From a virus (taxonomy: Duplodnaviria > Caudoviricetes): a DNA stretch of 56,272 nucleotides. The DNA lies in the IMG/VR virus record IMGVR_UViG_3300031576_000051, positions 1 to 56,272 of that record; one strand, 5' to 3'. The translations under genes and the position numbers were made by a program. Below, in pieces: positions 1-56,272 of this stretch; the first letter of the stretch is position 1; every line of letters starts with the position of its first letter. Below the pieces are notes generated by a model. It did not search any database and was not told the DNA's origin. It saw nothing but the letters and a program-made list of their open reading frames with translations.

Positions 1-150
1 ATGTTCGAGCGCATGTACTCCCAAGATTCACATCCCCCTGGGGTAGACCTCCTGATCAGCTACAGCTCGTCTCTCCACGTACGGATTTGGTCAATGAAAA
101 TTTTTTCGTTTTGCGGAGGGGGAACTCCGCCTCGATCTTCTCGTTCGTCA

Positions 151-537
151 TCACGCGACGCCCCTCCTCATGTTCGACTCACGGCTCGTCTTCTTCCCGT
201 GGCAGTTGTGCGGGGTCGAGTAGTCGCAGAGCGACTGGAGGTTGTTCTCATCGAAGAAGAGAGCTTCGTTGCCTAGGTGGGGCTTGACGTGATCAGCCAC
301 TCTCGCAGGCGTCACCCGACCCGCAGCCAGACAGCTCTCGCAGAGCGGCTGCTTGGTCAACTGCCTCACTCGCAGCGCTCTCCACCGTGGAGAGTTGTAG
401 AGGGCCTGACTCTTCTCTCGCAACGGATCGCTCACGGTTGATCGAGTGGAGTCGCACGCGTCGCAGTACCTCTGACCTCGGGGCACGAGGTTGGGGCATC
501 TCATCCCAGCGCATGGATGCTTAGGTGAGGTGGGCAT
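151..537 (-). CDS. Packaging-associated HNH endonuclease (HK97 gp74-like)
   Basis: PLCESC...ADHVKPHLG...NLQSLC...CHGKKT motif. Lies just upstream of the small terminase if the window ends are joined. Confidence 0.9.
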   Translation of the reverse strand: MPTSPKHPCAGMRCPNLVPRGQRYCDACDSTRSTVSDPLREKSQALYNSPRWRALRVRQLTKQPLCESCLAAGRVTPARVADHVKPHLGNEALFFDENNLQSLCDYSTPHNCHGKKTSRESNMRRGVA

Positions 538-540
538 CTC

Positions 541-1026
541 TCATGCTCTCATGCATACGCGTGCGATACGCCTCTCTGCGTTGGGAGGGGCACTCCACCC
601 CATCGACTCAAGGAGAGTGGCGGCGCTCTTGATGAATGCCTTCTTCCTGTAGAGGTATAGGTCATCGTCCTCGGATGAGCACTGCACCAGACGCACGCCG
701 TCCCTAAAAAGGAAGTTCACCAGGTCGTCTCCTGTCTTGAGCACGCGCTCGAGCCCCTCAAGCGCCGGCTCCAAGGAAGGAGCGAACTCTCCCCCCTCGA
801 ACCTGAGGAGGTTGCCAGCCATCATGCTTTCGCCGATCGTTCCTTCCACCTTCTTCTTCCTCTGCAGCCTCTTGAAGTGCGCACAGCACAGGCCACGTCT
901 GAACACCGCTCTCTTGCAACTATCCTGCGAGCAGCGGACACCGCTCCGTTCGAAGCGTGCAGTTGGGCCATTGGTCTTGTAGAAGCGTGAACGTTTTGAA
1001 CGTTTGGTCTTCCTCGCGATCGACAA
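541..1026 (-). CDS. Hypothetical protein with Cys/His (Zn-binding-like) motif
   Basis: 161-aa ORF abutting the HNH gene; CSQDSC...GLCCAH. Start uncertain. Confidence 0.55.
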   Translation of the reverse strand: MSIARKTKRSKRSRFYKTNGPTARFERSGVRCSQDSCKRAVFRRGLCCAHFKRLQRKKKVEGTIGESMMAGNLLRFEGGEFAPSLEPALEGLERVLKTGDDLVNFLFRDGVRLVQCSSEDDDLYLYRKKAFIKSAATLLESMGWSAPPNAERRIARVCMRA

Positions 1027-1308
1027 ACGACAACGCCCTCCGACTGATCAAGCTACGCGCTTGAGCCTCAAATCGTCCAGGGCAATGCAGGACATCGGAG
1101 GAGGGGGAGGGACCGCGGCCGCGTTCAAGGTTCATTGAACGCTTTCTTCAAATGTCATTCTGTATTCTAGATTCCGGCTCTCCTAATCTCTTATAGGGGT
1201 CTACTCTTAAGGTTAAGGAGGTATATATAGTACGAACTCGATTTCACCAGAACTCGGAATTGGGCAATGAAAGACGTAATCGAACGCAGTTTTCAGAGGA
1301 GAAACAAC
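1027..1308. promoter_or_regulatory. AT-rich divergent control region between late (-) and early (+) arms
   Basis: Non-coding, visibly AT-rich (e.g. GGTATATATAGTAC), flanked by divergent ORFs. Confidence 0.55.
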
Positions 1309-1596
1309 ATGAAAAAGATGAAGATTAAGTTGCTCGGTGATGAGGAAAAGAACGTCATCGCGCGAAGTCGCTTCTCACTTTATGATCTCGTCGAGATCTT
1401 CCGCCTCCCTTTCGCGACCAAAAAGACCCTCGCAAAGGTCCTCGACTGGCCAGAATTGGGGGACGCCTTGGCCATCCCGCAGATAGCTTTGACGGCGGAC
1501 GGAAGAGGTTCTCACTGGGCAGCGAAGCGACGCGCGCAGGAGGCCGCTGAGCGCGGATTCCCCTCGCCCGCCGAACGCAAGAAGCCCCGGTACTAG
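1309..1596 (+). CDS. Hypothetical basic protein
   Basis: ATG at 1309 preceded by GAGGAG SD; first gene of the + arm. Confidence 0.6.
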   Translation: MKKMKIKLLGDEEKNVIARSRFSLYDLVEIFRLPFATKKTLAKVLDWPELGDALAIPQIALTADGRGSHWAAKRRAQEAAERGFPSPAERKKPRY

Positions 1597-1667
1597 ATTG
1601 TCGTCGCCCGAGATGCCTAGAACGCGAGCCCCTAAACGAAGTGCCCCGTAGCTGAGGAGGGAATCAC

Positions 1668-2522
1668 ATGACGATGAAGAAACTGCTCGCCGAGATTCGC
1701 GAGCTGACGGAGAGCGTGCGTTCGTGCGGCTGTGCACCCAAGCTCTGCGAGGTGTGCAAGGCGAACCTGGACAGGCTCGACTTCAAGTCGCGCGACGCGG
1801 AGGACCGCTTGGAAGAGGAGGCCAGTCGCTACGACCTTCGCTCCAGGTCTCATGCGACGGCTCGCAACGCCAGGAATGAGGGCGTCGCGAGCGACAACCA
1901 CGCGGAGGCCGTTCTCTCCCGCGGCGCCGCCAACGCGCTACGTGCCTTGCTCGACGGCCCGACGTTCGAGCGTGACAAGCGTGACAAGCGTGACAAGCCC
2001 TCTCCTCCCCCTCCGCCCGGAACGTTCCACGAGGTCGCCGACCTGCTACGCGCCGAGGCCTCCGCCTCCCCTCCGCCTCGCACCTTCTGGGCGGACGGTC
2101 GCGACGTCCTGACGGGGGAGCACGAGGCAGACATCGGAATCGTCGCCACGTGCGCAGACAAGGAAGGGGCGAGGGCCGTCGCCGACCTGCTCGAGCACGC
2201 CGCCGGACACGGCGACCACGGGAGAGGAGACGGCTCTGGGCCAGACGACCCTGACTGCCCCTGCCGAGGAACGACGCACCAAGGGCCTTGCGCGAGGGCG
2301 GGCTGCGGATTCTGCCTCTCCGCTTCGACGACCGTGAAAGGCCGCTTCGTCTCCGAAGCACGATGGACGAAGATCAAGGCTCTCAAGGACGCGGCCGAAG
2401 TCAAGCTCAACCATATCGTCGCGTGCGTCGAGGTCTGGGACAGGTCGGGCATCGGAAGGCCCAAGGCCATCGAGCGAACCGCCGAGGAGCTACGTGCGCT
2501 GATCTCGGAGGCGATCCCGTGA
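1668..2522 (+). CDS. Hypothetical protein (Cys-rich motifs)
   Basis: Strong SD; stop overlaps primase start (GTGA). Confidence 0.7.
   Translation: MTMKKLLAEIRELTESVRSCGCAPKLCEVCKANLDRLDFKSRDAEDRLEEEASRYDLRSRSHATARNARNEGVASDNHAEAVLSRGAANALRALLDGPTFERDKRDKRDKPSPPPPPGTFHEVADLLRAEASASPPPRTFWADGRDVLTGEHEADIGIVATCADKEGARAVADLLEHAAGHGDHGRGDGSGPDDPDCPCRGTTHQGPCARAGCGFCLSASTTVKGRFVSEARWTKIKALKDAAEVKLNHIVACVEVWDRSGIGRPKAIERTAEELRALISEAIP
1971..1997 (+). repeat. 9-bp tandem repeat (CGTGACAAG)x3, encodes RDK x3
   Basis: Read directly from the sequence. Confidence 0.9.
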
Positions 2523-4540
2523 GCGAGACGAAGGAGGCGCTCGCGAAGGCGAAGTGGAGAAGCTCCGGGCTCACCGACGCGCAGGCCAAGGTCCTTCGGC
2601 TGAAGGCGCTGACGCGGGAGGAGTCGGGCAGGAGGGCGCCCAAGTTCGCGGACACCGCCTCCTTGCTCATCCCCTACTTCGACGAAGGGGGAAGGCCGAC
2701 GACCTTCTACCGCCTCCGCAGGCTCGAGGCGCCCCAGGGCTTCGCGGCGGTGAGCGGGAAGGTTCAGCGCTACGCTCAAGGAGCGGGCACGGCGCCCGAG
2801 GTCTACCTGCCGCCCCTGAACCGGCGAGCCTGGCGCGACGTGCTCGCGGACCCCAAGCAGCCGCTGCTGTTCACCGAAGGGGAGCTGAAGGCTGCGTGCG
2901 CTTGTGCGCGAGGGTTCTGGTGCATCGGCCTCGGCGGCGTGGACTCCTGGAGGAGCCGCAAGAAGTTCATCGACCTGCTCGAGGTGCTCGCCCTGGCGAA
3001 CTGGACGGGCAGGACGGTGACCATCGTCTACGACTCCGACGCGGCGACGAACCCCGACGTGATGCGCGCGGCACACGGCTTGGGGGGAGAGCTGCGGGCC
3101 CGCGGCGCCGAGGTCCACGTGGCCTCCCTCCCCGCCGCCAAGGACGGAGCCAAGCAGGGCCTCGACGACTTCCTCGTGAACCGCGGGCGCGATGCCTTCG
3201 TCTCCGTGCTCGAGGATGCGGAGCCGCTCGAGGAGGGCGATCCGCTGTGGAAGCTGAACGAGGAGGTCGTCTTCGTGCGCGACCCCGGCCTCGTGATGGT
3301 GCGCGAGACTTCCCAGAAGCTCGGGCCCGACCCCTTCCAGCGGCACCACTACGTGAACAGGCGTCATCAGGTGATCGACGCGGACGGGAAGCCCAAGCTC
3401 GTCGAGACCGCGAAGGAGTGGCTACGCTGGCCTCACCGCTTCGAGGTCCAGCGGCTCACCTACGAGCCCGGCAGGCCGCAGATCCACGAGGGTTCGTTCA
3501 ACACGTGGAAGGGCTTGGGCGTGGAGCCCGAGAAGGGGGACGTGCGGCCGTTCGTCGACCTCGTGGAGTTCGTCTTCGACGGGCTGACGAAGGAACAGCT
3601 GCGATGGTTCTGGCAGTGGATGGCCTGGCCGCTCCAGAACCTCGGCGACAAGATGTACAGCTGCGTCGCGGTCTGGTCGCCCGTCCACGGGGTCGGGAAG
3701 TCCCTCGTCGCCTACGTGCTGAAGGACGTCTACGGGTCGAACGGCCATGAGATCCGCAACAAGGACCTCGGCAGCTCCTTCAACGCGTACGTGGAGAACA
3801 AGCAGTTCATCATCGGGGACGAGATAACGGGCGACGACTCCCGCGGCTTCGCCGACCAGCTGAAGGGACTCATCACGCAGGAGGAGGTGCGGGTCAACGC
3901 GAAGTACGTGCCCGAGTACACCGTGACGGACAGGGCCAACTGGTTCTTCACGTCGAACCACGCCGATGCGTTCTACCTCGACGATTCCGACCGCCGCTTC
4001 TTCGTCCATCACGCGAAGGGTCAGCCCCGAGGGAGGGACTTCTACAAGCGCATCGACCGCTGGCGGCATCGGGAGGACGGGCCCGCTCGTCTCCTCCGCC
4101 ATCTGCTCGAGGAGGTTGACTGCAGGGACTTCGATCCGAAGGGCCACGCTCCGGTCACCGCGGCCAAGGAGGCGATGCAGTACGACGCCAAGTCCGAGGT
4201 GGCCAGGTGGGTGGCGGACCTCAAGAACGACCCCGCGAAGGTCCTCAAGGTCGGCGAGATGCCCGTGAGGAAGGACCTGTTCAGCCCTTCGGAGCTGCTA
4301 GCCATCTTCGACCCCACCGGCATCAAGGGGGTGAAGGCGAACGGACTGGGGCGCGAGCTTGTCAAGGCCTTCGCGCGCCTGCCGAAGAACGCGACGAGCA
4401 GCCACGGCTCGCAGAACCTCTACGCCGTGAGGAATGAGAAGCGATGGCTGGATGCCTCGCCCGCCGAGAGGGCCAAGCACTGGGAGCTAGGAGGCGGCGC
4501 CGCCGCGTTCGAGCCGAAGAAGGAGAGGAGGAAGTATTGA
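2519..4540 (+). CDS. Primase-helicase (TOPRIM DUF3854-like + DUF5906/SF3-like NTPase)
   Basis: TEGELKA and VYDSD TOPRIM motifs; Walker A HGVGKS, Walker B IIGDE, FTSN, DRRF. Confidence 0.9.
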   Translation: MSETKEALAKAKWRSSGLTDAQAKVLRLKALTREESGRRAPKFADTASLLIPYFDEGGRPTTFYRLRRLEAPQGFAAVSGKVQRYAQGAGTAPEVYLPPLNRRAWRDVLADPKQPLLFTEGELKAACACARGFWCIGLGGVDSWRSRKKFIDLLEVLALANWTGRTVTIVYDSDAATNPDVMRAAHGLGGELRARGAEVHVASLPAAKDGAKQGLDDFLVNRGRDAFVSVLEDAEPLEEGDPLWKLNEEVVFVRDPGLVMVRETSQKLGPDPFQRHHYVNRRHQVIDADGKPKLVETAKEWLRWPHRFEVQRLTYEPGRPQIHEGSFNTWKGLGVEPEKGDVRPFVDLVEFVFDGLTKEQLRWFWQWMAWPLQNLGDKMYSCVAVWSPVHGVGKSLVAYVLKDVYGSNGHEIRNKDLGSSFNAYVENKQFIIGDEITGDDSRGFADQLKGLITQEEVRVNAKYVPEYTVTDRANWFFTSNHADAFYLDDSDRRFFVHHAKGQPRGRDFYKRIDRWRHREDGPARLLRHLLEEVDCRDFDPKGHAPVTAAKEAMQYDAKSEVARWVADLKNDPAKVLKVGEMPVRKDLFSPSELLAIFDPTGIKGVKANGLGRELVKAFARLPKNATSSHGSQNLYAVRNEKRWLDASPAERAKHWELGGGAAAFEPKKERRKY

Positions 4541-4770
4541 TGGATTCCGTGAGAGAGATGTTTCTCGTCTACGTGCCGTTGCCGATGAAGGGCACCCGCT
4601 GCGGAGAGAGGCGTAGCATGTGGCGAGATGACGTGGTGGCCGCGAGCTGTCAGACCCGCGACGGCGCCGAGGCCGCGGTGCGGTTGTTGGGTGAGGGGGA
4701 GATCCACCGAATCCCGTGGCCTCCGAGGGAGGAGACGGGCGGCGGATGTTGGTGCGGAGACGACGACTAA
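4540..4770 (+). CDS. Hypothetical protein
   Basis: TGATG coupling with primase stop; SD present. Confidence 0.5.
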   Translation: MDSVREMFLVYVPLPMKGTRCGERRSMWRDDVVAASCQTRDGAEAAVRLLGEGEIHRIPWPPREETGGGCWCGDDD

Positions 4771-4774
4771 GGGG

Positions 4775-4803
4775 TGGACGTTTCGTAATCCAACGATTAC
4801 GAC
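4775..4803 (+). promoter_or_regulatory. Putative sigma70-like promoter TGGACG-17-TACGAC
   Basis: Intergenic; same spacing to the downstream GCTGAGG motif as at 19561. Confidence 0.4.
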
Positions 4804-4847
4804 GGTTCGGTCCTCGCCCTTAGGCGAGGCGCTGAGGAGGAAGAGAC

Positions 4848-5042
4848 ATGGACGAGTTAGCTGAGAGGCGGAGGGCCGAGCGGGTGAAGCAGACGTGCAT
4901 CCGATTCGGCTCCGCGGCGAAGAGGTACATCGAGGCGGCCGAAGCCGGGCACGTCAAGACGATGCTCGCGGAGGGCGTGGGAGTCCAGGCCGCGATGGAG
5001 GACGTCGCGAAGGCGGTGACGGGAACGGAGGTCACGCCGTGA
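4848..5042 (+). CDS. Hypothetical protein
   Basis: GAGGAGG SD; coupled to next ORF. Confidence 0.6.
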   Translation: MDELAERRRAERVKQTCIRFGSAAKRYIEAAEAGHVKTMLAEGVGVQAAMEDVAKAVTGTEVTP

Positions 5043-5269
5043 ACGGATTCTCTCTGTTCGCGATGGCGGCGGAGGAGGTCAAGGGCGCCGACGAGGCGAG
5101 GCGTCTCCTGCGAGACTTCTCCCCGCTCGCCCTCGCCACCATCGCGGCCTGGCTCAACGCGGCGCTGCTGAAGGGGGCCGAGCAAGGCGTCGGCCCGTCC
5201 AAGGAGCTGCTAGAGCACATGCAGACGAAGGCGCAGGAGGCGATCGCTCACCTGAGGGTTCATCCATGA
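5039..5269 (+). CDS. Hypothetical protein
   Basis: GTGA overlap; codon usage typical of the genome. Confidence 0.6.
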   Translation: MNGFSLFAMAAEEVKGADEARRLLRDFSPLALATIAAWLNAALLKGAEQGVGPSKELLEHMQTKAQEAIAHLRVHP

Positions 5270-5514
5270 GCGAGCCGCTGGGGCAGACGCGCGGGGAGTT
5301 CTCCGTCTACTTCTGGACGGACCCCAAGGGGCCTTACCAGGTGGAGAAGCGATGGGTGACGGCCGATGAGGCGACGAGCGCCGCGCGAAGGCTCGTGATG
5401 GGACCCGCGGCGAAGCTCGGCATGGTGAGGAAGGTCATCATCACCGACGCGCTCGACTGCTGCAACTTCCACTGGGAGGACGACAGGATCCTCTTCCCGA
5501 GGGCGGCGCCGTGA
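5266..5514 (+). CDS. Hypothetical protein
   Basis: ATGA overlap; typical codon usage. Confidence 0.65.
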   Translation: MSEPLGQTRGEFSVYFWTDPKGPYQVEKRWVTADEATSAARRLVMGPAAKLGMVRKVIITDALDCCNFHWEDDRILFPRAAP

Positions 5515-5726
5515 GCCTTCGCGAGGACGGGCGCAAGGGAACGCTGCGCATCGAGGTGGACGTCAGGGAGGCCCTCGCGATCCGCCGGCACGTCGGAGAG
5601 TGCATGGTCTGCTTCATCGCGGAGATGCCCGTCTGTTCGGAAGGCGTCGCGATGGTGGAGGACGCGCTCGACGTTGCGGGTCTGTACGACCTGCAGCGCG
5701 AGACTGCGGAGGGAGCGAAGAGGTGA
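5511..5726 (+). CDS. Hypothetical protein
   Basis: GTGA overlaps at both ends; CxxC. Confidence 0.55.
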   Translation: MSLREDGRKGTLRIEVDVREALAIRRHVGECMVCFIAEMPVCSEGVAMVEDALDVAGLYDLQRETAEGAKR

Positions 5727-6013
5727 ATCCGAAGCGCAGGGCGGCGGCCATCGTGGTGACGGCGTTGGACGAGTGGTGCGTGAGGTACATGGAAGGAGCC
5801 GAGCCGAAGGTCGAGGTCGAGGTGAGGCTGGAGATAGAGCGCATCAAGGACGTGTACGCGAACCTCGCCACGGTCGTCGACCCGCACTTTCCCGAAGACT
5901 GGACGCCGGGAGATCCGCCCATCGGCGAGTGCAACTGCGACGAGTGCGTGAGGAAGAAGGTGGCGGCGGCGAAGGCGGCAGGACGACTGAAGGACCCGAC
6001 GAAGGAAGGCTGA
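5723..6013 (+). CDS. Hypothetical protein (CxCxxC)
   Basis: GTGA overlap; typical codon usage. Confidence 0.6.
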   Translation: MNPKRRAAAIVVTALDEWCVRYMEGAEPKVEVEVRLEIERIKDVYANLATVVDPHFPEDWTPGDPPIGECNCDECVRKKVAAAKAAGRLKDPTKEG

Positions 6014-6021
6014 GGGAGGAC

Positions 6022-6678
6022 ATGGACATGTTGACGTTCAAGACGGTGGAGGCTCTCGTGAGGGGCGTGCTCGAGGACGCGCTCGCGGAGGCGAACGAGG
6101 CGAAGGACCTGAGCGCCGAGGAGCCGAGCGGCAGGTGGACGCTGCAGGGCTTCGGGATGCTGCGGCGCTACTTCCCGGGCGACTGGCGGCTGAACGTCTG
6201 GGACTCTCGGCTGCGGGTTCTCAACGTCAGCCTCGTCCACGACCACCCGTGGCACTTCGAGTCGTTGGTCTTGAGCGGAGGCCTTAGGAACGTGCGCTTC
6301 CTCGAGTTCCTCCCGACCGATTCCTTGCTCGAGGCCATCAAGGGGGACAGGCGGCTGCATCGCTGGAGTCGGCTCAAGCCAGGAGCGGGAGGAGGCCTGC
6401 TCGCGGACGGAGGGGCGGTCGTGCTCGTGGAGAAGGTGTCCGAGGCCTACGGGCCCGGCTTCGCGTACTCCCAACAAAGGGATGAGATCCACCTGTCCGA
6501 CCCCACCGACGGCTGCGTGACCTTGAATCGCCGCTTTGACAGGCTCGAGGCCGACGTGGCTCGGGTCTTCTGGCCCGACGGCACCGAGTGGGTGAGCGCC
6601 GAGCCCAGGCCTGCGACGGCGGGAGAGCTGAAGTCTGCGCTCGAGGTCGCCCTGACCGGATGGGGGACCGTTCCATGA
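6022..6678 (+). CDS. Cupin-like metal-binding protein
   Basis: VHDHPWHFESLVLSGG plus a distal His (EIH) match the cupin/cysteine-dioxygenase-like pattern. Confidence 0.6.
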   Translation: MDMLTFKTVEALVRGVLEDALAEANEAKDLSAEEPSGRWTLQGFGMLRRYFPGDWRLNVWDSRLRVLNVSLVHDHPWHFESLVLSGGLRNVRFLEFLPTDSLLEAIKGDRRLHRWSRLKPGAGGGLLADGGAVVLVEKVSEAYGPGFAYSQQRDEIHLSDPTDGCVTLNRRFDRLEADVARVFWPDGTEWVSAEPRPATAGELKSALEVALTGWGTVP

Positions 6679-6917
6679 ACGCGGCGGCGCACTGGGAGAG
6701 CATCTTCAAGGAGAAGGTGAAGAAGTACCGTTCGGACATGCACGCGATGCCGAACGCGTACCTGAGACGCACGAGATTCGTGGAGCTGCTGCGGCAGATC
6801 GCCGCGGAGGGCGACCCCGAGGGCAGGCACATCGACATGGACGCTCTGCTGCTCGCGCGGCTGGACGACGACGAGGCGACGGAGGTCTTCGTGGCCTGCG
6901 AGAGGTGGTACTCGTGA
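6675..6917 (+). CDS. Hypothetical protein
   Basis: ATGA overlap; ends in WYS. Confidence 0.6.
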   Translation: MNAAAHWESIFKEKVKKYRSDMHAMPNAYLRRTRFVELLRQIAAEGDPEGRHIDMDALLLARLDDDEATEVFVACERWYS

Positions 6918-7264
6918 CGAGGGAGGAGGCCTGCGCGACGTTGGGGCTCACGTTCGAGGAGGGGACGGACGAGGCCAAGGTGAGGCTCGCCCATCGCCAG
7001 CGCTCGACCTCCGTCCACCCGGACAGGGGAGGGAGCACGACGGAGATGGCTCGCGTGAACGAGGCCCGCGAGGCGCTGCTCTCGCCCGCAGGCGAGGCGC
7101 CGAAGCGTCGGTGCGTCTGCATCGGATTCAAGAGGAACCCGCTGTGCCGAGCGCACGACGAGGATGAGAAGGAGAAGGAGAGGTCGGAGGGAGCGACGGT
7201 CGAGGCCCTGCGCGGGTGCGTCTGCACGGGCTTCGTCCGCAACCCGTTGTGCAGGGCGCACTGA
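6914..7264 (+). CDS. J-domain (DnaJ-like) protein with two CxC-x7-C-x2-H repeats
   Basis: A..TLGL...VHPDRGGS...MARVNEAREAL J-domain signature with HPD. Confidence 0.8.
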   Translation: MTREEACATLGLTFEEGTDEAKVRLAHRQRSTSVHPDRGGSTTEMARVNEAREALLSPAGEAPKRRCVCIGFKRNPLCRAHDEDEKEKERSEGATVEALRGCVCTGFVRNPLCRAH

Positions 7265-7279
7265 GAAAAGGAGAACGTC

Positions 7280-7960
7280 ATGGCAAAGAAGACCGCGGCG
7301 AAGAAGCTGACGAGCAGGGAGAAGGAGCTGTCCAACCAGGTGAGGACGCTGGCGCGCGAGACGTCGAAGCTGAGGCTGACGCTGGCCGACGTGCTCGGGG
7401 GCTTGGGGTCCGTCGAGGAGAGGATGAAGCGAGTCGAGGCATCGGCGAAGGAGGAGCGGACGAAGCTTTCGGGCTTCATCAAGGACCCGCTGTTCTCCGT
7501 CCCGCAGCACCTGCAGAGGAAGGTCGGCGACCTGGAGGTCAGGGTGTCGAGCTTCGCCACCAAGATGGCGGGCAGGGCCTCCGTGGACCAGGTGGACCGG
7601 CTGAAGTCCGACGTGGCCGAGCTGCGACGAACGGTCACCGAGACGGAGGAGACGGTCGGAGACCACCACGACCGCCTCGTGCTGCTCGAGGACGCGGCCA
7701 CCTCGCCGCAACCGCATGCCTCTCCTCCCGCCCACCCGTCTGCCAAGGCTCCGGAGAAGGCGGACCCCAGACAGACGACCCTCGACGAGAGCATCGCCAG
7801 GGCGAAGGCCAAGGGCGAGACGGGTCAGATGGTCGGCGGGTTGAAGGATGATCCGCTCGACCCTGGAGCGCGGCCGCTTCGCGACCCGACCCCCGAGGAG
7901 GAAGCGGAGATGGACGCGGCCGTCATCCCTCCGCCCGAGGCGGAAGGGGCGACCACATGA
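7280..7960 (+). CDS. Coiled-coil hypothetical protein
   Basis: AAGGAG SD; heptad-like sequence. Confidence 0.7.
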   Translation: MAKKTAAKKLTSREKELSNQVRTLARETSKLRLTLADVLGGLGSVEERMKRVEASAKEERTKLSGFIKDPLFSVPQHLQRKVGDLEVRVSSFATKMAGRASVDQVDRLKSDVAELRRTVTETEETVGDHHDRLVLLEDAATSPQPHASPPAHPSAKAPEKADPRQTTLDESIARAKAKGETGQMVGGLKDDPLDPGARPLRDPTPEEEAEMDAAVIPPPEAEGATT

Positions 7961-8292
7961 GAGGGAGCGGACTCTACCCGCGGCAGGTCGAAGCGTTGGC
8001 GCTCGTCTATTCGCACGCTCATCCGATCGTGTCGGTGACGAAGGCGAGGCAAATATTCAAGCAGCAGTCGAGAGAGGGAAACGATGGCCGTATCCGAGTT
8101 CTCGGGTCGAAGGCTCTCGGCGAGAACGTGATCTGTGAAGCCTGGAGATTCGTCAACGAAGAACTGGGCTACAAGGGGAGGAAGGACGGCTACGAGATCG
8201 TGGTGTGGCAAGGTTGTCCGGACGTCGCCCCATTCAGTGAGTTGGTTCGTGAGATGCTGGAAAAACTCGAGGTCAAAAGGAGGAGGTCATGA
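7957..8292 (+). CDS. Hypothetical protein
   Basis: ATGA overlaps on both sides; looks lower in GC than neighbours. Confidence 0.6.
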   Translation: MRGSGLYPRQVEALALVYSHAHPIVSVTKARQIFKQQSREGNDGRIRVLGSKALGENVICEAWRFVNEELGYKGRKDGYEIVVWQGCPDVAPFSELVREMLEKLEVKRRRS

Positions 8293-8666
8293 AGATCCCC
8301 AAGGCCATCGGAGCGTGCGCCGACCTTCTGTGGAAGCTGCGTCAGGACCGCCTGGCGATTCAGAAGAAGGTCGAGGCCATGGAGAAGGATGAGGTCGCTC
8401 TGCGTGAGCACATCATCCGCACCCTGCCGAAGTCCGAGGCGTCGGGAGTCTCGGGCCGGCTGGCGAACGTCCGCATCGTCTCCGACGAGGTGCCGACCGT
8501 GAAGAACTGGGAGGCCTTCTACGCGTACGTGCGCAAGACGGGCTCCTTCGACCTGCTGCAGCGGAGGCTCGCCAAGGAGGCGGTGAACGAAAGGCTCGAG
8601 GACCGGGTGAAGCTGCCCGGCGTCGAGGTGATCAAGATCCCGAAGGTGTCGTTAACGAAGGCGTGA
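8289..8666 (+). CDS. Conserved phage replication-module protein
   Basis: Coiled coil + V.NWEAFYAYV...FDLLQRRL...LPGV, typical of genes preceding SSB in PolA siphoviruses. Confidence 0.65.
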   Translation: MKIPKAIGACADLLWKLRQDRLAIQKKVEAMEKDEVALREHIIRTLPKSEASGVSGRLANVRIVSDEVPTVKNWEAFYAYVRKTGSFDLLQRRLAKEAVNERLEDRVKLPGVEVIKIPKVSLTKA

Positions 8667-8695
8667 CGCGGTTCAACCCAAGAAGGAGAAGGCAC

Positions 8696-9502
8696 ATGGC
8701 AAAGAAGGAAGCTGGCAGCAGCATGGTGAAGTGGGACGAGGAGCTTGCGCGCGACGCACAGGTTGCGGCGGGCATGGCCGCGAGCCTCGGAGGCAGTAAG
8801 TTCATCTCGATCCGCGGAGGCATCCTCGCCGTGGACGGAGCGCCCATCCCGGGCAACCGCTTCGCGGGGGTCATCGTCGGATGGACGCTCGAGAACGCCT
8901 ACTACGAAGGGGAGTTCGATCCCGACGAGCCGAAGCCTCCGACGTGCTACGCGTTCGGTCGCGACGTGACGTCGATGGCCCCCCACGAGGAAGTCGTCAA
9001 GGCGGGGGACGCGGTGAGCGAGGAGTGCCGCGGCTGCCCGAACAACGCGTGGGGCTCGGCCGACAAGGGAAGAGGGAAGGCCTGCAAGAACATCGCCCGC
9101 CTCGCCATCATCCAGGCGGGTCAGTACATGGGAGAGAGCGGCAACAAGCTGAAGCTCATCACCGACTCGAGCTACTACGAGAAGGCCGAGGTGCGGATGC
9201 TGAAGCTCCCCGTGACGAGCGTCAGCGGGTTCACCGGCTACATCAAGCAGGTGCAGGCGGCGTACGGGGAGAAGACGAACCTCGCGCAGTTCGCGACGAA
9301 GGTGGCCTGCGTGCCCGACCCGAAGTCGCAGTACAAGATCACGCTCGAGGCGATCCAGCAGCTGCCCAAGGACGTGATGCCGGCGGTCTTCGCGAAGTGG
9401 AAGGAGACGCAGCCGACGATGGCGCAGGCGTACCCCGCGGCGGAGGAGGCCCCGAAGGGGAAGAAGGGCAAGAACGGCAAGCCCTCGAAGCCGAGGTACT
9501 GA
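8696..9502 (+). CDS. Putative ssDNA-binding/annealing protein
   Basis: NAYYEGEFDPD..PPTCYA, C..CP.N.WGS..GKACKN; position upstream of the polymerase. Confidence 0.65.
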   Translation: MAKKEAGSSMVKWDEELARDAQVAAGMAASLGGSKFISIRGGILAVDGAPIPGNRFAGVIVGWTLENAYYEGEFDPDEPKPPTCYAFGRDVTSMAPHEEVVKAGDAVSEECRGCPNNAWGSADKGRGKACKNIARLAIIQAGQYMGESGNKLKLITDSSYYEKAEVRMLKLPVTSVSGFTGYIKQVQAAYGEKTNLAQFATKVACVPDPKSQYKITLEAIQQLPKDVMPAVFAKWKETQPTMAQAYPAAEEAPKGKKGKNGKPSKPRY

Positions 9503-9770
9503 GCGCCGAGATCTCGGAGGAGCGTGCAGGAGTGCTCCGACGACGGTGGGGTAGCCGGCCGGCGATCGGCTCTCTGAAGCGAGGCCCGGGATACGTCATC
9601 GGCTGAAGGACGCGGCCCTAGCGGCAACGGACTTCGAGGAGACGGACGAGAGCTGACCTTGACTCGTGGCTCGCACAAGGTCGAAGGACGCCATCGAGGC
9701 CAAGGCGTGAATCTCCTCGAGCGCGGTGCAGCCTCCTAGGTGTAGCCGAAAGAGGCATAGCGCCGCGTCT
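9503..9770 (+). ncRNA. Putative structured non-coding RNA
   Basis: Several nested stems, e.g. 9634-9642/9712-9720, 9655-9661/9676-9682, 9721-9729/9760-9768. Confidence 0.5.
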
Positions 9771-9838
9771 GTCAAGGGTGGCTGAGAGGGAGAGGCCACG
9801 AGGCATCGTGAACGCGGGTTCGATTCCCGCCCCTTGGC
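9771..9838 (+). ncRNA. tRNA-like element lacking a canonical anticodon loop
   Basis: Acceptor TCAAGGG/CCCTTGG, D-arm with GG, T-arm GCGGG-TTCGATT-CCCGC; anticodon arm is CACGA-GGCA-TCGTG. Confidence 0.75.
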
Positions 9839-9856
9839 TTGAAAGGAAGGACGAAG

Positions 9857-10114
9857 ATGGCGAAGACGAAGAGGCATGGAGCTGGAAACAACGAGCTGCG
9901 GGCGGACGTGGATCCGCTCGCGAACTGGTACGCGTTGAACGATGAGGTGATGCGGCTCGACGAGAAGGGCGCGGCCGCGTTGCTGGACAGGGAGCGAGAG
10001 GGCCAGGCGAGGACGAGGTTCATGAAGAGAATCCACGGGCGCATCAACCGGCTGAGGGCCGAGCGCGAGCGAGCTGAGATCGAGAGCCTCGCCGCGGAAG
10101 GGAGGATGGCGTAA
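9857..10114 (+). CDS. Hypothetical protein
   Basis: SD AAGGA; TAATG coupling to next ORF. Confidence 0.65.
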   Translation: MAKTKRHGAGNNELRADVDPLANWYALNDEVMRLDEKGAAALLDREREGQARTRFMKRIHGRINRLRAERERAEIESLAAEGRMA

Positions 10115-10797
10115 TGATCGTCAACACGCTGGAGCGCGAGGGCGTCCTGACCTGCGACGTCGAGCAATGCTCCTTCTGCGGGCTGAACCACGAGGAGGAC
10201 GTTCTCAAGAGGGACGAGAAGGGCTATTACTTCATGTGCACGACCCGCACGAGCTTCGGGGCTCCGGACGGGCATCGGGTTGACGTCGAGGTGAGGGAGG
10301 ACCGAACGCTAAATCAGCTCGAGGAGCATCGGCTGCGGCTGCAGGCCCTGATGAAGGAGGCGGTGGCTCCGCTGCTCGAGCGGCTCGACCTGTCGGAGAG
10401 GAACGCGGCCGAGTACCAGGCGCAGGCCGACGAGCTTGCGCGCCGACTGCGGGAGAAGAGGGACAAGGAGGACGACGCCCGCCTCGCCGATGCCCGACGG
10501 CGCTTCCGCGTCTCCCTCGCCGCAGAGCTGTCCTGCAAGACGTACACCTCCGCCAAGGCGGCGCTCGGAGCGGCCGACGACCTGCTCGAGGAGGCGGGCT
10601 GCGAGGGCGTGGTCACCGAGGAGAGCTACGAGCTTGAGAGGAAGAACGCGGCGAAGCTCGGCTCGGACCTGATGACCCTTCACGCGGCCGTCGGCGCCCT
10701 GATGGATCCGGAAGGCAAGCTCTCCCCTCCCGAGGGGCCCGAGCGCGCGACGCTCGAGGCGGTCTACATGCGTCTGCGAAGGGAGCGTGGCTGGTGA
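10114..10797 (+). CDS. Hypothetical protein (CxxC...H, coiled coil)
   Basis: Coupled ORF with typical codon usage. Confidence 0.65.
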   Translation: MIVNTLEREGVLTCDVEQCSFCGLNHEEDVLKRDEKGYYFMCTTRTSFGAPDGHRVDVEVREDRTLNQLEEHRLRLQALMKEAVAPLLERLDLSERNAAEYQAQADELARRLREKRDKEDDARLADARRRFRVSLAAELSCKTYTSAKAALGAADDLLEEAGCEGVVTEESYELERKNAAKLGSDLMTLHAAVGALMDPEGKLSPPEGPERATLEAVYMRLRRERGW

Positions 10798-10988
10798 AGA
10801 TCATCGGACGACGGACGGTGCTCATCATGAAAGAGGTGGAGTTCGAGTTCGAGTCCCTCGCCGAGCCGCCGGTGAAGTGCTGCAGGTGCTTCCCCTCGTG
10901 CGTGAACGAGCGAGGCATCTGCGGCTGCTGCCTCTTCGACCACGCGAACGGGACTCGGTCGAACCCCGAGCCCGAGGAGGTGGTGTGA
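10794..10988 (+). CDS. Small Cys-rich hypothetical protein
   Basis: Coupled on both sides; supplies the SD for the polymerase. Confidence 0.55.
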   Translation: MKIIGRRTVLIMKEVEFEFESLAEPPVKCCRCFPSCVNERGICGCCLFDHANGTRSNPEPEEVV

Positions 10989-13099
10989 TGGTCGCCGCGA
11001 CGACGATCGTCAGCGTTCGCAGGCGAGCGGCACAGATGGCCGAGAAGGTCCTGAAGCTCGCGAGGAAGAAGCCCTCTCCGGTCTGCATCGACTTCGAGAG
11101 CGACGGCGTGGAGCCGAGGCCTCGCTACCCTCCGAAGCCCGTGGGCGTCTCCGTCAAGTATCCGGGCAAGCCCGCCAGGTACTACGGGTTCGGTCACGTC
11201 GATTGCGTTCACTGCGGCCAGAAGGCGGCGAACGACTGCACGGAAGCCGAGGCGAAGGCGGCGCTCAAGAAGGCCTACGCGCACCCCGACGGCATCCTCT
11301 GTCAGAACGGAAAGTTCGACGTGGACGTGGCCGAGGTCCACTGGGGTCTGCCGGCGCCCGACTGGACCGACGTTCACGACACGATGTTCCTCATCTTCCT
11401 CGATGACCCAAACCAGACGACCTTCAGCTTGAAGCCCGCGGCCGAGCGAATCTTGAAGATGAAGCCGGAGGAGAAGGACGCCGTGGGCGAATGGCTCGTC
11501 AAGCACCAGCCGGTGAAGGGCGTCAAGATCTCCCTCGCCCAACGCTCGCCGACCTACTTCATGAAGTACCTTCGGTTCGCTCCTGCCCCGCTCGTCGGTC
11601 GCTACGCCAACGGAGACGTCGTGCGCACCGAGCGGATCTTCGACAAGCTGTGGCCGAAGATGAAGCGGAGGGGGATGCTCGCGGCTTACGAGCGCGAGCG
11701 GCGGTTGATGCCGTGCCTCCTGACGATGGAGCGGCAGGGAGTCCCCATCTGGCGCGACCGCCTGCGAAAGGACTGCGCGCTCCTCTCCAGATGGTTCACG
11801 AAGGTGGACGCGTGGGTGCGCTCGAGGCTCGGGTGCTCGGAGGAGGTCAACCTCAACTCGGGCGACCAGCTGTTCGAGGCGATGCTCAAGGCGAAGGTCG
11901 TCGACCGCAAGCTCGCGCTCAGGACGCCCACGGGCAAGTACCAGACGAACAAGGAGGCGCTGCTTCACGCCGTATCGGACAAGGCCTTGCTCGCGGTCCT
12001 GAAGTACCGAGCGCAGCTCAAGACGTGCCTAGGGACGTTCATGCACCCGTGGCTCGAGACGGCCGACGCCTCCGCGCAGGCGGGACTGTGCTCGAAGGAG
12101 ATACTGCGGGAGGGCAAGAGCCTCATCTTCACCAGCTGGAATCAGGTGAAGGGGGACGCTCGAGGAGGGAACGTCGGCGCCAGGACGGGCCGGCTCTCGA
12201 GCACGCCGAACTTCCAGAACATCCCGAAGGTCTTCGATCAGATCTTCGATCATCAGCTGACCGCGAAGGAGCGGCTGCGGAGGAGGGAGGAGGGCAAGCC
12301 TCCGCTTCCCAAGCTCCCCGCGGCGCTGCGCGGGCTCCCCGCCCTCCCGCAGGTTCGGTGCTACGTGGCTCCGTTCCCCGGCGAGGTCCTCATCGACCGC
12401 GACTTTGCCGCGCAGGAACCTCGCATCATGGCGCACTTCGACGGCGGGCGTATTCTCGAGATGTACAAAGCTGACCCGTGGATGGATTTTCATTCCACGG
12501 TGCAGAAGCTCCTCGCGGACGCGGGACTGCACTATGAGCGGAAGAAGGTCAAGGGCACGTCGCTCGGCATCATGTATGGTCAGGGCGTGGGGTTGCTCGC
12601 CGAGCGACTGGACCTTGAGGTGGAGGAGGCGCGGAAGTTGAAGAACGCCATCTTGGGGATCCTCGTCGGCCTTCGTGAGATGTACCAGGAGGCGAAGAAG
12701 CGAGCCGCGGAGAATCGACCCGTGACCACCTGGGGCGGCCGAGAATATTACTGCGAACCGCCCCGCATCGTGGACGGACGGTTTCGTCAGTTCGATTACA
12801 AACTTGTTAACGTGCTCATCCAGGGGTCGGCGGCGGATGCCACCAAGGAGGCCATCGTGCGCTACGTCGCGACGAAACCGAAGGGGCATCGTCTGTTACT
12901 CAACGTGCACGACCAGCTGACCGCCAGCGTGCCGAGGACCCAAGTGCGAAGCGGAATGGAAACGATGCGCAAGGCAATGGAGGAACTGGAGTTCGATGTT
13001 CCGCTGCTGACGGAAGGTTCGGTCAGCGACGAAAGTTGGGCTGACCTCATGCCGTACGACAAAAAAGGACGGATCTGTGTCGACGAACCGGCGACTTAA
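10988..13099 (+). CDS. polA: DNA polymerase family A with 3'-5' exonuclease domain
   Basis: Exo IDFE, NGKFD, DTM; TGRLSS..PNFQNIP; motif A DFAAQEPRI, motif B KGTSLGIMYG, IQGSAAD, motif C VHDQ. Confidence 0.95.
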   Translation: MVAATTIVSVRRRAAQMAEKVLKLARKKPSPVCIDFESDGVEPRPRYPPKPVGVSVKYPGKPARYYGFGHVDCVHCGQKAANDCTEAEAKAALKKAYAHPDGILCQNGKFDVDVAEVHWGLPAPDWTDVHDTMFLIFLDDPNQTTFSLKPAAERILKMKPEEKDAVGEWLVKHQPVKGVKISLAQRSPTYFMKYLRFAPAPLVGRYANGDVVRTERIFDKLWPKMKRRGMLAAYERERRLMPCLLTMERQGVPIWRDRLRKDCALLSRWFTKVDAWVRSRLGCSEEVNLNSGDQLFEAMLKAKVVDRKLALRTPTGKYQTNKEALLHAVSDKALLAVLKYRAQLKTCLGTFMHPWLETADASAQAGLCSKEILREGKSLIFTSWNQVKGDARGGNVGARTGRLSSTPNFQNIPKVFDQIFDHQLTAKERLRRREEGKPPLPKLPAALRGLPALPQVRCYVAPFPGEVLIDRDFAAQEPRIMAHFDGGRILEMYKADPWMDFHSTVQKLLADAGLHYERKKVKGTSLGIMYGQGVGLLAERLDLEVEEARKLKNAILGILVGLREMYQEAKKRAAENRPVTTWGGREYYCEPPRIVDGRFRQFDYKLVNVLIQGSAADATKEAIVRYVATKPKGHRLLLNVHDQLTASVPRTQVRSGMETMRKAMEELEFDVPLLTEGSVSDESWADLMPYDKKGRICVDEPAT

Positions 13100-13523
13100 G
13101 CGCAAGAGCTGTGCGGTGTGCGGCGAGGAGTTCATGCCGACGGGCTCCTGCGCGAAATATTGCTCTGAGGCTTGCAAAGAAGCGGTGTGGACCAAAGAGC
13201 GGCTCGCGCAGAAGTCCTACGACTGGCAAGTCAAGAATGGTGTCATCCAAAAGCCTGGCGCCGGAACGGGCCACAACCAGCGACATGGAATAGATAACCC
13301 GGCGTTCAAGCCGAACGCGCCACATCGCTACCGAGATCACGTCAAGGAGGCCTGCGAGCGCTGCGGGTCGACGCAGTTTCTCGTGGGTCACCACAAGAAC
13401 CGCAAGGGCGTTCGCTCGAAGCGGCCGGACAACCGTAGAAGTAACATCGAGACGCTTTGCAAGAGCTGTCATCAAAAGGAGCACGAGGTTCATAAGAACT
13501 TCGTGCAAGGGAGAGCTGCGTGA
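13077..13523 (+). CDS. HNH homing endonuclease with N-terminal Zn-finger
   Basis: CAVCGEEF...YCSEAC; CERCG...HHKN...DN..SNIETLCKSCH..EH. Confidence 0.85.
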   Translation: MSTNRRLKRKSCAVCGEEFMPTGSCAKYCSEACKEAVWTKERLAQKSYDWQVKNGVIQKPGAGTGHNQRHGIDNPAFKPNAPHRYRDHVKEACERCGSTQFLVGHHKNRKGVRSKRPDNRRSNIETLCKSCHQKEHEVHKNFVQGRAA

Positions 13524-14449
13524 AAAAGACAACGGCGGCGAAGAGGCTGGCGGCCGAGATGCGAGCGAAGAGGGGCGGCGGCAAGGAGTACGCCTTCGCC
13601 TCGTGGTCGTTCACCCGCTACAACGACTACAGGCTCTGTCCGCTGAAGGCTCGGCTGAAGCATCTCGGCATCGAGGGCGTCAACGACGGGAAGAAGATAG
13701 AGGAGCCAGGCAGCGACGCGATGGCCCGAGGCTCGGCCATAGGCGTGCTCGCTCAGATCTACATCACGGGCAAGCTCCTCGATCTCGGCGACAAGGAGGA
13801 GCGCAAGAAGTTCGACGAGCTGATCGGCTACTACCATTCGGACGAGAGGTTCGCCAAGAAGGTGATGAAGGGGATCGCCGGAGGCCTCCTCCCCGACGAG
13901 CTTGAGAGGTTCAAGAAGACCTTCGCCGAGATGCGAGCCCTGCACAGGAAGGCACCGCAACGAATGGTGGTCGAGAAGACGTGGGCGATGCGCAAGGACT
14001 GGTCGCCGACGGTCTTCGACGACTGGAACGGATGCGCGGTGCGGGTGAAGATCGACTGCGGCAACATGACCGCTCCGACGAGGATGATCATCCGCGACTG
14101 GAAGACCGGCAAGTATCGCGCGGAGAAGCTCGAGGAGTACGTGGAGCAGCTCGAGCTGTACGCGCTCACCGCGTTCCAGCTGAACGATCAGCTCGAGGGC
14201 GTCGAGGCGTTCCTGTTCTTCCTCGACCACGGCATCGTCTACCCCGAGCCCGACGGAGAGGACGCGAAGCGGCTCACCTTCGTTCGCACCGACGTGCCGC
14301 GACTGAAGAAGCTCTGGGACAAACGCACTCGCGCGATGCTGCTCGACAGGGCGTTCGCCGCCAGGCCGAACCGCCTCTGTCAGTGGTGTCATTACAGGAA
14401 GGCCAACGCGGCCGCGATGCCGGGAGGCAAGGCGTTGTGCAAGTATTGA
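13520..14449 (+). CDS. PD-(D/E)xK Cas4/RecB-like exonuclease
   Basis: SWSF...CP; KID...DWKTGK...QLELYA; C-terminal CQWC...C. Confidence 0.85.
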   Translation: MKKTTAAKRLAAEMRAKRGGGKEYAFASWSFTRYNDYRLCPLKARLKHLGIEGVNDGKKIEEPGSDAMARGSAIGVLAQIYITGKLLDLGDKEERKKFDELIGYYHSDERFAKKVMKGIAGGLLPDELERFKKTFAEMRALHRKAPQRMVVEKTWAMRKDWSPTVFDDWNGCAVRVKIDCGNMTAPTRMIIRDWKTGKYRAEKLEEYVEQLELYALTAFQLNDQLEGVEAFLFFLDHGIVYPEPDGEDAKRLTFVRTDVPRLKKLWDKRTRAMLLDRAFAARPNRLCQWCHYRKANAAAMPGGKALCKY

Positions 14450-14718
14450 GCGATGAGACGCTGGAGCGACTGGGCCTAGGCCTGGCCTTCCTCCTCCTGT
14501 GGTTTCTCGTCGGCGTCGGGCTCGTCCTCTTCCGCAGGTGGTCGAGGCGTCGGTGGGAGGACCGCGTGTTGCGCGGGCCTAGGCCTCCCTGCCCTCACCG
14601 CTTCATCCGCGTTCGCTGGCGGGTCGAGGGGGAGCGGTTCGTCGACCCGAAGCCGGAGTGCGCCGACTGCGGCGCCGAGGTCCCCAACGTCGTCGTCAAG
14701 GAGGAGAGGAAGCCATGA
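14446..14718 (+). CDS. Small membrane protein with Zn-ribbon
   Basis: Hydrophobic segment LGLGLAFLLLWFLVGVGLVLF; CPH...CADCG. Confidence 0.55.
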   Translation: MSDETLERLGLGLAFLLLWFLVGVGLVLFRRWSRRRWEDRVLRGPRPPCPHRFIRVRWRVEGERFVDPKPECADCGAEVPNVVVKEERKP

Positions 14719-14954
14719 ACAAGCCGCAGAGGAGGTTCGTCGTTACGGTCGAGGTGAGCGGCGACGAATGGGAGGACGTCAAGATGCAGCTTCGCGATCT
14801 GCTGCCGCACCTGGAGGACCATGGCCCTCGATGCGACTCGGTGGGAGGCGGAGTCTCGTCGGGCCATTGGGTTCGCGTCGTGGAGAACCCCGAGATGACC
14901 AACGAGCGCTACCACGAGGCGCTCGACAGATACCTAGGCCTGGAGAAGACATGA
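14715..14954 (+). CDS. Hypothetical protein
   Basis: ATGA coupling, SD. Confidence 0.6.
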   Translation: MNKPQRRFVVTVEVSGDEWEDVKMQLRDLLPHLEDHGPRCDSVGGGVSSGHWVRVVENPEMTNERYHEALDRYLGLEKT

Positions 14955-15565
14955 GGCGCTACCGCACGGGCTGCTTCGACCCGCCGTGGCCGGAGCACGG
15001 AGGAGGCAAGGTCAAGCGTGGCGCAGATCGTCACTATCCGTTGATGAAGGTGCGGGAGATCCGTGAGCTTCGGATCCGCGGGCGCTACCTGATGGACTCG
15101 TTCGAGGACGATTCGCACATGTACCTCTGGGCGACGAACAACTTTCTCGAGGCCGCGTTCGACGTCCTGAAGGCGTGGGAGTTCCGCTACGTGACCTGCG
15201 TCACCTGGGGCAAGGTTGAGCTGCGGGACGTTCCGCAGGATCTCCTCCTGGCCTCCGGCGTCGGCGTGAACGACCTCGTGCGGATCCAGACGGGCCTAGG
15301 CCAATACTTCAGGGGCGCGACGGAGCACCTTCTGTTCGGCGTGCGCGGGCGACTCCCCTACCGCACGAACCCGATCACGGGCAAAAGGGCGCAGGGCCGA
15401 ACGCTCGTGCTCTGCCCGCGCGTGAAGGAGGAGGCGAAGGACAAGCACTCGAGGAAGCCGCAGGTCTTCTATGACGCCGTGCGGCTGGTGAGCCCCGGGC
15501 CGTACCTCGAAGGCTTCGCCAGGCGCCCGCGCAAGGGCTGGGCTGTTTGGGGCAACGAGGTGTAG
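14951..15565 (+). CDS. MT-A70-family N6-adenine methyltransferase
   Basis: DPPW...HYPLM, LWATN, GLGQYFRGATEHLLFG, HSRKP, LEGFAR...GWAVWGNE. Confidence 0.9.
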   Translation: MRRYRTGCFDPPWPEHGGGKVKRGADRHYPLMKVREIRELRIRGRYLMDSFEDDSHMYLWATNNFLEAAFDVLKAWEFRYVTCVTWGKVELRDVPQDLLLASGVGVNDLVRIQTGLGQYFRGATEHLLFGVRGRLPYRTNPITGKRAQGRTLVLCPRVKEEAKDKHSRKPQVFYDAVRLVSPGPYLEGFARRPRKGWAVWGNEV

Positions 15566-15594
15566 AGAGGTTCGCTTCACCCAAAGGAGGGACG

Positions 15595-15939
15595 ATGCAC
15601 GCGTTCGAGGCGAAGGGAGGCACGGTGTTCCATCACAACTCTGACCTCAGCGGTGAGGTCATCGTGGCCAACAAGCTTGGGGAGGAGGTCCGAGTCGGCT
15701 ACGAGGACCTACGCGAGTTCGTGAAGAGGAAGGATGCTGAACGGCCGAGGGAGGCGTACAAGGCACCGTCTCCCTCACCGCAGTTTCAGGAGAGGCTCAG
15801 GCAGCTGCCCGCGACGAAGGCGATGGTCTGCGTGGCCATCGAGGCGCTGAGGCTCAAGCTGGACGATGACGGCAAGCTGACGCCGTGGGGGAGGCAGATG
15901 TTCGACGTGGCATTGAACTCGGTGAAGGGAGCGAGGTAG
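15595..15939 (+). CDS. Hypothetical protein
   Basis: AAGGAGG SD. Confidence 0.6.
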   Translation: MHAFEAKGGTVFHHNSDLSGEVIVANKLGEEVRVGYEDLREFVKRKDAERPREAYKAPSPSPQFQERLRQLPATKAMVCVAIEALRLKLDDDGKLTPWGRQMFDVALNSVKGAR

Positions 15940-15942
15940 AAC

Positions 15943-16140
15943 ATGGAAAGGTTGCAGATGATGATCGCGATGCAATTGATGGGGATGACGATGAGCAAGG
16001 GGAGAGCCGCGACGCCCGCGGAGATCGACTCGTTCGTCGCCGCGGCGAAGATGGCGCTCGAGAAGTGCTACGCCGTCTGGCCGCAGGTGGATGACCTGGA
16101 GCGAAAGGCAGACGCGGCTCGAGCGGGGAGGCCTCGGTGA
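15943..16140 (+). CDS. Hypothetical protein
   Basis: GAGGT SD; coupled to next ORF. Confidence 0.5.
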   Translation: MERLQMMIAMQLMGMTMSKGRAATPAEIDSFVAAAKMALEKCYAVWPQVDDLERKADAARAGRPR

Positions 16141-16604
16141 GCGGCATGGAGTTCAGCGGCGCCGGCGTCAAGCACGACCTGGGGAAGCCTCGCTACGACC
16201 TCGTGCCCACCCGAGCCGTGCGCGAGTTCGTCGAGGTGCTGACCTTCGGCGCCAAGAAGTACACGGCCAACGGGTGGAGGAAGGTCGTGGGCTGGCGCTG
16301 GCGCTACCTCCGAGCGGCGCTCACCCACGTGTTCCAGTTCCTCGGAGGTCAGGCGCGCGATCCAGAGACGAACCTCCACCACCTGGCCCACGCGCTCTGC
16401 TGCCTCTTCTTCGTGCTCGAGCACGAGCTGATCCTCGAGCTTGGGACGAAGGCGGAGCGCGCGCTCGTTCCCGACGGCGACGCGGAGGCTCCGCCCGGCT
16501 CGCAGGAGGCCCCCAACTTCGAAACCAAGATGGATCCGAACGGGGCGCCGGATCGCTGGTCGCTGGTCAACGGAAAGAGGAAGCGCAAGGGGAGGGGGCG
16601 ATGA
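16137..16604 (+). CDS. DUF5664 / dATP-dGTP diphosphohydrolase N-terminal domain protein
   Basis: GVKHDLGKPRYDLVP...FGAKKY...W...DPETNLHHLAHA. Confidence 0.85.
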   Translation: MSGMEFSGAGVKHDLGKPRYDLVPTRAVREFVEVLTFGAKKYTANGWRKVVGWRWRYLRAALTHVFQFLGGQARDPETNLHHLAHALCCLFFVLEHELILELGTKAERALVPDGDAEAPPGSQEAPNFETKMDPNGAPDRWSLVNGKRKRKGRGR

Positions 16605-16714
16605 CCTTCTGGCAGTTCGCCGACGCCCATCCATTCGTCACGCTCGCCTGCGCGTGGCTCGCGGCGATGACGACGATGTACGTGGCCTATCAAATCGGAG
16701 GGAGGCGGAAATGA
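16601..16714 (+). CDS. Small membrane protein
   Basis: 37 aa with one hydrophobic helix; ATGA overlaps on both sides. Confidence 0.5.
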   Translation: MTFWQFADAHPFVTLACAWLAAMTTMYVAYQIGGRRK

Positions 16715-17355
16715 AGATCTACCTGGCGAGCAGCTGGCGCAACAAGGAGTTCCCACGCGTCAGAGATCTGCTGAGGTCGGCGGGCAACGAGGTCTACGAT
16801 TTCACGAAAGCGGCGACCGCGTTCCACTGGTCGGCTCTCGACCCCGAGTGGGAGAGATGGTCGAGCGCGACGTTCAGGGACGCCCTCGACCACCCGCTCG
16901 CGGACGCCGCGTTCAGGGCGGACATGGATGCGCTCGAGGGTTGCGAGGCCTGCGTGCTCCTCCTTCCGTGCAACCGCTCCGCCCATCTCGAGGCGGGCCA
17001 TGCGGTCGCGGCGGGCAAGCGGGTCGTCGTGATGACGGACAGCCTCGAGCGGCCGGAGCTGATGTACAAGATGACCCACGCGGTCGTGCTCTCCGATGAG
17101 GAGCTGCTCGCCGCGCTGGCGAATCCCCGAGAGCTAACCGACGCCGAGGCGAAGCTGATGGACGTAGAGGCCTGCTACAGACACCTCGAGGCCGGAGCGG
17201 CTCACCCCATCGTCGCCGAGCGGATGCGAGACGAGCGGCTCCTGACTTGGTTCAAGGTCGGGGAGAACACCATCAAGAGCCAGCGCGAACGCATCGAGGA
17301 ACTGGAGAAGCGACCGAAGTGGACGGGGCCAGGTCCGATGCCGGACGTCAGCTGA
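16711..17355 (+). CDS. Nucleoside 2-deoxyribosyltransferase-like / dNMP N-glycosidase
   Basis: KIYLASS...D..AL..C...VLLL...SAHLEAG.A...GK.V, the NDT-fold pattern. Confidence 0.7.
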   Translation: MKIYLASSWRNKEFPRVRDLLRSAGNEVYDFTKAATAFHWSALDPEWERWSSATFRDALDHPLADAAFRADMDALEGCEACVLLLPCNRSAHLEAGHAVAAGKRVVVMTDSLERPELMYKMTHAVVLSDEELLAALANPRELTDAEAKLMDVEACYRHLEAGAAHPIVAERMRDERLLTWFKVGENTIKSQRERIEELEKRPKWTGPGPMPDVS

Positions 17356-17759
17356 TGTTGGAGAAAACCATAGAGAAGAGGGCGTGCGTCGTCGTCCGCC
17401 AGCGTTGGGGGATCCGCTCGGTGAAGTTCACGCCGGCGGGAGAGAACGGCTACCCCGACAGGCTGTTCTGGATCCCCGGCGGGCGTCCTCTTCTCGTAGA
17501 GTTCAAGCGGCCGGGCGAGCCGCTCGAGCCGCTGCAGGTTCACCGCCACTTGATGCTGAGGGAGCTTGGCTATGACGTCTTCACGCATGAGACCGTCGAA
17601 GGGGCAGTCGCAGAGGTCGGCCGCGCCCTCCGACGCTCCGGACATCTTCACCGCGGCGCCGGCGATCCCGTGGAAGCCGCACGGCTATCAGAAGCGGGCG
17701 GTGAAGTTCCTGCTCGAGCACGCGGCCGCCGCTCTGCTCCAAGATCCCGGGCTCGGTAA
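17355..17759 (+). CDS. VRR-NUC domain nuclease
   Basis: EKTIE...GYPDRL...VEFKRPG...LQ. Confidence 0.85.
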   Translation: MLEKTIEKRACVVVRQRWGIRSVKFTPAGENGYPDRLFWIPGGRPLLVEFKRPGEPLEPLQVHRHLMLRELGYDVFTHETVEGAVAEVGRALRRSGHLHRGAGDPVEAARLSEAGGEVPARARGRRSAPRSRAR

Positions 17760-19146
17760 GACCTCCGAGACGCTGGCGGCGATCAAGGTCCTTCGCGATA
17801 AGGGCATGGTCGAGAAGGTCCTCCTCGTAGCGCCGAAGCGCGTGGCGCAGAGCACCTGGCCGCGCGAGCTGAAGAAGTGGGAGGACTTCTCGGACATCCA
17901 CGCGGTCGTGCTCCACGGAGATCACAAGGAGGAAGTGCTCTTAGGGCTTCCCGCCGACGTGTACATCATCAACCCCGACGGGCTGCCGTGGCTCCTCGGC
18001 GTCTCCAAGACGAAGACGCCCAGCGGCAAGACGCGGGTCAAGGTGGACCTCGCCAGGTGGCGCAAGCTCGGCTTCGACATGCTCGTGGTCGACGAGCTAT
18101 CGAAGTTCAAGGATTCGAGCACGCAGCGGTTCAAGATGATGCGGGAGATCGTGCCGACCTTCGGTCGACGATGGGGGCTGACGGGGAGCCCTGCTCCGAA
18201 CGGACTCATCGACCTGTTCGGTCAGATGTACGTGATCGACGAGGGGAGATCCTTGGGGCGCTACGTCACCGGCTACCGCATGCGCTACTTCACCCCGTCG
18301 TGGGACGGGCACTCGTGGGATCTTCAGCAGGGCGCGGAGAAGGAGATCTACAAGCGCATCAAGCCGATCGCGCTGACGATGGCCGCGGAGGACTACATCA
18401 AGATGCCTCGCCTCATCGAGAACGAGATCCGCGTCGAGCTGCCGCCCGAGGCGCGACGCGTTTACGATCAGCTCGAGGATCATCTCTTCGCGCAGATCCG
18501 CGACAAGGTGGTCGTCGCCTCGAACGCGGCGGTGTCCTCGATGAAGTGCCGACAGGTCGCCAACGGCGGCGTCTACGTCGACGACCATGTGGCCAAGCTG
18601 ATCAAGGTGAAGCGCGGGAGGACGCGGGAGCACGTGGACCTCCACGACCAGAAGGTCGAGGCCGTGGCGGACCTCGTGGACGAGCTGCAGGGAGAGCCGC
18701 TCCTCGTCGCCTACGACTTCGAGCACGACCTGTCGCGCCTCCGCGCCCGCTTAGGGCAGAAGGTCCCGCACATCGGCGGAGGGACGACGGCCAAGGAGGC
18801 GAACCGCCTCGAGTCGATGTGGAACGAGGGCAAGCTCCCCGTCCTCCTCGGCCACCCGCAGAGCCTCGCGCATGGGCTGAACCTGCAGGGGGCGGGAAGG
18901 CACGTCTGCTTCCACTCCCTCACGTGGAACTTCGAGCTGTACGACCAGTTCATCAGGCGGGTGTGGCGGCAGGGGCAGAAGGCGAGCCGCGTCTTCGTTC
19001 ACCTCATCGTCGCCGAGGACACGGTGGACGAAACCGTGATGAAGGCCCTGCGCGCGAAGGCCAAGGGACAGAAGGCTCTCTTCGACGCGCTGCGGGAACG
19101 CGCGAGCCTTCGCGGCGTCGCCGACTTCAAGAGGGGGATGGGATGA
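17566..19146 (+). CDS. SNF2-family helicase
   Basis: GLGKT, VVDELS, LTGSP, GLNLQ, Q...RVWRQGQ. Start uncertain because it overlaps VRR-NUC. Confidence 0.9.
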   Translation: MAMTSSRMRPSKGQSQRSAAPSDAPDIFTAAPAIPWKPHGYQKRAVKFLLEHAAAALLQDPGLGKTSETLAAIKVLRDKGMVEKVLLVAPKRVAQSTWPRELKKWEDFSDIHAVVLHGDHKEEVLLGLPADVYIINPDGLPWLLGVSKTKTPSGKTRVKVDLARWRKLGFDMLVVDELSKFKDSSTQRFKMMREIVPTFGRRWGLTGSPAPNGLIDLFGQMYVIDEGRSLGRYVTGYRMRYFTPSWDGHSWDLQQGAEKEIYKRIKPIALTMAAEDYIKMPRLIENEIRVELPPEARRVYDQLEDHLFAQIRDKVVVASNAAVSSMKCRQVANGGVYVDDHVAKLIKVKRGRTREHVDLHDQKVEAVADLVDELQGEPLLVAYDFEHDLSRLRARLGQKVPHIGGGTTAKEANRLESMWNEGKLPVLLGHPQSLAHGLNLQGAGRHVCFHSLTWNFELYDQFIRRVWRQGQKASRVFVHLIVAEDTVDETVMKALRAKAKGQKALFDALRERASLRGVADFKRGMG

Positions 19147-19553
19147 GGACGAAGACGATGGAAGCTCGCCGGGTGAGGAAGGGCGACCGCGTGCGGGATG
19201 ACTCCGGCCGGTTCGCGAAGGTGCTCGAGGTCCGCCCGCCCGGCCGAACGAAGAGCATGTCGTGGCCGCACCTGGGACTCCTCGTCGAGGACGGGCTCAA
19301 CGCCAGGCCGACGGGCGAACCCTTCAAGGCCCTCGCGGTGAAGGAGGGAGATCTCGTCGTGCTGACGCCGGGCAAACGCCTCTCCAATCTCGAGTACGAA
19401 ACGTTGCGAGCGTCGTTCGCCGCGCTGGTCGAGCGAGATCCGAAGCTGCGAGGAGTCCTCTTCCTCCTGGCTCCGACGGAGGGCTTGGAGCCTGAGATCC
19501 TCACCGTCGAACAGCGGCGCCGGCTCGCCGAGGAGCTAGCTCGCTCGTCGTAA
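19143..19553 (+). CDS. Hypothetical protein
   Basis: ATGA overlap with the helicase stop. Confidence 0.55.
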   Translation: MRTKTMEARRVRKGDRVRDDSGRFAKVLEVRPPGRTKSMSWPHLGLLVEDGLNARPTGEPFKALAVKEGDLVVLTPGKRLSNLEYETLRASFAALVERDPKLRGVLFLLAPTEGLEPEILTVEQRRRLAEELARSS

Positions 19554-19560
19554 TCGGGCG

Positions 19561-19589
19561 TTTACATCCGTCATCTCAATCGGTACATC
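19561..19589 (+). promoter_or_regulatory. Putative sigma70-like promoter TTTACA-17-TACATC
   Basis: Near-consensus -35, intergenic. Confidence 0.5.
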
Positions 19590-19632
19590 TAGGTCATCGG
19601 CATTCCCGCCGACCTAGCTGAGGGAAGACGAG

Positions 19633-20076
19633 ATGAACGAAGAGACGAAGAGAACGTTGAAGAGGAAGCTCTCGGAGCTGCGGGTGGACAACGCGGTTCG
19701 CCGGGCCTGGGAGCACGTGAACGAGGAGGTCGTGGATCTGACCGAGGCCGAGCGCACCACGTTCGGCCGCAGGCTCGCCGACGACGTGCTGCAAGAGATC
19801 GACGAGGCCAGGCCCACGCGGCTCGTCGTCGACTTCGCGCACGAGGGCCGCGGCTGCATTCGCTGCGGCGAAGGACACGAGCATTGGGCGCTTCAGCTCC
19901 TCCGCTTCGCCGCCAGGCACAAGGTTGCGGTCACGGTGCTGAACGAGGTCGGGCCCGGCGGAGGCTGGCCGGAGGTCGCCGTCTTCGGAACACGTGAGCA
20001 GCTGCAGGCCGTCGCGAACGAGCGAGCCGGCGACGACGCTCAGCTCGCCGAGGAGATCATGGAGGAGGTTCAATGA
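19633..20076 (+). CDS. Hypothetical protein
   Basis: Follows the promoter and leader; CxxC..H.H. Confidence 0.65.
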   Translation: MNEETKRTLKRKLSELRVDNAVRRAWEHVNEEVVDLTEAERTTFGRRLADDVLQEIDEARPTRLVVDFAHEGRGCIRCGEGHEHWALQLLRFAARHKVAVTVLNEVGPGGGWPEVAVFGTREQLQAVANERAGDDAQLAEEIMEEVQ

Positions 20077-20471
20077 GATTCTACAAGGGCAACGTTCCAC
20101 GGTTGGGGCCGCCGTCGGAACGCGGTGCCTTCGTCGGCCAGTTGACCGCAGAGAACGGTGAGCGCGCTTGGGTGAAGGGAGACACGCTCTTGAGCGTCAT
20201 CAGAGCCGCGAGGGTATTCATCTTCGACGGACGCATAGAGGGGGTTGAACTTCGTGGGTTAGTGAGGTTCAAGCTCTACGGTGGGCAAACGCGCTTAGCC
20301 GGCAAGGTGCGATGTTCATTTTCGTGCGACGGCCGCCAACTGACAGCCCTTGAACTTCGCCGAGCGAGCATCCAGGAGAAAGTCGGATTCGCAAAACGCA
20401 AAGCTGTAGACGCGAAGAGGATCGCCAAGCTCGATGAAGATCTGAAGAAGATCGTCGGGGGTGAACCATGA
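20073..20471 (+). CDS. Hypothetical protein
   Basis: ATGA overlaps; looks lower in GC. Confidence 0.55.
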   Translation: MRFYKGNVPRLGPPSERGAFVGQLTAENGERAWVKGDTLLSVIRAARVFIFDGRIEGVELRGLVRFKLYGGQTRLAGKVRCSFSCDGRQLTALELRRASIQEKVGFAKRKAVDAKRIAKLDEDLKKIVGGEP

Positions 20472-21091
20472 GCTACGAGAACGCCCCCGCGACGAGGATG
20501 CTCGCGACCCGCTGCGCGGTCTGCGGGCGTCAGCTCGTGGACTCGAGGTCGGTGGAGACGGGCGTGGGGCCCGACTGCAGGGCCAAGCACGGCTACGACG
20601 ACCCGTGCGGAGAGGAGGAGAGGCGCGAGGCGAATCGGCTCGTGTACAGGCTCGCGCTCTGGCGCTCGGCGGAGGACGGCGTGGAAGGGACGCCCGACGT
20701 CGAGGAGGCGGCGCAGGCCATCGGACGGGTCCGAGCGCTCGGCCTCTCGCGCCTCGCGGCCGTGCTCGAGGAGAGGCTCTGCGACGTTCAGCTCGAGGAG
20801 ACGGAGGAGGGAGGACGGCGCCACCTGGCGGTCGCGACTCCGTTCAGCGACGGTTTCCTCGCGGACCTCAAGAGGCTGAAGCGCGCCGACGGGTTCGAGC
20901 TTGAGAGGCGATGGGATGCCTCCTCCTCCCGCTGGCTCCTCCCGACGGACGACGAGGCGCGGCGTCTACTGTGGCGGGTTCTCAAAGTCCACTTCAAAGG
21001 GAGGCTAGGGAGAGGACCTCGAGGCCCCTTCGCCGTCAAGGACGATGCCAAGGCTCATGGTTTCAAAGGCCGTGCCGTCTCCGAAGCCTAG
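20468..21091 (+). CDS. DUF6011-like Zn-finger protein
   Basis: CAVCGRQLVDSRSVETGVGPDC motif. Confidence 0.7.
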   Translation: MSYENAPATRMLATRCAVCGRQLVDSRSVETGVGPDCRAKHGYDDPCGEEERREANRLVYRLALWRSAEDGVEGTPDVEEAAQAIGRVRALGLSRLAAVLEERLCDVQLEETEEGGRRHLAVATPFSDGFLADLKRLKRADGFELERRWDASSSRWLLPTDDEARRLLWRVLKVHFKGRLGRGPRGPFAVKDDAKAHGFKGRAVSEA

Positions 21092-21556
21092 GCAGGCCGA
21101 CCTCCCCCTAGCCCCTCCTCCCTGCTAACCCTCGGAACCCTCATGGGACCTCTGCCCTTCGGCCTGGAGAGAAGCGGGCCTCGACCCCATCTCGACCCCT
21201 GCCCCATGAGGAGATCGTGGCCTACGGATGAACCTTGGAGCTTTCGCTCATTCAGGGGTTTACATGTCCATGGGATCCATGAGCTTTTTCTCTCAGCTCA
21301 CCCATTGCAATGAGGGTTGACCTTTCGTAACCCAAGATCGAAAGGTGGAAGCTCAATCATCCCATGAGGATAGATGCACAAAAATAATTCTCAATCAGGG
21401 GTTACGCGCATGGTCATGACCATATACGGCCAAGCCCATGAGATGAATGAGGAATCAAATGAAAAACAATTCGGCGGGAAATCGCGGCGGAGTCCTCTCC
21501 GCCTATTTATGTGGGGAGTTGATGACGCGGTTAACCGAAGCGGAATAGGAGATACC
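21092..21556. promoter_or_regulatory. Non-coding control region with CCCATGAG repeats and palindromes
   Basis: CCCATGAG at 21203, 21361, 21435; inverted at 21140; variant at 21276; palindrome ATGGTCATGACCAT 21410-21423. Confidence 0.6.
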
Positions 21557-21838
21557 ATGGACGAGAAGCGGTTCAGCCTGGAAGACCTCGTGCGGTTCGC
21601 GAAGTTCCTCGCGTCGGCGGAGGAGGTCCCTGCGGAGGAGGACTTCGAAGCTCAAACGGGAGAGGAGCTGCAGGCCGGAGAGATCGGCGTCTTCTTCGAC
21701 GGGAACACGATGTGGGCGGTGAAGAAGGCGGACGGGACCTATCGGACGGTCATCGAGCGGTCGGAGCCGAGCGGCTCTCTGGAGTACGTCGCCGCCTGCT
21801 GCTTCGAGTGGGCGAAGGACGAGGGGCGGTTCGAGTAG
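21557..21838 (+). CDS. Hypothetical acidic protein
   Basis: AGGAG SD before ATG 21557. Confidence 0.65.
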   Translation: MDEKRFSLEDLVRFAKFLASAEEVPAEEDFEAQTGEELQAGEIGVFFDGNTMWAVKKADGTYRTVIERSEPSGSLEYVAACCFEWAKDEGRFE

Positions 21839-21908
21839 GAGGACTGACGGGCCTTACCCGTCCCACGCTAACCGAGGGAGTAGCGACCCTCAAAACGAAA
21901 GGCAGTCC

Positions 21909-22304
21909 ATGTCGAAGAAGAACGTGAAGAAGCTCGTCGCCTCGAAATCGTCGAAGCCGTCGCTCTCGGACCTCGTGAGCGGGAAGTCGGAGGCGGTCGC
22001 GAAGGCGGTCGCTGAGAGGCGGGCGACGAACGACAAGGCCCTCGCGAAGGCGGCGGCGCAGGAGAAGGTCGCGGCGAAGAAGGACGGGAAGGCGGCGAAG
22101 GAGACGACCCGCAAGCCCGGCAGCGGCGCGCTGATCCGCGAGATGCTGATGAAGGGGGAGACTCCCGAGCGAATCGTCGCCGCGGTCCTGAAGGCCTTCC
22201 CCGATCGGAACACGACGAAGGGCGATGTCGCCTGGAACAAGTGGGACATGAAGCGGAAGGGCGTGAAGGTCCCCGAGACGCGGAAGGTCGCCGCGAAGGC
22301 CTGA
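21909..22304 (+). CDS. Lys/Ala-rich protein with shared C-terminal PGSG-IRE helical domain (putative DNA-binding)
   Basis: Histone-H1-like N-terminus; C-terminus aligns with those of 25171-26073 and 26998-28362. Confidence 0.75.
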   Translation: MSKKNVKKLVASKSSKPSLSDLVSGKSEAVAKAVAERRATNDKALAKAAAQEKVAAKKDGKAAKETTRKPGSGALIREMLMKGETPERIVAAVLKAFPDRNTTKGDVAWNKWDMKRKGVKVPETRKVAAKA

Positions 22305-22397
22305 TCGGCTTCGGGTCGGAGGGGAGCGTCAGAGGCTCCCCGCCGCGCCCGACCCGCCCGAGCACTCCCGCTCGGAGGGACGCTGAGGAGGTTTCAA

Positions 22398-22532
22398 ATG
22401 GAGCTGCTGACCGTGGTGAACTCGCTGTTGGGCGAAGGGCTCTCCCTCTGGGAGGCGTGCGCGGAGACGGATCGCGCGCTCGGCCTCCCGCGGGGAACGA
22501 CCCGCCGCGTCGTCTCGGGGAGGGCGTCTTGA
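22398..22532 (+). CDS. Small hypothetical protein (44 aa)
   Basis: GAGGAGG SD; stop overlaps the next TTG start. Confidence 0.5.
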   Translation: MELLTVVNSLLGEGLSLWEACAETDRALGLPRGTTRRVVSGRAS

Positions 22533-22873
22533 GAGTCTCCATTCGGAAGCTGAATCGCGAGCTGCCGCAGGCCCTCCTCTCCTTCTCCGTCTTCGTGGAC
22601 GAGAGGCCGATGGGCTTCGGCGATCTCTGGGAGGAGCCGAACCTGTACGGAGGCCCGGAGAGGTACGTCGGAGGGAATGACCGCTGGATGGAAGCGGGCG
22701 CGGAGGAGGCGGTCTTCGCCCTGGCGGAGGAGGCGGTCTCCCTCGGAGAGAGGACCGACAGGGAGGTTCAGATCTGCGACTGCTGCGGGGCGGAGGACAA
22801 CGGCGACATCTGCGACGGCGTCTGCCCGAGCTGCGACGGGACCTCGGACGAAGAGGGAGGGGAGGAGTCATGA
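22529..22873 (+). CDS. Hypothetical protein with C-terminal double CxxC
   Basis: CDCCG...CPSCDG; coupled to next ORF. Confidence 0.55.
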   Translation: MRVSIRKLNRELPQALLSFSVFVDERPMGFGDLWEEPNLYGGPERYVGGNDRWMEAGAEEAVFALAEEAVSLGERTDREVQICDCCGAEDNGDICDGVCPSCDGTSDEEGGEES

Positions 22874-23586
22874 GCGCCTTCGATCCCGACGTGCTGGAGA
22901 AGATCAAGAAGCTCCTCGCGAGGTCCGCCTCCTCCGAGCCGCATGAGGCGGCGCTAGCGCTCGAGATGGCCCAACGGCTGATGAACGAGCACGGGCTGAC
23001 GACCGAACAGGTCGAGGTCGGGCGGATGAAGGAGGAGAGGCTTAGGTCCAAGGCCTCCGTCTCAAAGCCGAAGGACTGGGAGCTTGACCTGTTCAACGGA
23101 GTCGCCGACGCCTTCGGGCTCGGGCTCCTCTTCTCCCGAGGTCCGACGGACAGGGAGATCCACGAGCGCGGTCTCTCCATGTCCGAGAAGTACGCCCACT
23201 ATCTGTTCATCGGACCGGCCGCGGAGATTCAGCTCGCAGCGTATGCGTGCTCCGTCCTCTCCCGCCAGCTGGCCAAGGCGCGGCTGAAGCGACAGGAGAC
23301 GCTGCCTGACTGGTATTCCCGCCTGGAGAAGGTCGGCGCCCTCGACTCCTACTGTCGCGGGTGGGTGGAGTCGGCCCTGTCGAAGGTCCAGAGGCTCGTA
23401 TTCAGCGAGGCACGGAAGAAGGCCATCGCGCTGTACATCAAGGAGCGCTCGGCGGGCCCGACGAAGATGGCGATCCAGCGCTACGGCTCGGAGGCGGATC
23501 GCGCCGCGGGGCGGGAGGACGGAAGCTCTGCCGAGCTGAACCGACCCGTGGACGGGAGGGGAGGGCCGAAAGCTCTGAACGGGTGA
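22870..23586 (+). CDS. DUF2786 domain protein
   Basis: LEKIKKLLA.S....HEA..AL..AQRLM..HGL. Confidence 0.8.
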   Translation: MSAFDPDVLEKIKKLLARSASSEPHEAALALEMAQRLMNEHGLTTEQVEVGRMKEERLRSKASVSKPKDWELDLFNGVADAFGLGLLFSRGPTDREIHERGLSMSEKYAHYLFIGPAAEIQLAAYACSVLSRQLAKARLKRQETLPDWYSRLEKVGALDSYCRGWVESALSKVQRLVFSEARKKAIALYIKERSAGPTKMAIQRYGSEADRAAGREDGSSAELNRPVDGRGGPKALNG

Positions 23587-23654
23587 AGGCTTGACGGGCC
23601 CAACCCGTCCCAGCCCCGACGAGGAGATAGGCGCCTCAAATCGAAGGAGGAGCG

Positions 23655-23834
23655 ATGTCGAAGCCGAAGGAAGGTGGATTCAAATGGAGCATTCGGTTCC
23701 TGAAGAACGACCACGTGGTCGTTGACCTCGAGCTGAAGGAGACGCTCGGATACGAGGACGTTCAAAGGTTCATCGGTGAGCTGAGCGGCATCGCCAAGCG
23801 AATGCAGCAGATCGACGAGGCGACCCGTGGCTAG
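23655..23834 (+). CDS. Small hypothetical protein (59 aa)
   Basis: AAGGAGG SD; open frame read by hand. Confidence 0.55.
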   Translation: MSKPKEGGFKWSIRFLKNDHVVVDLELKETLGYEDVQRFIGELSGIAKRMQQIDEATRG

Positions 23835-24084
23835 CCTCACTCCGAAGGAGGCGGCGGAGGCCGCGGCCCTCGCCTGTCTCGAGTCCCTCCGTGCCGCCCT
23901 GAACGTGGAGACGGAACTGAGGGTGCGGTTGCGCGAAGCGCGACATGCGACGGAACGCAGTTCGCTTCCGACGCTGGACGATCGCGCCGCCATCAGGCTC
24001 GAGACGGAGGTGCGCGAGGCGGAGAAGCGGAGCAACGCCGCGTTCACGGCCTGGCGCAAGGCGCAGGAGGCGGTGCCCCACTAG
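23827..24084 (+). CDS. Hypothetical helical protein
   Basis: Overlapping start; typical codon usage. Confidence 0.55.
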   Translation: MASLTPKEAAEAAALACLESLRAALNVETELRVRLREARHATERSSLPTLDDRAAIRLETEVREAEKRSNAAFTAWRKAQEAVPH

Positions 24085-24163
24085 CGGAGGAGGGTCGGCG
24101 GGGAGCGCTCTCCTCGCCGAGCCCGCCGCGCTCGTGCGGCCTTTGAAAGCTTGGGACTTGAAC

Positions 24164-24355
24164 ATGAAGACGAGATTGATCCACGCGTTCTGCGACGAGG
24201 ACCTGTCGGCCTCGGACATGGTGAAGTTCGCGCGCGAGGCGAAGCGTCCTGGGAGGTTCACCTGCGTGCTCCCCTGCGAGGGCTTCGACGTGGCGATCTA
24301 TACGCGAAGTCCACGAAGGGGCTCGGGGCCGAAGGCTATCCGCCTCCCGACCTAA
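24164..24355 (+). CDS. Hypothetical protein
   Basis: ORF with typical codon usage; weak SD. Confidence 0.4.
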   Translation: MKTRLIHAFCDEDLSASDMVKFAREAKRPGRFTCVLPCEGFDVAIYTRSPRRGSGPKAIRLPT

Positions 24356-24431
24356 GCGAGCGGGGAGCCCGGCTGTTCGAGCGGATGGCCGCGGAGGCAG
24401 GAGTCACGGCCACGCGGTTGGGGAGGTCATC

Positions 24432-24611
24432 ATGAAGAAGCCCGAGCCGCCGAAGTTCAAGGAGCTTCTCGCCAGGTTCGAGCTAGAGGCTCGTTCGCAT
24501 CAGATGGAGGAGAAGGCAGACATGCGCTCGTGCCTCAAGCAAGACCTCGAGAGGACGCGCTCGCAGCTGCTCGAGATGTTCCATCGCGCCAGGTTCGGAG
24601 CCCGCCCATGA
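24432..24611 (+). CDS. Small hypothetical protein (59 aa)
   Basis: GGAGGT SD; ATGA overlap with the glycosylase. Confidence 0.55.
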   Translation: MKKPEPPKFKELLARFELEARSHQMEEKADMRSCLKQDLERTRSQLLEMFHRARFGARP

Positions 24612-25066
24612 AGACTCCTCTCAAGCGTTCTCCGTTCGACCTCATGCAAGAGCGGCTGCGGAGGCGTCCGTGGGCCCTGCTCGTCGGTTGCGTCCTCTAC
24701 AACCGAACGCGTGGGGAGCACGCATGGCCCGTCCTCTGGAGCTTCCTCGCCGACTGGAGAAGTCCTGAGAACGTGGTGGACGAATACCAGGCCGATCCGC
24801 AGGACGTGCTGGACCTGTTAGAGCTTCGGTTCGCCACGCTCGGATTCATGCGACGTCGGGCGAAGGCGGTCGTCGCCTTGAGCCACGCGTTCATCGGCTT
24901 CGACCTCGAGCGCGGGGACGTGGAGAGGCTCCCCGGCTGCGGGAGGTACGCGGCGGAGAGCTTCGAGATCTTCGTGCGCGGTCGGCTCGTGCCGAAGCCT
25001 CAGGACAAGGAGCTGAGGCGCTACGTTCAATGGGCCCGCGCTCAAGGAGGGAGGAGCCACACCTAG
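24608..25066 (+). CDS. MBD4-like HhH-GPD DNA glycosylase (T:G/U:G mismatch type)
   Basis: RSPFDLMQE..PW.LL....NRT.G..A.PVLW.FL; HhH LPGCGRYA.ES..IF; catalytic Asp in PQDKEL..Y..W. Collinear with the MBD4 catalytic domain as I recall it. Confidence 0.85.
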   Translation: MKTPLKRSPFDLMQERLRRRPWALLVGCVLYNRTRGEHAWPVLWSFLADWRSPENVVDEYQADPQDVLDLLELRFATLGFMRRRAKAVVALSHAFIGFDLERGDVERLPGCGRYAAESFEIFVRGRLVPKPQDKELRRYVQWARAQGGRSHT

Positions 25067-25170
25067 GCCGCGAAGAAAGATGCGATGGACGATGGACTGT
25101 TTGAATGGCGGTGAGCTAGACTGATGATCGATGTAGACGTTCCACCCGTCGTGCTGAGGAAGGCAAGGTC

Positions 25171-26073
25171 ATGAAGAAGAAAGCGTCGAAGGCGAAGCCC
25201 AACCCGAAGATGAAGCGGCAGCTCGTCGCCCAGCTGAGAGCCAAGCAGGCGAAGGAGAAGAAGGGGCCAGGCTTCGAGATGAACGAAGAGGAGCTGAAGC
25301 AGCAGGCCTCGAGGCCCCAACCAGAGGTTGCCTCCCTCCCGTGTCCTGACTGCGACGAGCCCCTCTCGCCGATGAACAGGAGCATCCTGCAGGACGGCAG
25401 GGTCATCCACATCGGCTGCAAGGCGCCGAAGAAGACGACGGAGCGGCCGCGCGCGGAGAAGGAGGCGGAGCCGATCCTCTCCGGCCTGCCGAAGCATAGG
25501 AACGTGAAGCCGCCGAAGCCGGCGCCTCCGTTCAAGTCGGAGTTCGGAGACATCATTCCGATGGGCGACTACGCCGGGAGGACCTGCCTGCAGCTGAGGC
25601 GGGACGCGGCGACGGTCACGTTCATCAACACCGGAGATCAGTTCGGCATGCACCTGAACTACGAACCGAAGGAGAGGTTCGACGCCAGGTTCAAGCCGCT
25701 GGAGAAGTACCCCGTGAAGAAGGCGGTCGAGCACTTCGTCAAGTGCGCGGTCGATTACGGGGCAACGCAGGACGTCCTGGATTGGCTGGGACGGGTGGTG
25801 ACTCTCAAGGAGGAGCAGATCATGGCTGCAAAGAAGAAGCTGGCTGGCGCGTCGAACGGCAACGGCAAGGGCGTGAAGAAGTCGTCGGGCCCGAAGAAGC
25901 CGGGGAGCGGCTCGCGCATTCGGGAGCTGATCCTGAAGGCGACGCCGACGGAGAAGATCCTCTCCATCATCCGCAAGGAGTTCCCCGGCTCGAAGGCGAA
26001 GGCCTCCGACGTGTCGTGGAACCGCGGCAAGCTGAAGAACGACGGGGTGAAGATCCCCGAGCCGAAGGGCTAG
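25171..26073 (+). CDS. Multidomain protein: Zn-finger + unknown domain + shared PGSG-IRE domain
   Basis: CPDC...H..C; probable internal in-frame start at 25822. Confidence 0.7.
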   Translation: MKKKASKAKPNPKMKRQLVAQLRAKQAKEKKGPGFEMNEEELKQQASRPQPEVASLPCPDCDEPLSPMNRSILQDGRVIHIGCKAPKKTTERPRAEKEAEPILSGLPKHRNVKPPKPAPPFKSEFGDIIPMGDYAGRTCLQLRRDAATVTFINTGDQFGMHLNYEPKERFDARFKPLEKYPVKKAVEHFVKCAVDYGATQDVLDWLGRVVTLKEEQIMAAKKKLAGASNGNGKGVKKSSGPKKPGSGSRIRELILKATPTEKILSIIRKEFPGSKAKASDVSWNRGKLKNDGVKIPEPKG

Positions 26074-26088
26074 GACCCGTGGCTCGCG

Positions 26089-26216
26089 ACTCCCGACCCC
26101 TCCGCCGAGGCGGGGGAGGTCGGGATGCGCACGAGGCCGATGACCTGAAGGGACGTTGCCTGCGGACCTCAGCCCGCTTGGCGACCAAGCCCCAAGGTTG
26201 TCGGCCTCGTGCGCAT
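26089..26216 (+). ncRNA. Structured intergenic RNA / inverted repeats
   Basis: Hairpin at 26090-26125 and a 22-bp stem 26125-26146/26195-26216. Confidence 0.45.
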
Positions 26217-26239
26217 TCAGCGCTGAGGGAGATTTGAAC

Positions 26240-27001
26240 ATGACACCGCAAACCTCCGGCCTGGCCGGAGCAGTGAAGAAGTATCTCGAGCTGCAGCTGA
26301 CGAAGGACGTGGCCACCGGCTTCGACTCCGGCGCCCGAGCGGCGCTCGGTGCCTGGAGCCGGCTCGAGGGATCCCGCCCGCCGACGGAGAGCGAGCAGGT
26401 GATGGAGTTCATGGAGAAATTCAACCACATGTTCCTCACCGGCCAGGGCGTCCCCCTTCACCGCCACCCGCCGACGAACCATCCGCGACACCTCACGCTG
26501 CGAAAGCTTCAGGAGCGATTCGTCCAGATGCAGGAGGAGCTGATCGAGGAGTTCTACGACGGCATGCACGAGCAGAGCCTCGAGAAGATGGCCGACGCTC
26601 TGATCGATCTCGTCTACTTCGCGAAGGGGACGGCGAACCTCCTCGGCCTTCCGTGGGAGGAGCTGTGGAACGACGTTCACTCCGCGAACATGCGGAAGGT
26701 CCGCGGAGAGAAGACCCGCGGAGGGATGCTCATCAAGGTGGACTGCGTGAAGCCGCCCGGATGGGTGGGGCCGCGCACGCTCGACATCCTCAAGGCCGCC
26801 GGCTATCGCCCGGGCTTCGATGACAGGTCGTTCTGGGACGACCCCGAGCACTGCCCAGGCGGGCCGCAGACGGCGGAGGACGTGGCGTTCACTTCGGTGG
26901 CAGGAGCGCCGTGCGAGGCGGTGAAGGTGTACGACGGCCGCGAGGGTCCGACGGACAAGGGCGTCGCCGGCTCCGACTCGTCGGGGGAGGGGTCGCGATG
27001 A
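26240..27001 (+). CDS. MazG-like / PRA-PH-family nucleotide pyrophosphohydrolase (dUTPase-like)
   Basis: QEELIEEF...ADALIDLVYFAKG...VHSANMRK...KPPGW. Confidence 0.85.
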   Translation: MTPQTSGLAGAVKKYLELQLTKDVATGFDSGARAALGAWSRLEGSRPPTESEQVMEFMEKFNHMFLTGQGVPLHRHPPTNHPRHLTLRKLQERFVQMQEELIEEFYDGMHEQSLEKMADALIDLVYFAKGTANLLGLPWEELWNDVHSANMRKVRGEKTRGGMLIKVDCVKPPGWVGPRTLDILKAAGYRPGFDDRSFWDDPEHCPGGPQTAEDVAFTSVAGAPCEAVKVYDGREGPTDKGVAGSDSSGEGSR

Positions 27002-28362
27002 GCAAGCTCACCGCCCTAGGCGCCGACATCTTCGCCGGCACCTTCACCCACGGAGTCAAGGCCGCGGGCTTCGACGTCCTCGGCCACCTCGAGCACGGCC
27101 CGTATGGCGTGAAGACGGCACAGCTGAACTTCCCCAAGCTCGAGGTCCGCGTCGGCCGCCAGAACTGGAACGAGAAGGACTTCAAGGGCAAGGTCGACTT
27201 CATGTACACGAACCCGCCGTGCGCGGCCTGGAGCACGGCGCGCTCGGGACAGGGCGGAAGCTGGGAGACGCAGGTGCATCGGCTCTCCTGCGTGGATGAC
27301 GTTGTGACGGCGGGCCTCGTCATCCGTCCGAAGGCGTGGTGCTGGGAGTCGGTGACCAACGCCTGGAGGATGGGTCAGAGGTTCGTGCTTCACCAGGCAG
27401 AGCGTTGGAACGACGCAGGCTACCACTGCACCGTGCTCCTCCAGGACAACCAGTTCCTCGGAGCGGCGCAGGAGCGACAGCGCATGTTCCTCATCGCACA
27501 CCTGCACCCGCTCGTCTGGCCGAAGCTGACGCCGACGACGACCGTGGGAGAGGCGTTCAAGCTGCTGCCGAAGAAGCTCCCGCCCGAGCCGGTCACCCAC
27601 AGCGAGATGCAGCCCTACTGGAAGAAGCGCCTGTGGCCGATGAGCGACAAGTACAAGGGCTACTTCCGGCGCACGCACGAGATGGAAGGCCGCGGGCCGA
27701 TGAAGCTCGAGGGCCGCATCCCGTCCGTCCTCGTCCGCAAGCTGGACCTCGAGAAACCGGCGCCGGTGATGCTGGCCTCGAGCATCCGCCTCCACCCGTT
27801 CGAACGTCGCTACGTGAACTGGTTCGAGTGGCTCGTCCTCTGCGGCCTGCCGCTCACCTGGAAGACGAGCTGCGGCGGTGCAGACTCGGCGACGCAGGAG
27901 CTTGCTCGAGCCGTCCTCTCCCCGGTCGGCAGGTGGCTCGGCACGGCGGTGAGGAAGGGGCTCGCGCTTCCGGCCTTGAGGACACGGCCGAGCACGACGG
28001 TCGTGGACCTCCGCAAGCCCGACCATCCGTACACCCAGAAGATGTTCGACTTCGACGGGTTCACCATCGCACCCTTCGACCTCACGCCGCAGAAGCCCGC
28101 GGAGGAGCCGGTCAACAAAGCGAGCGGGTTCGCCTCCGGCAGGGCGTCGGTCGCTGCCAAGGCGGCGCTGGCGAAGAAGGGCGGAGGAGGAGCGCGCAGG
28201 CCAGGCTCGGGAGCCCGCATCCGCGAGCTGATCCTGAAGGCATGGCCGTGGGAGAGGATCGTCAAGACCGTGCACGATGAATTCCCCGGCAGCAAGGCGG
28301 GGAAGGCCGACGTCGCTTACCATAAATACCATATGCGCAAGGAAGGGGTGGCCGTACCATGA
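26998..28362 (+). CDS. C5-cytosine DNA methyltransferase with shared C-terminal PGSG-IRE domain
   Basis: Motif I IFAGTF (atypical), IV NPPC, VI ESV, VIII QERQRMF, X ARAV. Confidence 0.8.
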   Translation: MSKLTALGADIFAGTFTHGVKAAGFDVLGHLEHGPYGVKTAQLNFPKLEVRVGRQNWNEKDFKGKVDFMYTNPPCAAWSTARSGQGGSWETQVHRLSCVDDVVTAGLVIRPKAWCWESVTNAWRMGQRFVLHQAERWNDAGYHCTVLLQDNQFLGAAQERQRMFLIAHLHPLVWPKLTPTTTVGEAFKLLPKKLPPEPVTHSEMQPYWKKRLWPMSDKYKGYFRRTHEMEGRGPMKLEGRIPSVLVRKLDLEKPAPVMLASSIRLHPFERRYVNWFEWLVLCGLPLTWKTSCGGADSATQELARAVLSPVGRWLGTAVRKGLALPALRTRPSTTVVDLRKPDHPYTQKMFDFDGFTIAPFDLTPQKPAEEPVNKASGFASGRASVAAKAALAKKGGGGARRPGSGARIRELILKAWPWERIVKTVHDEFPGSKAGKADVAYHKYHMRKEGVAVP

Positions 28363-29165
28363 ACTTCGACGACGTTTGGAGAAAGCTCCTTTGGCAGATC
28401 CTGACGACGGGCCGCCAGGTGAGCCCGCGCGGTCAGAGGACGAAGGAGCTGCCGATGCACACGATCTCCGTCGATATGAGGAAGCCGGTGCTGACCGTGC
28501 CGGAGCGCAAGCTGTGGTACGGGTTCATGGCAGCGGAGGCTCACTGGATGCTGATGGGTTCGGACAGGCTCGCGGACCTCGAGCAGTGGGGAAAGAACGT
28601 CGCGAGGTTCAGCGATGACGGCTCCACGTTCTTCGGCGCCTACGGCCCGAAGATCCTCGATCAGCTGGACTACGTGGTGGCGAAGCTGCTCGAGGATCCG
28701 GTGTCAAGGCAGGCGGGCCTCACCATCTGGAGAGAGAAGCCGCCGAAGACGAAGGACGTTCCCTGCACCGTCGCGATGTTCTTCACCGTGCGCCAAGGGG
28801 AGGGGCAGCCGATGCTCGAGGCGAACGTGTTCATGAGGTCGAACGACGCGTGGCTCGGGACGCCGTACGACGTCTTCAACTTCTCCATGGTCGCCCATCT
28901 CGTCGCGGCCAGGGTGAACGAAGCGCTCGGCGGGCGACTCCCGATGGTCACGCCCGGAACCCTACGCCTCGCCGCCGCGTCGTCTCACCTGTACGAGGGG
29001 AACTGGGAGGCTGCGGCCATCTGCGCCAGGCCCGTCGAGGGCACCGAGCAGGAGCCCTCTCCCGAGGCTCTGTTCACTTCGGCCGTCGCGCTTCGGCGTA
29101 CGCTGAAGGAGCTGCGGGAGTCGAAGCCCGGCGACGCTCTCAGATGGTGGGAGGCGAAACCATGA
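28359..29165 (+). CDS. Thymidylate synthase-family protein, probable dCMP (hydroxy)methyltransferase
   Basis: SRQA, KDVPCT catalytic Cys, MRSND.WLG.PYD (Asp at the ThyA Asn177 position), SHLY. Confidence 0.85.
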   Translation: MNFDDVWRKLLWQILTTGRQVSPRGQRTKELPMHTISVDMRKPVLTVPERKLWYGFMAAEAHWMLMGSDRLADLEQWGKNVARFSDDGSTFFGAYGPKILDQLDYVVAKLLEDPVSRQAGLTIWREKPPKTKDVPCTVAMFFTVRQGEGQPMLEANVFMRSNDAWLGTPYDVFNFSMVAHLVAARVNEALGGRLPMVTPGTLRLAAASSHLYEGNWEAAAICARPVEGTEQEPSPEALFTSAVALRRTLKELRESKPGDALRWWEAKP

Positions 29166-29440
29166 AAGGGTGGAGAGTGACCGACTTGGGCAACGGTCGA
29201 GCGGAGGTCGCCATCTCGTGGGACGGAATGCGCGAGGCGACGTTGGCCGCGGAGGCGGACGAGCTGCAGGCGATGATCGTCGACCTGGCCGGCGCCTACT
29301 ACCGCATCACCGGAGCACTCCCGCCTGCCGTGCGAAGGGCCGACGTCGGAGCGGCGAGTCGCACGGCTCCACCACGTGCGCAGATCCTCAAGGCAGCCGA
29401 GGCATCGAGGACGAAGAACCGAGCGAGGGCGCGCCGATGA
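29162..29440 (+). CDS. Hypothetical protein
   Basis: ATGA overlaps on both sides. Confidence 0.55.
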   Translation: MKGWRVTDLGNGRAEVAISWDGMREATLAAEADELQAMIVDLAGAYYRITGALPPAVRRADVGAASRTAPPRAQILKAAEASRTKNRARARR

Positions 29441-29719
29441 TCTTCGTGCTCGATAGGTACGGCAAGCCTCGCCCTCCTCAGCTGCCCTGCGGCTGCAGGG
29501 TCATCGGGAACCTCAAGGCCATCGGTCTCGACGGCGAACCCATCCCGGGCGTGACCGGTCTCAACTCGAAGACCGGGTGGCTGCGTGTGCAGAGGTACAT
29601 CGTGTTCCCCGGGCTCCTCCGCCGCCGCCACGGAGGCGGGACTTCAGACGATCCAGGTCACGGCTCCGTTCGAGCTTCGTTGCAAGGTCCACGGTCTGCT
29701 CAAGGAAGAGGAGGGCTGA
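29437..29719 (+). other. Small gene with apparent +1 frameshift near 29605-29613
   Basis: Codon usage switches frame after TTC CCC GGG; the unshifted frame runs into the deaminase. Confidence 0.4.
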
Positions 29720-29721
29720 CG

Positions 29722-30252
29722 ATGCATCGAACGATCCAGGACAGACCCGAGAAGGATGAGACGTGGCTGAACGTCGCGCGAGAGATCTCGAGACGGTCCA
29801 CCTGCTACCGCCTGGCGGTCGGCGCCGTGCTCATCGACGTCCGAGGCTACGTGATGTCGACGGGGTACAACGGACGAGCGACGGGCGAGGAGAACTGCAA
29901 CGAGCCGTCGCTGAGACCGATCTCCGAGGCGGAGCGCCGCCAGGTGCGAGGCTGGACCTCTCCGCCCGACGCGAAGAAGACAGTCTATCTTCATCGCTGC
30001 GCGAACAGCGACGCGGAGATCGGCAAGCCCAACGGATGCGAGAGCATCCACGCCGAACAGAACGCGCTGATGCAGTGCCGCGACGTCTGGAGCATCGGCA
30101 CGTGCTACGTCACGCACAGCCCTTGTCTGCCGTGCGTGAAGATGCTCATGAACACGAGCTGCAGGCGGGTCGTCTTCGGCGCCGAGTACCCGAGCGGCGG
30201 GGCGCGTGAGCTGTGGGAACGCTCCGGCCGACTCTGGGTGCCGAGGGGCTAG
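29722..30252 (+). CDS. dCMP deaminase
   Basis: RSTC...VGAV...GYNG...HAEQNAL...SPCLPC; own GAGGAGG SD. Confidence 0.9.
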   Translation: MHRTIQDRPEKDETWLNVAREISRRSTCYRLAVGAVLIDVRGYVMSTGYNGRATGEENCNEPSLRPISEAERRQVRGWTSPPDAKKTVYLHRCANSDAEIGKPNGCESIHAEQNALMQCRDVWSIGTCYVTHSPCLPCVKMLMNTSCRRVVFGAEYPSGGARELWERSGRLWVPRG

Positions 30253-30412
30253 GAGGCTCGGCGGGGAGGCAGATGAGGCCCGAGGGGCGCTTTCCCCAGG
30301 GTCGTCTATCAATCTGCAGCCAGAGGGCAGTACGCCCGTTTCGGGCCCTCTCGGGAGGGCGGTTCTCCCTCGAGAGACGATTTGAAAAGAAAACGAGGTC
30401 GAGAGTGGCCGC
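30253..30412. terminator. Convergence zone of the two arms with GC-rich hairpins
   Basis: GGCCCGAGGGGCG/CGCCCGTTTCGGGCC and CTCTCGGGAG/CTCCCTCGAGAG imperfect stems. Confidence 0.4.
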
Positions 30413-30718
30413 CTAGGCCGCGGCGCCGGCGGTCACCCACCCGTGCCAGCCGCAGCCGCCTTGAAGGTGGACGCTCGGCTGCAAGCTCAGGTCATCGGCC
30501 GTGGTGCCTGCGGTCACGCGCCAGCGGCCAGGCCCGACCAGGTGAGGAGCCTGAGGCACGCCCTCGAAGAAGAGGACGACGGCGTGCGGGTTCCCCGCCT
30601 TCGTGCAGAGCGGGCAGGCGAAGCAAACGCCGTCTGCCTCCGCCAACGTCAGAACCTCACGCCAGCCCGAGGGCGACGAGCGGATCCACTCGAAGACGAA
30701 CCCGTCGCGGAGTCTCAC
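30413..30718 (-). CDS. DUF6527-like protein
   Basis: FACPLC...H...W...LSLQPSV...CGWHGWV. Confidence 0.65.
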   Translation of the reverse strand: MRLRDGFVFEWIRSSPSGWREVLTLAEADGVCFACPLCTKAGNPHAVVLFFEGVPQAPHLVGPGRWRVTAGTTADDLSLQPSVHLQGGCGWHGWVTAGAAA

Positions 30719-31038
30719 GACAGAACGTCTTCGATGACGATGAGGACGACGCCGCTCGAGGGCACGGTCTGGATGAGGCCGACGAGCGTGACCGCGAACT
30801 CGCCGACGAACAGACCTTCGGTGTCGACGTTCAGAGCGGCCCACGCGTACTCGACGATCCCCGCCGGGGCGTCGACGACCGTGGCCGCGGCGTTGACCTT
30901 CAGCGCCCCTCCGCTCCTCGGCCGCATGCGGAACTGGACGGAGGCGCCGGTCAGATCGATGGGAACGTCCTCGGAGTCGAGCAGCTGGGCGCGAAGGATC
31001 GGAAGCCTGTCGCCCTTCTTCATGTTGAACGTCGCCAT
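30715..31038 (-). CDS. BppU-like Ig-fold tail/baseplate protein
   Basis: KKGD.LP...DLTGASV.F.M...G.VEYAW...D..G....EF.VT. Confidence 0.7.
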   Translation of the reverse strand: MATFNMKKGDRLPILRAQLLDSEDVPIDLTGASVQFRMRPRSGGALKVNAAATVVDAPAGIVEYAWAALNVDTEGLFVGEFAVTLVGLIQTVPSSGVVLIVIEDVLS

Positions 31039-31042
31039 GGCT

Positions 31043-31234
31043 TCACCCTACCTTGGAGGGACCTGGACTGATGACAACCTTGCTTCCGCCGCGACCGTCC
31101 ACGGCCTTCGACGCTCCGCCTGAGCTTCGAGGGAAGCCCTGCGCAGGCTGATGGTCCTCGAGGACGAGGATGTAGCCGCTCTCGAGCAGCAGCTTGTCCG
31201 TGCCGTTCTCTAGAAGGATGTACGAGGTCGCCAT
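31043..31234 (-). CDS. Small tail-associated hypothetical protein
   Basis: LLENG..LLLESG..L.LED repeat pattern. Confidence 0.55.
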   Translation of the reverse strand: MATSYILLENGTDKLLLESGYILVLEDHQPAQGFPRSSGGASKAVDGRGGSKVVISPGPSKVG

Positions 31235-31236
31235 GG

Positions 31237-31473
31237 TCAGCCTTTAGGAACGACCTCGACCCGCACCACGATCTTCCAGCCGCCGGCGGGCTCGGGAGAG
31301 AAGCTCGGCACGCCGACGAGAGCGCACTCGTGCTCCTCGAGCAGGGCGTTGACCTTGGCCGCGCACTCTTCGGCCAGCCGCTTGCGAAGCTCCTTCAGCT
31401 CCGCCGCTCCGCTCCTCGGCGCTCCGTTCTTCGCTGTGCCGTTCTTCGCAGCTTCGCTCGCCTCGGCGCTCAT
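31237..31473 (-). CDS. Hypothetical protein
   Basis: Coupled ORF in the late operon. Confidence 0.55.
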   Translation of the reverse strand: MSAEASEAAKNGTAKNGAPRSGAAELKELRKRLAEECAAKVNALLEEHECALVGVPSFSPEPAGGWKIVVRVEVVPKG

Positions 31474-31709
31474 TCGATCCCCTTCGCCAGGTCAGCAAGC
31501 TGCTCGTTCAGAATGCTGAGCTCACTCTGCATCACGTCGCGTCGAACCGTCAACCTATCCACGTGTGATGCGAGCCAGGTTTCGAGATCGGCGTCCTGAC
31601 CGGCCTCGTCCTTGGCCGCGAATGCCGTCACCTCGTCAAGATTCGCGCCTCGGCCAGGTCCTGCGAGCCTCTCAGCCATGTACATCTTCATCACGTTATC
31701 TCGTTGCAT
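31470..31709 (-). CDS. Hypothetical protein (possible fibre chaperone)
   Basis: Directly downstream of the fibre gene; C-terminal coiled coil. Confidence 0.55.
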   Translation of the reverse strand: MQRDNVMKMYMAERLAGPGRGANLDEVTAFAAKDEAGQDADLETWLASHVDRLTVRRDVMQSELSILNEQLADLAKGIE

Positions 31710-31727
31710 CGGATCATTCTCCTTGTA

Positions 31728-34457
31728 TCAGATGGCGACCACTCGCCAGCGTGAACTGGTCGTGTCATACCAGATCTCGACGGCGCCGTTCGTGCGGATG
31801 GTGAGGTTCGCGTTGTTCGGACAGAAGAATCGGTTGGCCGCAGTGGAACCGGCGTTGTCGTGGTTGAGCACGATGGTGTTGGTCGCGCTGATGTTCATCA
31901 GGATGATGCTTCGCCCTGAGGCCTGCGCCACTAGACCCGTGAGCGTGGCAGCGCCGCTGGCGTCCTGCCTGATGACGGTGGCGGTCGCGAGGCTCGTCGG
32001 GCTGTAGTTGTTGTTGGTGCCCGTGATGGCCGTCGGGCTGATGATGGATCGAAGGTAGAGCCCGTCGTCGATCCGCGTCTCGCCGTCGAACTCGACCGCT
32101 CCGGCCTGGACCCACAGGGCCCGGCTGTTCGTGATGGTCGCGTTGGTGCCCGCGACCGGAGCGCCGACGATGGCGACGGTGGCCGCGTCGGTGATGGTGC
32201 TCGCGGCGACGAAGCTGTACGTGCGCTGCCGGTAGATGAAGGTCCGCTGCGTGGCGAGCGCTCCGGTGGCGTGCTGGAGCGTGGCCGTGGCGCTGAAGTC
32301 TACGTCAGGCGTCTCGGTGCCCGCGGTCTGCCCCGTGTGCGCAGCGCCGACGTACAGGAAGTTGGAAGCCGCCCCGGTGGTGGCCGCAGCTCGAGCGATG
32401 CGCGTGCCGCCCGCCCCTTGCTGAACCAACATGAACCCAGCTGTTGGGTTAGCATCGGTCCCCACGTTGAGACCTCCCGTGCCGATGCGCGAAGGGCTCA
32501 CGGAGTCCACGCGCAGGGCCACGCCTCCGACCGCGGCACCGACGCGCAAGCATCCCGTCGAATCCGCGGTGGCGAGCCCCACGAGCACCTGCCCCGAGGG
32601 GTTGATGTGCATTCGCTGGATGCCGGTGTCGTTGACTTCGGTGTAGGTCGGTGCCGTGTAGAAGACGAGATCGTTCGCGTCGGGGCAGGTCCAGCCTCCC
32701 CCTCCGAAGTACAAGCTGCGAGACGTCCCTTCGTCGTAGCCGCTCAACGCCGTGAACGGGACGAGCGTGGGCGGCGAACCGGGCGTGCCAACCCGAGCGA
32801 TGGCGTAGAGCCCGCCGTTCCCACCGCCGTCATACGTCGAGTTGATGTAGGAGCCGATCACCAGAGCCGTATAGATGCTAGCGCAGTTGAACGCGCCGGC
32901 GGGCGACGGCCCTATGACCGCAGCGCCTTCGGAAAAGATCGAACCGCCCGCGGTTGAACCCGTTGTGTTGTCTTTGACCTGAAGGCGCCCCTTGGCCGCC
33001 GCCGCCCCACCCGTGCCGACGGTCAGCCGATCGTCAGTCGCGTCCCACAGGAGCGCAGTGTCGACCGACAACAGGCCGCCTGTGCCAGTGACCACCACCC
33101 TTCCAGCAGCGAAAGAAGAGAGGGTCACGTTGTCTGACGTGGAGAGGTTGCCCGAACCGTCGAGGCTGAACCCGACGGAGGCGAGCGCCGTCTGCACGGC
33201 CGAGAACGGAACGTTGTGAACGTGGTCGGCACGCGAGAGGCTCGTGCTCGAGCCCTCGGTGTTGGCCGTGCCCACGTCCACGGCAGCCGCGGTTGCGACG
33301 GCGTGCTGATGGTCGCGCCTGGCGAGTCCGGTCCCCGTTCCTTCGGCCGCAGCGTCTCCGGCGTTCACCGTGGAGATGGTGCCGCCTGCCGTGTCGATGT
33401 CGTGCGAGTGGTCGGCCCTTGCCAGGTTCGCGCTCGCTCCCTCTGCGTTGGCCGAGTCGGCGTTCAGGGCAGAGGCCGCCGCGGTGGCCACGTCGTGCTT
33501 GTGGTCGGCACGCGCAGGCTCTCCGCTCGTGCCGATCGCGGCCGCAGCCTTGGTGACGTCTGCCGGAGCCGTGTTGCTCTGGTGCGTGTGGTCGGAGCGG
33601 GCGAGCGAGGTCGCCGACCCCTCGCCTGAGGCAGTGGCCACGCCCGTCGCCGCAGGAGCGGCGGTGCTCACGTCGTGCTTGTGATCCGCTCGGGAAGGAG
33701 TCGTGCTCGCTCCGGCGGAGGCCGCGGCCTTGGTGACGTCGGCCGGAGCGGCAGGAGCGGCGAGGGCGTGACGATGGTCCGAGCGAGAGAAGCTCGTGGC
33801 CGAACCCTCTGCCGCCGAGTCGCCGATGCCGATGACGCCTGCCGCGTCTGCCGCGATGGCATGACGATGATCGCTTCTGGCGAGCGAGAGCGCGGTCCCT
33901 TCCGCCGCGGAGTCATCGGGCTGGATCGTCCCGGGCGCGGCCGTCGCCACGTCATGCTTGTGGTCCTGTCTCGAGGCCTCGGCCGAGACGCCCGCGCTCG
34001 CGGCGGCGGTGTCCACGTCCACGGGCGCGACGTTGGACAGGCCTGCGGCGGAGGGAGTCTGCCAGGTGGCCGCGGCTCCGCTCGTCGCGGTCAGCACCTG
34101 GCCGGAGGAGGGGGCCGTGGCGGCCGAGACGGCAACGATCGTCGTGGCCGTGCGCAGGCCGCTCGCGGTCCTGTCGTCGGAGAGTCGGGCGTCGTTCCCC
34201 TGGCAGGCGGTGTTGGCGCTCGAGCCGTAGGTCTGCTGAGAGCCCGTCAACTTCGAGCTGCCGTCGAGGCCCGCGTATCCTCCGGCCGCGTTCTTGTTCG
34301 CCGTCTCCTCGAACGGCGCGGTCAGGTCGTCGAACGTGATGCGCTTGTCCGTCCCGCTCGGCGCCATCGTCAGGTCAGACTTGTCGACGATGACAAGCTC
34401 GTCGAGCGTCGCCGGCGTGACGAGTTGAACGAGGTCTGAGATCTTCGTGTCGGCCAT
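31728..34457 (-). CDS. Long tail fibre protein with (S/A)R.DH.H repeats
   Basis: 909 aa, Ala/Thr/Gly-rich, nine DHxH repeats; late region. Confidence 0.8.
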   Translation of the reverse strand: MADTKISDLVQLVTPATLDELVIVDKSDLTMAPSGTDKRITFDDLTAPFEETANKNAAGGYAGLDGSSKLTGSQQTYGSSANTACQGNDARLSDDRTASGLRTATTIVAVSAATAPSSGQVLTATSGAAATWQTPSAAGLSNVAPVDVDTAAASAGVSAEASRQDHKHDVATAAPGTIQPDDSAAEGTALSLARSDHRHAIAADAAGVIGIGDSAAEGSATSFSRSDHRHALAAPAAPADVTKAAASAGASTTPSRADHKHDVSTAAPAATGVATASGEGSATSLARSDHTHQSNTAPADVTKAAAAIGTSGEPARADHKHDVATAAASALNADSANAEGASANLARADHSHDIDTAGGTISTVNAGDAAAEGTGTGLARRDHQHAVATAAAVDVGTANTEGSSTSLSRADHVHNVPFSAVQTALASVGFSLDGSGNLSTSDNVTLSSFAAGRVVVTGTGGLLSVDTALLWDATDDRLTVGTGGAAAAKGRLQVKDNTTGSTAGGSIFSEGAAVIGPSPAGAFNCASIYTALVIGSYINSTYDGGGNGGLYAIARVGTPGSPPTLVPFTALSGYDEGTSRSLYFGGGGWTCPDANDLVFYTAPTYTEVNDTGIQRMHINPSGQVLVGLATADSTGCLRVGAAVGGVALRVDSVSPSRIGTGGLNVGTDANPTAGFMLVQQGAGGTRIARAAATTGAASNFLYVGAAHTGQTAGTETPDVDFSATATLQHATGALATQRTFIYRQRTYSFVAASTITDAATVAIVGAPVAGTNATITNSRALWVQAGAVEFDGETRIDDGLYLRSIISPTAITGTNNNYSPTSLATATVIRQDASGAATLTGLVAQASGRSIILMNISATNTIVLNHDNAGSTAANRFFCPNNANLTIRTNGAVEIWYDTTSSRWRVVAI

Positions 34458-34469
34458 CTTGGTTTCCTC

Positions 34470-34748
34470 TTAGAGCTTGAACTCGTGGCCAAGCTCGCGA
34501 GGCCACAACGCGTACTCCTTGATCGCAGCGATGGCCTTCTCCGCGCGCACGGCCCGCGTCTGGATCGTGTGCAGACACTCCTCGAACGGAGCGCCGACTC
34601 GCTTCGACAGCTCGCCTGCCAGACGCAACATCTCCTTGTGCGTCATGTGACCCGTCTCGATCTCGCGGAGCGAGCGCCTGCGCGTCTCGACCGCAAGCCC
34701 GAGCCCGACGACGTGCACAACCTGAGGTTCGTTCGCCATTCGCTTCAC
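34470..34748 (-). CDS. Hypothetical protein
   Basis: Coupled ORF. Confidence 0.5.
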   Translation of the reverse strand: MKRMANEPQVVHVVGLGLAVETRRRSLREIETGHMTHKEMLRLAGELSKRVGAPFEECLHTIQTRAVRAEKAIAAIKEYALWPRELGHEFKL

Positions 34749-35155
34749 CCTGTCAGCTTGAAGATGCGGTTGGTTCCGTTATCCCATGCGATCGTGATGC
34801 TGCCGCCGTTCGGAGTCACGGCGGAGGCGAGCGCAAGGAGGAGGAGGACGAGCGCCGACGTTGCCGCCGAGCCGGTGTCGTTGAAGAGAAGCACCGACTC
34901 GCATTGGTCTCCGGTCACGGTGGTCAGCACCGTGTTTGCCGCGTCGAAGACGCCATCGGTCGAGGTCTTGCTGGCCAACGCCACCGGCGTCCCGACCTTC
35001 GCGCCCGACGGTACGTCATCGTAGAAGTCGTCGGTGTTGAAGTTCGGCGTGTAGTCCGCGTCGTCGATGAGCACCGCCTTCAGCGTCGAGCCGGCCGTGA
35101 TGTCGAGGTCGTTGTCGATCATCAGCTTCTTGAACTTGTCGTACATCCCGGCCAT
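34745..35155 (-). CDS. Minor tail / fibre-associated protein
   Basis: LKAVLID...DGVFDAA...TPNGGSITIAWDNG, typical of phage minor tail proteins. Confidence 0.7.
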   Translation of the reverse strand: MAGMYDKFKKLMIDNDLDITAGSTLKAVLIDDADYTPNFNTDDFYDDVPSGAKVGTPVALASKTSTDGVFDAANTVLTTVTGDQCESVLLFNDTGSAATSALVLLLLALASAVTPNGGSITIAWDNGTNRIFKLTG

Positions 35156-35164
35156 GTCGTCTCC

Positions 35165-35359
35165 TCAGACCTTCTTGGGCTCGTACGCCATGGCCTTCGC
35201 GTGCGCCGAGGTCGCCCTGGCCACGAGGCTCTGCTTCTCCTCGTCGCTCAGGTCGCCGGCGTTGCGGATGGCGTCGTAGATGCCAGTTCCCACCTGCACG
35301 AGCGCAGGCCCGAGCTTCTCGGCGAGCAGCAGCACGATCTGGATCTCAGCGCCTGTCAT
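35165..35359 (-). CDS. Small hypothetical protein of the lysis cassette
   Basis: GGAGG SD; ATGA overlap with 35356-36303. Confidence 0.55.
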   Translation of the reverse strand: MTGAEIQIVLLLAEKLGPALVQVGTGIYDAIRNAGDLSDEEKQSLVARATSAHAKAMAYEPKKV

Positions 35360-36303
35360 GGCGCACCTCCGTCCTTGGCTTCGGGTTGAACCTCTGGGCT
35401 CGCCGACCTGGCCGTCCACACCGCAAGCTCGGCGGAGAGAAGCGTCAGGACGCCGGCGACCCGCTGCTGCGCCGTCGCGTCTCCGTTCGCCCACTGCTTG
35501 AACGCCTCGTCGTACGCCGGCTTCCAGTAGGCGCAGAACGCGGCCCATGTCCTGTACGTCTGGACGCTGACGAGCCCGCGGTCGAGCATCGCGTCCATGG
35601 CTTGACCGGTGGCGGCGAACGTCTCTCCGAGCGCGATGACCGTCTCGCCGCTCGCTCGCCAGGCCTGAGCGTGGGTGCACGACCCGAGCGCGAGCGGGAA
35701 GGCGAGGAGGAGCACGACGGCGCCGGCCTTGGCCACCTTCGCCGCGGCCTCCCCCGCCTCCTTGGCCTTCAGCTTCCTCAGCTTGAACCATGCGACGACG
35801 TCCTTCGCCCACCCGTAGAGCGCAGTGGCCAGGCCGACGATCCCTCCCGTCCCGACGACGAGAGGCACGACCAGTTCAGGGGTGACCTTGGTGTCGGTCG
35901 CGTACATCGGAACCATGGCCACGGCGAATGCGGTCGCCGAGTTGAGTAGCACTCCGCCCGGCTTAGACTCGAACAGGAAGAAGAACGGCCGATCAGCCCA
36001 GTGATCATCGGGGATCATGTCATGGAGCTTCTTGCCGAACGCCCTGACGCCGAGCACGAGCAGGACGACGACGAGCACGGCCAGAGCGAACAGCTCGCCC
36101 GCGCGCCAGAGCCCGCCGACCTTACCGAGCAGCTGGAGGAGCTGCTGGAGCATCGGGTCGTCGAGCTGCCCGCTCGAGATCGCCGGCAGCTGCTCGAGCG
36201 GAGGAGCGTAGCCCCACGCCGCCGCGGCGACGAGCAGGGCCGAACCGCAGAGCAGAGCGAGCGAGGTCGACAGCCAGTGATAGAACATCCAATCCTTTTC
36301 CAT
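35356..36303 (-). CDS. Multi-pass membrane protein with internal lipobox-like motif (holin/spanin candidate)
   Basis: Several hydrophobic helices then VVLLLAFPLALGSC; adjacent to the endolysin. Confidence 0.55.
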   Translation of the reverse strand: MEKDWMFYHWLSTSLALLCGSALLVAAAAWGYAPPLEQLPAISSGQLDDPMLQQLLQLLGKVGGLWRAGELFALAVLVVVLLVLGVRAFGKKLHDMIPDDHWADRPFFFLFESKPGGVLLNSATAFAVAMVPMYATDTKVTPELVVPLVVGTGGIVGLATALYGWAKDVVAWFKLRKLKAKEAGEAAAKVAKAGAVVLLLAFPLALGSCTHAQAWRASGETVIALGETFAATGQAMDAMLDRGLVSVQTYRTWAAFCAYWKPAYDEAFKQWANGDATAQQRVAGVLTLLSAELAVWTARSASPEVQPEAKDGGAP

Positions 36304-36316
36304 GTCCCTCTCCTTT

Positions 36317-36820
36317 TCAACAGTGAAGCGCCACGCCGGGCGCGACGGGAAGCGAACGCCAGGCCGGATCCTGAACGTGCGGCAGATCCGGAAACGGGAA
36401 CAGCCTTCCGCTCTCGAGGCCCATCTCCTCAGCCATCCTGTTCATCACGTCGAAGCGCCTCAGCGCCTCGGCCCTGACCTTCGCGTCCTCCTCGTTGCCG
36501 AGGTAGACGAGCTTGACGCCGCCGCTCGCGTACAGCTCGCGGACCGGGTAGCGGTCGATGGCCGCGTCGTGACCGTGCGCGGAGTCGGCCGCGTACCTCG
36601 CGTTGGAGATCACCTTCTTGCGGTCTACGACCGCCCACTCTCCGGTGCTGAGCTTCAGCACGCGTCCGAGCTTGAACCTCTCGAGCTGCGTCGGGTCATC
36701 ACGTCTGCCCTCGGTGATCTTGATGGCGAACGGCCCATCCACCTTCCATCGTTCGACGTACGCCTTCAGCTTCGTGTTGTCCGGGCAGAGATGAACGTTG
36801 TGCACGAGAACGACGGTCAT
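36317..36820 (-). CDS. Endolysin, M15-family (L-Ala-D-Glu-type) peptidase
   Basis: ITEGRR...Q...SAHGH..AID...DLPHVQ. Confidence 0.8.
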   Translation of the reverse strand: MTVVLVHNVHLCPDNTKLKAYVERWKVDGPFAIKITEGRRDDPTQLERFKLGRVLKLSTGEWAVVDRKKVISNARYAADSAHGHDAAIDRYPVRELYASGGVKLVYLGNEEDAKVRAEALRRFDVMNRMAEEMGLESGRLFPFPDLPHVQDPAWRSLPVAPGVALHC

Positions 36821-37206
36821 GGTCCGCCGTCCTTTTTCTCATCTGGGTCCTTCTCAAGTCTCGGCTGCGGCTGCTTGGTCATGACCGCACGATACAGGGC
36901 GCGCACGTCCTGCCGCACCTCCTTCTGATTCTCCTCGATGACATCAACCCGCTTGACCAGCTCTTTCGCCGCCTCGACGCCCGCGGCCTTCGCCTCCGAG
37001 ATGAAGACGCGGTAGCCGACGATGACGGCGACCGCGGCGGTGACGATCGCGATGACGAACGTGTACACCTCGTTGAGGCGAAACGCCCGCTTCATGTCCT
37101 TCTTCGACACGGGCATCTTCATCTCTGGATCTGTGCCTGGCTCGGCGTCGAGATCTTTCTTCATGCGTGGAGCGTCCGGCTTGGGAGACTCGTTCAGCTC
37201 AGGCAT
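36817..37206 (-). CDS. Single-TM + coiled-coil protein (holin or i-spanin candidate)
   Basis: TM VYTFVIAIVTAAVAVIVGY; coupled to the endolysin. Confidence 0.5.
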   Translation of the reverse strand: MPELNESPKPDAPRMKKDLDAEPGTDPEMKMPVSKKDMKRAFRLNEVYTFVIAIVTAAVAVIVGYRVFISEAKAAGVEAAKELVKRVDVIEENQKEVRQDVRALYRAVMTKQPQPRLEKDPDEKKDGGP

Positions 37207-37294
37207 AGACCTCCACCGTAGGCCGTCGGGTGGACAACTGAGGCACGACTCTGTTGAGATGCCTGCCCACTGAGGCTTAAAAAATTGAAGCGGC

Positions 37295-40018
37295 CTAGAA
37301 CGTCTCGAAGTTGATGTTGTCGAGGGTGACGTGCGTGTTGTTGGCGGTGATCGGGGTGACGGTGCCGTCCGTCCGAATCACCAACGAACCGAACGCGTCA
37401 TTCGACACCATGGGCACGTAGGAATCTCTGTTCGTTGCCGGCCGGTAGCCGACGGGCAACGTGAAGGCGACCGCGCCAACCGTGCCGCTCTTGATGATGC
37501 CGCGAAGAGACACGCACCCATACCGGTCCTTGCGAAAAGCCGCTGGCGGATAGGGGTTCCCGAAGTTCACCCAGCTGTTGGAGAAGCCGGGGATCGACTC
37601 GTAGTTGTCGGTGAACTTCGTGGTGTCACCGACCTCGTACCACGGCGTGCCGATGAATTCGACGCGGAAGTCATCGACGAAGACGTTGTACTGGCCGGAC
37701 ACGAACGATGAGGAGAACGCGAGCGCGATGCTGCGCGTGGTAGTCCCCGCGACGGATGCGATCAGGTCGACGCGCTGCCAGTGGTCGGTCTTTGAGTTGC
37801 CAGCGATCGAGACAGAGGCGCTGAGCCCGCCGCCGCCGACTACCGCATTGGCGTAGTCATAGCCGATGGCGGTGAGGATCAGCAGGTTTCCGCCGCCGGC
37901 GTTCCCGCTCTTGTTCTTCATCCAGCAAGAGACTCGGTACAGCCCGGTGTAACGGTTCGCCTCGCTCGTCTCGTTCGCGATTGGGATCTTGGCCGTGATC
38001 ATCCCAGCCCCGCCGTTTGCGATGTCCATCTCCATGTAGCGAGTGCCGCTGATTCCGCTGCTGTCCTCCTTCACGAACAGATTCGTGCCGAATACTGCGC
38101 CGCCGTCTGGCACCCACCAATCCGGCATCCCTGTGGCGTCCCTGCGCGTCTCGAACCCGCCGTTCAGCGGGTAGAGCCCGAGAGCGATGCCCTCGTGTAT
38201 GTGTCCACTGCTCGCTCTCCCAGCGACGAAGGAGATCTGCTCAGACTGCTGGCCGCGGACGATCTTTTGCCCGTTGAACCCGTATGGCACGACGACCGCG
38301 TAGTAGGTCTGTCCCGGGAGAAGGTTTCCTACGGTCAGCTCGTCGAGGTGTCCGGACTGGGCGAGCGTCGCGCTGCTCGGGGTGAAGCCAGGGGACAGCG
38401 ACAGGTGGAACTCGAAGCCCTTCGGCAGGGCGTGCTTCGAGAAGGTGGCGTCGACCTTCAGCTTCGTCCCGCCCACGGTGTCCGTTGCGGCGAGCGTCTC
38501 GATGGCGGAGCTGTTCGCGTTCGTCGCATGCGTCTCGGTCGTGCGACCCGCATCGCGCATGAGCCACCGTGCGTACCCGCCCGACGGCTTGCCGCGGCAG
38601 ACGAGGGTGGTCGTCGCGCTCGGCCTGTCGCCGCCGCGCAGCTGATGAGAGTACGAGACGACGGCCAGGTCTTGGTCGACGTCGAAATGGATGCCGTCGG
38701 CGGAGAATCGGTAGAGGTCGCCGAGCTCGACGAACGGAAAGAACGGCAGCTCGACCTCCATCTCGGCCTGCGGGTCCTTCAGGTCCGAGAGCATCGCGTT
38801 GGCGAACGTCGTCGCCTCGGCCGAGGTATCGATGTTCGAGGACTTCCCCTCGCTCACCTCCATGAAGCGTCGGCCGTACTTCGCGATGCTGGTCGAGTCC
38901 GACACGGTGACTGACTTGCGCCTCGGGAACCCCTGCGGATCGAGGTCTTGACTGTCGAGGTAGATAACGCGGATGACGTTCCGGATGCCGTCGAGCTTCG
39001 TGTCAAGACGCGAGAGCTTGAAGCGCTGGTCCTTCGAGAAGGTCCGGTCAGGCACCGTCTTCGTGCGCGGCACGTCGTTTAGCTCGAGCCGGTAGTCGCC
39101 GAGCCCGGAGTTGAACTTGTCACGAAGGTCCCAGCCGATCTGATCTGCGAGCACGCGCGCGCCGAGCCACGCGCCGGTGCGCTGCTGCATGAACCACCGC
39201 ACGAGCCAGCTCGGGCTCACCGTCGTCGTCAGCGTCGGCGGGCTCGCGACATTGTCGTTGAGGATCCGCTGGATGACCGTCTCGACGGCCGTGCCCGTTA
39301 TGGTCGTCGTCAGGCCCTTCTCCATGAATGTGACGCCGCCGAACGTGACGGTAGCCCCCGCTCCGGTCGGCCACGTGCCCTCGGTGCCGCCGATTCCGGT
39401 CGTGATGCTGTCGACCGCGTAGAAGTGACCGTTCCTCTTCGCCTCGTTCGGGACGGCCAGCTCTCCCACGATCCACGTGTCTCCGTTGACGTACGGGCGA
39501 AAGCCCTTCGTTGCATCGGCGTCGATGGAATGTGCGTAGATGCGCTCCTGCTCGATGAAGGCGTCAAGGCTCCTCGAGTATTGGCCGCGGGCGGTCATCG
39601 TCATCGTCCCGTCGCCGCTGGCTGGGCTGAAGGTGTCGAGGTAGCCGTGGAACCCCATCACGAAGGTCCCGGGGTCCGTCCCGGCCGCTCCGATCCACCA
39701 CTCGACCTTCACCTCACGGGCGATGTCGACGAGCGGAGAGTAGGTGCCGGGGAAGGCGAAGTTGCGGTTGACTGGACTTGCCTGCATGAACGGCGAGAGC
39801 GAGAGTTTCTCGACCGCGCGCTTCACCGAGATGGTGCAGTCGTGCCCGTTGCTATCGACGTCCTCATGCCACGTCGAACCGAGCACCATGTCCGGACCGA
39901 CGAAGGTGCTCAGGTCGCGGAACGTTCCGCCCGAGTCCTTGACCTGCACGCGGAAGCGCCGCTGCGTCCCGCCCGTGGCGATGAGCAGCGCGTCGTGGTC
40001 TGCGGAGATGGTCCTCAT
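37295..40018 (-). CDS. Tail tip / baseplate hub protein with FN3-like, CBM-like and receptor-binding C-terminal domains
   Basis: Position after Dit; LPGQTYY (FN3), NGGFE (CBM-like), C-terminal FTLPVGYRP. Confidence 0.75.
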   Translation of the reverse strand: MRTISADHDALLIATGGTQRRFRVQVKDSGGTFRDLSTFVGPDMVLGSTWHEDVDSNGHDCTISVKRAVEKLSLSPFMQASPVNRNFAFPGTYSPLVDIAREVKVEWWIGAAGTDPGTFVMGFHGYLDTFSPASGDGTMTMTARGQYSRSLDAFIEQERIYAHSIDADATKGFRPYVNGDTWIVGELAVPNEAKRNGHFYAVDSITTGIGGTEGTWPTGAGATVTFGGVTFMEKGLTTTITGTAVETVIQRILNDNVASPPTLTTTVSPSWLVRWFMQQRTGAWLGARVLADQIGWDLRDKFNSGLGDYRLELNDVPRTKTVPDRTFSKDQRFKLSRLDTKLDGIRNVIRVIYLDSQDLDPQGFPRRKSVTVSDSTSIAKYGRRFMEVSEGKSSNIDTSAEATTFANAMLSDLKDPQAEMEVELPFFPFVELGDLYRFSADGIHFDVDQDLAVVSYSHQLRGGDRPSATTTLVCRGKPSGGYARWLMRDAGRTTETHATNANSSAIETLAATDTVGGTKLKVDATFSKHALPKGFEFHLSLSPGFTPSSATLAQSGHLDELTVGNLLPGQTYYAVVVPYGFNGQKIVRGQQSEQISFVAGRASSGHIHEGIALGLYPLNGGFETRRDATGMPDWWVPDGGAVFGTNLFVKEDSSGISGTRYMEMDIANGGAGMITAKIPIANETSEANRYTGLYRVSCWMKNKSGNAGGGNLLILTAIGYDYANAVVGGGGLSASVSIAGNSKTDHWQRVDLIASVAGTTTRSIALAFSSSFVSGQYNVFVDDFRVEFIGTPWYEVGDTTKFTDNYESIPGFSNSWVNFGNPYPPAAFRKDRYGCVSLRGIIKSGTVGAVAFTLPVGYRPATNRDSYVPMVSNDAFGSLVIRTDGTVTPITANNTHVTLDNINFETF

Positions 40019-40019
40019 G

Positions 40020-40880
40020 TCAGACCTCCTCGAACTCGACCGACATGACGCGGATGTGGCGCTTGTTCCCGGCGGCCCTCACGTGGCGAACCTTCGTTCC
40101 GGTCACGCGCGCGATGCAGGTGCGCGTCGGAGCGGGGGAGACGCCGCCCGAGTCGTCGACGGCATCGCCGTCGATCTTGACATAGCGCAGCGCGCCGATC
40201 TGCGCGTTGCCGGCGACCGGGTTCTGGAACGCGTAGATCTGCGCAGGCCACGAGCCCGGGAAGACAAAGGGGTAGATCGCTAGCTCGTCGAGGTGAGTCG
40301 TGTCGACCGCGTCGGAGGTCAGGGTTACGGTGCCGCTCGAGGTGTTGACGGAGAGCCACGGCGTCGAGCCGGTGAGGACCCCGTCTATGTACGTGTCACC
40401 GAGGCTGTTCGTCAGGAAGTGCTGGAACGAGCCGAGGCCCGTCTTCCTGGCGACCATGACCGTCCAGCCGAAGACGCTCCCGGGCGGCAGCGCGACGTAC
40501 GCGAGGACTCCGGTGGCGGCGGTCTGCTGCGCCCTGCCTGCGCCGAGCCAAGCGCCTCCGGCGACCTGCGTCGTGGCCGTCGCGGTGGACGGCGCAAGGC
40601 CCTTCGAGGTGTAGAGGCTCGCGTCGAACGAGGCGTACTGGCCCTCCCCGTGGAGGAACTTCCGCCAGAACTGCGCCTGGCTGCCGCCGCCGAGGGTCGG
40701 AGACGCGCCGTTCGTCTGCTGCAGCACGAGGTCGACGCTCCACTTGCCTTTCTCGGCGCGCCTGTCGACGATGAGCGTCGCGCCCTCCGAGCGCTGCGTG
40801 TCCTCGACGAGCTGGGGCTCCTCGCTCGCCCCGTCGATAGAGACCGGCGCGACGATGCCGTTGACCCTGAGAAACGACAT
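40020..40880 (-). CDS. Distal tail protein with lectin/LamG-like insertion
   Basis: Immediately after the tape measure; YIDG...LDELAIY; ends SVEFEEV. Confidence 0.65.
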   Translation of the reverse strand: MSFLRVNGIVAPVSIDGASEEPQLVEDTQRSEGATLIVDRRAEKGKWSVDLVLQQTNGASPTLGGGSQAQFWRKFLHGEGQYASFDASLYTSKGLAPSTATATTQVAGGAWLGAGRAQQTAATGVLAYVALPPGSVFGWTVMVARKTGLGSFQHFLTNSLGDTYIDGVLTGSTPWLSVNTSSGTVTLTSDAVDTTHLDELAIYPFVFPGSWPAQIYAFQNPVAGNAQIGALRYVKIDGDAVDDSGGVSPAPTRTCIARVTGTKVRHVRAAGNKRHIRVMSVEFEEV

Positions 40881-40881
40881 G

Positions 40882-43428
40882 TCATCTGCCTCCAGGTCCG
40901 CTGTTCTTCCAGCCGTGGCTGCTGCCCGTCGCCGTGAAGCTCTTGCGCTCCATCGCGTCCTCGACGGTTCGGACGATCTGCCCGAACGACAGCGACGCCG
41001 ACTCGGCGAAGCTCGACAGGAAGCGCGCGGTGGCGGTCTTGTACCCGCTCGGCACGTTCGTCAACTGGTCGGTGACGTCGTCGGCCGTGTCGCCGAGCTT
41101 CTTGATCGAGTCGGCCGCGCCGTCCACAACGTCAGCCAGGAACCGACCGCGCTGCACCCCTTGCCGATCAATGGTGCCGACGGCGTCGACAGGCGTCGTG
41201 TCGAAGAGGTGGCCGAGCTTCGTCCACTCTGCATCGGCGCTCGTCTTGAGCGCTTCGGCCTTGCTGTTCATCGACATCGCCATCTTCGAGATGGTCAGAG
41301 CAAGATCGTTGAGGCCGAGGGTCGCGAGCAACTCGCGGATCTTCTCGAGGATGCCACCCATGATCTTCATGATCGCGACGCTCAGGTAGCTCATCCCTAT
41401 GCCGACGAGCCGAAAGGAGGCGCCGAGTAGCTTGATGACGATCTCGAGCGGGTTGAGCACCATCAAGATCGCCAAGAATGAATCGATGATCCCTCCGACG
41501 GCGCCGACGGAAGCGAAGATGCCGCTCAAGCTCTCGAGCAGTTTTCCGATCGTCATGAGCCCGTCTGCGATGCCTCGAATGGCCGGCTGAAGCGTCCCGC
41601 CGATCGACTGGAGGAGGCCGCTGATTCCGTTCAACAGGCCCTGGAGCCCACCCATCAGCGCGCCGAGCGCCGGCGCCATGGAGCTGATGAAGTCGCCAAG
41701 GACCTTGTTGGCAAGGTCGACGACCGCGCTGAATCCTTCGAAACGGGAGGCGACTTCGATGATGACCGCAGCGAAGGCGCCCCACACACCGCCAGCCTGG
41801 AAGCCCTGCACTCCCGCCTGCACTACTTGGCCGAGTTCGCCGAGCTTCGAGACGAACGAGAGCGCGAGGCTGCCGATCGCGGCGACCGTCTTCTTCATCT
41901 CCGCGTCCGCAATCTTCTGGAGGTCTCCGAACGCGCCGGCGGCGCCGGCCGCCTTCTTCGAGAGCCGGTCGAAGATGTCCGCTTGGGTATACGCGGCGCG
42001 CGCGGCCCCGAAGCGTTCCTCCGCCTCAAGGTCGGAGGCCTCGGCGAGCTTCTCGTCGCGGTCGTACGCCGCATTGACGCTCTGATTGAGAGCATCGTTG
42101 AAGTCCTCGAAGCCGGTCGTCGCCTGCATGAGGACGTCAGTCGGATCGGCACCGATGTTCGCGAAGTCCCGTCTCTGCTGCGCGGCCGCGGCGTTGATGC
42201 TGCTGACCTGTCCGGCGAGCTTGAACTGACTCGCCTGCCTCTTCTCCTCGAGCTTCACCCAGTGCTCCCAGAGGACGACGAGCTTGTTCTGCTCCTTCTG
42301 AGTGTTCTGGAGCGCCTCCTGAATGCTCTTCTGGTCCCGAACGATGGAATGCGCAGCCCTCTTGCTGAAATCCATCACCGGCAGCTGCATGACCTTCTCG
42401 GTCTCAGCGAAGAGACTTGCGATCGACTTCGTCGCGGCGGCGGCGATGTTGTCCGCCGCCTGCATCCCGAGACCCACGTTCTTCATGGCACCGGCGAGGT
42501 CTCCCTTCGATAGGGACGCCGTCACGGCGCCGAGCGTGTAGCCGACGTTCTGGAGCTTCTGCAGCTCGGCGGCGGCGAGGATCGCCCCGGCAGCGAACAG
42601 CCTCAGTGTCATCGCGAGCGCTTGCACTGACACCTCGAGCGCATCGGAGAACCCCTTGCTCTTCAGGAGCTGCCCGGTCAGGTCAGCCATCGCTGGAGCG
42701 AGCTGCGCCGCCACGCGTACGGACACGCCCTCAACGGCGGCTTTGATGCGATCGAGGTTGTCGCCGAACTCGTTCGCCGCGAGCGAGGTCTTCTCGTCGA
42801 GAGTGACGCCGAACCTGTCTGCCTCGGCCGAAAGCGCGGCGAGGCCATCCTTGCCTTCGTTGAGAAACGGAATCATCGCCGCGCCTGCCTTGCCGAACAG
42901 CTCGATGGCGAGGTAGCTTTTGTCGGCGTCGTCCTTCAGGCCGGCGAACTTCGACGCGAGATCCTTCAGGATGTCAGAGCTGGCGCGCGTCGCACCGGAG
43001 GCGTCCTTGACGCTGACGCCCAGGGCCCGGAAGAGCGCGACCTGCTTTTGGCCGCCGCTCGCGGCTTCGGCGATGTTGACGTTCAGCTTCCCGAGCGCTG
43101 AGGCGAAGTCTTCGGTCGAGATTTCCGAGAGCTTCGCCGCGTAGCCGAGCCGGCTGAACTCTTCGACGGGGAGGCCCGTCTGTTGCGCGAGTCGACCCAT
43201 CGTGTCCGCGACCTCTGCGCCGTGCATGGCGAACTCAGCGAACCGCTTTCCTGCGTCGACAGCGAAGCGTGCCGCCATGTGGATGCCGAGCAGGTCTAAG
43301 CTCTTGCTGATCTTTCCCACGGTCTCATGGAAAGAGCCCAGCTCCTTGTTCGCCCTGCCGACGTTCTTGTTGAATGAGGCCACCTGCAGCTGCAGGTCGA
43401 CGACGAGGGACGCGAGGCTCGATGCCAT
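40882..43428 (-). CDS. Tape measure protein
   Basis: 848 aa, helical Ala/Leu/Gly-rich; LFGKAG..MIPFLN; follows the chaperones. Confidence 0.9.
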   Translation of the reverse strand: MASSLASLVVDLQLQVASFNKNVGRANKELGSFHETVGKISKSLDLLGIHMAARFAVDAGKRFAEFAMHGAEVADTMGRLAQQTGLPVEEFSRLGYAAKLSEISTEDFASALGKLNVNIAEAASGGQKQVALFRALGVSVKDASGATRASSDILKDLASKFAGLKDDADKSYLAIELFGKAGAAMIPFLNEGKDGLAALSAEADRFGVTLDEKTSLAANEFGDNLDRIKAAVEGVSVRVAAQLAPAMADLTGQLLKSKGFSDALEVSVQALAMTLRLFAAGAILAAAELQKLQNVGYTLGAVTASLSKGDLAGAMKNVGLGMQAADNIAAAATKSIASLFAETEKVMQLPVMDFSKRAAHSIVRDQKSIQEALQNTQKEQNKLVVLWEHWVKLEEKRQASQFKLAGQVSSINAAAAQQRRDFANIGADPTDVLMQATTGFEDFNDALNQSVNAAYDRDEKLAEASDLEAEERFGAARAAYTQADIFDRLSKKAAGAAGAFGDLQKIADAEMKKTVAAIGSLALSFVSKLGELGQVVQAGVQGFQAGGVWGAFAAVIIEVASRFEGFSAVVDLANKVLGDFISSMAPALGALMGGLQGLLNGISGLLQSIGGTLQPAIRGIADGLMTIGKLLESLSGIFASVGAVGGIIDSFLAILMVLNPLEIVIKLLGASFRLVGIGMSYLSVAIMKIMGGILEKIRELLATLGLNDLALTISKMAMSMNSKAEALKTSADAEWTKLGHLFDTTPVDAVGTIDRQGVQRGRFLADVVDGAADSIKKLGDTADDVTDQLTNVPSGYKTATARFLSSFAESASLSFGQIVRTVEDAMERKSFTATGSSHGWKNSGPGGR

Positions 43429-43432
43429 GGTT

Positions 43433-43813
43433 CTAGTTTACCTCCTGATTTGACGACTCCGTCGGCAAACCCTGCGCGCCGGCGCCTGGACGCGGCGGGG
43501 GCGGCCCGAAGATGGCAGACAGATACTCGACGGGGTCGACCTCTACCTCTAGGACCTCTGGCGGGCGGAGGAGAAAGTCGTGCGGCTCGGCCTGGAACTT
43601 TGATGTGGACGAGGCCTTCATCGTCGCCCACATCTGACGCGCGTGCATCGCATCGGCAGCGGGAAATCCGAACGGTTCGGCGACGAAGAACTCCTGCCAG
43701 TCCAATAGCTGGCGAAGCGTGATGGCCTGCAGCAGGAAGTCCGGATGAGGCCAGCTCAGAACGATGCACAGCCGGAAGGCCAGCAGTCGCTCCGGCTGGC
43801 CTCTCAGTTTCCC
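43433..43813 (-). CDS. Tail assembly chaperone gpT portion (made as gpGT by -1 frameshift)
   Basis: The -1 frame after G GGA AAC reads LRGQPERLLAFRL...DWQEFFVAEPFG. Confidence 0.8.
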   Translation of the reverse strand, partial: GKLRGQPERLLAFRLCIVLSWPHPDFLLQAITLRQLLDWQEFFVAEPFGFPAADAMHARQMWATMKASSTSKFQAEPHDFLLRPPEVLEVEVDPVEYLSAIFGPPPPRPGAGAQGLPTESSNQEVN

Positions 43814-44184
43814 GATGGATCGCCGTCCTTCTCGCCGTCCTTCTCGCCGTCCTTCTGTTGCGGAACCATCATCTCCATGATCTTCGAGACGATGAGCTGC
43901 AGCGTCTGGAAGGACATGGCATCGAGGAACTTCGCCGCTTTCTTGTCGTCGAGCACCGGCGTGCCCTGGTCGTCGACGATGGCCCCGACGAGCAGGCAGA
44001 TCATCTGCTGTCGCTCGAGGCCGTCGTCCTTCTCTCGCTCTCGCTTCGCCTGAAGCTTCTTGAACTCGAGGCTCCTGCTGGCCGACAGCTCTGCGAGTCT
44101 GACCTCTCCGCCGATTTCGGGCACGAGGAGGGTCTCGAACCTCCGACCCTCGAGTTTCATCATCTGATCGAACGTCATCGCCAT
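43804..44184 (-). CDS. Tail assembly chaperone gpG
   Basis: VPEIGGEV...IVDDQG.PV; position and slippery site. Confidence 0.85.
   Translation of the reverse strand: MAMTFDQMMKLEGRRFETLLVPEIGGEVRLAELSASRSLEFKKLQAKREREKDDGLERQQMICLLVGAIVDDQGTPVLDDKKAAKFLDAMSFQTLQLIVSKIMEMMVPQQKDGEKDGEKDGDPSGN
43807..43813 (-). other. -1 programmed frameshift heptamer GGGAAAC
   Basis: X XXY YYZ directly before the gpG stop. Confidence 0.85.
43820..43855 (+). repeat. 12-bp tandem repeat (TCGCCGTCCTTC)x3 in gpG
   Basis: Read directly; encodes KDGE/KDGD repeats. Confidence 0.9.
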
Positions 44185-44197
44185 GTTATTTCACCTC

Positions 44198-44551
44198 TCA
44201 TGAAGGGGTCAGAAGGTTGAACACCTGCAGCGTCAAGCTCGTCACGCCGCTGTACGTCATCGACAGAAGACCGCTCGCGTCGTTGTAGATTCCCGGCTGC
44301 CACGGGCCGACGAGTAGGTTCGCCATCGATGGCACGGACACAGTCCTATTCGCGATGGCGAGCCCATCGATGGTCCCGGGCGTGTCGAAGGTGACGGTGA
44401 TCGGCGCGCCGCTCAGGTTCGTGAACATCACGAACTCGCGGCCTATGTTGAGGAACTTGTCCCCTCCAGACGTGGCAGAGACGAAGCCACCGCCTCCGCT
44501 GGAGATGTCGACGCCGGAGCGAGTGACGACCGTCGGGGTCAGCGTCGCCAT
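44198..44551 (-). CDS. Virion beta-sandwich protein, paralog 2
   Basis: Aligns with 44555-44932 (GGD.F.N.G.E...DGLA...GP....YND). Confidence 0.7.
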   Translation of the reverse strand: MATLTPTVVTRSGVDISSGGGGFVSATSGGDKFLNIGREFVMFTNLSGAPITVTFDTPGTIDGLAIANRTVSVPSMANLLVGPWQPGIYNDASGLLSMTYSGVTSLTLQVFNLLTPS

Positions 44552-44554
44552 CGG

Positions 44555-44932
44555 CTACGCGGGGGTCACCCGGAGAACCTTCACCTTCACGCCGGTGACG
44601 GACGAGTAGGTCAGGTTGACGTTGCCCCCTGAAACGGGCGGGACGGTGGCCTGCTGGTCGTTGTACCAGCCGAGCGGGAACGGCCCGATGACCTGCTTCC
44701 CCGTGGTCGCAGGGATGGTCGCGGTCTGGTCGGTCACCGCGAGCCCGTCGACGGTCAGCGTCGTCGCGATCGTCAGCGTCATTGGGGAGGCGTTGGTGTT
44801 CTCGATGACGAGAACCTCCTTCCCAGTGTTCGGGAAGGTGTCTCCGCCGACTGCTGCGGAGGTCATGCCGGCGCTGCTGATGTCGATGCCGTTCGAGCTG
44901 CGGATGACGTCGACGGGGACGAGGGCTGCCAT
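44555..44932 (-). CDS. Virion beta-sandwich protein, paralog 1
   Basis: AAGGAG SD; between the tail tube and chaperone genes. Confidence 0.7.
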   Translation of the reverse strand: MAALVPVDVIRSSNGIDISSAGMTSAAVGGDTFPNTGKEVLVIENTNASPMTLTIATTLTVDGLAVTDQTATIPATTGKQVIGPFPLGWYNDQQATVPPVSGGNVNLTYSSVTGVKVKVLRVTPA

Positions 44933-44977
44933 GGTGTTACTCCTTCGTTATGGTGCTGCGTTGGACTTCAGGGAGGC

Positions 44978-45430
44978 TCAGGTCGGAGCATAGTTCCAGG
45001 TCGGCTGTCCGGTGACCTTCAGCGTGACGGAGGTCTTGTACGCCTCTGCGACCGCGCCCTTCGGGCCGTCGACCATCTTCACGAACGCTGCGAACGTGAC
45101 GGTCGTCTTCGTGGTCGCGTGGTCGTTCATCACGAACTTGAAGTTCCTCGTCGTGCCGGCGTAGGCGTCGGTGCGGAGCCCCTGCTGCTGCGCGTCAGAG
45201 CCGACGAAGTTCATCTCGAGGGTGATCTCGCCGCCGTCTGCGAGCCCGCTGGAGATGAACTCCTTCGCCGTCGAGTCCATGTTGGTAACGTCGATCTCGT
45301 CGACCGTCACGGTGGGCGAGCTGAAGCTCGTCACCTCTCCGATCGTCGTGAAGTTCTCGGTGGGCGTCGCGCCGTCGCCTCGCTGACACATCGTCTGCTT
45401 GGTCGGCTTCGCCTTCGTGGGGGTTCCCAT
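44978..45430 (-). CDS. Major tail tube protein (lambda gpV-like)
   Basis: IGEV....P....EIDVT..DS..KEFI.GL.DGGE...LKVTG.P. Confidence 0.9.
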   Translation of the reverse strand: MGTPTKAKPTKQTMCQRGDGATPTENFTTIGEVTSFSSPTVTVDEIDVTNMDSTAKEFISSGLADGGEITLEMNFVGSDAQQQGLRTDAYAGTTRNFKFVMNDHATTKTTVTFAAFVKMVDGPKGAVAEAYKTSVTLKVTGQPTWNYAPT

Positions 45431-45504
45431 GTGTGCTCTCCTTGCTGCGAGATGGACGTCATCCTTCTACAGCGGGTGGACAGATGAACGGACTTTCCTC
45501 TTCT

Positions 45505-46410
45505 TCATGCGCCGCTGCTCAGCCGATAATCGCACGAGACGCGGTGAAGCCGGGCCTCGTCGTCGTACAGGTCACGCTCGTTGTCCTTCCAGCCTGCCAG
45601 GTCCGGCGAGGCGAGGTTGGCGAGGACGTTCTCGGCCGCCGTCGCCAGCTCGTGCGCCTGCTTGTACGTCGTCGCGTACGCGTCGAGCTGGAGCCGCGCG
45701 TGCTTGAGCCGCGTCTGCGCGCTCTCGGCGAGCGCGTTCTCGCTGACCTGTGACACGACGTTGTAGACGAGGAGAGGAAGCGCCGCGACCTGCGGCCGAA
45801 CGTTGGGGTAGGCGCGAACCCCGATGATGGACGATACCGCGGGGTCTGCGGTCAGGACCGCGAACACGCTCGCGCCGAGCGATGCCCCGACGACGTAGCC
45901 GAGGAGGAACGAGCCATCGTAGAGCCCGATGCTCCCGGGCGCGCCTGCCACCAAGTAGCTGGCGCCCGCAGCGAGGTCGCTCGCGCTCGGGGCGATGCCG
46001 TAGAGGTGCGTGTTGGGCGGGAGGAGGTTGACGAGCGCCGGAGGCGTCAGTGCTCCACCCGCAGCGCTCCGGTACAGGAGCACGGACGGAGGGTCGCCGA
46101 CCCACAACGTCCCGTCGCCGTTCTCGAAGTGCATCGCGTGGATCGGGTCGCTCGGCGGGTAGGCCGAACCGGAGACGTGAGTCGGAACGACCGCCGGCTC
46201 GGGCTCGACGAGGAACGCCGTTCCGGCGAGCACGTCGGCGTCGGAGAGCACCACGCCGTACAGTCCGCCTCCGAGGTTGCGCACGCCCTCGACGGGCGGC
46301 ATCCTCGCCATGCCGACGCGGTCACGGTACGCGACGATGCTCGAGACGACGTCGTCCCTCAGCTCGAGGGTGTTCGCGTCGCGGAAGGTGAAGGTCTTGA
46401 GCGAGCTCAC
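45505..46410 (-). CDS. Tail terminator (DUF3168-like) with long N-terminal extension
   Basis: C-terminal L.AD..V..IIG.R.YP...P...Y..VS...RLQLDAYA...DY. Confidence 0.75.
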   Translation of the reverse strand: MSSLKTFTFRDANTLELRDDVVSSIVAYRDRVGMARMPPVEGVRNLGGGLYGVVLSDADVLAGTAFLVEPEPAVVPTHVSGSAYPPSDPIHAMHFENGDGTLWVGDPPSVLLYRSAAGGALTPPALVNLLPPNTHLYGIAPSASDLAAGASYLVAGAPGSIGLYDGSFLLGYVVGASLGASVFAVLTADPAVSSIIGVRAYPNVRPQVAALPLLVYNVVSQVSENALAESAQTRLKHARLQLDAYATTYKQAHELATAAENVLANLASPDLAGWKDNERDLYDDEARLHRVSCDYRLSSGA

Positions 46411-47918
46411 CGAGCGCAGGCCCTCGAGTAGTAGCCAGCGGCTGCCGTGCTGATGCACGAGTTTGCCGTCACGCCCGCGAAGGTCGAGGTGACCGGGACG
46501 ATGGACGCCGGGTCCAAGCTGATCTCAGTCGGAGCGGTGAGCGTGACGCTGGTCTTCGTGTATGCGAAGGTTCCGCCGCCGATAACCTCCACGCCCGTCG
46601 TGGTCGCGGAGCCGCTCAGCGCGCCGGTGAAGTTCAGCACACCGTGGCCTTTGATCTGCACCGCCGTCGCGCAGCCGGAGATGTCGATCGCGCCGATGCC
46701 ATCAACCCCGCCCGCCGGACCGATGAATGTCGAGGCTACCCCGCCGAGTCGCAGACCGATCCCACCCGACGAACACGAAAGCCGGTTGTTGCTGAACGTT
46801 TGAAAGGACTCGAAGTTGTGAGCGATGGCCACGGCGCCGGCAGTCCCTCGGAATTCGTTATTTGAGACATTGAAGAGAAGGCTCGACCCGCCCGCAGTGT
46901 TGTTCAAGTTGAAGGCTGGGTTGCCGCTGCCGATGAAATGACGGATCAGCGAGTTTGTGATGCTGATCTGTCCGCCGCCAGGCGAGAACGTCGAGTTGGT
47001 GTTGTTCGGCGGCGCCAAGTCACATTTGTTGATGGTGAGCGATCCGCCATTGGCTGAAATCGTGTTGAAGAACAACGCGGCCGACGTGGATGAACTCGGG
47101 CGAAGTTGCATGTTCACGAACTGCACGCCGCTTCGATCGGCGATCTCAATCGCCACCCCCGCGTCTGGGGCGATCCTCATGTTGCGGAATGTGAGCGCCG
47201 TGCGGTTCCAGTCCAAGCTGTTCCCAGCCACGAAGATCACAGCTCGACTCGGGAGCGGATTGCCCGTAGCCGTCCCTGGTTCGGTCATGTTCGGCGGCCC
47301 AACCCACTCCAGCGCAGGATCTTGAATCGTGAACGTCGTCGAGGCCGTCGGGGCCGACCATGTGCCAACGACGGTGATTGTGTCCGACGTGTTCGAACTG
47401 ACGACGAAACCGGCGTTCGTCGGCGTCGCAGTGGTGATGAAACGGCCCGTGAGGTCGTTCACCGTCCAGCCGGCATCTGGGAGATTCAACGTGCCGAACG
47501 TCGTGCCAGAGCCGGCCGACCCAGTCGTGGCGGTCCCGGTAGCCGGGCCGCTGGCGAGCACGCTATCCGCGAGCACGCCGTCGAAGAGCAGGCCGCCGTT
47601 CTGCTGCTGCGCCCCGTAGTCGTAGCTGAAGCCGTTCACGAGGAAGCCGTTGTAGGCCCCCGCGTCGATCGACACGGTGACCCTATGGCGAAGCATCTTC
47701 GGGATCTTGTTCACCGCCGCCTGAGGCTGCCTGCACGGCCCGTTCCTCCCACCGTCGGTGAACGGCGCGCGACACGTGTTCGAGTCGTTCCCGCGCACGT
47801 CGACGTACCAAGTGAGCCCGCCGCCATCGGGCGAGACGGTGTACGTGACGACGTTCTGAACCGGCGTAGACGACGGGCCGCCCTGCGCGAGGGCGAACAA
47901 CAGCGCAAGTAGGGTCAT
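46407..47918 (-). CDS. Right-handed beta-helix protein with signal-peptide-like N-terminus
   Basis: WYVD..GNDSN.C...PC...QAAV entry motif; Asn/Gly/Thr-rich repeats. Confidence 0.7.
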   Translation of the reverse strand: MTLLALLFALAQGGPSSTPVQNVVTYTVSPDGGGLTWYVDVRGNDSNTCRAPFTDGGRNGPCRQPQAAVNKIPKMLRHRVTVSIDAGAYNGFLVNGFSYDYGAQQQNGGLLFDGVLADSVLASGPATGTATTGSAGSGTTFGTLNLPDAGWTVNDLTGRFITTATPTNAGFVVSSNTSDTITVVGTWSAPTASTTFTIQDPALEWVGPPNMTEPGTATGNPLPSRAVIFVAGNSLDWNRTALTFRNMRIAPDAGVAIEIADRSGVQFVNMQLRPSSSTSAALFFNTISANGGSLTINKCDLAPPNNTNSTFSPGGGQISITNSLIRHFIGSGNPAFNLNNTAGGSSLLFNVSNNEFRGTAGAVAIAHNFESFQTFSNNRLSCSSGGIGLRLGGVASTFIGPAGGVDGIGAIDISGCATAVQIKGHGVLNFTGALSGSATTTGVEVIGGGTFAYTKTSVTLTAPTEISLDPASIVPVTSTFAGVTANSCISTAAAGYYSRACAR

Positions 47919-48361
47919 CTCGTCTTCCTTTTCGTGACCTTCTTGATGGCTTCGAGGATCTCGACCTTCAGCGCATCGAGCACTGCCTGCTTGTTCGCGT
48001 CGAGGGCGGGGCGGAGGAACGGGTGCGGCGCCAGGTCGGCCGTGCCCAGCTCGACGAAGTGCCAGCGCCTGGCTGGCGGCAGGGTGTCCTTGCCTACGCC
48101 GTCTGCGCCGCCGGCTCCGCGCTTTGATGCACCGATGCGGATGCCGACGCGGATGACCCCGTCGCGACCCTTTCGCGAGGTGAGCCTCAGCGAGTCGGCG
48201 AGAGAGCCCGTGTCGCGAGGCGCCATCTGCTTCGCGGCGGCGAGCACCGGTGCGAATGCCTTCCTCATGCCCTGCACGAGCGCCTTCGCGGCGAGCTTGG
48301 CCGGAAGCTCGGCGAGCGTCGCCCGCAGCTCCTTAAGCCCGTGGATCTGAACGTTAGCCAC
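47915..48361 (-). CDS. HK97 gp10-like neck protein
   Basis: I.GLKEL...AP.DTGSL...WHFVELGT...PHPFLRPALD. Confidence 0.9.
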   Translation of the reverse strand: MANVQIHGLKELRATLAELPAKLAAKALVQGMRKAFAPVLAAAKQMAPRDTGSLADSLRLTSRKGRDGVIRVGIRIGASKRGAGGADGVGKDTLPPARRWHFVELGTADLAPHPFLRPALDANKQAVLDALKVEILEAIKKVTKRKTR

Positions 48362-48707
48362 CTGGATCCTCCTCGACGTGCTCCTTCGTCGTCATCGTCA
48401 TCTCGTTCTTGAGCCCGTCGGGGTCGAAGCACGAGACGACGTCGTAGACCTTGCCGCCGAACAGCGCCCGCGTCTCGCCGAGCGCGAACGAGTCCACTAT
48501 GAGCTGCTCGTACCGAAGCCTGAGGACGGACGGCACGCGCGCGTTGCGACCAGCGGACGCGAACACCTCGTCGCCCAGCGCCCGCTCGATGCCGCAGCGC
48601 CGCTCCGCGACGAGAGTCCACGCACGGATGAGCTCGCCCGTCTCGTTCGTCGTCGTCGAGCGACGCTCGACGCGGACCACGAATCTCAGCTTTCCGGCAT
48701 GGATCAT
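48354..48707 (-). CDS. Head closure protein (SPP1 gp16-like)
   Basis: AGKLR....E......GE...W; position. Confidence 0.8.
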   Translation of the reverse strand: MIHAGKLRFVVRVERRSTTTNETGELIRAWTLVAERRCGIERALGDEVFASAGRNARVPSVLRLRYEQLIVDSFALGETRALFGGKVYDVVSCFDPDGLKNEMTMTTKEHVEEDPGG

Positions 48708-48726
48708 CGCATCGAACCTGAATCAA

Positions 48727-49326
48727 TCATAGATAGATGATCCGATGCTGCGAAAGGAGAGCCTCGAATGAAAATTTGACCGAAGCGGTGATGGTTCCGG
48801 TCACCTCTGGAGTCCTGTGCTCGTACATCTGAGAGACGAGGATGGCGATGGCCTGCTTGACGGAAGAGGGCACGGCCTCGGGCTCCCATCCGACGATGTA
48901 CTCGACGCGCACGGCGTCCCATCGTGTCTGCACGGACGGCCACGACCCATCGGGCGCGAGCCGAACGCGAGCGGGAACAGTCGCGTCGTCGACGAGGTAC
49001 ACGGACGGGTCCAGCGTCTGAACGTCGCCGTTCTCATCAACGTAGGTCACTTCCACGTCAGGATCTGCCAGGTTCCCCCTGGAAAGCTCGAGGTACACAT
49101 CCTTTTGCCCATCTGGGGTGGAGGAGGCGGGGAACGCCGAGAACAGAGCCTGCCATGTCTGCGTGACGAACTTCCGATTGCAGAACCCTTCCGCATGCTC
49201 ACGCGCGGCGATGAGGCACGTCGCGATGAGCGCGTCATCGTCCGCCGTCTCGACGACGAGATGGGCCTTCGCCTCGGCGATGGAGACGGGCTCTACAACC
49301 GGCGGAGTGACGAGACGCTCAGGCAA
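48727..49326 (-). CDS. Head-tail connector (HK97 gp6-like)
   Basis: EPVSIAEAKAHL...DDALI...AAR...VP..VKQAI...YEHR. Confidence 0.9.
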   Translation of the reverse strand: MPERLVTPPVVEPVSIAEAKAHLVVETADDDALIATCLIAAREHAEGFCNRKFVTQTWQALFSAFPASSTPDGQKDVYLELSRGNLADPDVEVTYVDENGDVQTLDPSVYLVDDATVPARVRLAPDGSWPSVQTRWDAVRVEYIVGWEPEAVPSSVKQAIAILVSQMYEHRTPEVTGTITASVKFSFEALLSQHRIIYL

Positions 49327-49430
49327 GTTGACCTCTCGAGAACGCTTTGAACCTCAAACGGAGGCTGCGGCTTCGAACCGACGGGCATCGGGAGCCGTTC
49401 GAGGCTCCCGACCCCGCAACCTCCTGGTCA

Positions 49431-49829
49431 TCAGGCGACCGGCGCGTTCCTCGCATTCCCGAGGATCGCCAGCGCCGCGAGCAGGGCGCCCGTGGTCACG
49501 CCCGTCGACACCACCTTGATGCGGACGTACCGCTTGCCGCCCTTGTAGCCGACCTTCTCGACCGCGGCGTCCTCCGTCGAGATGACCGTCGGCTCGGTGC
49601 CGATGAGATCGGCGGCAGCCGCCTGCGCCTCGTCGGACATGTTCGCCGCGTCTCCGGCGAAGACCTGCACGGCGTAGGAGCCGTCGGTCACGACGCCGGA
49701 CTGAACCGCGAACTCGCAGGACTCGAAGCCCTGACGATCCACGGTGGCGCCGACCGTGGTGGTGTTGGTGGTGATGGCGGCCGGAGCCAACCCGGTCGTG
49801 GTCTTGATGTTGTTGTGAAGATCTCGCAT
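49431..49829 (-). CDS. Putative capsid decoration protein
   Basis: Directly after the MCP; VD..GF...GY.G.KRYVR. Confidence 0.65.
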   Translation of the reverse strand: MRDLHNNIKTTTGLAPAAITTNTTTVGATVDRQGFESCEFAVQSGVVTDGSYAVQVFAGDAANMSDEAQAAAADLIGTEPTVISTEDAAVEKVGYKGGKRYVRIKVVSTGVTTGALLAALAILGNARNAPVA

Positions 49830-49892
49830 TGTCTTTTCCTCGTGCTGCTTGTGTTGGTTGAAGGTTGAACTGAAATGGGTTTCGGGTTTCTC

Positions 49893-49930
49893 GAGAAGAC
49901 GGGCGAGACCGAAACCTCGCCCGTCTTCTC
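49893..49930 (-). terminator. 15-bp perfect stem-loop after the major capsid gene
   Basis: GAGAAGACGGGCGAG-N8-CTCGCCCGTCTTCTC; no U-tract, so it may be a stabiliser rather than a terminator. Confidence 0.5.
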
Positions 49931-49938
49931 AGCTCACG

Positions 49939-51252
49939 TCAGACCGCGCACTTCAGGAGGCGAATGGCCTCGGCGAGCACGACCTGCCCGCCGACGCGGC
50001 GCCGCGCGGTGAACTTCACCTGACCGACGCTCGCGACGGTGAACGGGTCGCGCGCGATCTGCATCTCGATGCGATCGACCAGCGTGAACGCGCGCCGCCA
50101 GTCGCCGAAGGCGATGGGGAACGCGTCGGCCGCCTGGTTCGGCATGTCGGGCATCTCGGTGTACGGCGCGCCGAGGATGCTCGGCGGAGCCGAGGCGACG
50201 AGGCCCGGCTGCCAGATGTACGCCTCGTTGGCGTCCTTCAGCTTGCGGAGCTGACCGAGCGTGTTGCGGTTGAGCACCCATCGGCCGTTCGCCGAGTAGC
50301 TGCTCTTGAGCCCGTAGAACACGTCCATGATCCCGTTCGCGCCGCCGTCGACGTCAGCGATGGTCGCCGCCGTGCCCGAGTTGGACGACTGGATGGGAGT
50401 CGCCGGACCCGCCGCGTTCGGATCGAGGAAGCCGAGGATCTTGTTGACCCCGTTCCCGTTGACGACCTCGCTGCCCTCGGTCACGCCGAACTGCTCGCTG
50501 AACTCGTCGGTCAACTCCTGCTCGAGGTTGAACGCCGAGTCCTCGAGGTTCTGCATCGAGATCCGCGCCTCAGCGTACATCTCCGGAGCCTGGATCTTCA
50601 GCAGACCCCACGAGGGGTTCGTCGTCTCGGCGCGGGTGCCGATCTCGCTCACGCGAGTCGCCGCGGCCGTGCCCGTGCGACGCGGCTGCAGGTACTCGCC
50701 CGTGCCGATCTGGCGCACGTTGCAGATGCCGCGGAAGGGCGACACCTCGACGATGGCCTTGATGATCTCCTGGATGTACGTTCCCGGAGCGAGGTAGCCG
50801 CCCGTCGTGTCGGTGCCGACGGTCAGCACCTTCCGCTCGTCGGCGCTCAGAACCTCGAGCCCCTTGCGGAGGAACCTGTCGTACGCCTTGCGCTCGATGA
50901 TGCCGCGCCCCTTGAGCACCTCCTCGTCGGTGGAGCCGCCGAGCCCGAGCGCCGCGCGATTGATGCGAGCCTCGAACTTCCGCTCCTCCTCGAGCCGAGC
51001 CTGCTTCCAGGCGACCTCCTCGGCCTCGCGCTTGGCCTTCGCCTCGTCCTGCTGGCGATGCCACTCGCTCTGAACGCGCGACTGTTTGGTGATCATGTCG
51101 TTGATGCGGTCGAGCTTCTCATCGAAGTCGCTCGTGCTCTTGTTCGCCGCGAGCGCCTCGAGCCGCTTGTCGTTGACCTTCTTGTACTCGTCGAAGCCCT
51201 TCGCGACTTCCTCGAGCGCCTTCTTGACTTCGTTCTCTTCGATCTGTGCCAT
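49939..51252 (-). CDS. Major capsid protein, HK97 fold
   Basis: Coiled-coil delta domain; GGYLAP, G.G.N...G, LKD....YIWQP, FGDW, R.GG.V. Confidence 0.95.
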   Translation of the reverse strand: MAQIEENEVKKALEEVAKGFDEYKKVNDKRLEALAANKSTSDFDEKLDRINDMITKQSRVQSEWHRQQDEAKAKREAEEVAWKQARLEEERKFEARINRAALGLGGSTDEEVLKGRGIIERKAYDRFLRKGLEVLSADERKVLTVGTDTTGGYLAPGTYIQEIIKAIVEVSPFRGICNVRQIGTGEYLQPRRTGTAAATRVSEIGTRAETTNPSWGLLKIQAPEMYAEARISMQNLEDSAFNLEQELTDEFSEQFGVTEGSEVVNGNGVNKILGFLDPNAAGPATPIQSSNSGTAATIADVDGGANGIMDVFYGLKSSYSANGRWVLNRNTLGQLRKLKDANEAYIWQPGLVASAPPSILGAPYTEMPDMPNQAADAFPIAFGDWRRAFTLVDRIEMQIARDPFTVASVGQVKFTARRRVGGQVVLAEAIRLLKCAV

Positions 51253-51267
51253 GTGTCTTGTTCCTGT

Positions 51268-52152
51268 TCACGTGCTGCGAAGTTTGGACACGAGTTCCCT
51301 CATGGAACTCACGATGCTGCTCGTCTCAGCGTCGCGCTGAGCTTTCTGCTCCGGCGTCTCGCCGGACTTCTGCATGATCTTTCGAATCTTCTCGTGGAAG
51401 GGAACGACCGCCTCGACGGCGGGGGCGGGAGGAGCGGCGACGGGCTCGGCCTTCTTCCCCTCGGCCTCCGGTTCATCGTCGTCATCTTCGTCGTCTTCAG
51501 CACGTCGACGATCGGCCTTCGTGCCGAGCAGCGCGGTGAACCCCTCGGAGAGGAGCGCATGCGCCTCGCGCCTCGAGAGGCCGAGCGTGCGAAGGCCCGC
51601 CTCGAGTCCACGGATGTCGCTCTTGACGTCGGTGATGCGAGCGGGCCCGTTGCCGGGCTCGTCGACGATGGAGATCTCCTTCAGCTCCACCTTCAGGATG
51701 TCACGAAGCTTCTTCTTCTCGTCGAGGAACACCTCGGTGGGACGGAACCCGATCGATAGGCCCGTGATGGCTCCCATCTTCATCAGCTCGAGCAGCGGCA
51801 CGCCCGACGGCGTGACGGCGCTCTTGGATACCTGGCCGGACACCGCGAGCGCGCTCTTGGTCTCCTTCACGTCGGTCCAGACGCCCGGGATGTTGCCACG
51901 CTCATGCATGTAGAGCATGAGCGGCTTCGTGCCGGCCTTCGTGAAGGCCGCGAGCGATTCCTCGAACGCTCCGGGCATCACGCGGTCCTTCCATTCGGGG
52001 CCGAGCATCCATGAACTGGTCGGATGCTCCGTGTTGAACACGATTCCCTTGCCGGAGAACGTTCCATCGCTCTCCTTGAGGTCTTCGACGTTGAACGGCT
52101 CGACGAGGCGCTTGACCTCAAATGCAGCGATCTTCTTGGGGAGGTTTCTCAT
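51268..52152 (-). CDS. HK97-family prohead protease
   Basis: PGAF...LYMH...G.W...GLSIGF...LKEISIV..P.N. Confidence 0.9.
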   Translation of the reverse strand: MRNLPKKIAAFEVKRLVEPFNVEDLKESDGTFSGKGIVFNTEHPTSSWMLGPEWKDRVMPGAFEESLAAFTKAGTKPLMLYMHERGNIPGVWTDVKETKSALAVSGQVSKSAVTPSGVPLLELMKMGAITGLSIGFRPTEVFLDEKKKLRDILKVELKEISIVDEPGNGPARITDVKSDIRGLEAGLRTLGLSRREAHALLSEGFTALLGTKADRRRAEDDEDDDDEPEAEGKKAEPVAAPPAPAVEAVVPFHEKIRKIMQKSGETPEQKAQRDAETSSIVSSMRELVSKLRST

Positions 52153-52186
52153 TCCGTGCTCCAACGTAGCGGGAAGTGTGGACTGC

Positions 52187-53440
52187 CTACTCGTCTTCGG
52201 GCACTGCGGGTTCTTCGGCGTCGTCCTCGGCAGGCGCCTCGCCAGGCTGACCGGTTCCGGCCTGCATGTTCATCGGGGTGAGAACGACGTCGAGGCCAGG
52301 CAGCGGGTCGAGGTCCTCGAGCCGGCGCGCTTCGTTGCGCGTCATCCATCCGTTGATGATGCCGCTCGAGTAGAAGGCCGCTCGCTGTTGGGCCGAGCCG
52401 CGCATCAGAGCCTGCATCATGAACTTCGCCTCGAGCCCTGACTGCACCTCCTCCTCGGTGAGGAGGTCGCGAAGGATGGCCTGCTCCCAGAGCGTCACCC
52501 ACGGCTGCAGGGTGTGACCGACGTGGGCGCCGAAGAACGACTCCGCGCTCGCGTACGTCGGCGTGGCGGAGGAGGCGGCGATCATCTGCGGGAACACGCG
52601 GAAGAGACGGCAGACCTCCTCGACCTGAAACTTCCGAGTCTCGAGGTGCTGACCGTCGACGCCTTCCATCTGCCATGGCTCGAACTTGAGCCCGTTGTCC
52701 AAGAGGATGGTCTTGAACGCGTTGGCGACGCCGGAGTACGTGCTCGCGAACTGTTCCTTGGTCCGATCGATCTGCTCCTTGTTGAGGACGGCGGACGTGG
52801 AGAGAATGCCGCCCGGCTTCGCGCCGTTGCCGTGCATCCGCGCCTGCGTCTCCTCCGCGGCGAGCGCCAGGCCGATCGCCTCCGTCCCTTGCGCCACAAG
52901 CTCGAGCGCACTGTACCCGTTCCACGAAAGACCGTGGATGACGTGAACTTGGTCGCGCGTGAGCGTCGCGATGCGCCCGGACCTGTCCGAAACGTCGTAG
53001 ACGAGCGTGTAATCGGCGAGCTGACGCACGCAGACGTTCTGTGGCATGATCGGGATCAGCTCGAGCACGCTTCCGTCTCGCTCGCTTCTGTTCACGAATG
53101 AGATGCCATACTTGCAGAGCAGGGCATGAAGCATCATCGTCATCCGCCACTCCATCGAGGTCTGCCACTCGTTGGGGCGCCGGTACAGGAGCCGATACAA
53201 CGGAAGGTCCTTGCGAACCGTCTTCGAACCGTCGGAGCGCTCCTGGATGAGCTTCAGGGGGAGCTTTCCAAGATCCTCGGCGACGACGCGACAGCAGCCG
53301 TACACCGCGGAGACGCGGAGGGCAGTCGCCTCGCTGACCGACAGCCCGGTCTTCGACCGCACGCCGTTGTCGAGCGCCGTCCACGTGAGCGCCGTTGCAT
53401 CTGCCACCTTGCGTTCGAAGAACTTTCCAAAGAAGCTCAT
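52187..53440 (-). CDS. Portal protein, HK97 family
   Basis: AL..SAVY.C...PN..QT...NGAKPGGIL...G.MT.NEAR..E.L.P. Confidence 0.95.
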   Translation of the reverse strand: MSFFGKFFERKVADATALTWTALDNGVRSKTGLSVSEATALRVSAVYGCCRVVAEDLGKLPLKLIQERSDGSKTVRKDLPLYRLLYRRPNEWQTSMEWRMTMMLHALLCKYGISFVNRSERDGSVLELIPIMPQNVCVRQLADYTLVYDVSDRSGRIATLTRDQVHVIHGLSWNGYSALELVAQGTEAIGLALAAEETQARMHGNGAKPGGILSTSAVLNKEQIDRTKEQFASTYSGVANAFKTILLDNGLKFEPWQMEGVDGQHLETRKFQVEEVCRLFRVFPQMIAASSATPTYASAESFFGAHVGHTLQPWVTLWEQAILRDLLTEEEVQSGLEAKFMMQALMRGSAQQRAAFYSSGIINGWMTRNEARRLEDLDPLPGLDVVLTPMNMQAGTGQPGEAPAEDDAEEPAVPEDE

Positions 53441-53619
53441 CGCCTCACCATCGCAGCTCCGACGCCGAACGTCAGGAGGATGACGCCGAGAGTGATGAAC
53501 CCGGCCGGTTGATAGATGACCCATGCCCCGTATGACGTGAGGCCCACGCCCGCGAGGATGGCCATGTCGACCATGAACTCGCGGAATCCTCCGCCTCTGC
53601 TGCCTGGAACGGTTGCCAT
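53437..53619 (-). CDS. Small two-TM membrane protein
   Basis: Two hydrophobic helices; GAGGGAG SD. Confidence 0.6.
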   Translation of the reverse strand: MATVPGSRGGGFREFMVDMAILAGVGLTSYGAWVIYQPAGFITLGVILLTFGVGAAMVRR

Positions 53620-53650
53620 TGTCTCCCTCTTTCGTAGCCCGTACGGTGGA

Positions 53651-55378
53651 CTACCCGAGCACGATGCCTCCCTGGTCAAGCACCAGGCTGGATCTGTTCT
53701 CTTCCTTGTTCACGATGCCTCGGCTTCGAGCCATCACCCACGCCACGATGCCGTCGATCTTGTCCGTCGCCTTCGCCTTGTCCGGCTTGATGTTCCCGGC
53801 GGGGTCGGTGGAGACGGAGACGTTGCTCGCGCACCAACGCAGGACAGGGTTGTTCATGTGCTTCACCTTCCCCTGCACGACCTTCGCCTCGACGTCCTTG
53901 CTCGGTTCGCTGAGCGTCTTGTAGCCTTGATGGCATTCGACCATCGTTCGACCGTCGGCGGAGAGGCGGGTGGCCAGGTCGAGAGCGTTCCAGGGATCGT
54001 AGGCGATCTCTCCAACCACGTGTCGCTCGCAGAGCGCGTTGACCTCCTTGCGGATGAACTCGTAGTCGATGACGTCTCCGGCGGTGACGGTGAGCCAACC
54101 CTCTCTCGCCCAAACCTCGTAGTGGCGTCGTCCTCTGTCGGCCTGTAGCTTGACCTGTGCCTCGGGGATCCAGAAGCGGCAGATCAGCTCCACGACCTCG
54201 TTCTCGCGCTGAAACTCGAGCACGAACGCGGTGAGGTCCAGCTTGCTGGAGAGATCGAGGCCGGCGCGCGCCTTCATCCGCTCGAGCGCCTTCTCGCGCA
54301 AGATCGCGGCGGCGCGAAGGTCGCCGGCGGGCGCAGGGTCGCTGCCGTTCCACTTGTCCATCGGCAGCCATCGCTTCGTCTGCTGCGCCCACAGATTCAG
54401 ATGCTTCGTGACGTACTCGTTGAAGAAACCCGGCGTCCGTTGTGCCTTCACCGCCTGCTTTTGAAGAAAATCGACCTTCGCGCTCACCCCCCAGTTTGGA
54501 TTCGCCTTCTGCTGCGCCGCCTCTCCGAAGTTGTCGTCGCCCTCGTCAGGGCAGGCGATGAACGCGTAGAAGGCATCGTCTTCGAACATGCCCTCGAGAA
54601 CCTTCCGCGCGTAGTCATGTTGCTCCCAACCGATGCTCTCTTGGTTGAAGGTTCCCGCCGTGGTGATGGCAACGGTCATCGGCTGCTCTCGCGCGCCCAT
54701 CGCCGAGTCGAGAACGTCCCAGACGCCGCGATCCTTGTGGGCGTGCAGCTCGTCTACGATGTTGCCGTGCGGGTTGAGACCGTCGAGCGTGTTGCTCTCC
54801 GAGCTGAGCGGCTGGAAGCTGCTCTCCTTGTCCTCGACGACGAGCGACGATTGATAGACCTTGACGGCTGTCTTGAGCGCCGGAGACTTGTTCACCATCG
54901 CCTTCGCGGTCTTCCAGACGATGCGGGCCTGATCCTTCTTCGTGGCGGAGCTGTAGACCTCGGCGCCGTCCTCTCCGTCGGCGACCAGGAGGTACAGTCC
55001 GAGCGCCGCGGCGATCTCGCTCTTGCCGTTCTTGCGCGCCACCTCGATGTACATCGTGCGAAAGCGCCTCGTCCCGTCTGCCCTCTTCCAGCCGAACGCC
55101 TGGCGGATGACATCCTTCTGCCACTGCTCGAGCAGTAGAGGCTTGCCGGCCCACTCCTTGCCCTTGTGATGCTTGCAGAACTTCTCGATCCACTTGACCA
55201 CGAAGTCACCGGCCTCGGCGTCGAAGCGGAGGCCGCGTGAATGACCTCCCTTCCGCTCGCACAGCGCGAGGTCACGCTCCTGACGCTCGCGCCACAGAAC
55301 CTCGAGCTTGCCCGCGTGCCTGCGCTTCGGAGCGACCTTCTTCGTCTTCGTCGGCTTCTCTTCGGTCGATGTCTCCAT
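53651..55378 (-). CDS. terL: Terminase large subunit
   Basis: VARKNGKS Walker A, VDELH Walker B, ITTAG, GLDLS..DLT, DKIDG. Confidence 0.95.
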   Translation of the reverse strand: METSTEEKPTKTKKVAPKRRHAGKLEVLWRERQERDLALCERKGGHSRGLRFDAEAGDFVVKWIEKFCKHHKGKEWAGKPLLLEQWQKDVIRQAFGWKRADGTRRFRTMYIEVARKNGKSEIAAALGLYLLVADGEDGAEVYSSATKKDQARIVWKTAKAMVNKSPALKTAVKVYQSSLVVEDKESSFQPLSSESNTLDGLNPHGNIVDELHAHKDRGVWDVLDSAMGAREQPMTVAITTAGTFNQESIGWEQHDYARKVLEGMFEDDAFYAFIACPDEGDDNFGEAAQQKANPNWGVSAKVDFLQKQAVKAQRTPGFFNEYVTKHLNLWAQQTKRWLPMDKWNGSDPAPAGDLRAAAILREKALERMKARAGLDLSSKLDLTAFVLEFQRENEVVELICRFWIPEAQVKLQADRGRRHYEVWAREGWLTVTAGDVIDYEFIRKEVNALCERHVVGEIAYDPWNALDLATRLSADGRTMVECHQGYKTLSEPSKDVEAKVVQGKVKHMNNPVLRWCASNVSVSTDPAGNIKPDKAKATDKIDGIVAWVMARSRGIVNKEENRSSLVLDQGGIVLG

Positions 55379-55678
55379 TCAGAAGACCTCCATGCAGCGC
55401 CAGGCGCGATCCCCACCGGTGATGAGGCAACCGCCGGGCACGAAGGCGCGCGTGGGCTGGAAGAGGGCGAACTCGTACCAGTCCATGGTCGCCCACTTCG
55501 ACAAGAGCCGAGCCCGCCCGACCGCCGGAGGGGGACGTGGACGAGCTTCGGCGGGCGATGTTCTGCCCTTGAAACGTACGACGTGACGGTCGAGCTTGCG
55601 AGACGGATCCTCGGCGCGTGCGATTCGCCGATCGATGACCGAACGAACCGCCTCGCGCCTGGCCTCGATCTGGCTCAT
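55379..55678 (-). CDS. Hypothetical protein between terS and terL
   Basis: ATGA overlap with terS; stop abuts the terL start. Confidence 0.45.
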   Translation of the reverse strand: MSQIEARREAVRSVIDRRIARAEDPSRKLDRHVVRFKGRTSPAEARPRPPPAVGRARLLSKWATMDWYEFALFQPTRAFVPGGCLITGGDRAWRCMEVF

Positions 55679-56205
55679 GCTTCGACGACCAGGCGGGGCG
55701 GGCCGAAGAGGGGCACGTCCTCCTTGGCCTCCTCGTCGTCGCCGCCTTTGGACGTCGCCTTCTCCGGACCTGGCGCCGAGATCCGTGAGCGCGACGACGG
55801 AGTGAGTCCGAACTCCTGCGCGTAGCGGAGGCACTCGGCCCTCGCCTCCTTCGCGACCCTGATCATCGGGTGAACGCGACGCATCTTCGATCCCTTGATG
55901 ACGGGAGCCATCAGGCTCTTGTTCGTCTCCAGCGTCGCGCGGATGCAGACGCTCACGGTCGAGCAGTAGTTGCCGAGCGCCAGAAGGTCCGCGTCGGTCA
56001 GCACGCGAACGTTGTCAAGCATCGGAACGATGCGGTTCCACTCCTCGAGCCCGTAAGAATCGAGGAACTCCGGAGGCGTGAGCCTCGAGATGCGAGGAAG
56101 TTTCATCTCATCGGTGCGAGTCCTGTGCTTGCGGAGAGTCCCGCGAGCCTTCTTCACTGCCGTGGGAATCGGACGGCGCCCGCTGCGCCCTTTCTTGCCT
56201 GCCAT
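55675..56205 (-). CDS. terS: Terminase small subunit, P27 family
   Basis: GRRP.PT..K...G...PPEFL...EW.R...HP...FGLTPSSRSRI; AAGGAGG SD. Confidence 0.92.
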   Translation of the reverse strand: MAGKKGRSGRRPIPTAVKKARGTLRKHRTRTDEMKLPRISRLTPPEFLDSYGLEEWNRIVPMLDNVRVLTDADLLALGNYCSTVSVCIRATLETNKSLMAPVIKGSKMRRVHPMIRVAKEARAECLRYAQEFGLTPSSRSRISAPGPEKATSKGGDDEEAKEDVPLFGPPRLVVEA

Positions 56206-56272
56206 GATGTTCCTCCTTCAGCCACTTCCAACCTTTTTGGAAGAGGATTTTCTGGTTGTGTACGTCGAAAAC

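What the first reader, a model, noticed from the sequence alone, without database searches (positions are those of the whole stretch)
24608..30252. Candidate integrated cytosine writer / repair / pool-control system
Seen within 5.6 kb and co-oriented: MBD4-like glycosylase, shared-domain protein, structured RNA, MazG-like pyrophosphatase, C5-MTase, Asp-type TS homolog and dCMP deaminase; MazG, MTase and TS overlap by ATGA. I saw no dNMP kinase, TET/JBP, glycosyltransferase or aGPT-PPlase. Inference: post-replicative 5mC is written by the MTase, its deamination product is repaired by the phage glycosylase, and dTMP (or 5hm-dUMP) is supplied via modified dCMP. This differs from the T4 and YuA-type pathways.
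Basis: partly seen in the sequence, partly recalled or inferred. Interest (0 to 1): 0.8.

Follow-up and report, generated by a model that had tools for sequence, protein, structure and literature searches.

The report
Phage cytosine-modification operon with extra methyltransferase
An uncultured phage carries the known gene set for swapping cytosine for a C5-modified cytosine in its DNA, but with a DNA cytosine methyltransferase built into the same operon, a pairing that recurs in many uncultured phages and has not been tested.

Summary
The window is a complete 56-kb uncultured phage genome. The parts are an MBD4-like glycosylase, a protein sharing a 55-aa C-terminal domain with two others, a strongly folded 166-nt leader, a MazG-type pyrophosphatase, a C5 DNA methyltransferase, an Asp-type thymidylate-synthase homolog and a dCMP-family deaminase. 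MazG, MTase, TS, a small ORF and the deaminase are chained by ATGA overlaps.

MazG + Asp-type TS + deaminase (+ the same glycosylase) is the Xanthomonas phage Xp12-type module that replaces cytosine before replication. The route to dTMP through modified dC nucleotides is published for Xp12.

What is unusual is the methyltransferase. Its family matched only 2 records weakly among 50,697 deposited phage records. In IMG/VR, 60 of 65 adequately flanked loci put it beside an Asp-type TS. This genome also lacks the dNMP kinase and the class-I methyltransferase that most relatives carry.

Whether the TS makes 5-methyl- or 5-hydroxymethyl-dCMP is unresolved. Fold and active-site features lean towards hydroxymethyl; the accessory genes lean towards methyl. 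My best reading is a two-writer system (nucleotide pool plus DNA) with deamination repair. It is a new variant of a known kind.

The parts
24608..25066 (+). MBD4-like HhH-GPD DNA glycosylase, 152 aa, with no methyl-CpG-binding domain. It is predicted to be monofunctional: Tyr sits at the EndoIII Lys120 position of the hairpin 'LPGCGRY', and an Asp ('PQD') lies 19 residues after it.
   Evidence: Pfam HhH-GPD E 5e-4, below cut-off. phmmer against PDB MBD4 glycosylase domains gives E 2e-17. It is 41% identical to the Xp12 gene next to Xp12 MazG. tblastn finds it in 14 of 50,697 phage records, 13 of them Xp12-group. The start overlaps the upstream ORF by ATGA. Which residues are catalytic is recalled knowledge of EndoIII/MBD4.
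25171..26073 (+). Conserved protein of unknown function (300 aa) with a Cys-rich N-terminal stretch, a basic linker and the shared C-terminal three-helix domain (about 25876-26070).
   Evidence: No Pfam family. phrog_17205 matches the C-terminus. A relative lies upstream of the module in 62 of the 80 TS-relative loci. The N-terminal part alone has 67 homologous ORFs in the 240 loci. The ESM Atlas search was uninformative.
26074..26239 (+). Strongly structured intergenic leader of the MazG-MTase-TS-sORF-deaminase unit. It has a 15-bp GC hairpin (about 26092-26125) and a long hairpin with 22-nt arms (26125-26146 / 26195-26216). A GAGGGAG Shine-Dalgarno sequence and ATG 26240 follow.
   Evidence: MFE -104.7 kcal/mol, z -7.2, 0 of 200 shuffles fold as well. 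Inverted repeat I2. No U-tract terminator was called here. No Rfam match. No homolog in the loci fetched up to then (L001-L165) and no second copy in the window. No significant remnant of the class-I MTase gene that relatives carry at this place.
26240..27001 (+). MazG-type (PRA-PH) nucleoside-triphosphate pyrophosphohydrolase, 253 aa. Its inferred role is dCTP to dCMP.
   Evidence: PF01503 E 7e-10, above cut-off. phrog_671 / phrog_18404. 39% identical over 84 aa to Xp12 MazG. Substrate specificity was not tested.
26998..28362 (+). C5 DNA cytosine methyltransferase, 454 aa. The catalytic domain spans about 27028-27927. A basic linker and the shared three-helix domain (28180-28359) follow.
   Evidence: PF00145 E 3e-15. 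The family profile against PDB gives M.HaeIII E 1e-17. In an alignment of 28 sequences (the window protein plus 27 of the 62 homologs), motifs PPC, (W)ESV, QxRxR and RAVMPPVG are conserved, while motif I reads IFAGLFTxG instead of FxGxGG. ATGA overlaps lie at both ends. It is the only PF00145 hit in the genome.
28359..29165 (+). Asp-type thymidylate-synthase homolog, 268 aa. It is a dCMP C5-transferase whose product is 5-methyl- or 5-hydroxymethyl-dCMP (unresolved).
   Evidence: PF00303 E 6e-19. Alignment with E. coli ThyA keeps E58, Y94, R126, C146, R166, S167, D169, H207 and Y209. It changes N177 to D, H147 to T, W80 to V and R127 to Q, and it has no TS-like C-terminal tail. The AF2 model has pLDDT 91.2. 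Its best structural match is MilA CMP hydroxymethylase, Z 26.2, rmsd 2.5, 249 aligned, against about Z 23.3 for thymidylate synthases. It is the only PF00303 hit in the genome.
29162..29440 (+). Small ORF (92 aa) of unknown function, coupled by ATGA to the TS upstream and to the deaminase frame downstream.
   Evidence: GC3 is 0.88 in its frame over 29161-29280. ATGA overlaps. No Pfam family. No homolog in the 240 related loci.
29437..30252 (+). dCMP/dCTP-family zinc deaminase. The catalytic domain runs from about 29722 (ATG with a strong Shine-Dalgarno sequence). A possible 95-aa N-terminal extension starts at ATG 29437.
   Evidence: PF00383 E 1e-17. phrog_174. PDB dCMP deaminases, E 3e-14, with HAE and PCxxC motifs aligned. 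GC3 is high in this frame over 29401-29580 and from 29701, and low between them. The extension has no homolog in related loci.
21909..22304 (+). Third carrier of the shared C-terminal domain (131 aa).
   Evidence: Alignment A3. An HMM search of the window's six frames finds exactly three copies.

Best explanation
This is a composite system for C5-modified cytosine with three arms, co-expressed from one early operon.

Pool arm (homologous to the Xp12 and T4 kind). MazG turns dCTP into dCMP. The Asp-type TS homolog converts dCMP into 5-methyl- or 5-hydroxymethyl-dCMP. Host kinases raise this to the triphosphate, because the phage has no kinase of its own. The phage PolA then builds it into DNA in place of C. 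The deaminase bleeds part of the dC or modified-dC nucleotide pool towards the dU/dT side.

Polymer arm. The C5 DNA methyltransferase is tethered by a basic linker and a small HTH-like domain. It methylates cytosines that still enter DNA unmodified, so that C5 is occupied everywhere.

Repair arm. The MBD4-like monofunctional glycosylase removes T (or 5hmU) opposite G, which arises when 5mC (or 5hmC) is deaminated. Uracil glycosylases cannot see that lesion.

Shown here: the domain identities, the catalytic residues, the translational coupling, and the recurrent linkage of this MTase family with Asp-type TS modules.

Inferred: every substrate, the product of the TS, incorporation into DNA without a phage kinase, and the gap-filling role of the MTase.
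For: 1. MazG-MTase-TS-sORF-deaminase are chained by ATGA overlaps. All catalytic residues are intact.

2. Published work ties thymidylate-synthase, PRA-PH and dCMP-deaminase domains to modified-cytosine phage contigs. 104 of 149 deaminases in modified contigs lie within 3 kb of a TS, against 17 of 277 in unmodified ones. The Xp12 TS makes 5mdCMP (bioRxiv 10.1101/2024.12.05.627091, passages; PMC8670742, passages).

3. Xp12 has the same set and order, glycosylase-MazG-TS-deaminase. It also has no match to a profile of 105 module kinases, while the AXL3 control scores 3e-130.

4. DNA of the relatives AXL3 and AXL1 resists enzymes whose sites contain G/C. 35 of 37 enzymes failed on AXL3 (PMC7504290; PMC9206674).

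5. MTase-centred survey. IMG/VR holds 102 relatives. Of the best 80 loci, 65 have at least 3.5 kb downstream; of these 60 carry a TS homolog, 55 MazG, 54 a deaminase and 53 a kinase, across loci of 27-71% GC. All 63 TS homologs found in the 80 loci have Asp at the ThyA-177 position. In JGI metagenomes, 27 of 29 adequately flanked loci have the TS.

6. One locus fuses the C5-MTase to the class-I MTase of the module in a single 843-aa ORF.

7. The glycosylase occurs in 14 of 50,697 phage records, 13 of them Xp12-group.

8. The genome has one TS-family gene and no ThyX.

9. 21 of 65 TS-relative loci with enough upstream sequence have MazG followed directly by the TS with no kinase, so kinase-less modules are common in this clade.
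Against: - No dNMP kinase anywhere in a genome rated 100% complete. Yet 53 of the 60 MTase loci that carry a TS have one. T4 needs its own kinase for hmdCMP (recalled).
- The TS looks more like a hydroxymethylase than like the Xp12 methylase: nearest structure MilA, Thr at 147 as in T4 gp42 and MilA, no TS-like C-terminal tail, no W80, and no phage DHFR. If the product is 5hmdCMP, the lack of a kinase weighs more.
- The MTase is dispensable for such modules. Only 7 of the 80 closest TS relatives have it, and Xp12, AXL3, PW916 and MW202621 lack it.
- GAGCTC is depleted ten-fold (4 seen, 41.8 expected), which hints that the DNA is or was cleavable at a C-containing site. Xp12, AXL3 and MW202621 show no such depletion.
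- Motif I of the MTase departs from FxGxGG.
- No chemical or read-level datum on this DNA exists in my calls.
Confidence: 0.5

Rival explanations
1. Polymer writer only. With the kinase and the class-I MTase lost, modified dCMP is no longer built into DNA. The C5-MTase, sitting where relatives keep the kinase, is the only writer and makes 5mC at its own motif(s). MazG, TS and deaminase remain as a pool-control shunt: dCTP to dCMP to 5-modified dCMP to dTMP (or 5hmdUMP, then discarded). The glycosylase repairs T:G.
For: The kinase is absent and so is the class-I MTase. The MTase lies between MazG and the TS, exactly where AXL3, MW202621 and most relatives have the kinase. GAGCTC is strongly depleted, as expected if most sites are unprotected. 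A nucleoside-deoxyribosyltransferase-like gene (16441-17355) could dispose of a dead-end nucleotide (inference).
Against: A dCTPase and a dCMP-consuming enzyme would starve a 65% GC genome of dCTP if dCTP were the real substrate for replication (composition; inference). Xp12 replaces all C without this kinase (PMC9206674). About a third of TS-clade modules lack the kinase. The same MTase family normally sits beside complete modules that include a kinase, so it is not in general a substitute for the pool arm.
Confidence: 0.22
2. Unlinked orphan methylase. The pool arm alone modifies the DNA. The C5-MTase is an ordinary anti-restriction or gene-regulatory orphan methylase with one short target, and it merely travels in the early operon.
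For: Phage orphan C5-MTases are common (general knowledge). Only 7 of the 80 nearest TS modules carry it. Its position within the module varies: before MazG in most loci, after MazG here. GAGCTC depletion in this genome and in some MTase-bearing relatives suggests pressure from a specific host restriction system.
Against: 60 of 65 adequately flanked IMG/VR loci and 27 of 29 metagenome loci with this MTase family also have an Asp-type TS within a few kb, over 27-71% GC. The gene is translationally coupled on both sides. One locus fuses it to another module component. A site-specific methylase adds nothing to DNA whose cytosines are all already modified.
Confidence: 0.18
3. No DNA modification. 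The cluster is only nucleotide salvage and housekeeping (dTMP synthesis, pool sanitation, mismatch repair), and the MTase is inactive.
For: Depositors annotate the relatives as plain thymidylate synthesis (PMC7504290). Motif I of the MTase is atypical.
Against: Asp at ThyA-177 switches the substrate to dCMP (PMC8670742 passages citing the mutagenesis work). It is present in all 63 linked TS homologs. The DNA of the relatives resists restriction. The MTase catalytic motifs are conserved across the 28 sequences aligned (the window protein plus 27 of the 62 homologs).
Confidence: 0.05

Closest known systems
Xanthomonas phage Xp12 (Bosavirus) 5-methylcytosine system
   Same: Same four functions in the same order and orientation: MBD4-like/ENDO3c glycosylase, MazG-type NTP-PPase, Asp-type TS homolog, dCMP-family deaminase. 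Neither has a phage dNMP kinase of the module type. The glycosylases are 41% identical.
   Different: Xp12 has no C5-MTase and encodes DHFR next to the deaminase; the window has none. The TS is only 28% identical. Unlike the Xp12 enzyme, it lacks W80 and the TS-like C-terminal tail and has Thr rather than Pro after the catalytic Cys. The deaminases are barely alignable, 42 aa. The structural genes are unrelated: TerL is about 40% identical to any deposited phage.
Stenotrophomonas phage AXL3 / Pseudoxanthomonas phage PW916 / Manatee Spring contig MW202621 module
   Same: These hold the closest TS sequences among deposited phage records (51-58% identity). AXL3 and PW916 give the best nucleotide matches over MazG/TS/deaminase, about 72%; MW202621 matches at 70% over TS and deaminase only. 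AXL3 DNA resisted 35 of 37 enzymes, all with G/C in their sites (PMC7504290).
   Different: They carry a class-I SAM methyltransferase before MazG and a thymidylate-kinase-like gene between MazG and the TS. Both are absent here. They lack the C5-MTase and the glycosylase. The AXL3 paper also reports a ThyX.
T4-type hydroxymethylcytosine pathway (dCTPase gp56, dCMP hydroxymethylase gp42, dNMP kinase gp1, dCMP deaminase cd)
   Same: Same logic of dCTP removal, C5 transfer onto dCMP and deamination. The TS homolog shares with gp42 an Asp at 177, Thr after the catalytic Cys, and the lack of a TS-like C-terminal tail.
   Different: No dNMP kinase, no glycosyltransferase of PF00535 type, no second Asn-type TS. 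T4 has no C5-MTase and no MBD4-like glycosylase (recalled).
Phage C5-methyltransferase / 5mYOX (TET) post-replicative hypermodification clusters
   Same: A phage-encoded C5 DNA methyltransferase serves as a writer inside a DNA-modification gene cluster (bioRxiv 10.1101/2023.12.21.572611, passages).
   Different: No Tet_JBP domain in the genome. Here the MTase is paired with the pre-replicative TS arm. That paper treats the two routes as alternatives and reports only six contigs with both ThyS and 5mYOX. Whether the MTase clades are the same was not tested.
MBD4 glycosylase domain (mammalian T/U:G mismatch glycosylase)
   Same: About 130 aligned residues, E 2e-17. The HhH hairpin has Tyr at the EndoIII-Lys position, and the downstream Asp is conserved.
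   Different: There is no methyl-CpG-binding domain; the protein is only 152 aa. The Pfam HhH-GPD score is below the gathering threshold.

Membership tests
Thymidylate synthase superfamily, dCMP-specific (Asp-type) C5 transferases | Pfam PF00303 above the gathering score, and the TS fold | tested here: met
   68.7 bits against a cut-off of 24.3. The AF2 model has pLDDT 91.2. Z is 26.2 to MilA and about 23 to thymidylate synthases.
Thymidylate synthase superfamily, dCMP-specific (Asp-type) C5 transferases | Catalytic Cys (ThyA C146) and the nucleotide-binding residues R166, S167, D169, H207, Y209, E58, Y94 | tested here: met
   All are invariant in alignment A5 with E. coli ThyA, T4 gp42 and the Xp12 TS.
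Thymidylate synthase superfamily, dCMP-specific (Asp-type) C5 transferases | Asp instead of Asn at ThyA position 177 (cytosine specificity) | tested here: met
   'TPYDVFNF'. The same holds in 63 of 63 linked homologs.
dCMP methylase (Xp12 type) versus dCMP hydroxymethylase (T4 gp42 / MilA type) | Nature of the transferred group (hydride transfer or hydration) | not testable with these tools
   Features leaning towards hydroxymethyl: Thr at 147, no W80, no TS-like C-terminal tail, nearest structure MilA, no DHFR. Features leaning towards methyl: an Xp12-like accessory set and a 5mC-writing MTase. None of these is a validated discriminator.
C5 DNA cytosine methyltransferases (PF00145) | Pfam above the gathering score; motif IV Pro-Cys; motif VI ENV-like Glu; motif VIII QxRxR; motif X | tested here: met
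   56.8 bits against a cut-off of 22. NPPCAAWS, WESV, QxRxR and RAVMPPVG are conserved in the 28 aligned sequences (the window protein plus 27 of the 62 homologs). The profile against M.HaeIII gives E 1e-17.
C5 DNA cytosine methyltransferases (PF00145) | Motif I FxGxGG (AdoMet loop) | tested here: inconclusive
   The family consensus is IFAGLFTxG. Phe and one Gly are kept and the Gly-Gly pair is replaced. The motif II Glu (LEH) is conserved. Cofactor binding was not modelled.
HhH-GPD glycosylases, MBD4 glycosylase-domain type | Significant similarity to the MBD4 catalytic domain, with the HhH hairpin and the catalytic Asp | tested here: met
   E 2e-17, residues 6-143. 'LPGCGRY...PQD'. The identity of the catalytic positions is recalled from EndoIII/MBD4 literature.
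HhH-GPD glycosylases, MBD4 glycosylase-domain type | Pfam HhH-GPD gathering score | tested here: not met
   20.8 bits against a cut-off of 26.2. This is why I write 'MBD4-like' and not a curated family member.
MBD4 proper | N-terminal methyl-CpG-binding domain | tested here: not met
   The protein is 152 aa and the glycosylase domain covers all of it.
MazG / PRA-PH all-alpha NTP pyrophosphohydrolases | Pfam PF01503 above the gathering score | tested here: met
   39.6 bits against a cut-off of 21.3.
MazG / PRA-PH all-alpha NTP pyrophosphohydrolases | dCTP as substrate | not testable with these tools
   Inferred only from the module context.
dCMP/dCTP deaminase family (PF00383) | Pfam above cut-off; HAE and PCxxC zinc motifs | tested here: met
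   64.3 bits against a cut-off of 25. 'IHAEQNAL' and 'SPCLPCVKM' align to solved dCMP deaminases.
5mC-selective deaminases (mSCD type) | Preference for 5-methyl-dC nucleotides | not tested
   No sequence of mSCD-B5 was on hand. Similarity to the Xp12 deaminase is only 42 aa.
Xp12-type pre-replicative cytosine replacement module | Co-located MazG + Asp-type TS + dCMP-family deaminase | tested here: met
   Compared with Xp12.
Xp12-type pre-replicative cytosine replacement module | Complete replacement of C in virion DNA | not testable with these tools
   There is no isolate and no chemical data.
T4-type hmC pathway | Phage dNMP kinase | tested here: not met
   No hit to PF02223, to a 105-sequence kinase profile, or by tblastn.
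C5-MT / 5mYOX post-replicative clusters | TET/JBP dioxygenase | tested here: not met
   PF12851: 0 hits at E <= 0.1.

The most novel reading that the evidence does not exclude
This C5-methyltransferase family is a dedicated second writer of Asp-type-TS modification modules. These phages would mark C5 of cytosine both before replication (through the nucleotide pool) and after it (on the polymer). That gives either a gap-free 5mC coat or DNA carrying two different C5 marks: 5hmC or a derivative from the pool, and 5mC on leftover C. In this genome the kinase and the class-I methyltransferase are gone and the MTase sits in the kinase's slot. It may therefore be caught in a switch from pool writing to polymer writing, with the pool arm kept as a dC-to-dT shunt and an MBD4-like enzyme guarding against the resulting T:G lesions.
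Probability: 0.3. Interest if true: 0.75.

Novelty: new variant of a known kind. Interest (0 to 1): 0.55.

Why it matters
Pre-replicative (thymidylate-synthase-based) and post-replicative (methyltransferase-based) routes to modified cytosine are treated as alternatives in the papers I read.

Here a conserved C5-MTase family is wired into the pre-replicative module in roughly a hundred IMG/VR contigs (102 relatives) and 352 JGI metagenome stretches. Among 50,697 deposited phage records it gave only two weak matches.

If the two writers cooperate, several things would follow:
- It would explain how such phages reach complete modification.
- It would yield methyltransferases that work on heavily modified DNA.
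- It would add an MBD4-like glycosylase and a deaminase with probable preference for modified dC, enzymes of the kind now used for methylome sequencing.

If they do not cooperate, the cluster is simply one more Xp12/AXL3-type module with an orphan methylase.

Tried and rejected
- dNMP kinase. I searched with tblastn using two kinases, a protein search of the whole record, a profile of 105 kinases with a positive control, PF02223 and Walker-A patterns in six frames. Nothing was found in a real ORF.
- Homology between the MTase and AXL3 gp29, which occupies the same slot: none.
- Homology between the window's second MTase (MT-A70, 14768-15565) and AXL3 gp31: none.
- The structured leader as a known RNA: no Rfam hit at gathering score, and the best hit at the E-value threshold is 0.51. 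No tRNA.
- The leader as a conserved element: no homolog in the loci fetched up to then (L001-L165).
- The leader as a scar of the deleted class-I MTase gene: the best tblastn E is 0.005 among 89 queries, which is not significant.
- The shared domain. No Pfam match. Foldseek against the PDB gives a best E of 0.43, though the weak hits are mostly winged-helix DNA-binding domains. No Pfam partner domains turn up in the 150 best of 2,381 cluster representatives.
- SD300 in the ESM Atlas: uninformative.
- NCBIfam gave no equivalog for any of the genes.
- A single-protein scan of IMG/VR with the MTase found nothing. The alignment-based scan was needed.
- Palindrome avoidance as a test of global protection. 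Pooled 6-mer palindrome O/E is the same in high-GC loci with the MTase (0.90) and without it (0.89). GAGCTC depletion varies among loci. This is not decisive.
- The pooled comparison over all loci is confounded by GC content and lineage, so I dropped it.
- Supplementary figures of the bioRxiv deaminase paper, which show the rule for predicting the TS product and the neighbourhoods of Xp12, mSCD-B5 and PaMx74, could not be seen. They may bear on the methyl-versus-hydroxymethyl call.
- Searches for a prior description of a C5-MTase inside an Asp-type TS module (and terms within papers) found none. Subscription journals are not covered.

Full report
WHAT THE WINDOW IS

The window is the whole of one IMG/VR virus record: 56,272 bp, CheckV completeness 100%, 58-69% GC in 2-kb windows and about 65% overall. 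Early and replication genes lie on the + strand from 1.6 to 30.3 kb. Structural genes lie on the - strand from 30.7 kb onward.

The early genes include:
- a primase (2288-4540), a family-A DNA polymerase (10787-13099), a PD-(D/E)XK exonuclease and an SNF2-type helicase;
- an MT-A70 adenine methyltransferase (14768-15565);
- a dATP/dGTP-diphosphohydrolase-like MazG (16137-16604);
- a nucleoside-deoxyribosyltransferase-like protein (16441-17355).

The large terminase is only about 40% identical to that of any deposited phage. There are no tRNAs.

CHECK OF THE OBSERVATION

Glycosylase (24608-25066). It is weak in Pfam (HhH-GPD E 5e-4, below cut-off). It matches solved MBD4 glycosylase domains at E 2e-17 over nearly its whole length.

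MazG. The PRA-PH domain matches at E 7e-10.

C5-MTase. PF00145 matches at E 3e-15, and a family profile hits M.HaeIII at 1e-17.

TS homolog. PF00303 matches at E 6e-19.

Deaminase. The domain (PF00383, E 1e-17) fills only the last ~170 residues of the long frame. GC3 and start-site inspection give two things:
- a 92-aa ORF at 29162-29440;
- a deaminase frame that opens at ATG 29437, with a second, well-placed start at 29722.

ATGA overlaps join the upstream ORF to the glycosylase (24608), MazG to the MTase (26998), the MTase to the TS (28359), the TS to the small ORF (29162), and the small ORF to the deaminase frame (29437).

The 166 nt between the 300-aa protein and MazG fold far better than shuffles: -104.7 kcal/mol, z -7.2, (fold of 26070-26245). 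They contain the second-longest inverted repeat listed for the window. They match no Rfam family and have no counterpart in the loci fetched up to then (L001-L165), nor a second copy in the window.

The 'shared domain' is real. Three proteins end in the same ~55 residues at 47-48% identity, and an HMM finds exactly these three in six-frame translation.

ABSENCES

The genome has:
- no thymidylate-kinase family gene and no relative of the module kinase;
- no ThyX and no second TS;
- no DHFR;
- no Tet_JBP and no GT2 glycosyltransferase;
- no class-I methyltransferase of the AXL3 gp31 type.

WHAT IS ALREADY KNOWN

I read passages, not whole papers.

PMC9206674 reports that Xp12 has 5mC in place of all C. 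AXL1, its relative, resists all but five of 31 enzymes. The shared module is DHFR, dCMP deaminase, TS, NTP-PPase and an ENDO3c-domain protein.

PMC7504290 reports that 35 of 37 enzymes, all with G/C in their sites, failed on AXL3 DNA. AXL3 encodes a deaminase, a TS, a 'thymidylate kinase', an NTP-PPase, a methyltransferase and a ThyX.

PMC8670742 found the TS domain to be the Pfam family most associated with modified-cytosine contigs. Asp at ThyA-177 and the residue at 147 were the top discriminating positions.

bioRxiv 10.1101/2024.12.05.627091 reports four relevant points:
- 104 of 149 deaminases on modified contigs sit within 3 kb of a TS;
- PRA-PH is among the top neighbours;
- the Xp12 TS and five of seven tested TS homologs make 5mdCMP;
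- one such deaminase prefers 5mdCTP and yields dTTP.

The reference list of PMC11946847 cites the 1982 papers on the XP-12 5-methyl-dCTP deaminase and on 'a new thymidylate biosynthesis'.

So the pool arm and the dTMP-through-modified-dC idea are known biology of the Xp12 kind.

COMPARATIVE GENOMICS, TS-CENTRED

The closest deposited relatives of the TS are MW202621 (58%), AXL3 (51%) and PW916 (51%). In all three the order is class-I MTase, MazG, kinase-like gene, TS, (small ORF), deaminase.

IMG/VR holds 545 relatives of the TS. Among the best 80 loci, the counts are:

| Gene found in the locus | Loci (of 80) |
|---|---|
| Deaminase | 78 |
| MazG | 72 |
| Relative of the 300-aa protein | 62 |
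| Class-I MTase | 62 |
| Kinase | 54 |
| C5-MTase | 7 |

Among the 65 loci with enough upstream sequence, 21 have MazG followed directly by the TS with no kinase.

COMPARATIVE GENOMICS, MTASE-CENTRED

The MTase has 62 metagenomic homologs. Most of the 27 homologs I aligned carry the C-terminal shared domain. Among 50,697 deposited phage records it has only two weak partial matches.

IMG/VR has 102 relatives. Of the best 80 loci, 65 extend at least 3.5 kb downstream of the MTase. The counts in those 65 are:

| Gene found in the locus | Loci (of 65) |
|---|---|
| TS homolog | 60 |
| MazG | 55 |
| Deaminase | 54 |
| Kinase | 53 |

The commonest order, in 42 loci, is MTase-MazG-kinase-TS-deaminase. 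The 80 loci span 27-71% GC.

Every one of the 63 TS homologs in the 80 loci has Asp at the 177 position, and 61 have Cys-Thr at 146-147.

JGI metagenomes give 352 relatives. Of 29 adequately flanked loci, 27 have the TS and 26 the kinase.

One locus (L185) encodes the C5-MTase, the shared domain and the class-I MTase as a single 843-aa ORF.

The window's order (MazG-MTase-TS, no kinase) is rare. One other locus shows it. The nearest accessible MTase relatives (41-51% identity) all have MTase-MazG-kinase-TS-deaminase, four of five with the class-I MTase gene in front.

I read this as a real linkage between this MTase family and Asp-type TS modules. The MTase is an optional rather than a core member.

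METHYL OR HYDROXYMETHYL?

I aligned the window enzyme with E. coli ThyA, T4 gp42 and the Xp12 TS. It keeps every catalytic and nucleotide-binding residue. It differs as follows:

| Position | Window enzyme | Xp12 TS (methylase) | T4 gp42 (hydroxymethylase) | MilA (hydroxymethylase) |
|---|---|---|---|---|
| ThyA 147 | Thr | Pro | Thr | Thr |
| ThyA 80 | Val | Trp | Trp | not read |
| ThyA 127 | Gln | Arg | Arg | not read |
| TS-like C-terminal tail | absent | kept | absent | not read |

The AF2 model (pLDDT 91.2) is closest to MilA: Z 26.2, rmsd 2.5, 249 aligned residues, 29% identity. Thymidylate synthases reach about Z 23.3. The Xp12 enzyme, by contrast, is nearer to ordinary TS; T4-type td genes appear among its hits.

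The window has no DHFR, while Xp12-group phages all do. From general enzymology (recalled), only the methylating reaction oxidises tetrahydrofolate.

These points lean towards hydroxymethylation. Against them stand:
- the Xp12-like accessory set: the glycosylase is found in 13 Xp12-group records and one weak cyanophage hit out of 50,697 records;
- no kinase, as in Xp12;
- the single TS with no ThyX;
- an MTase whose product is 5mC.

I put hydroxymethyl at about 55-60% and methyl at about 40%. None of the sequence features is a validated discriminator.

THE GLYCOSYLASE

The HhH hairpin reads LPGCGRY. Tyr stands where EndoIII has its Schiff-base Lys, as in MBD4. An Asp lies 19 residues later, aligned with the MBD4 'PED'. 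The assignment of these positions is recalled knowledge.

MBD4 removes T, U and 5hmU opposite G (recalled). In DNA whose cytosines are 5mC or 5hmC, those are exactly the deamination products. The module's own deaminase family can attack 5mC in single-stranded DNA, which gives a reason for a dedicated repair enzyme (inference).

THE SHARED DOMAIN

It is a C-terminal three-helix bundle: AF2 pLDDT 85.6 from 45 sequences. It has no significant structural match. The best weak hits are winged-helix DNA-binding domains of Fur, PerR and Zur and of linker histone H1 (best E 0.43).

It ends 158 ORFs in 92 of 160 related loci, often several different proteins per locus. It has 2,381 cluster representatives at E <= 0.001 in 1.84 billion proteins. 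None of the best 150 carries a partner Pfam domain, apart from three histone-H1-like low-complexity hits.

With its Lys/Ala/Pro-rich linker, I take it as a DNA-tethering tail. This is inference, with low confidence.

HOW IT MOST LIKELY WORKS

See Best explanation. The domains, residues, coupling and co-occurrence are shown. The substrates, the TS product, incorporation without a phage kinase, and the MTase's gap-filling role are inferred.

The main counter-evidence is:
- the missing kinase;
- the hydroxymethylase-like TS;
- the optional nature of the MTase;
- a ten-fold depletion of GAGCTC: 4 observed, 41.8 expected, with all four sites in the structural half. Xp12, AXL3 and MW202621 do not show it, and it varies among MTase-bearing relatives.

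The leader RNA has no assigned role. A long, nearly perfect hairpin in front of a coupled operon is the usual look of an RNase III or stability element. That is a guess.

NOVELTY

The pool arm, the glycosylase and the deaminase logic are known from Xp12. The new points are:
- the integration of a conserved C5-MTase family into such modules;
- this genome's particular rewiring: MTase in the kinase slot, class-I MTase replaced by a structured leader, and an Xp12-type glycosylase added to an AXL3-type module.

My four library searches and in-paper term searches found no description of this pairing. The library omits most subscription journals, and I could not see supplements.

Noticed in passing
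L020:10803-12389 (IMG/VR locus): The Asp-type TS homolog of this related phage carries an insertion of about 270 aa directly before the catalytic Cys. The insert has an HNH-like 'DVHHKNDNVNDNR' stretch and ends in 'HN' before the Cys, so it looks like an intein at the active-site cysteine.
   Followed up: no
L185:5911-8439 (JGI metagenome locus): One 843-aa ORF fuses the C5-MTase (aa 38-341), the shared three-helix domain and a class-I SAM methyltransferase of the AXL3 gp31 type (aa 651-810). This is a Rosetta-stone link between the two methyltransferases of these modules.
   Followed up: partly
window, whole genome; sites at 31518, 38723, 46403, 48630: GAGCTC (the SacI-type site) is depleted ten-fold: 4 observed against 41.8 expected from a Markov model, z -9.2. 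It is absent from the whole early half. CCGG (0.73), CATG (0.77), GATC (0.83) and AAGCTT (0.30) are also low. Xp12, AXL3 and MW202621 show no GAGCTC depletion.
   Followed up: partly
window 16137-16604 and 16441-17355 (+): A second MazG-type protein with the dATP/dGTP diphosphohydrolase N-terminal domain (PF18909, E 3e-27) lies next to a nucleoside 2-deoxyribosyltransferase-like protein (phrog_12607, E 3e-41; Pfam below cut-off). This may be another nucleotide-pool editing pair, 9 kb upstream of the cluster.
   Followed up: no
window 14768-15565 (+): An MT-A70-family (DPPW) adenine methyltransferase. The phage may therefore also carry 6mA.
   Followed up: no
L005:4425-5219 and 61 further loci of L086-L165: A class-I SAM methyltransferase (Methyltransf_23/11) sits directly upstream of MazG in 62 of the 80 closest TS modules and in AXL3, PW916 and MW202621. 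Its substrate is unknown, and it is absent from the window.
   Followed up: partly
L047:9450-10472, L048:9406-10446, L038:9411-10472, L050:9462-10523: In the low-GC, marine-looking group, a conserved protein of about 345 aa with no Pfam family lies between MazG and the kinase inside the MTase-MazG-kinase-TS-deaminase-PolA module. It is a candidate further modification enzyme.
   Followed up: no
window 25876-26070, 28180-28359, 22086-22301; 158 ORFs in related loci: The shared C-terminal three-helix domain belongs to a large unnamed family: 2,381 cluster representatives at E <= 0.001. It is almost always C-terminal and sometimes present in 2-3 copies per protein.
   Followed up: partly
window 29437-29721 and 29162-29440: The possible N-terminal extension of the deaminase and the small ORF before it have no homolog in 240 related loci. 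GC3 supports coding in both.
   Followed up: partly
Fold search row 15 (PDB 9iqc): A solved TS-fold 'monooxygenase dependent on riboflavin with dCMP and FAD' ranks among the structural neighbours of the TS homolog: Z 23.1, rmsd 2.0, 211 aligned. It shows a further chemistry on dCMP within this fold.
   Followed up: no
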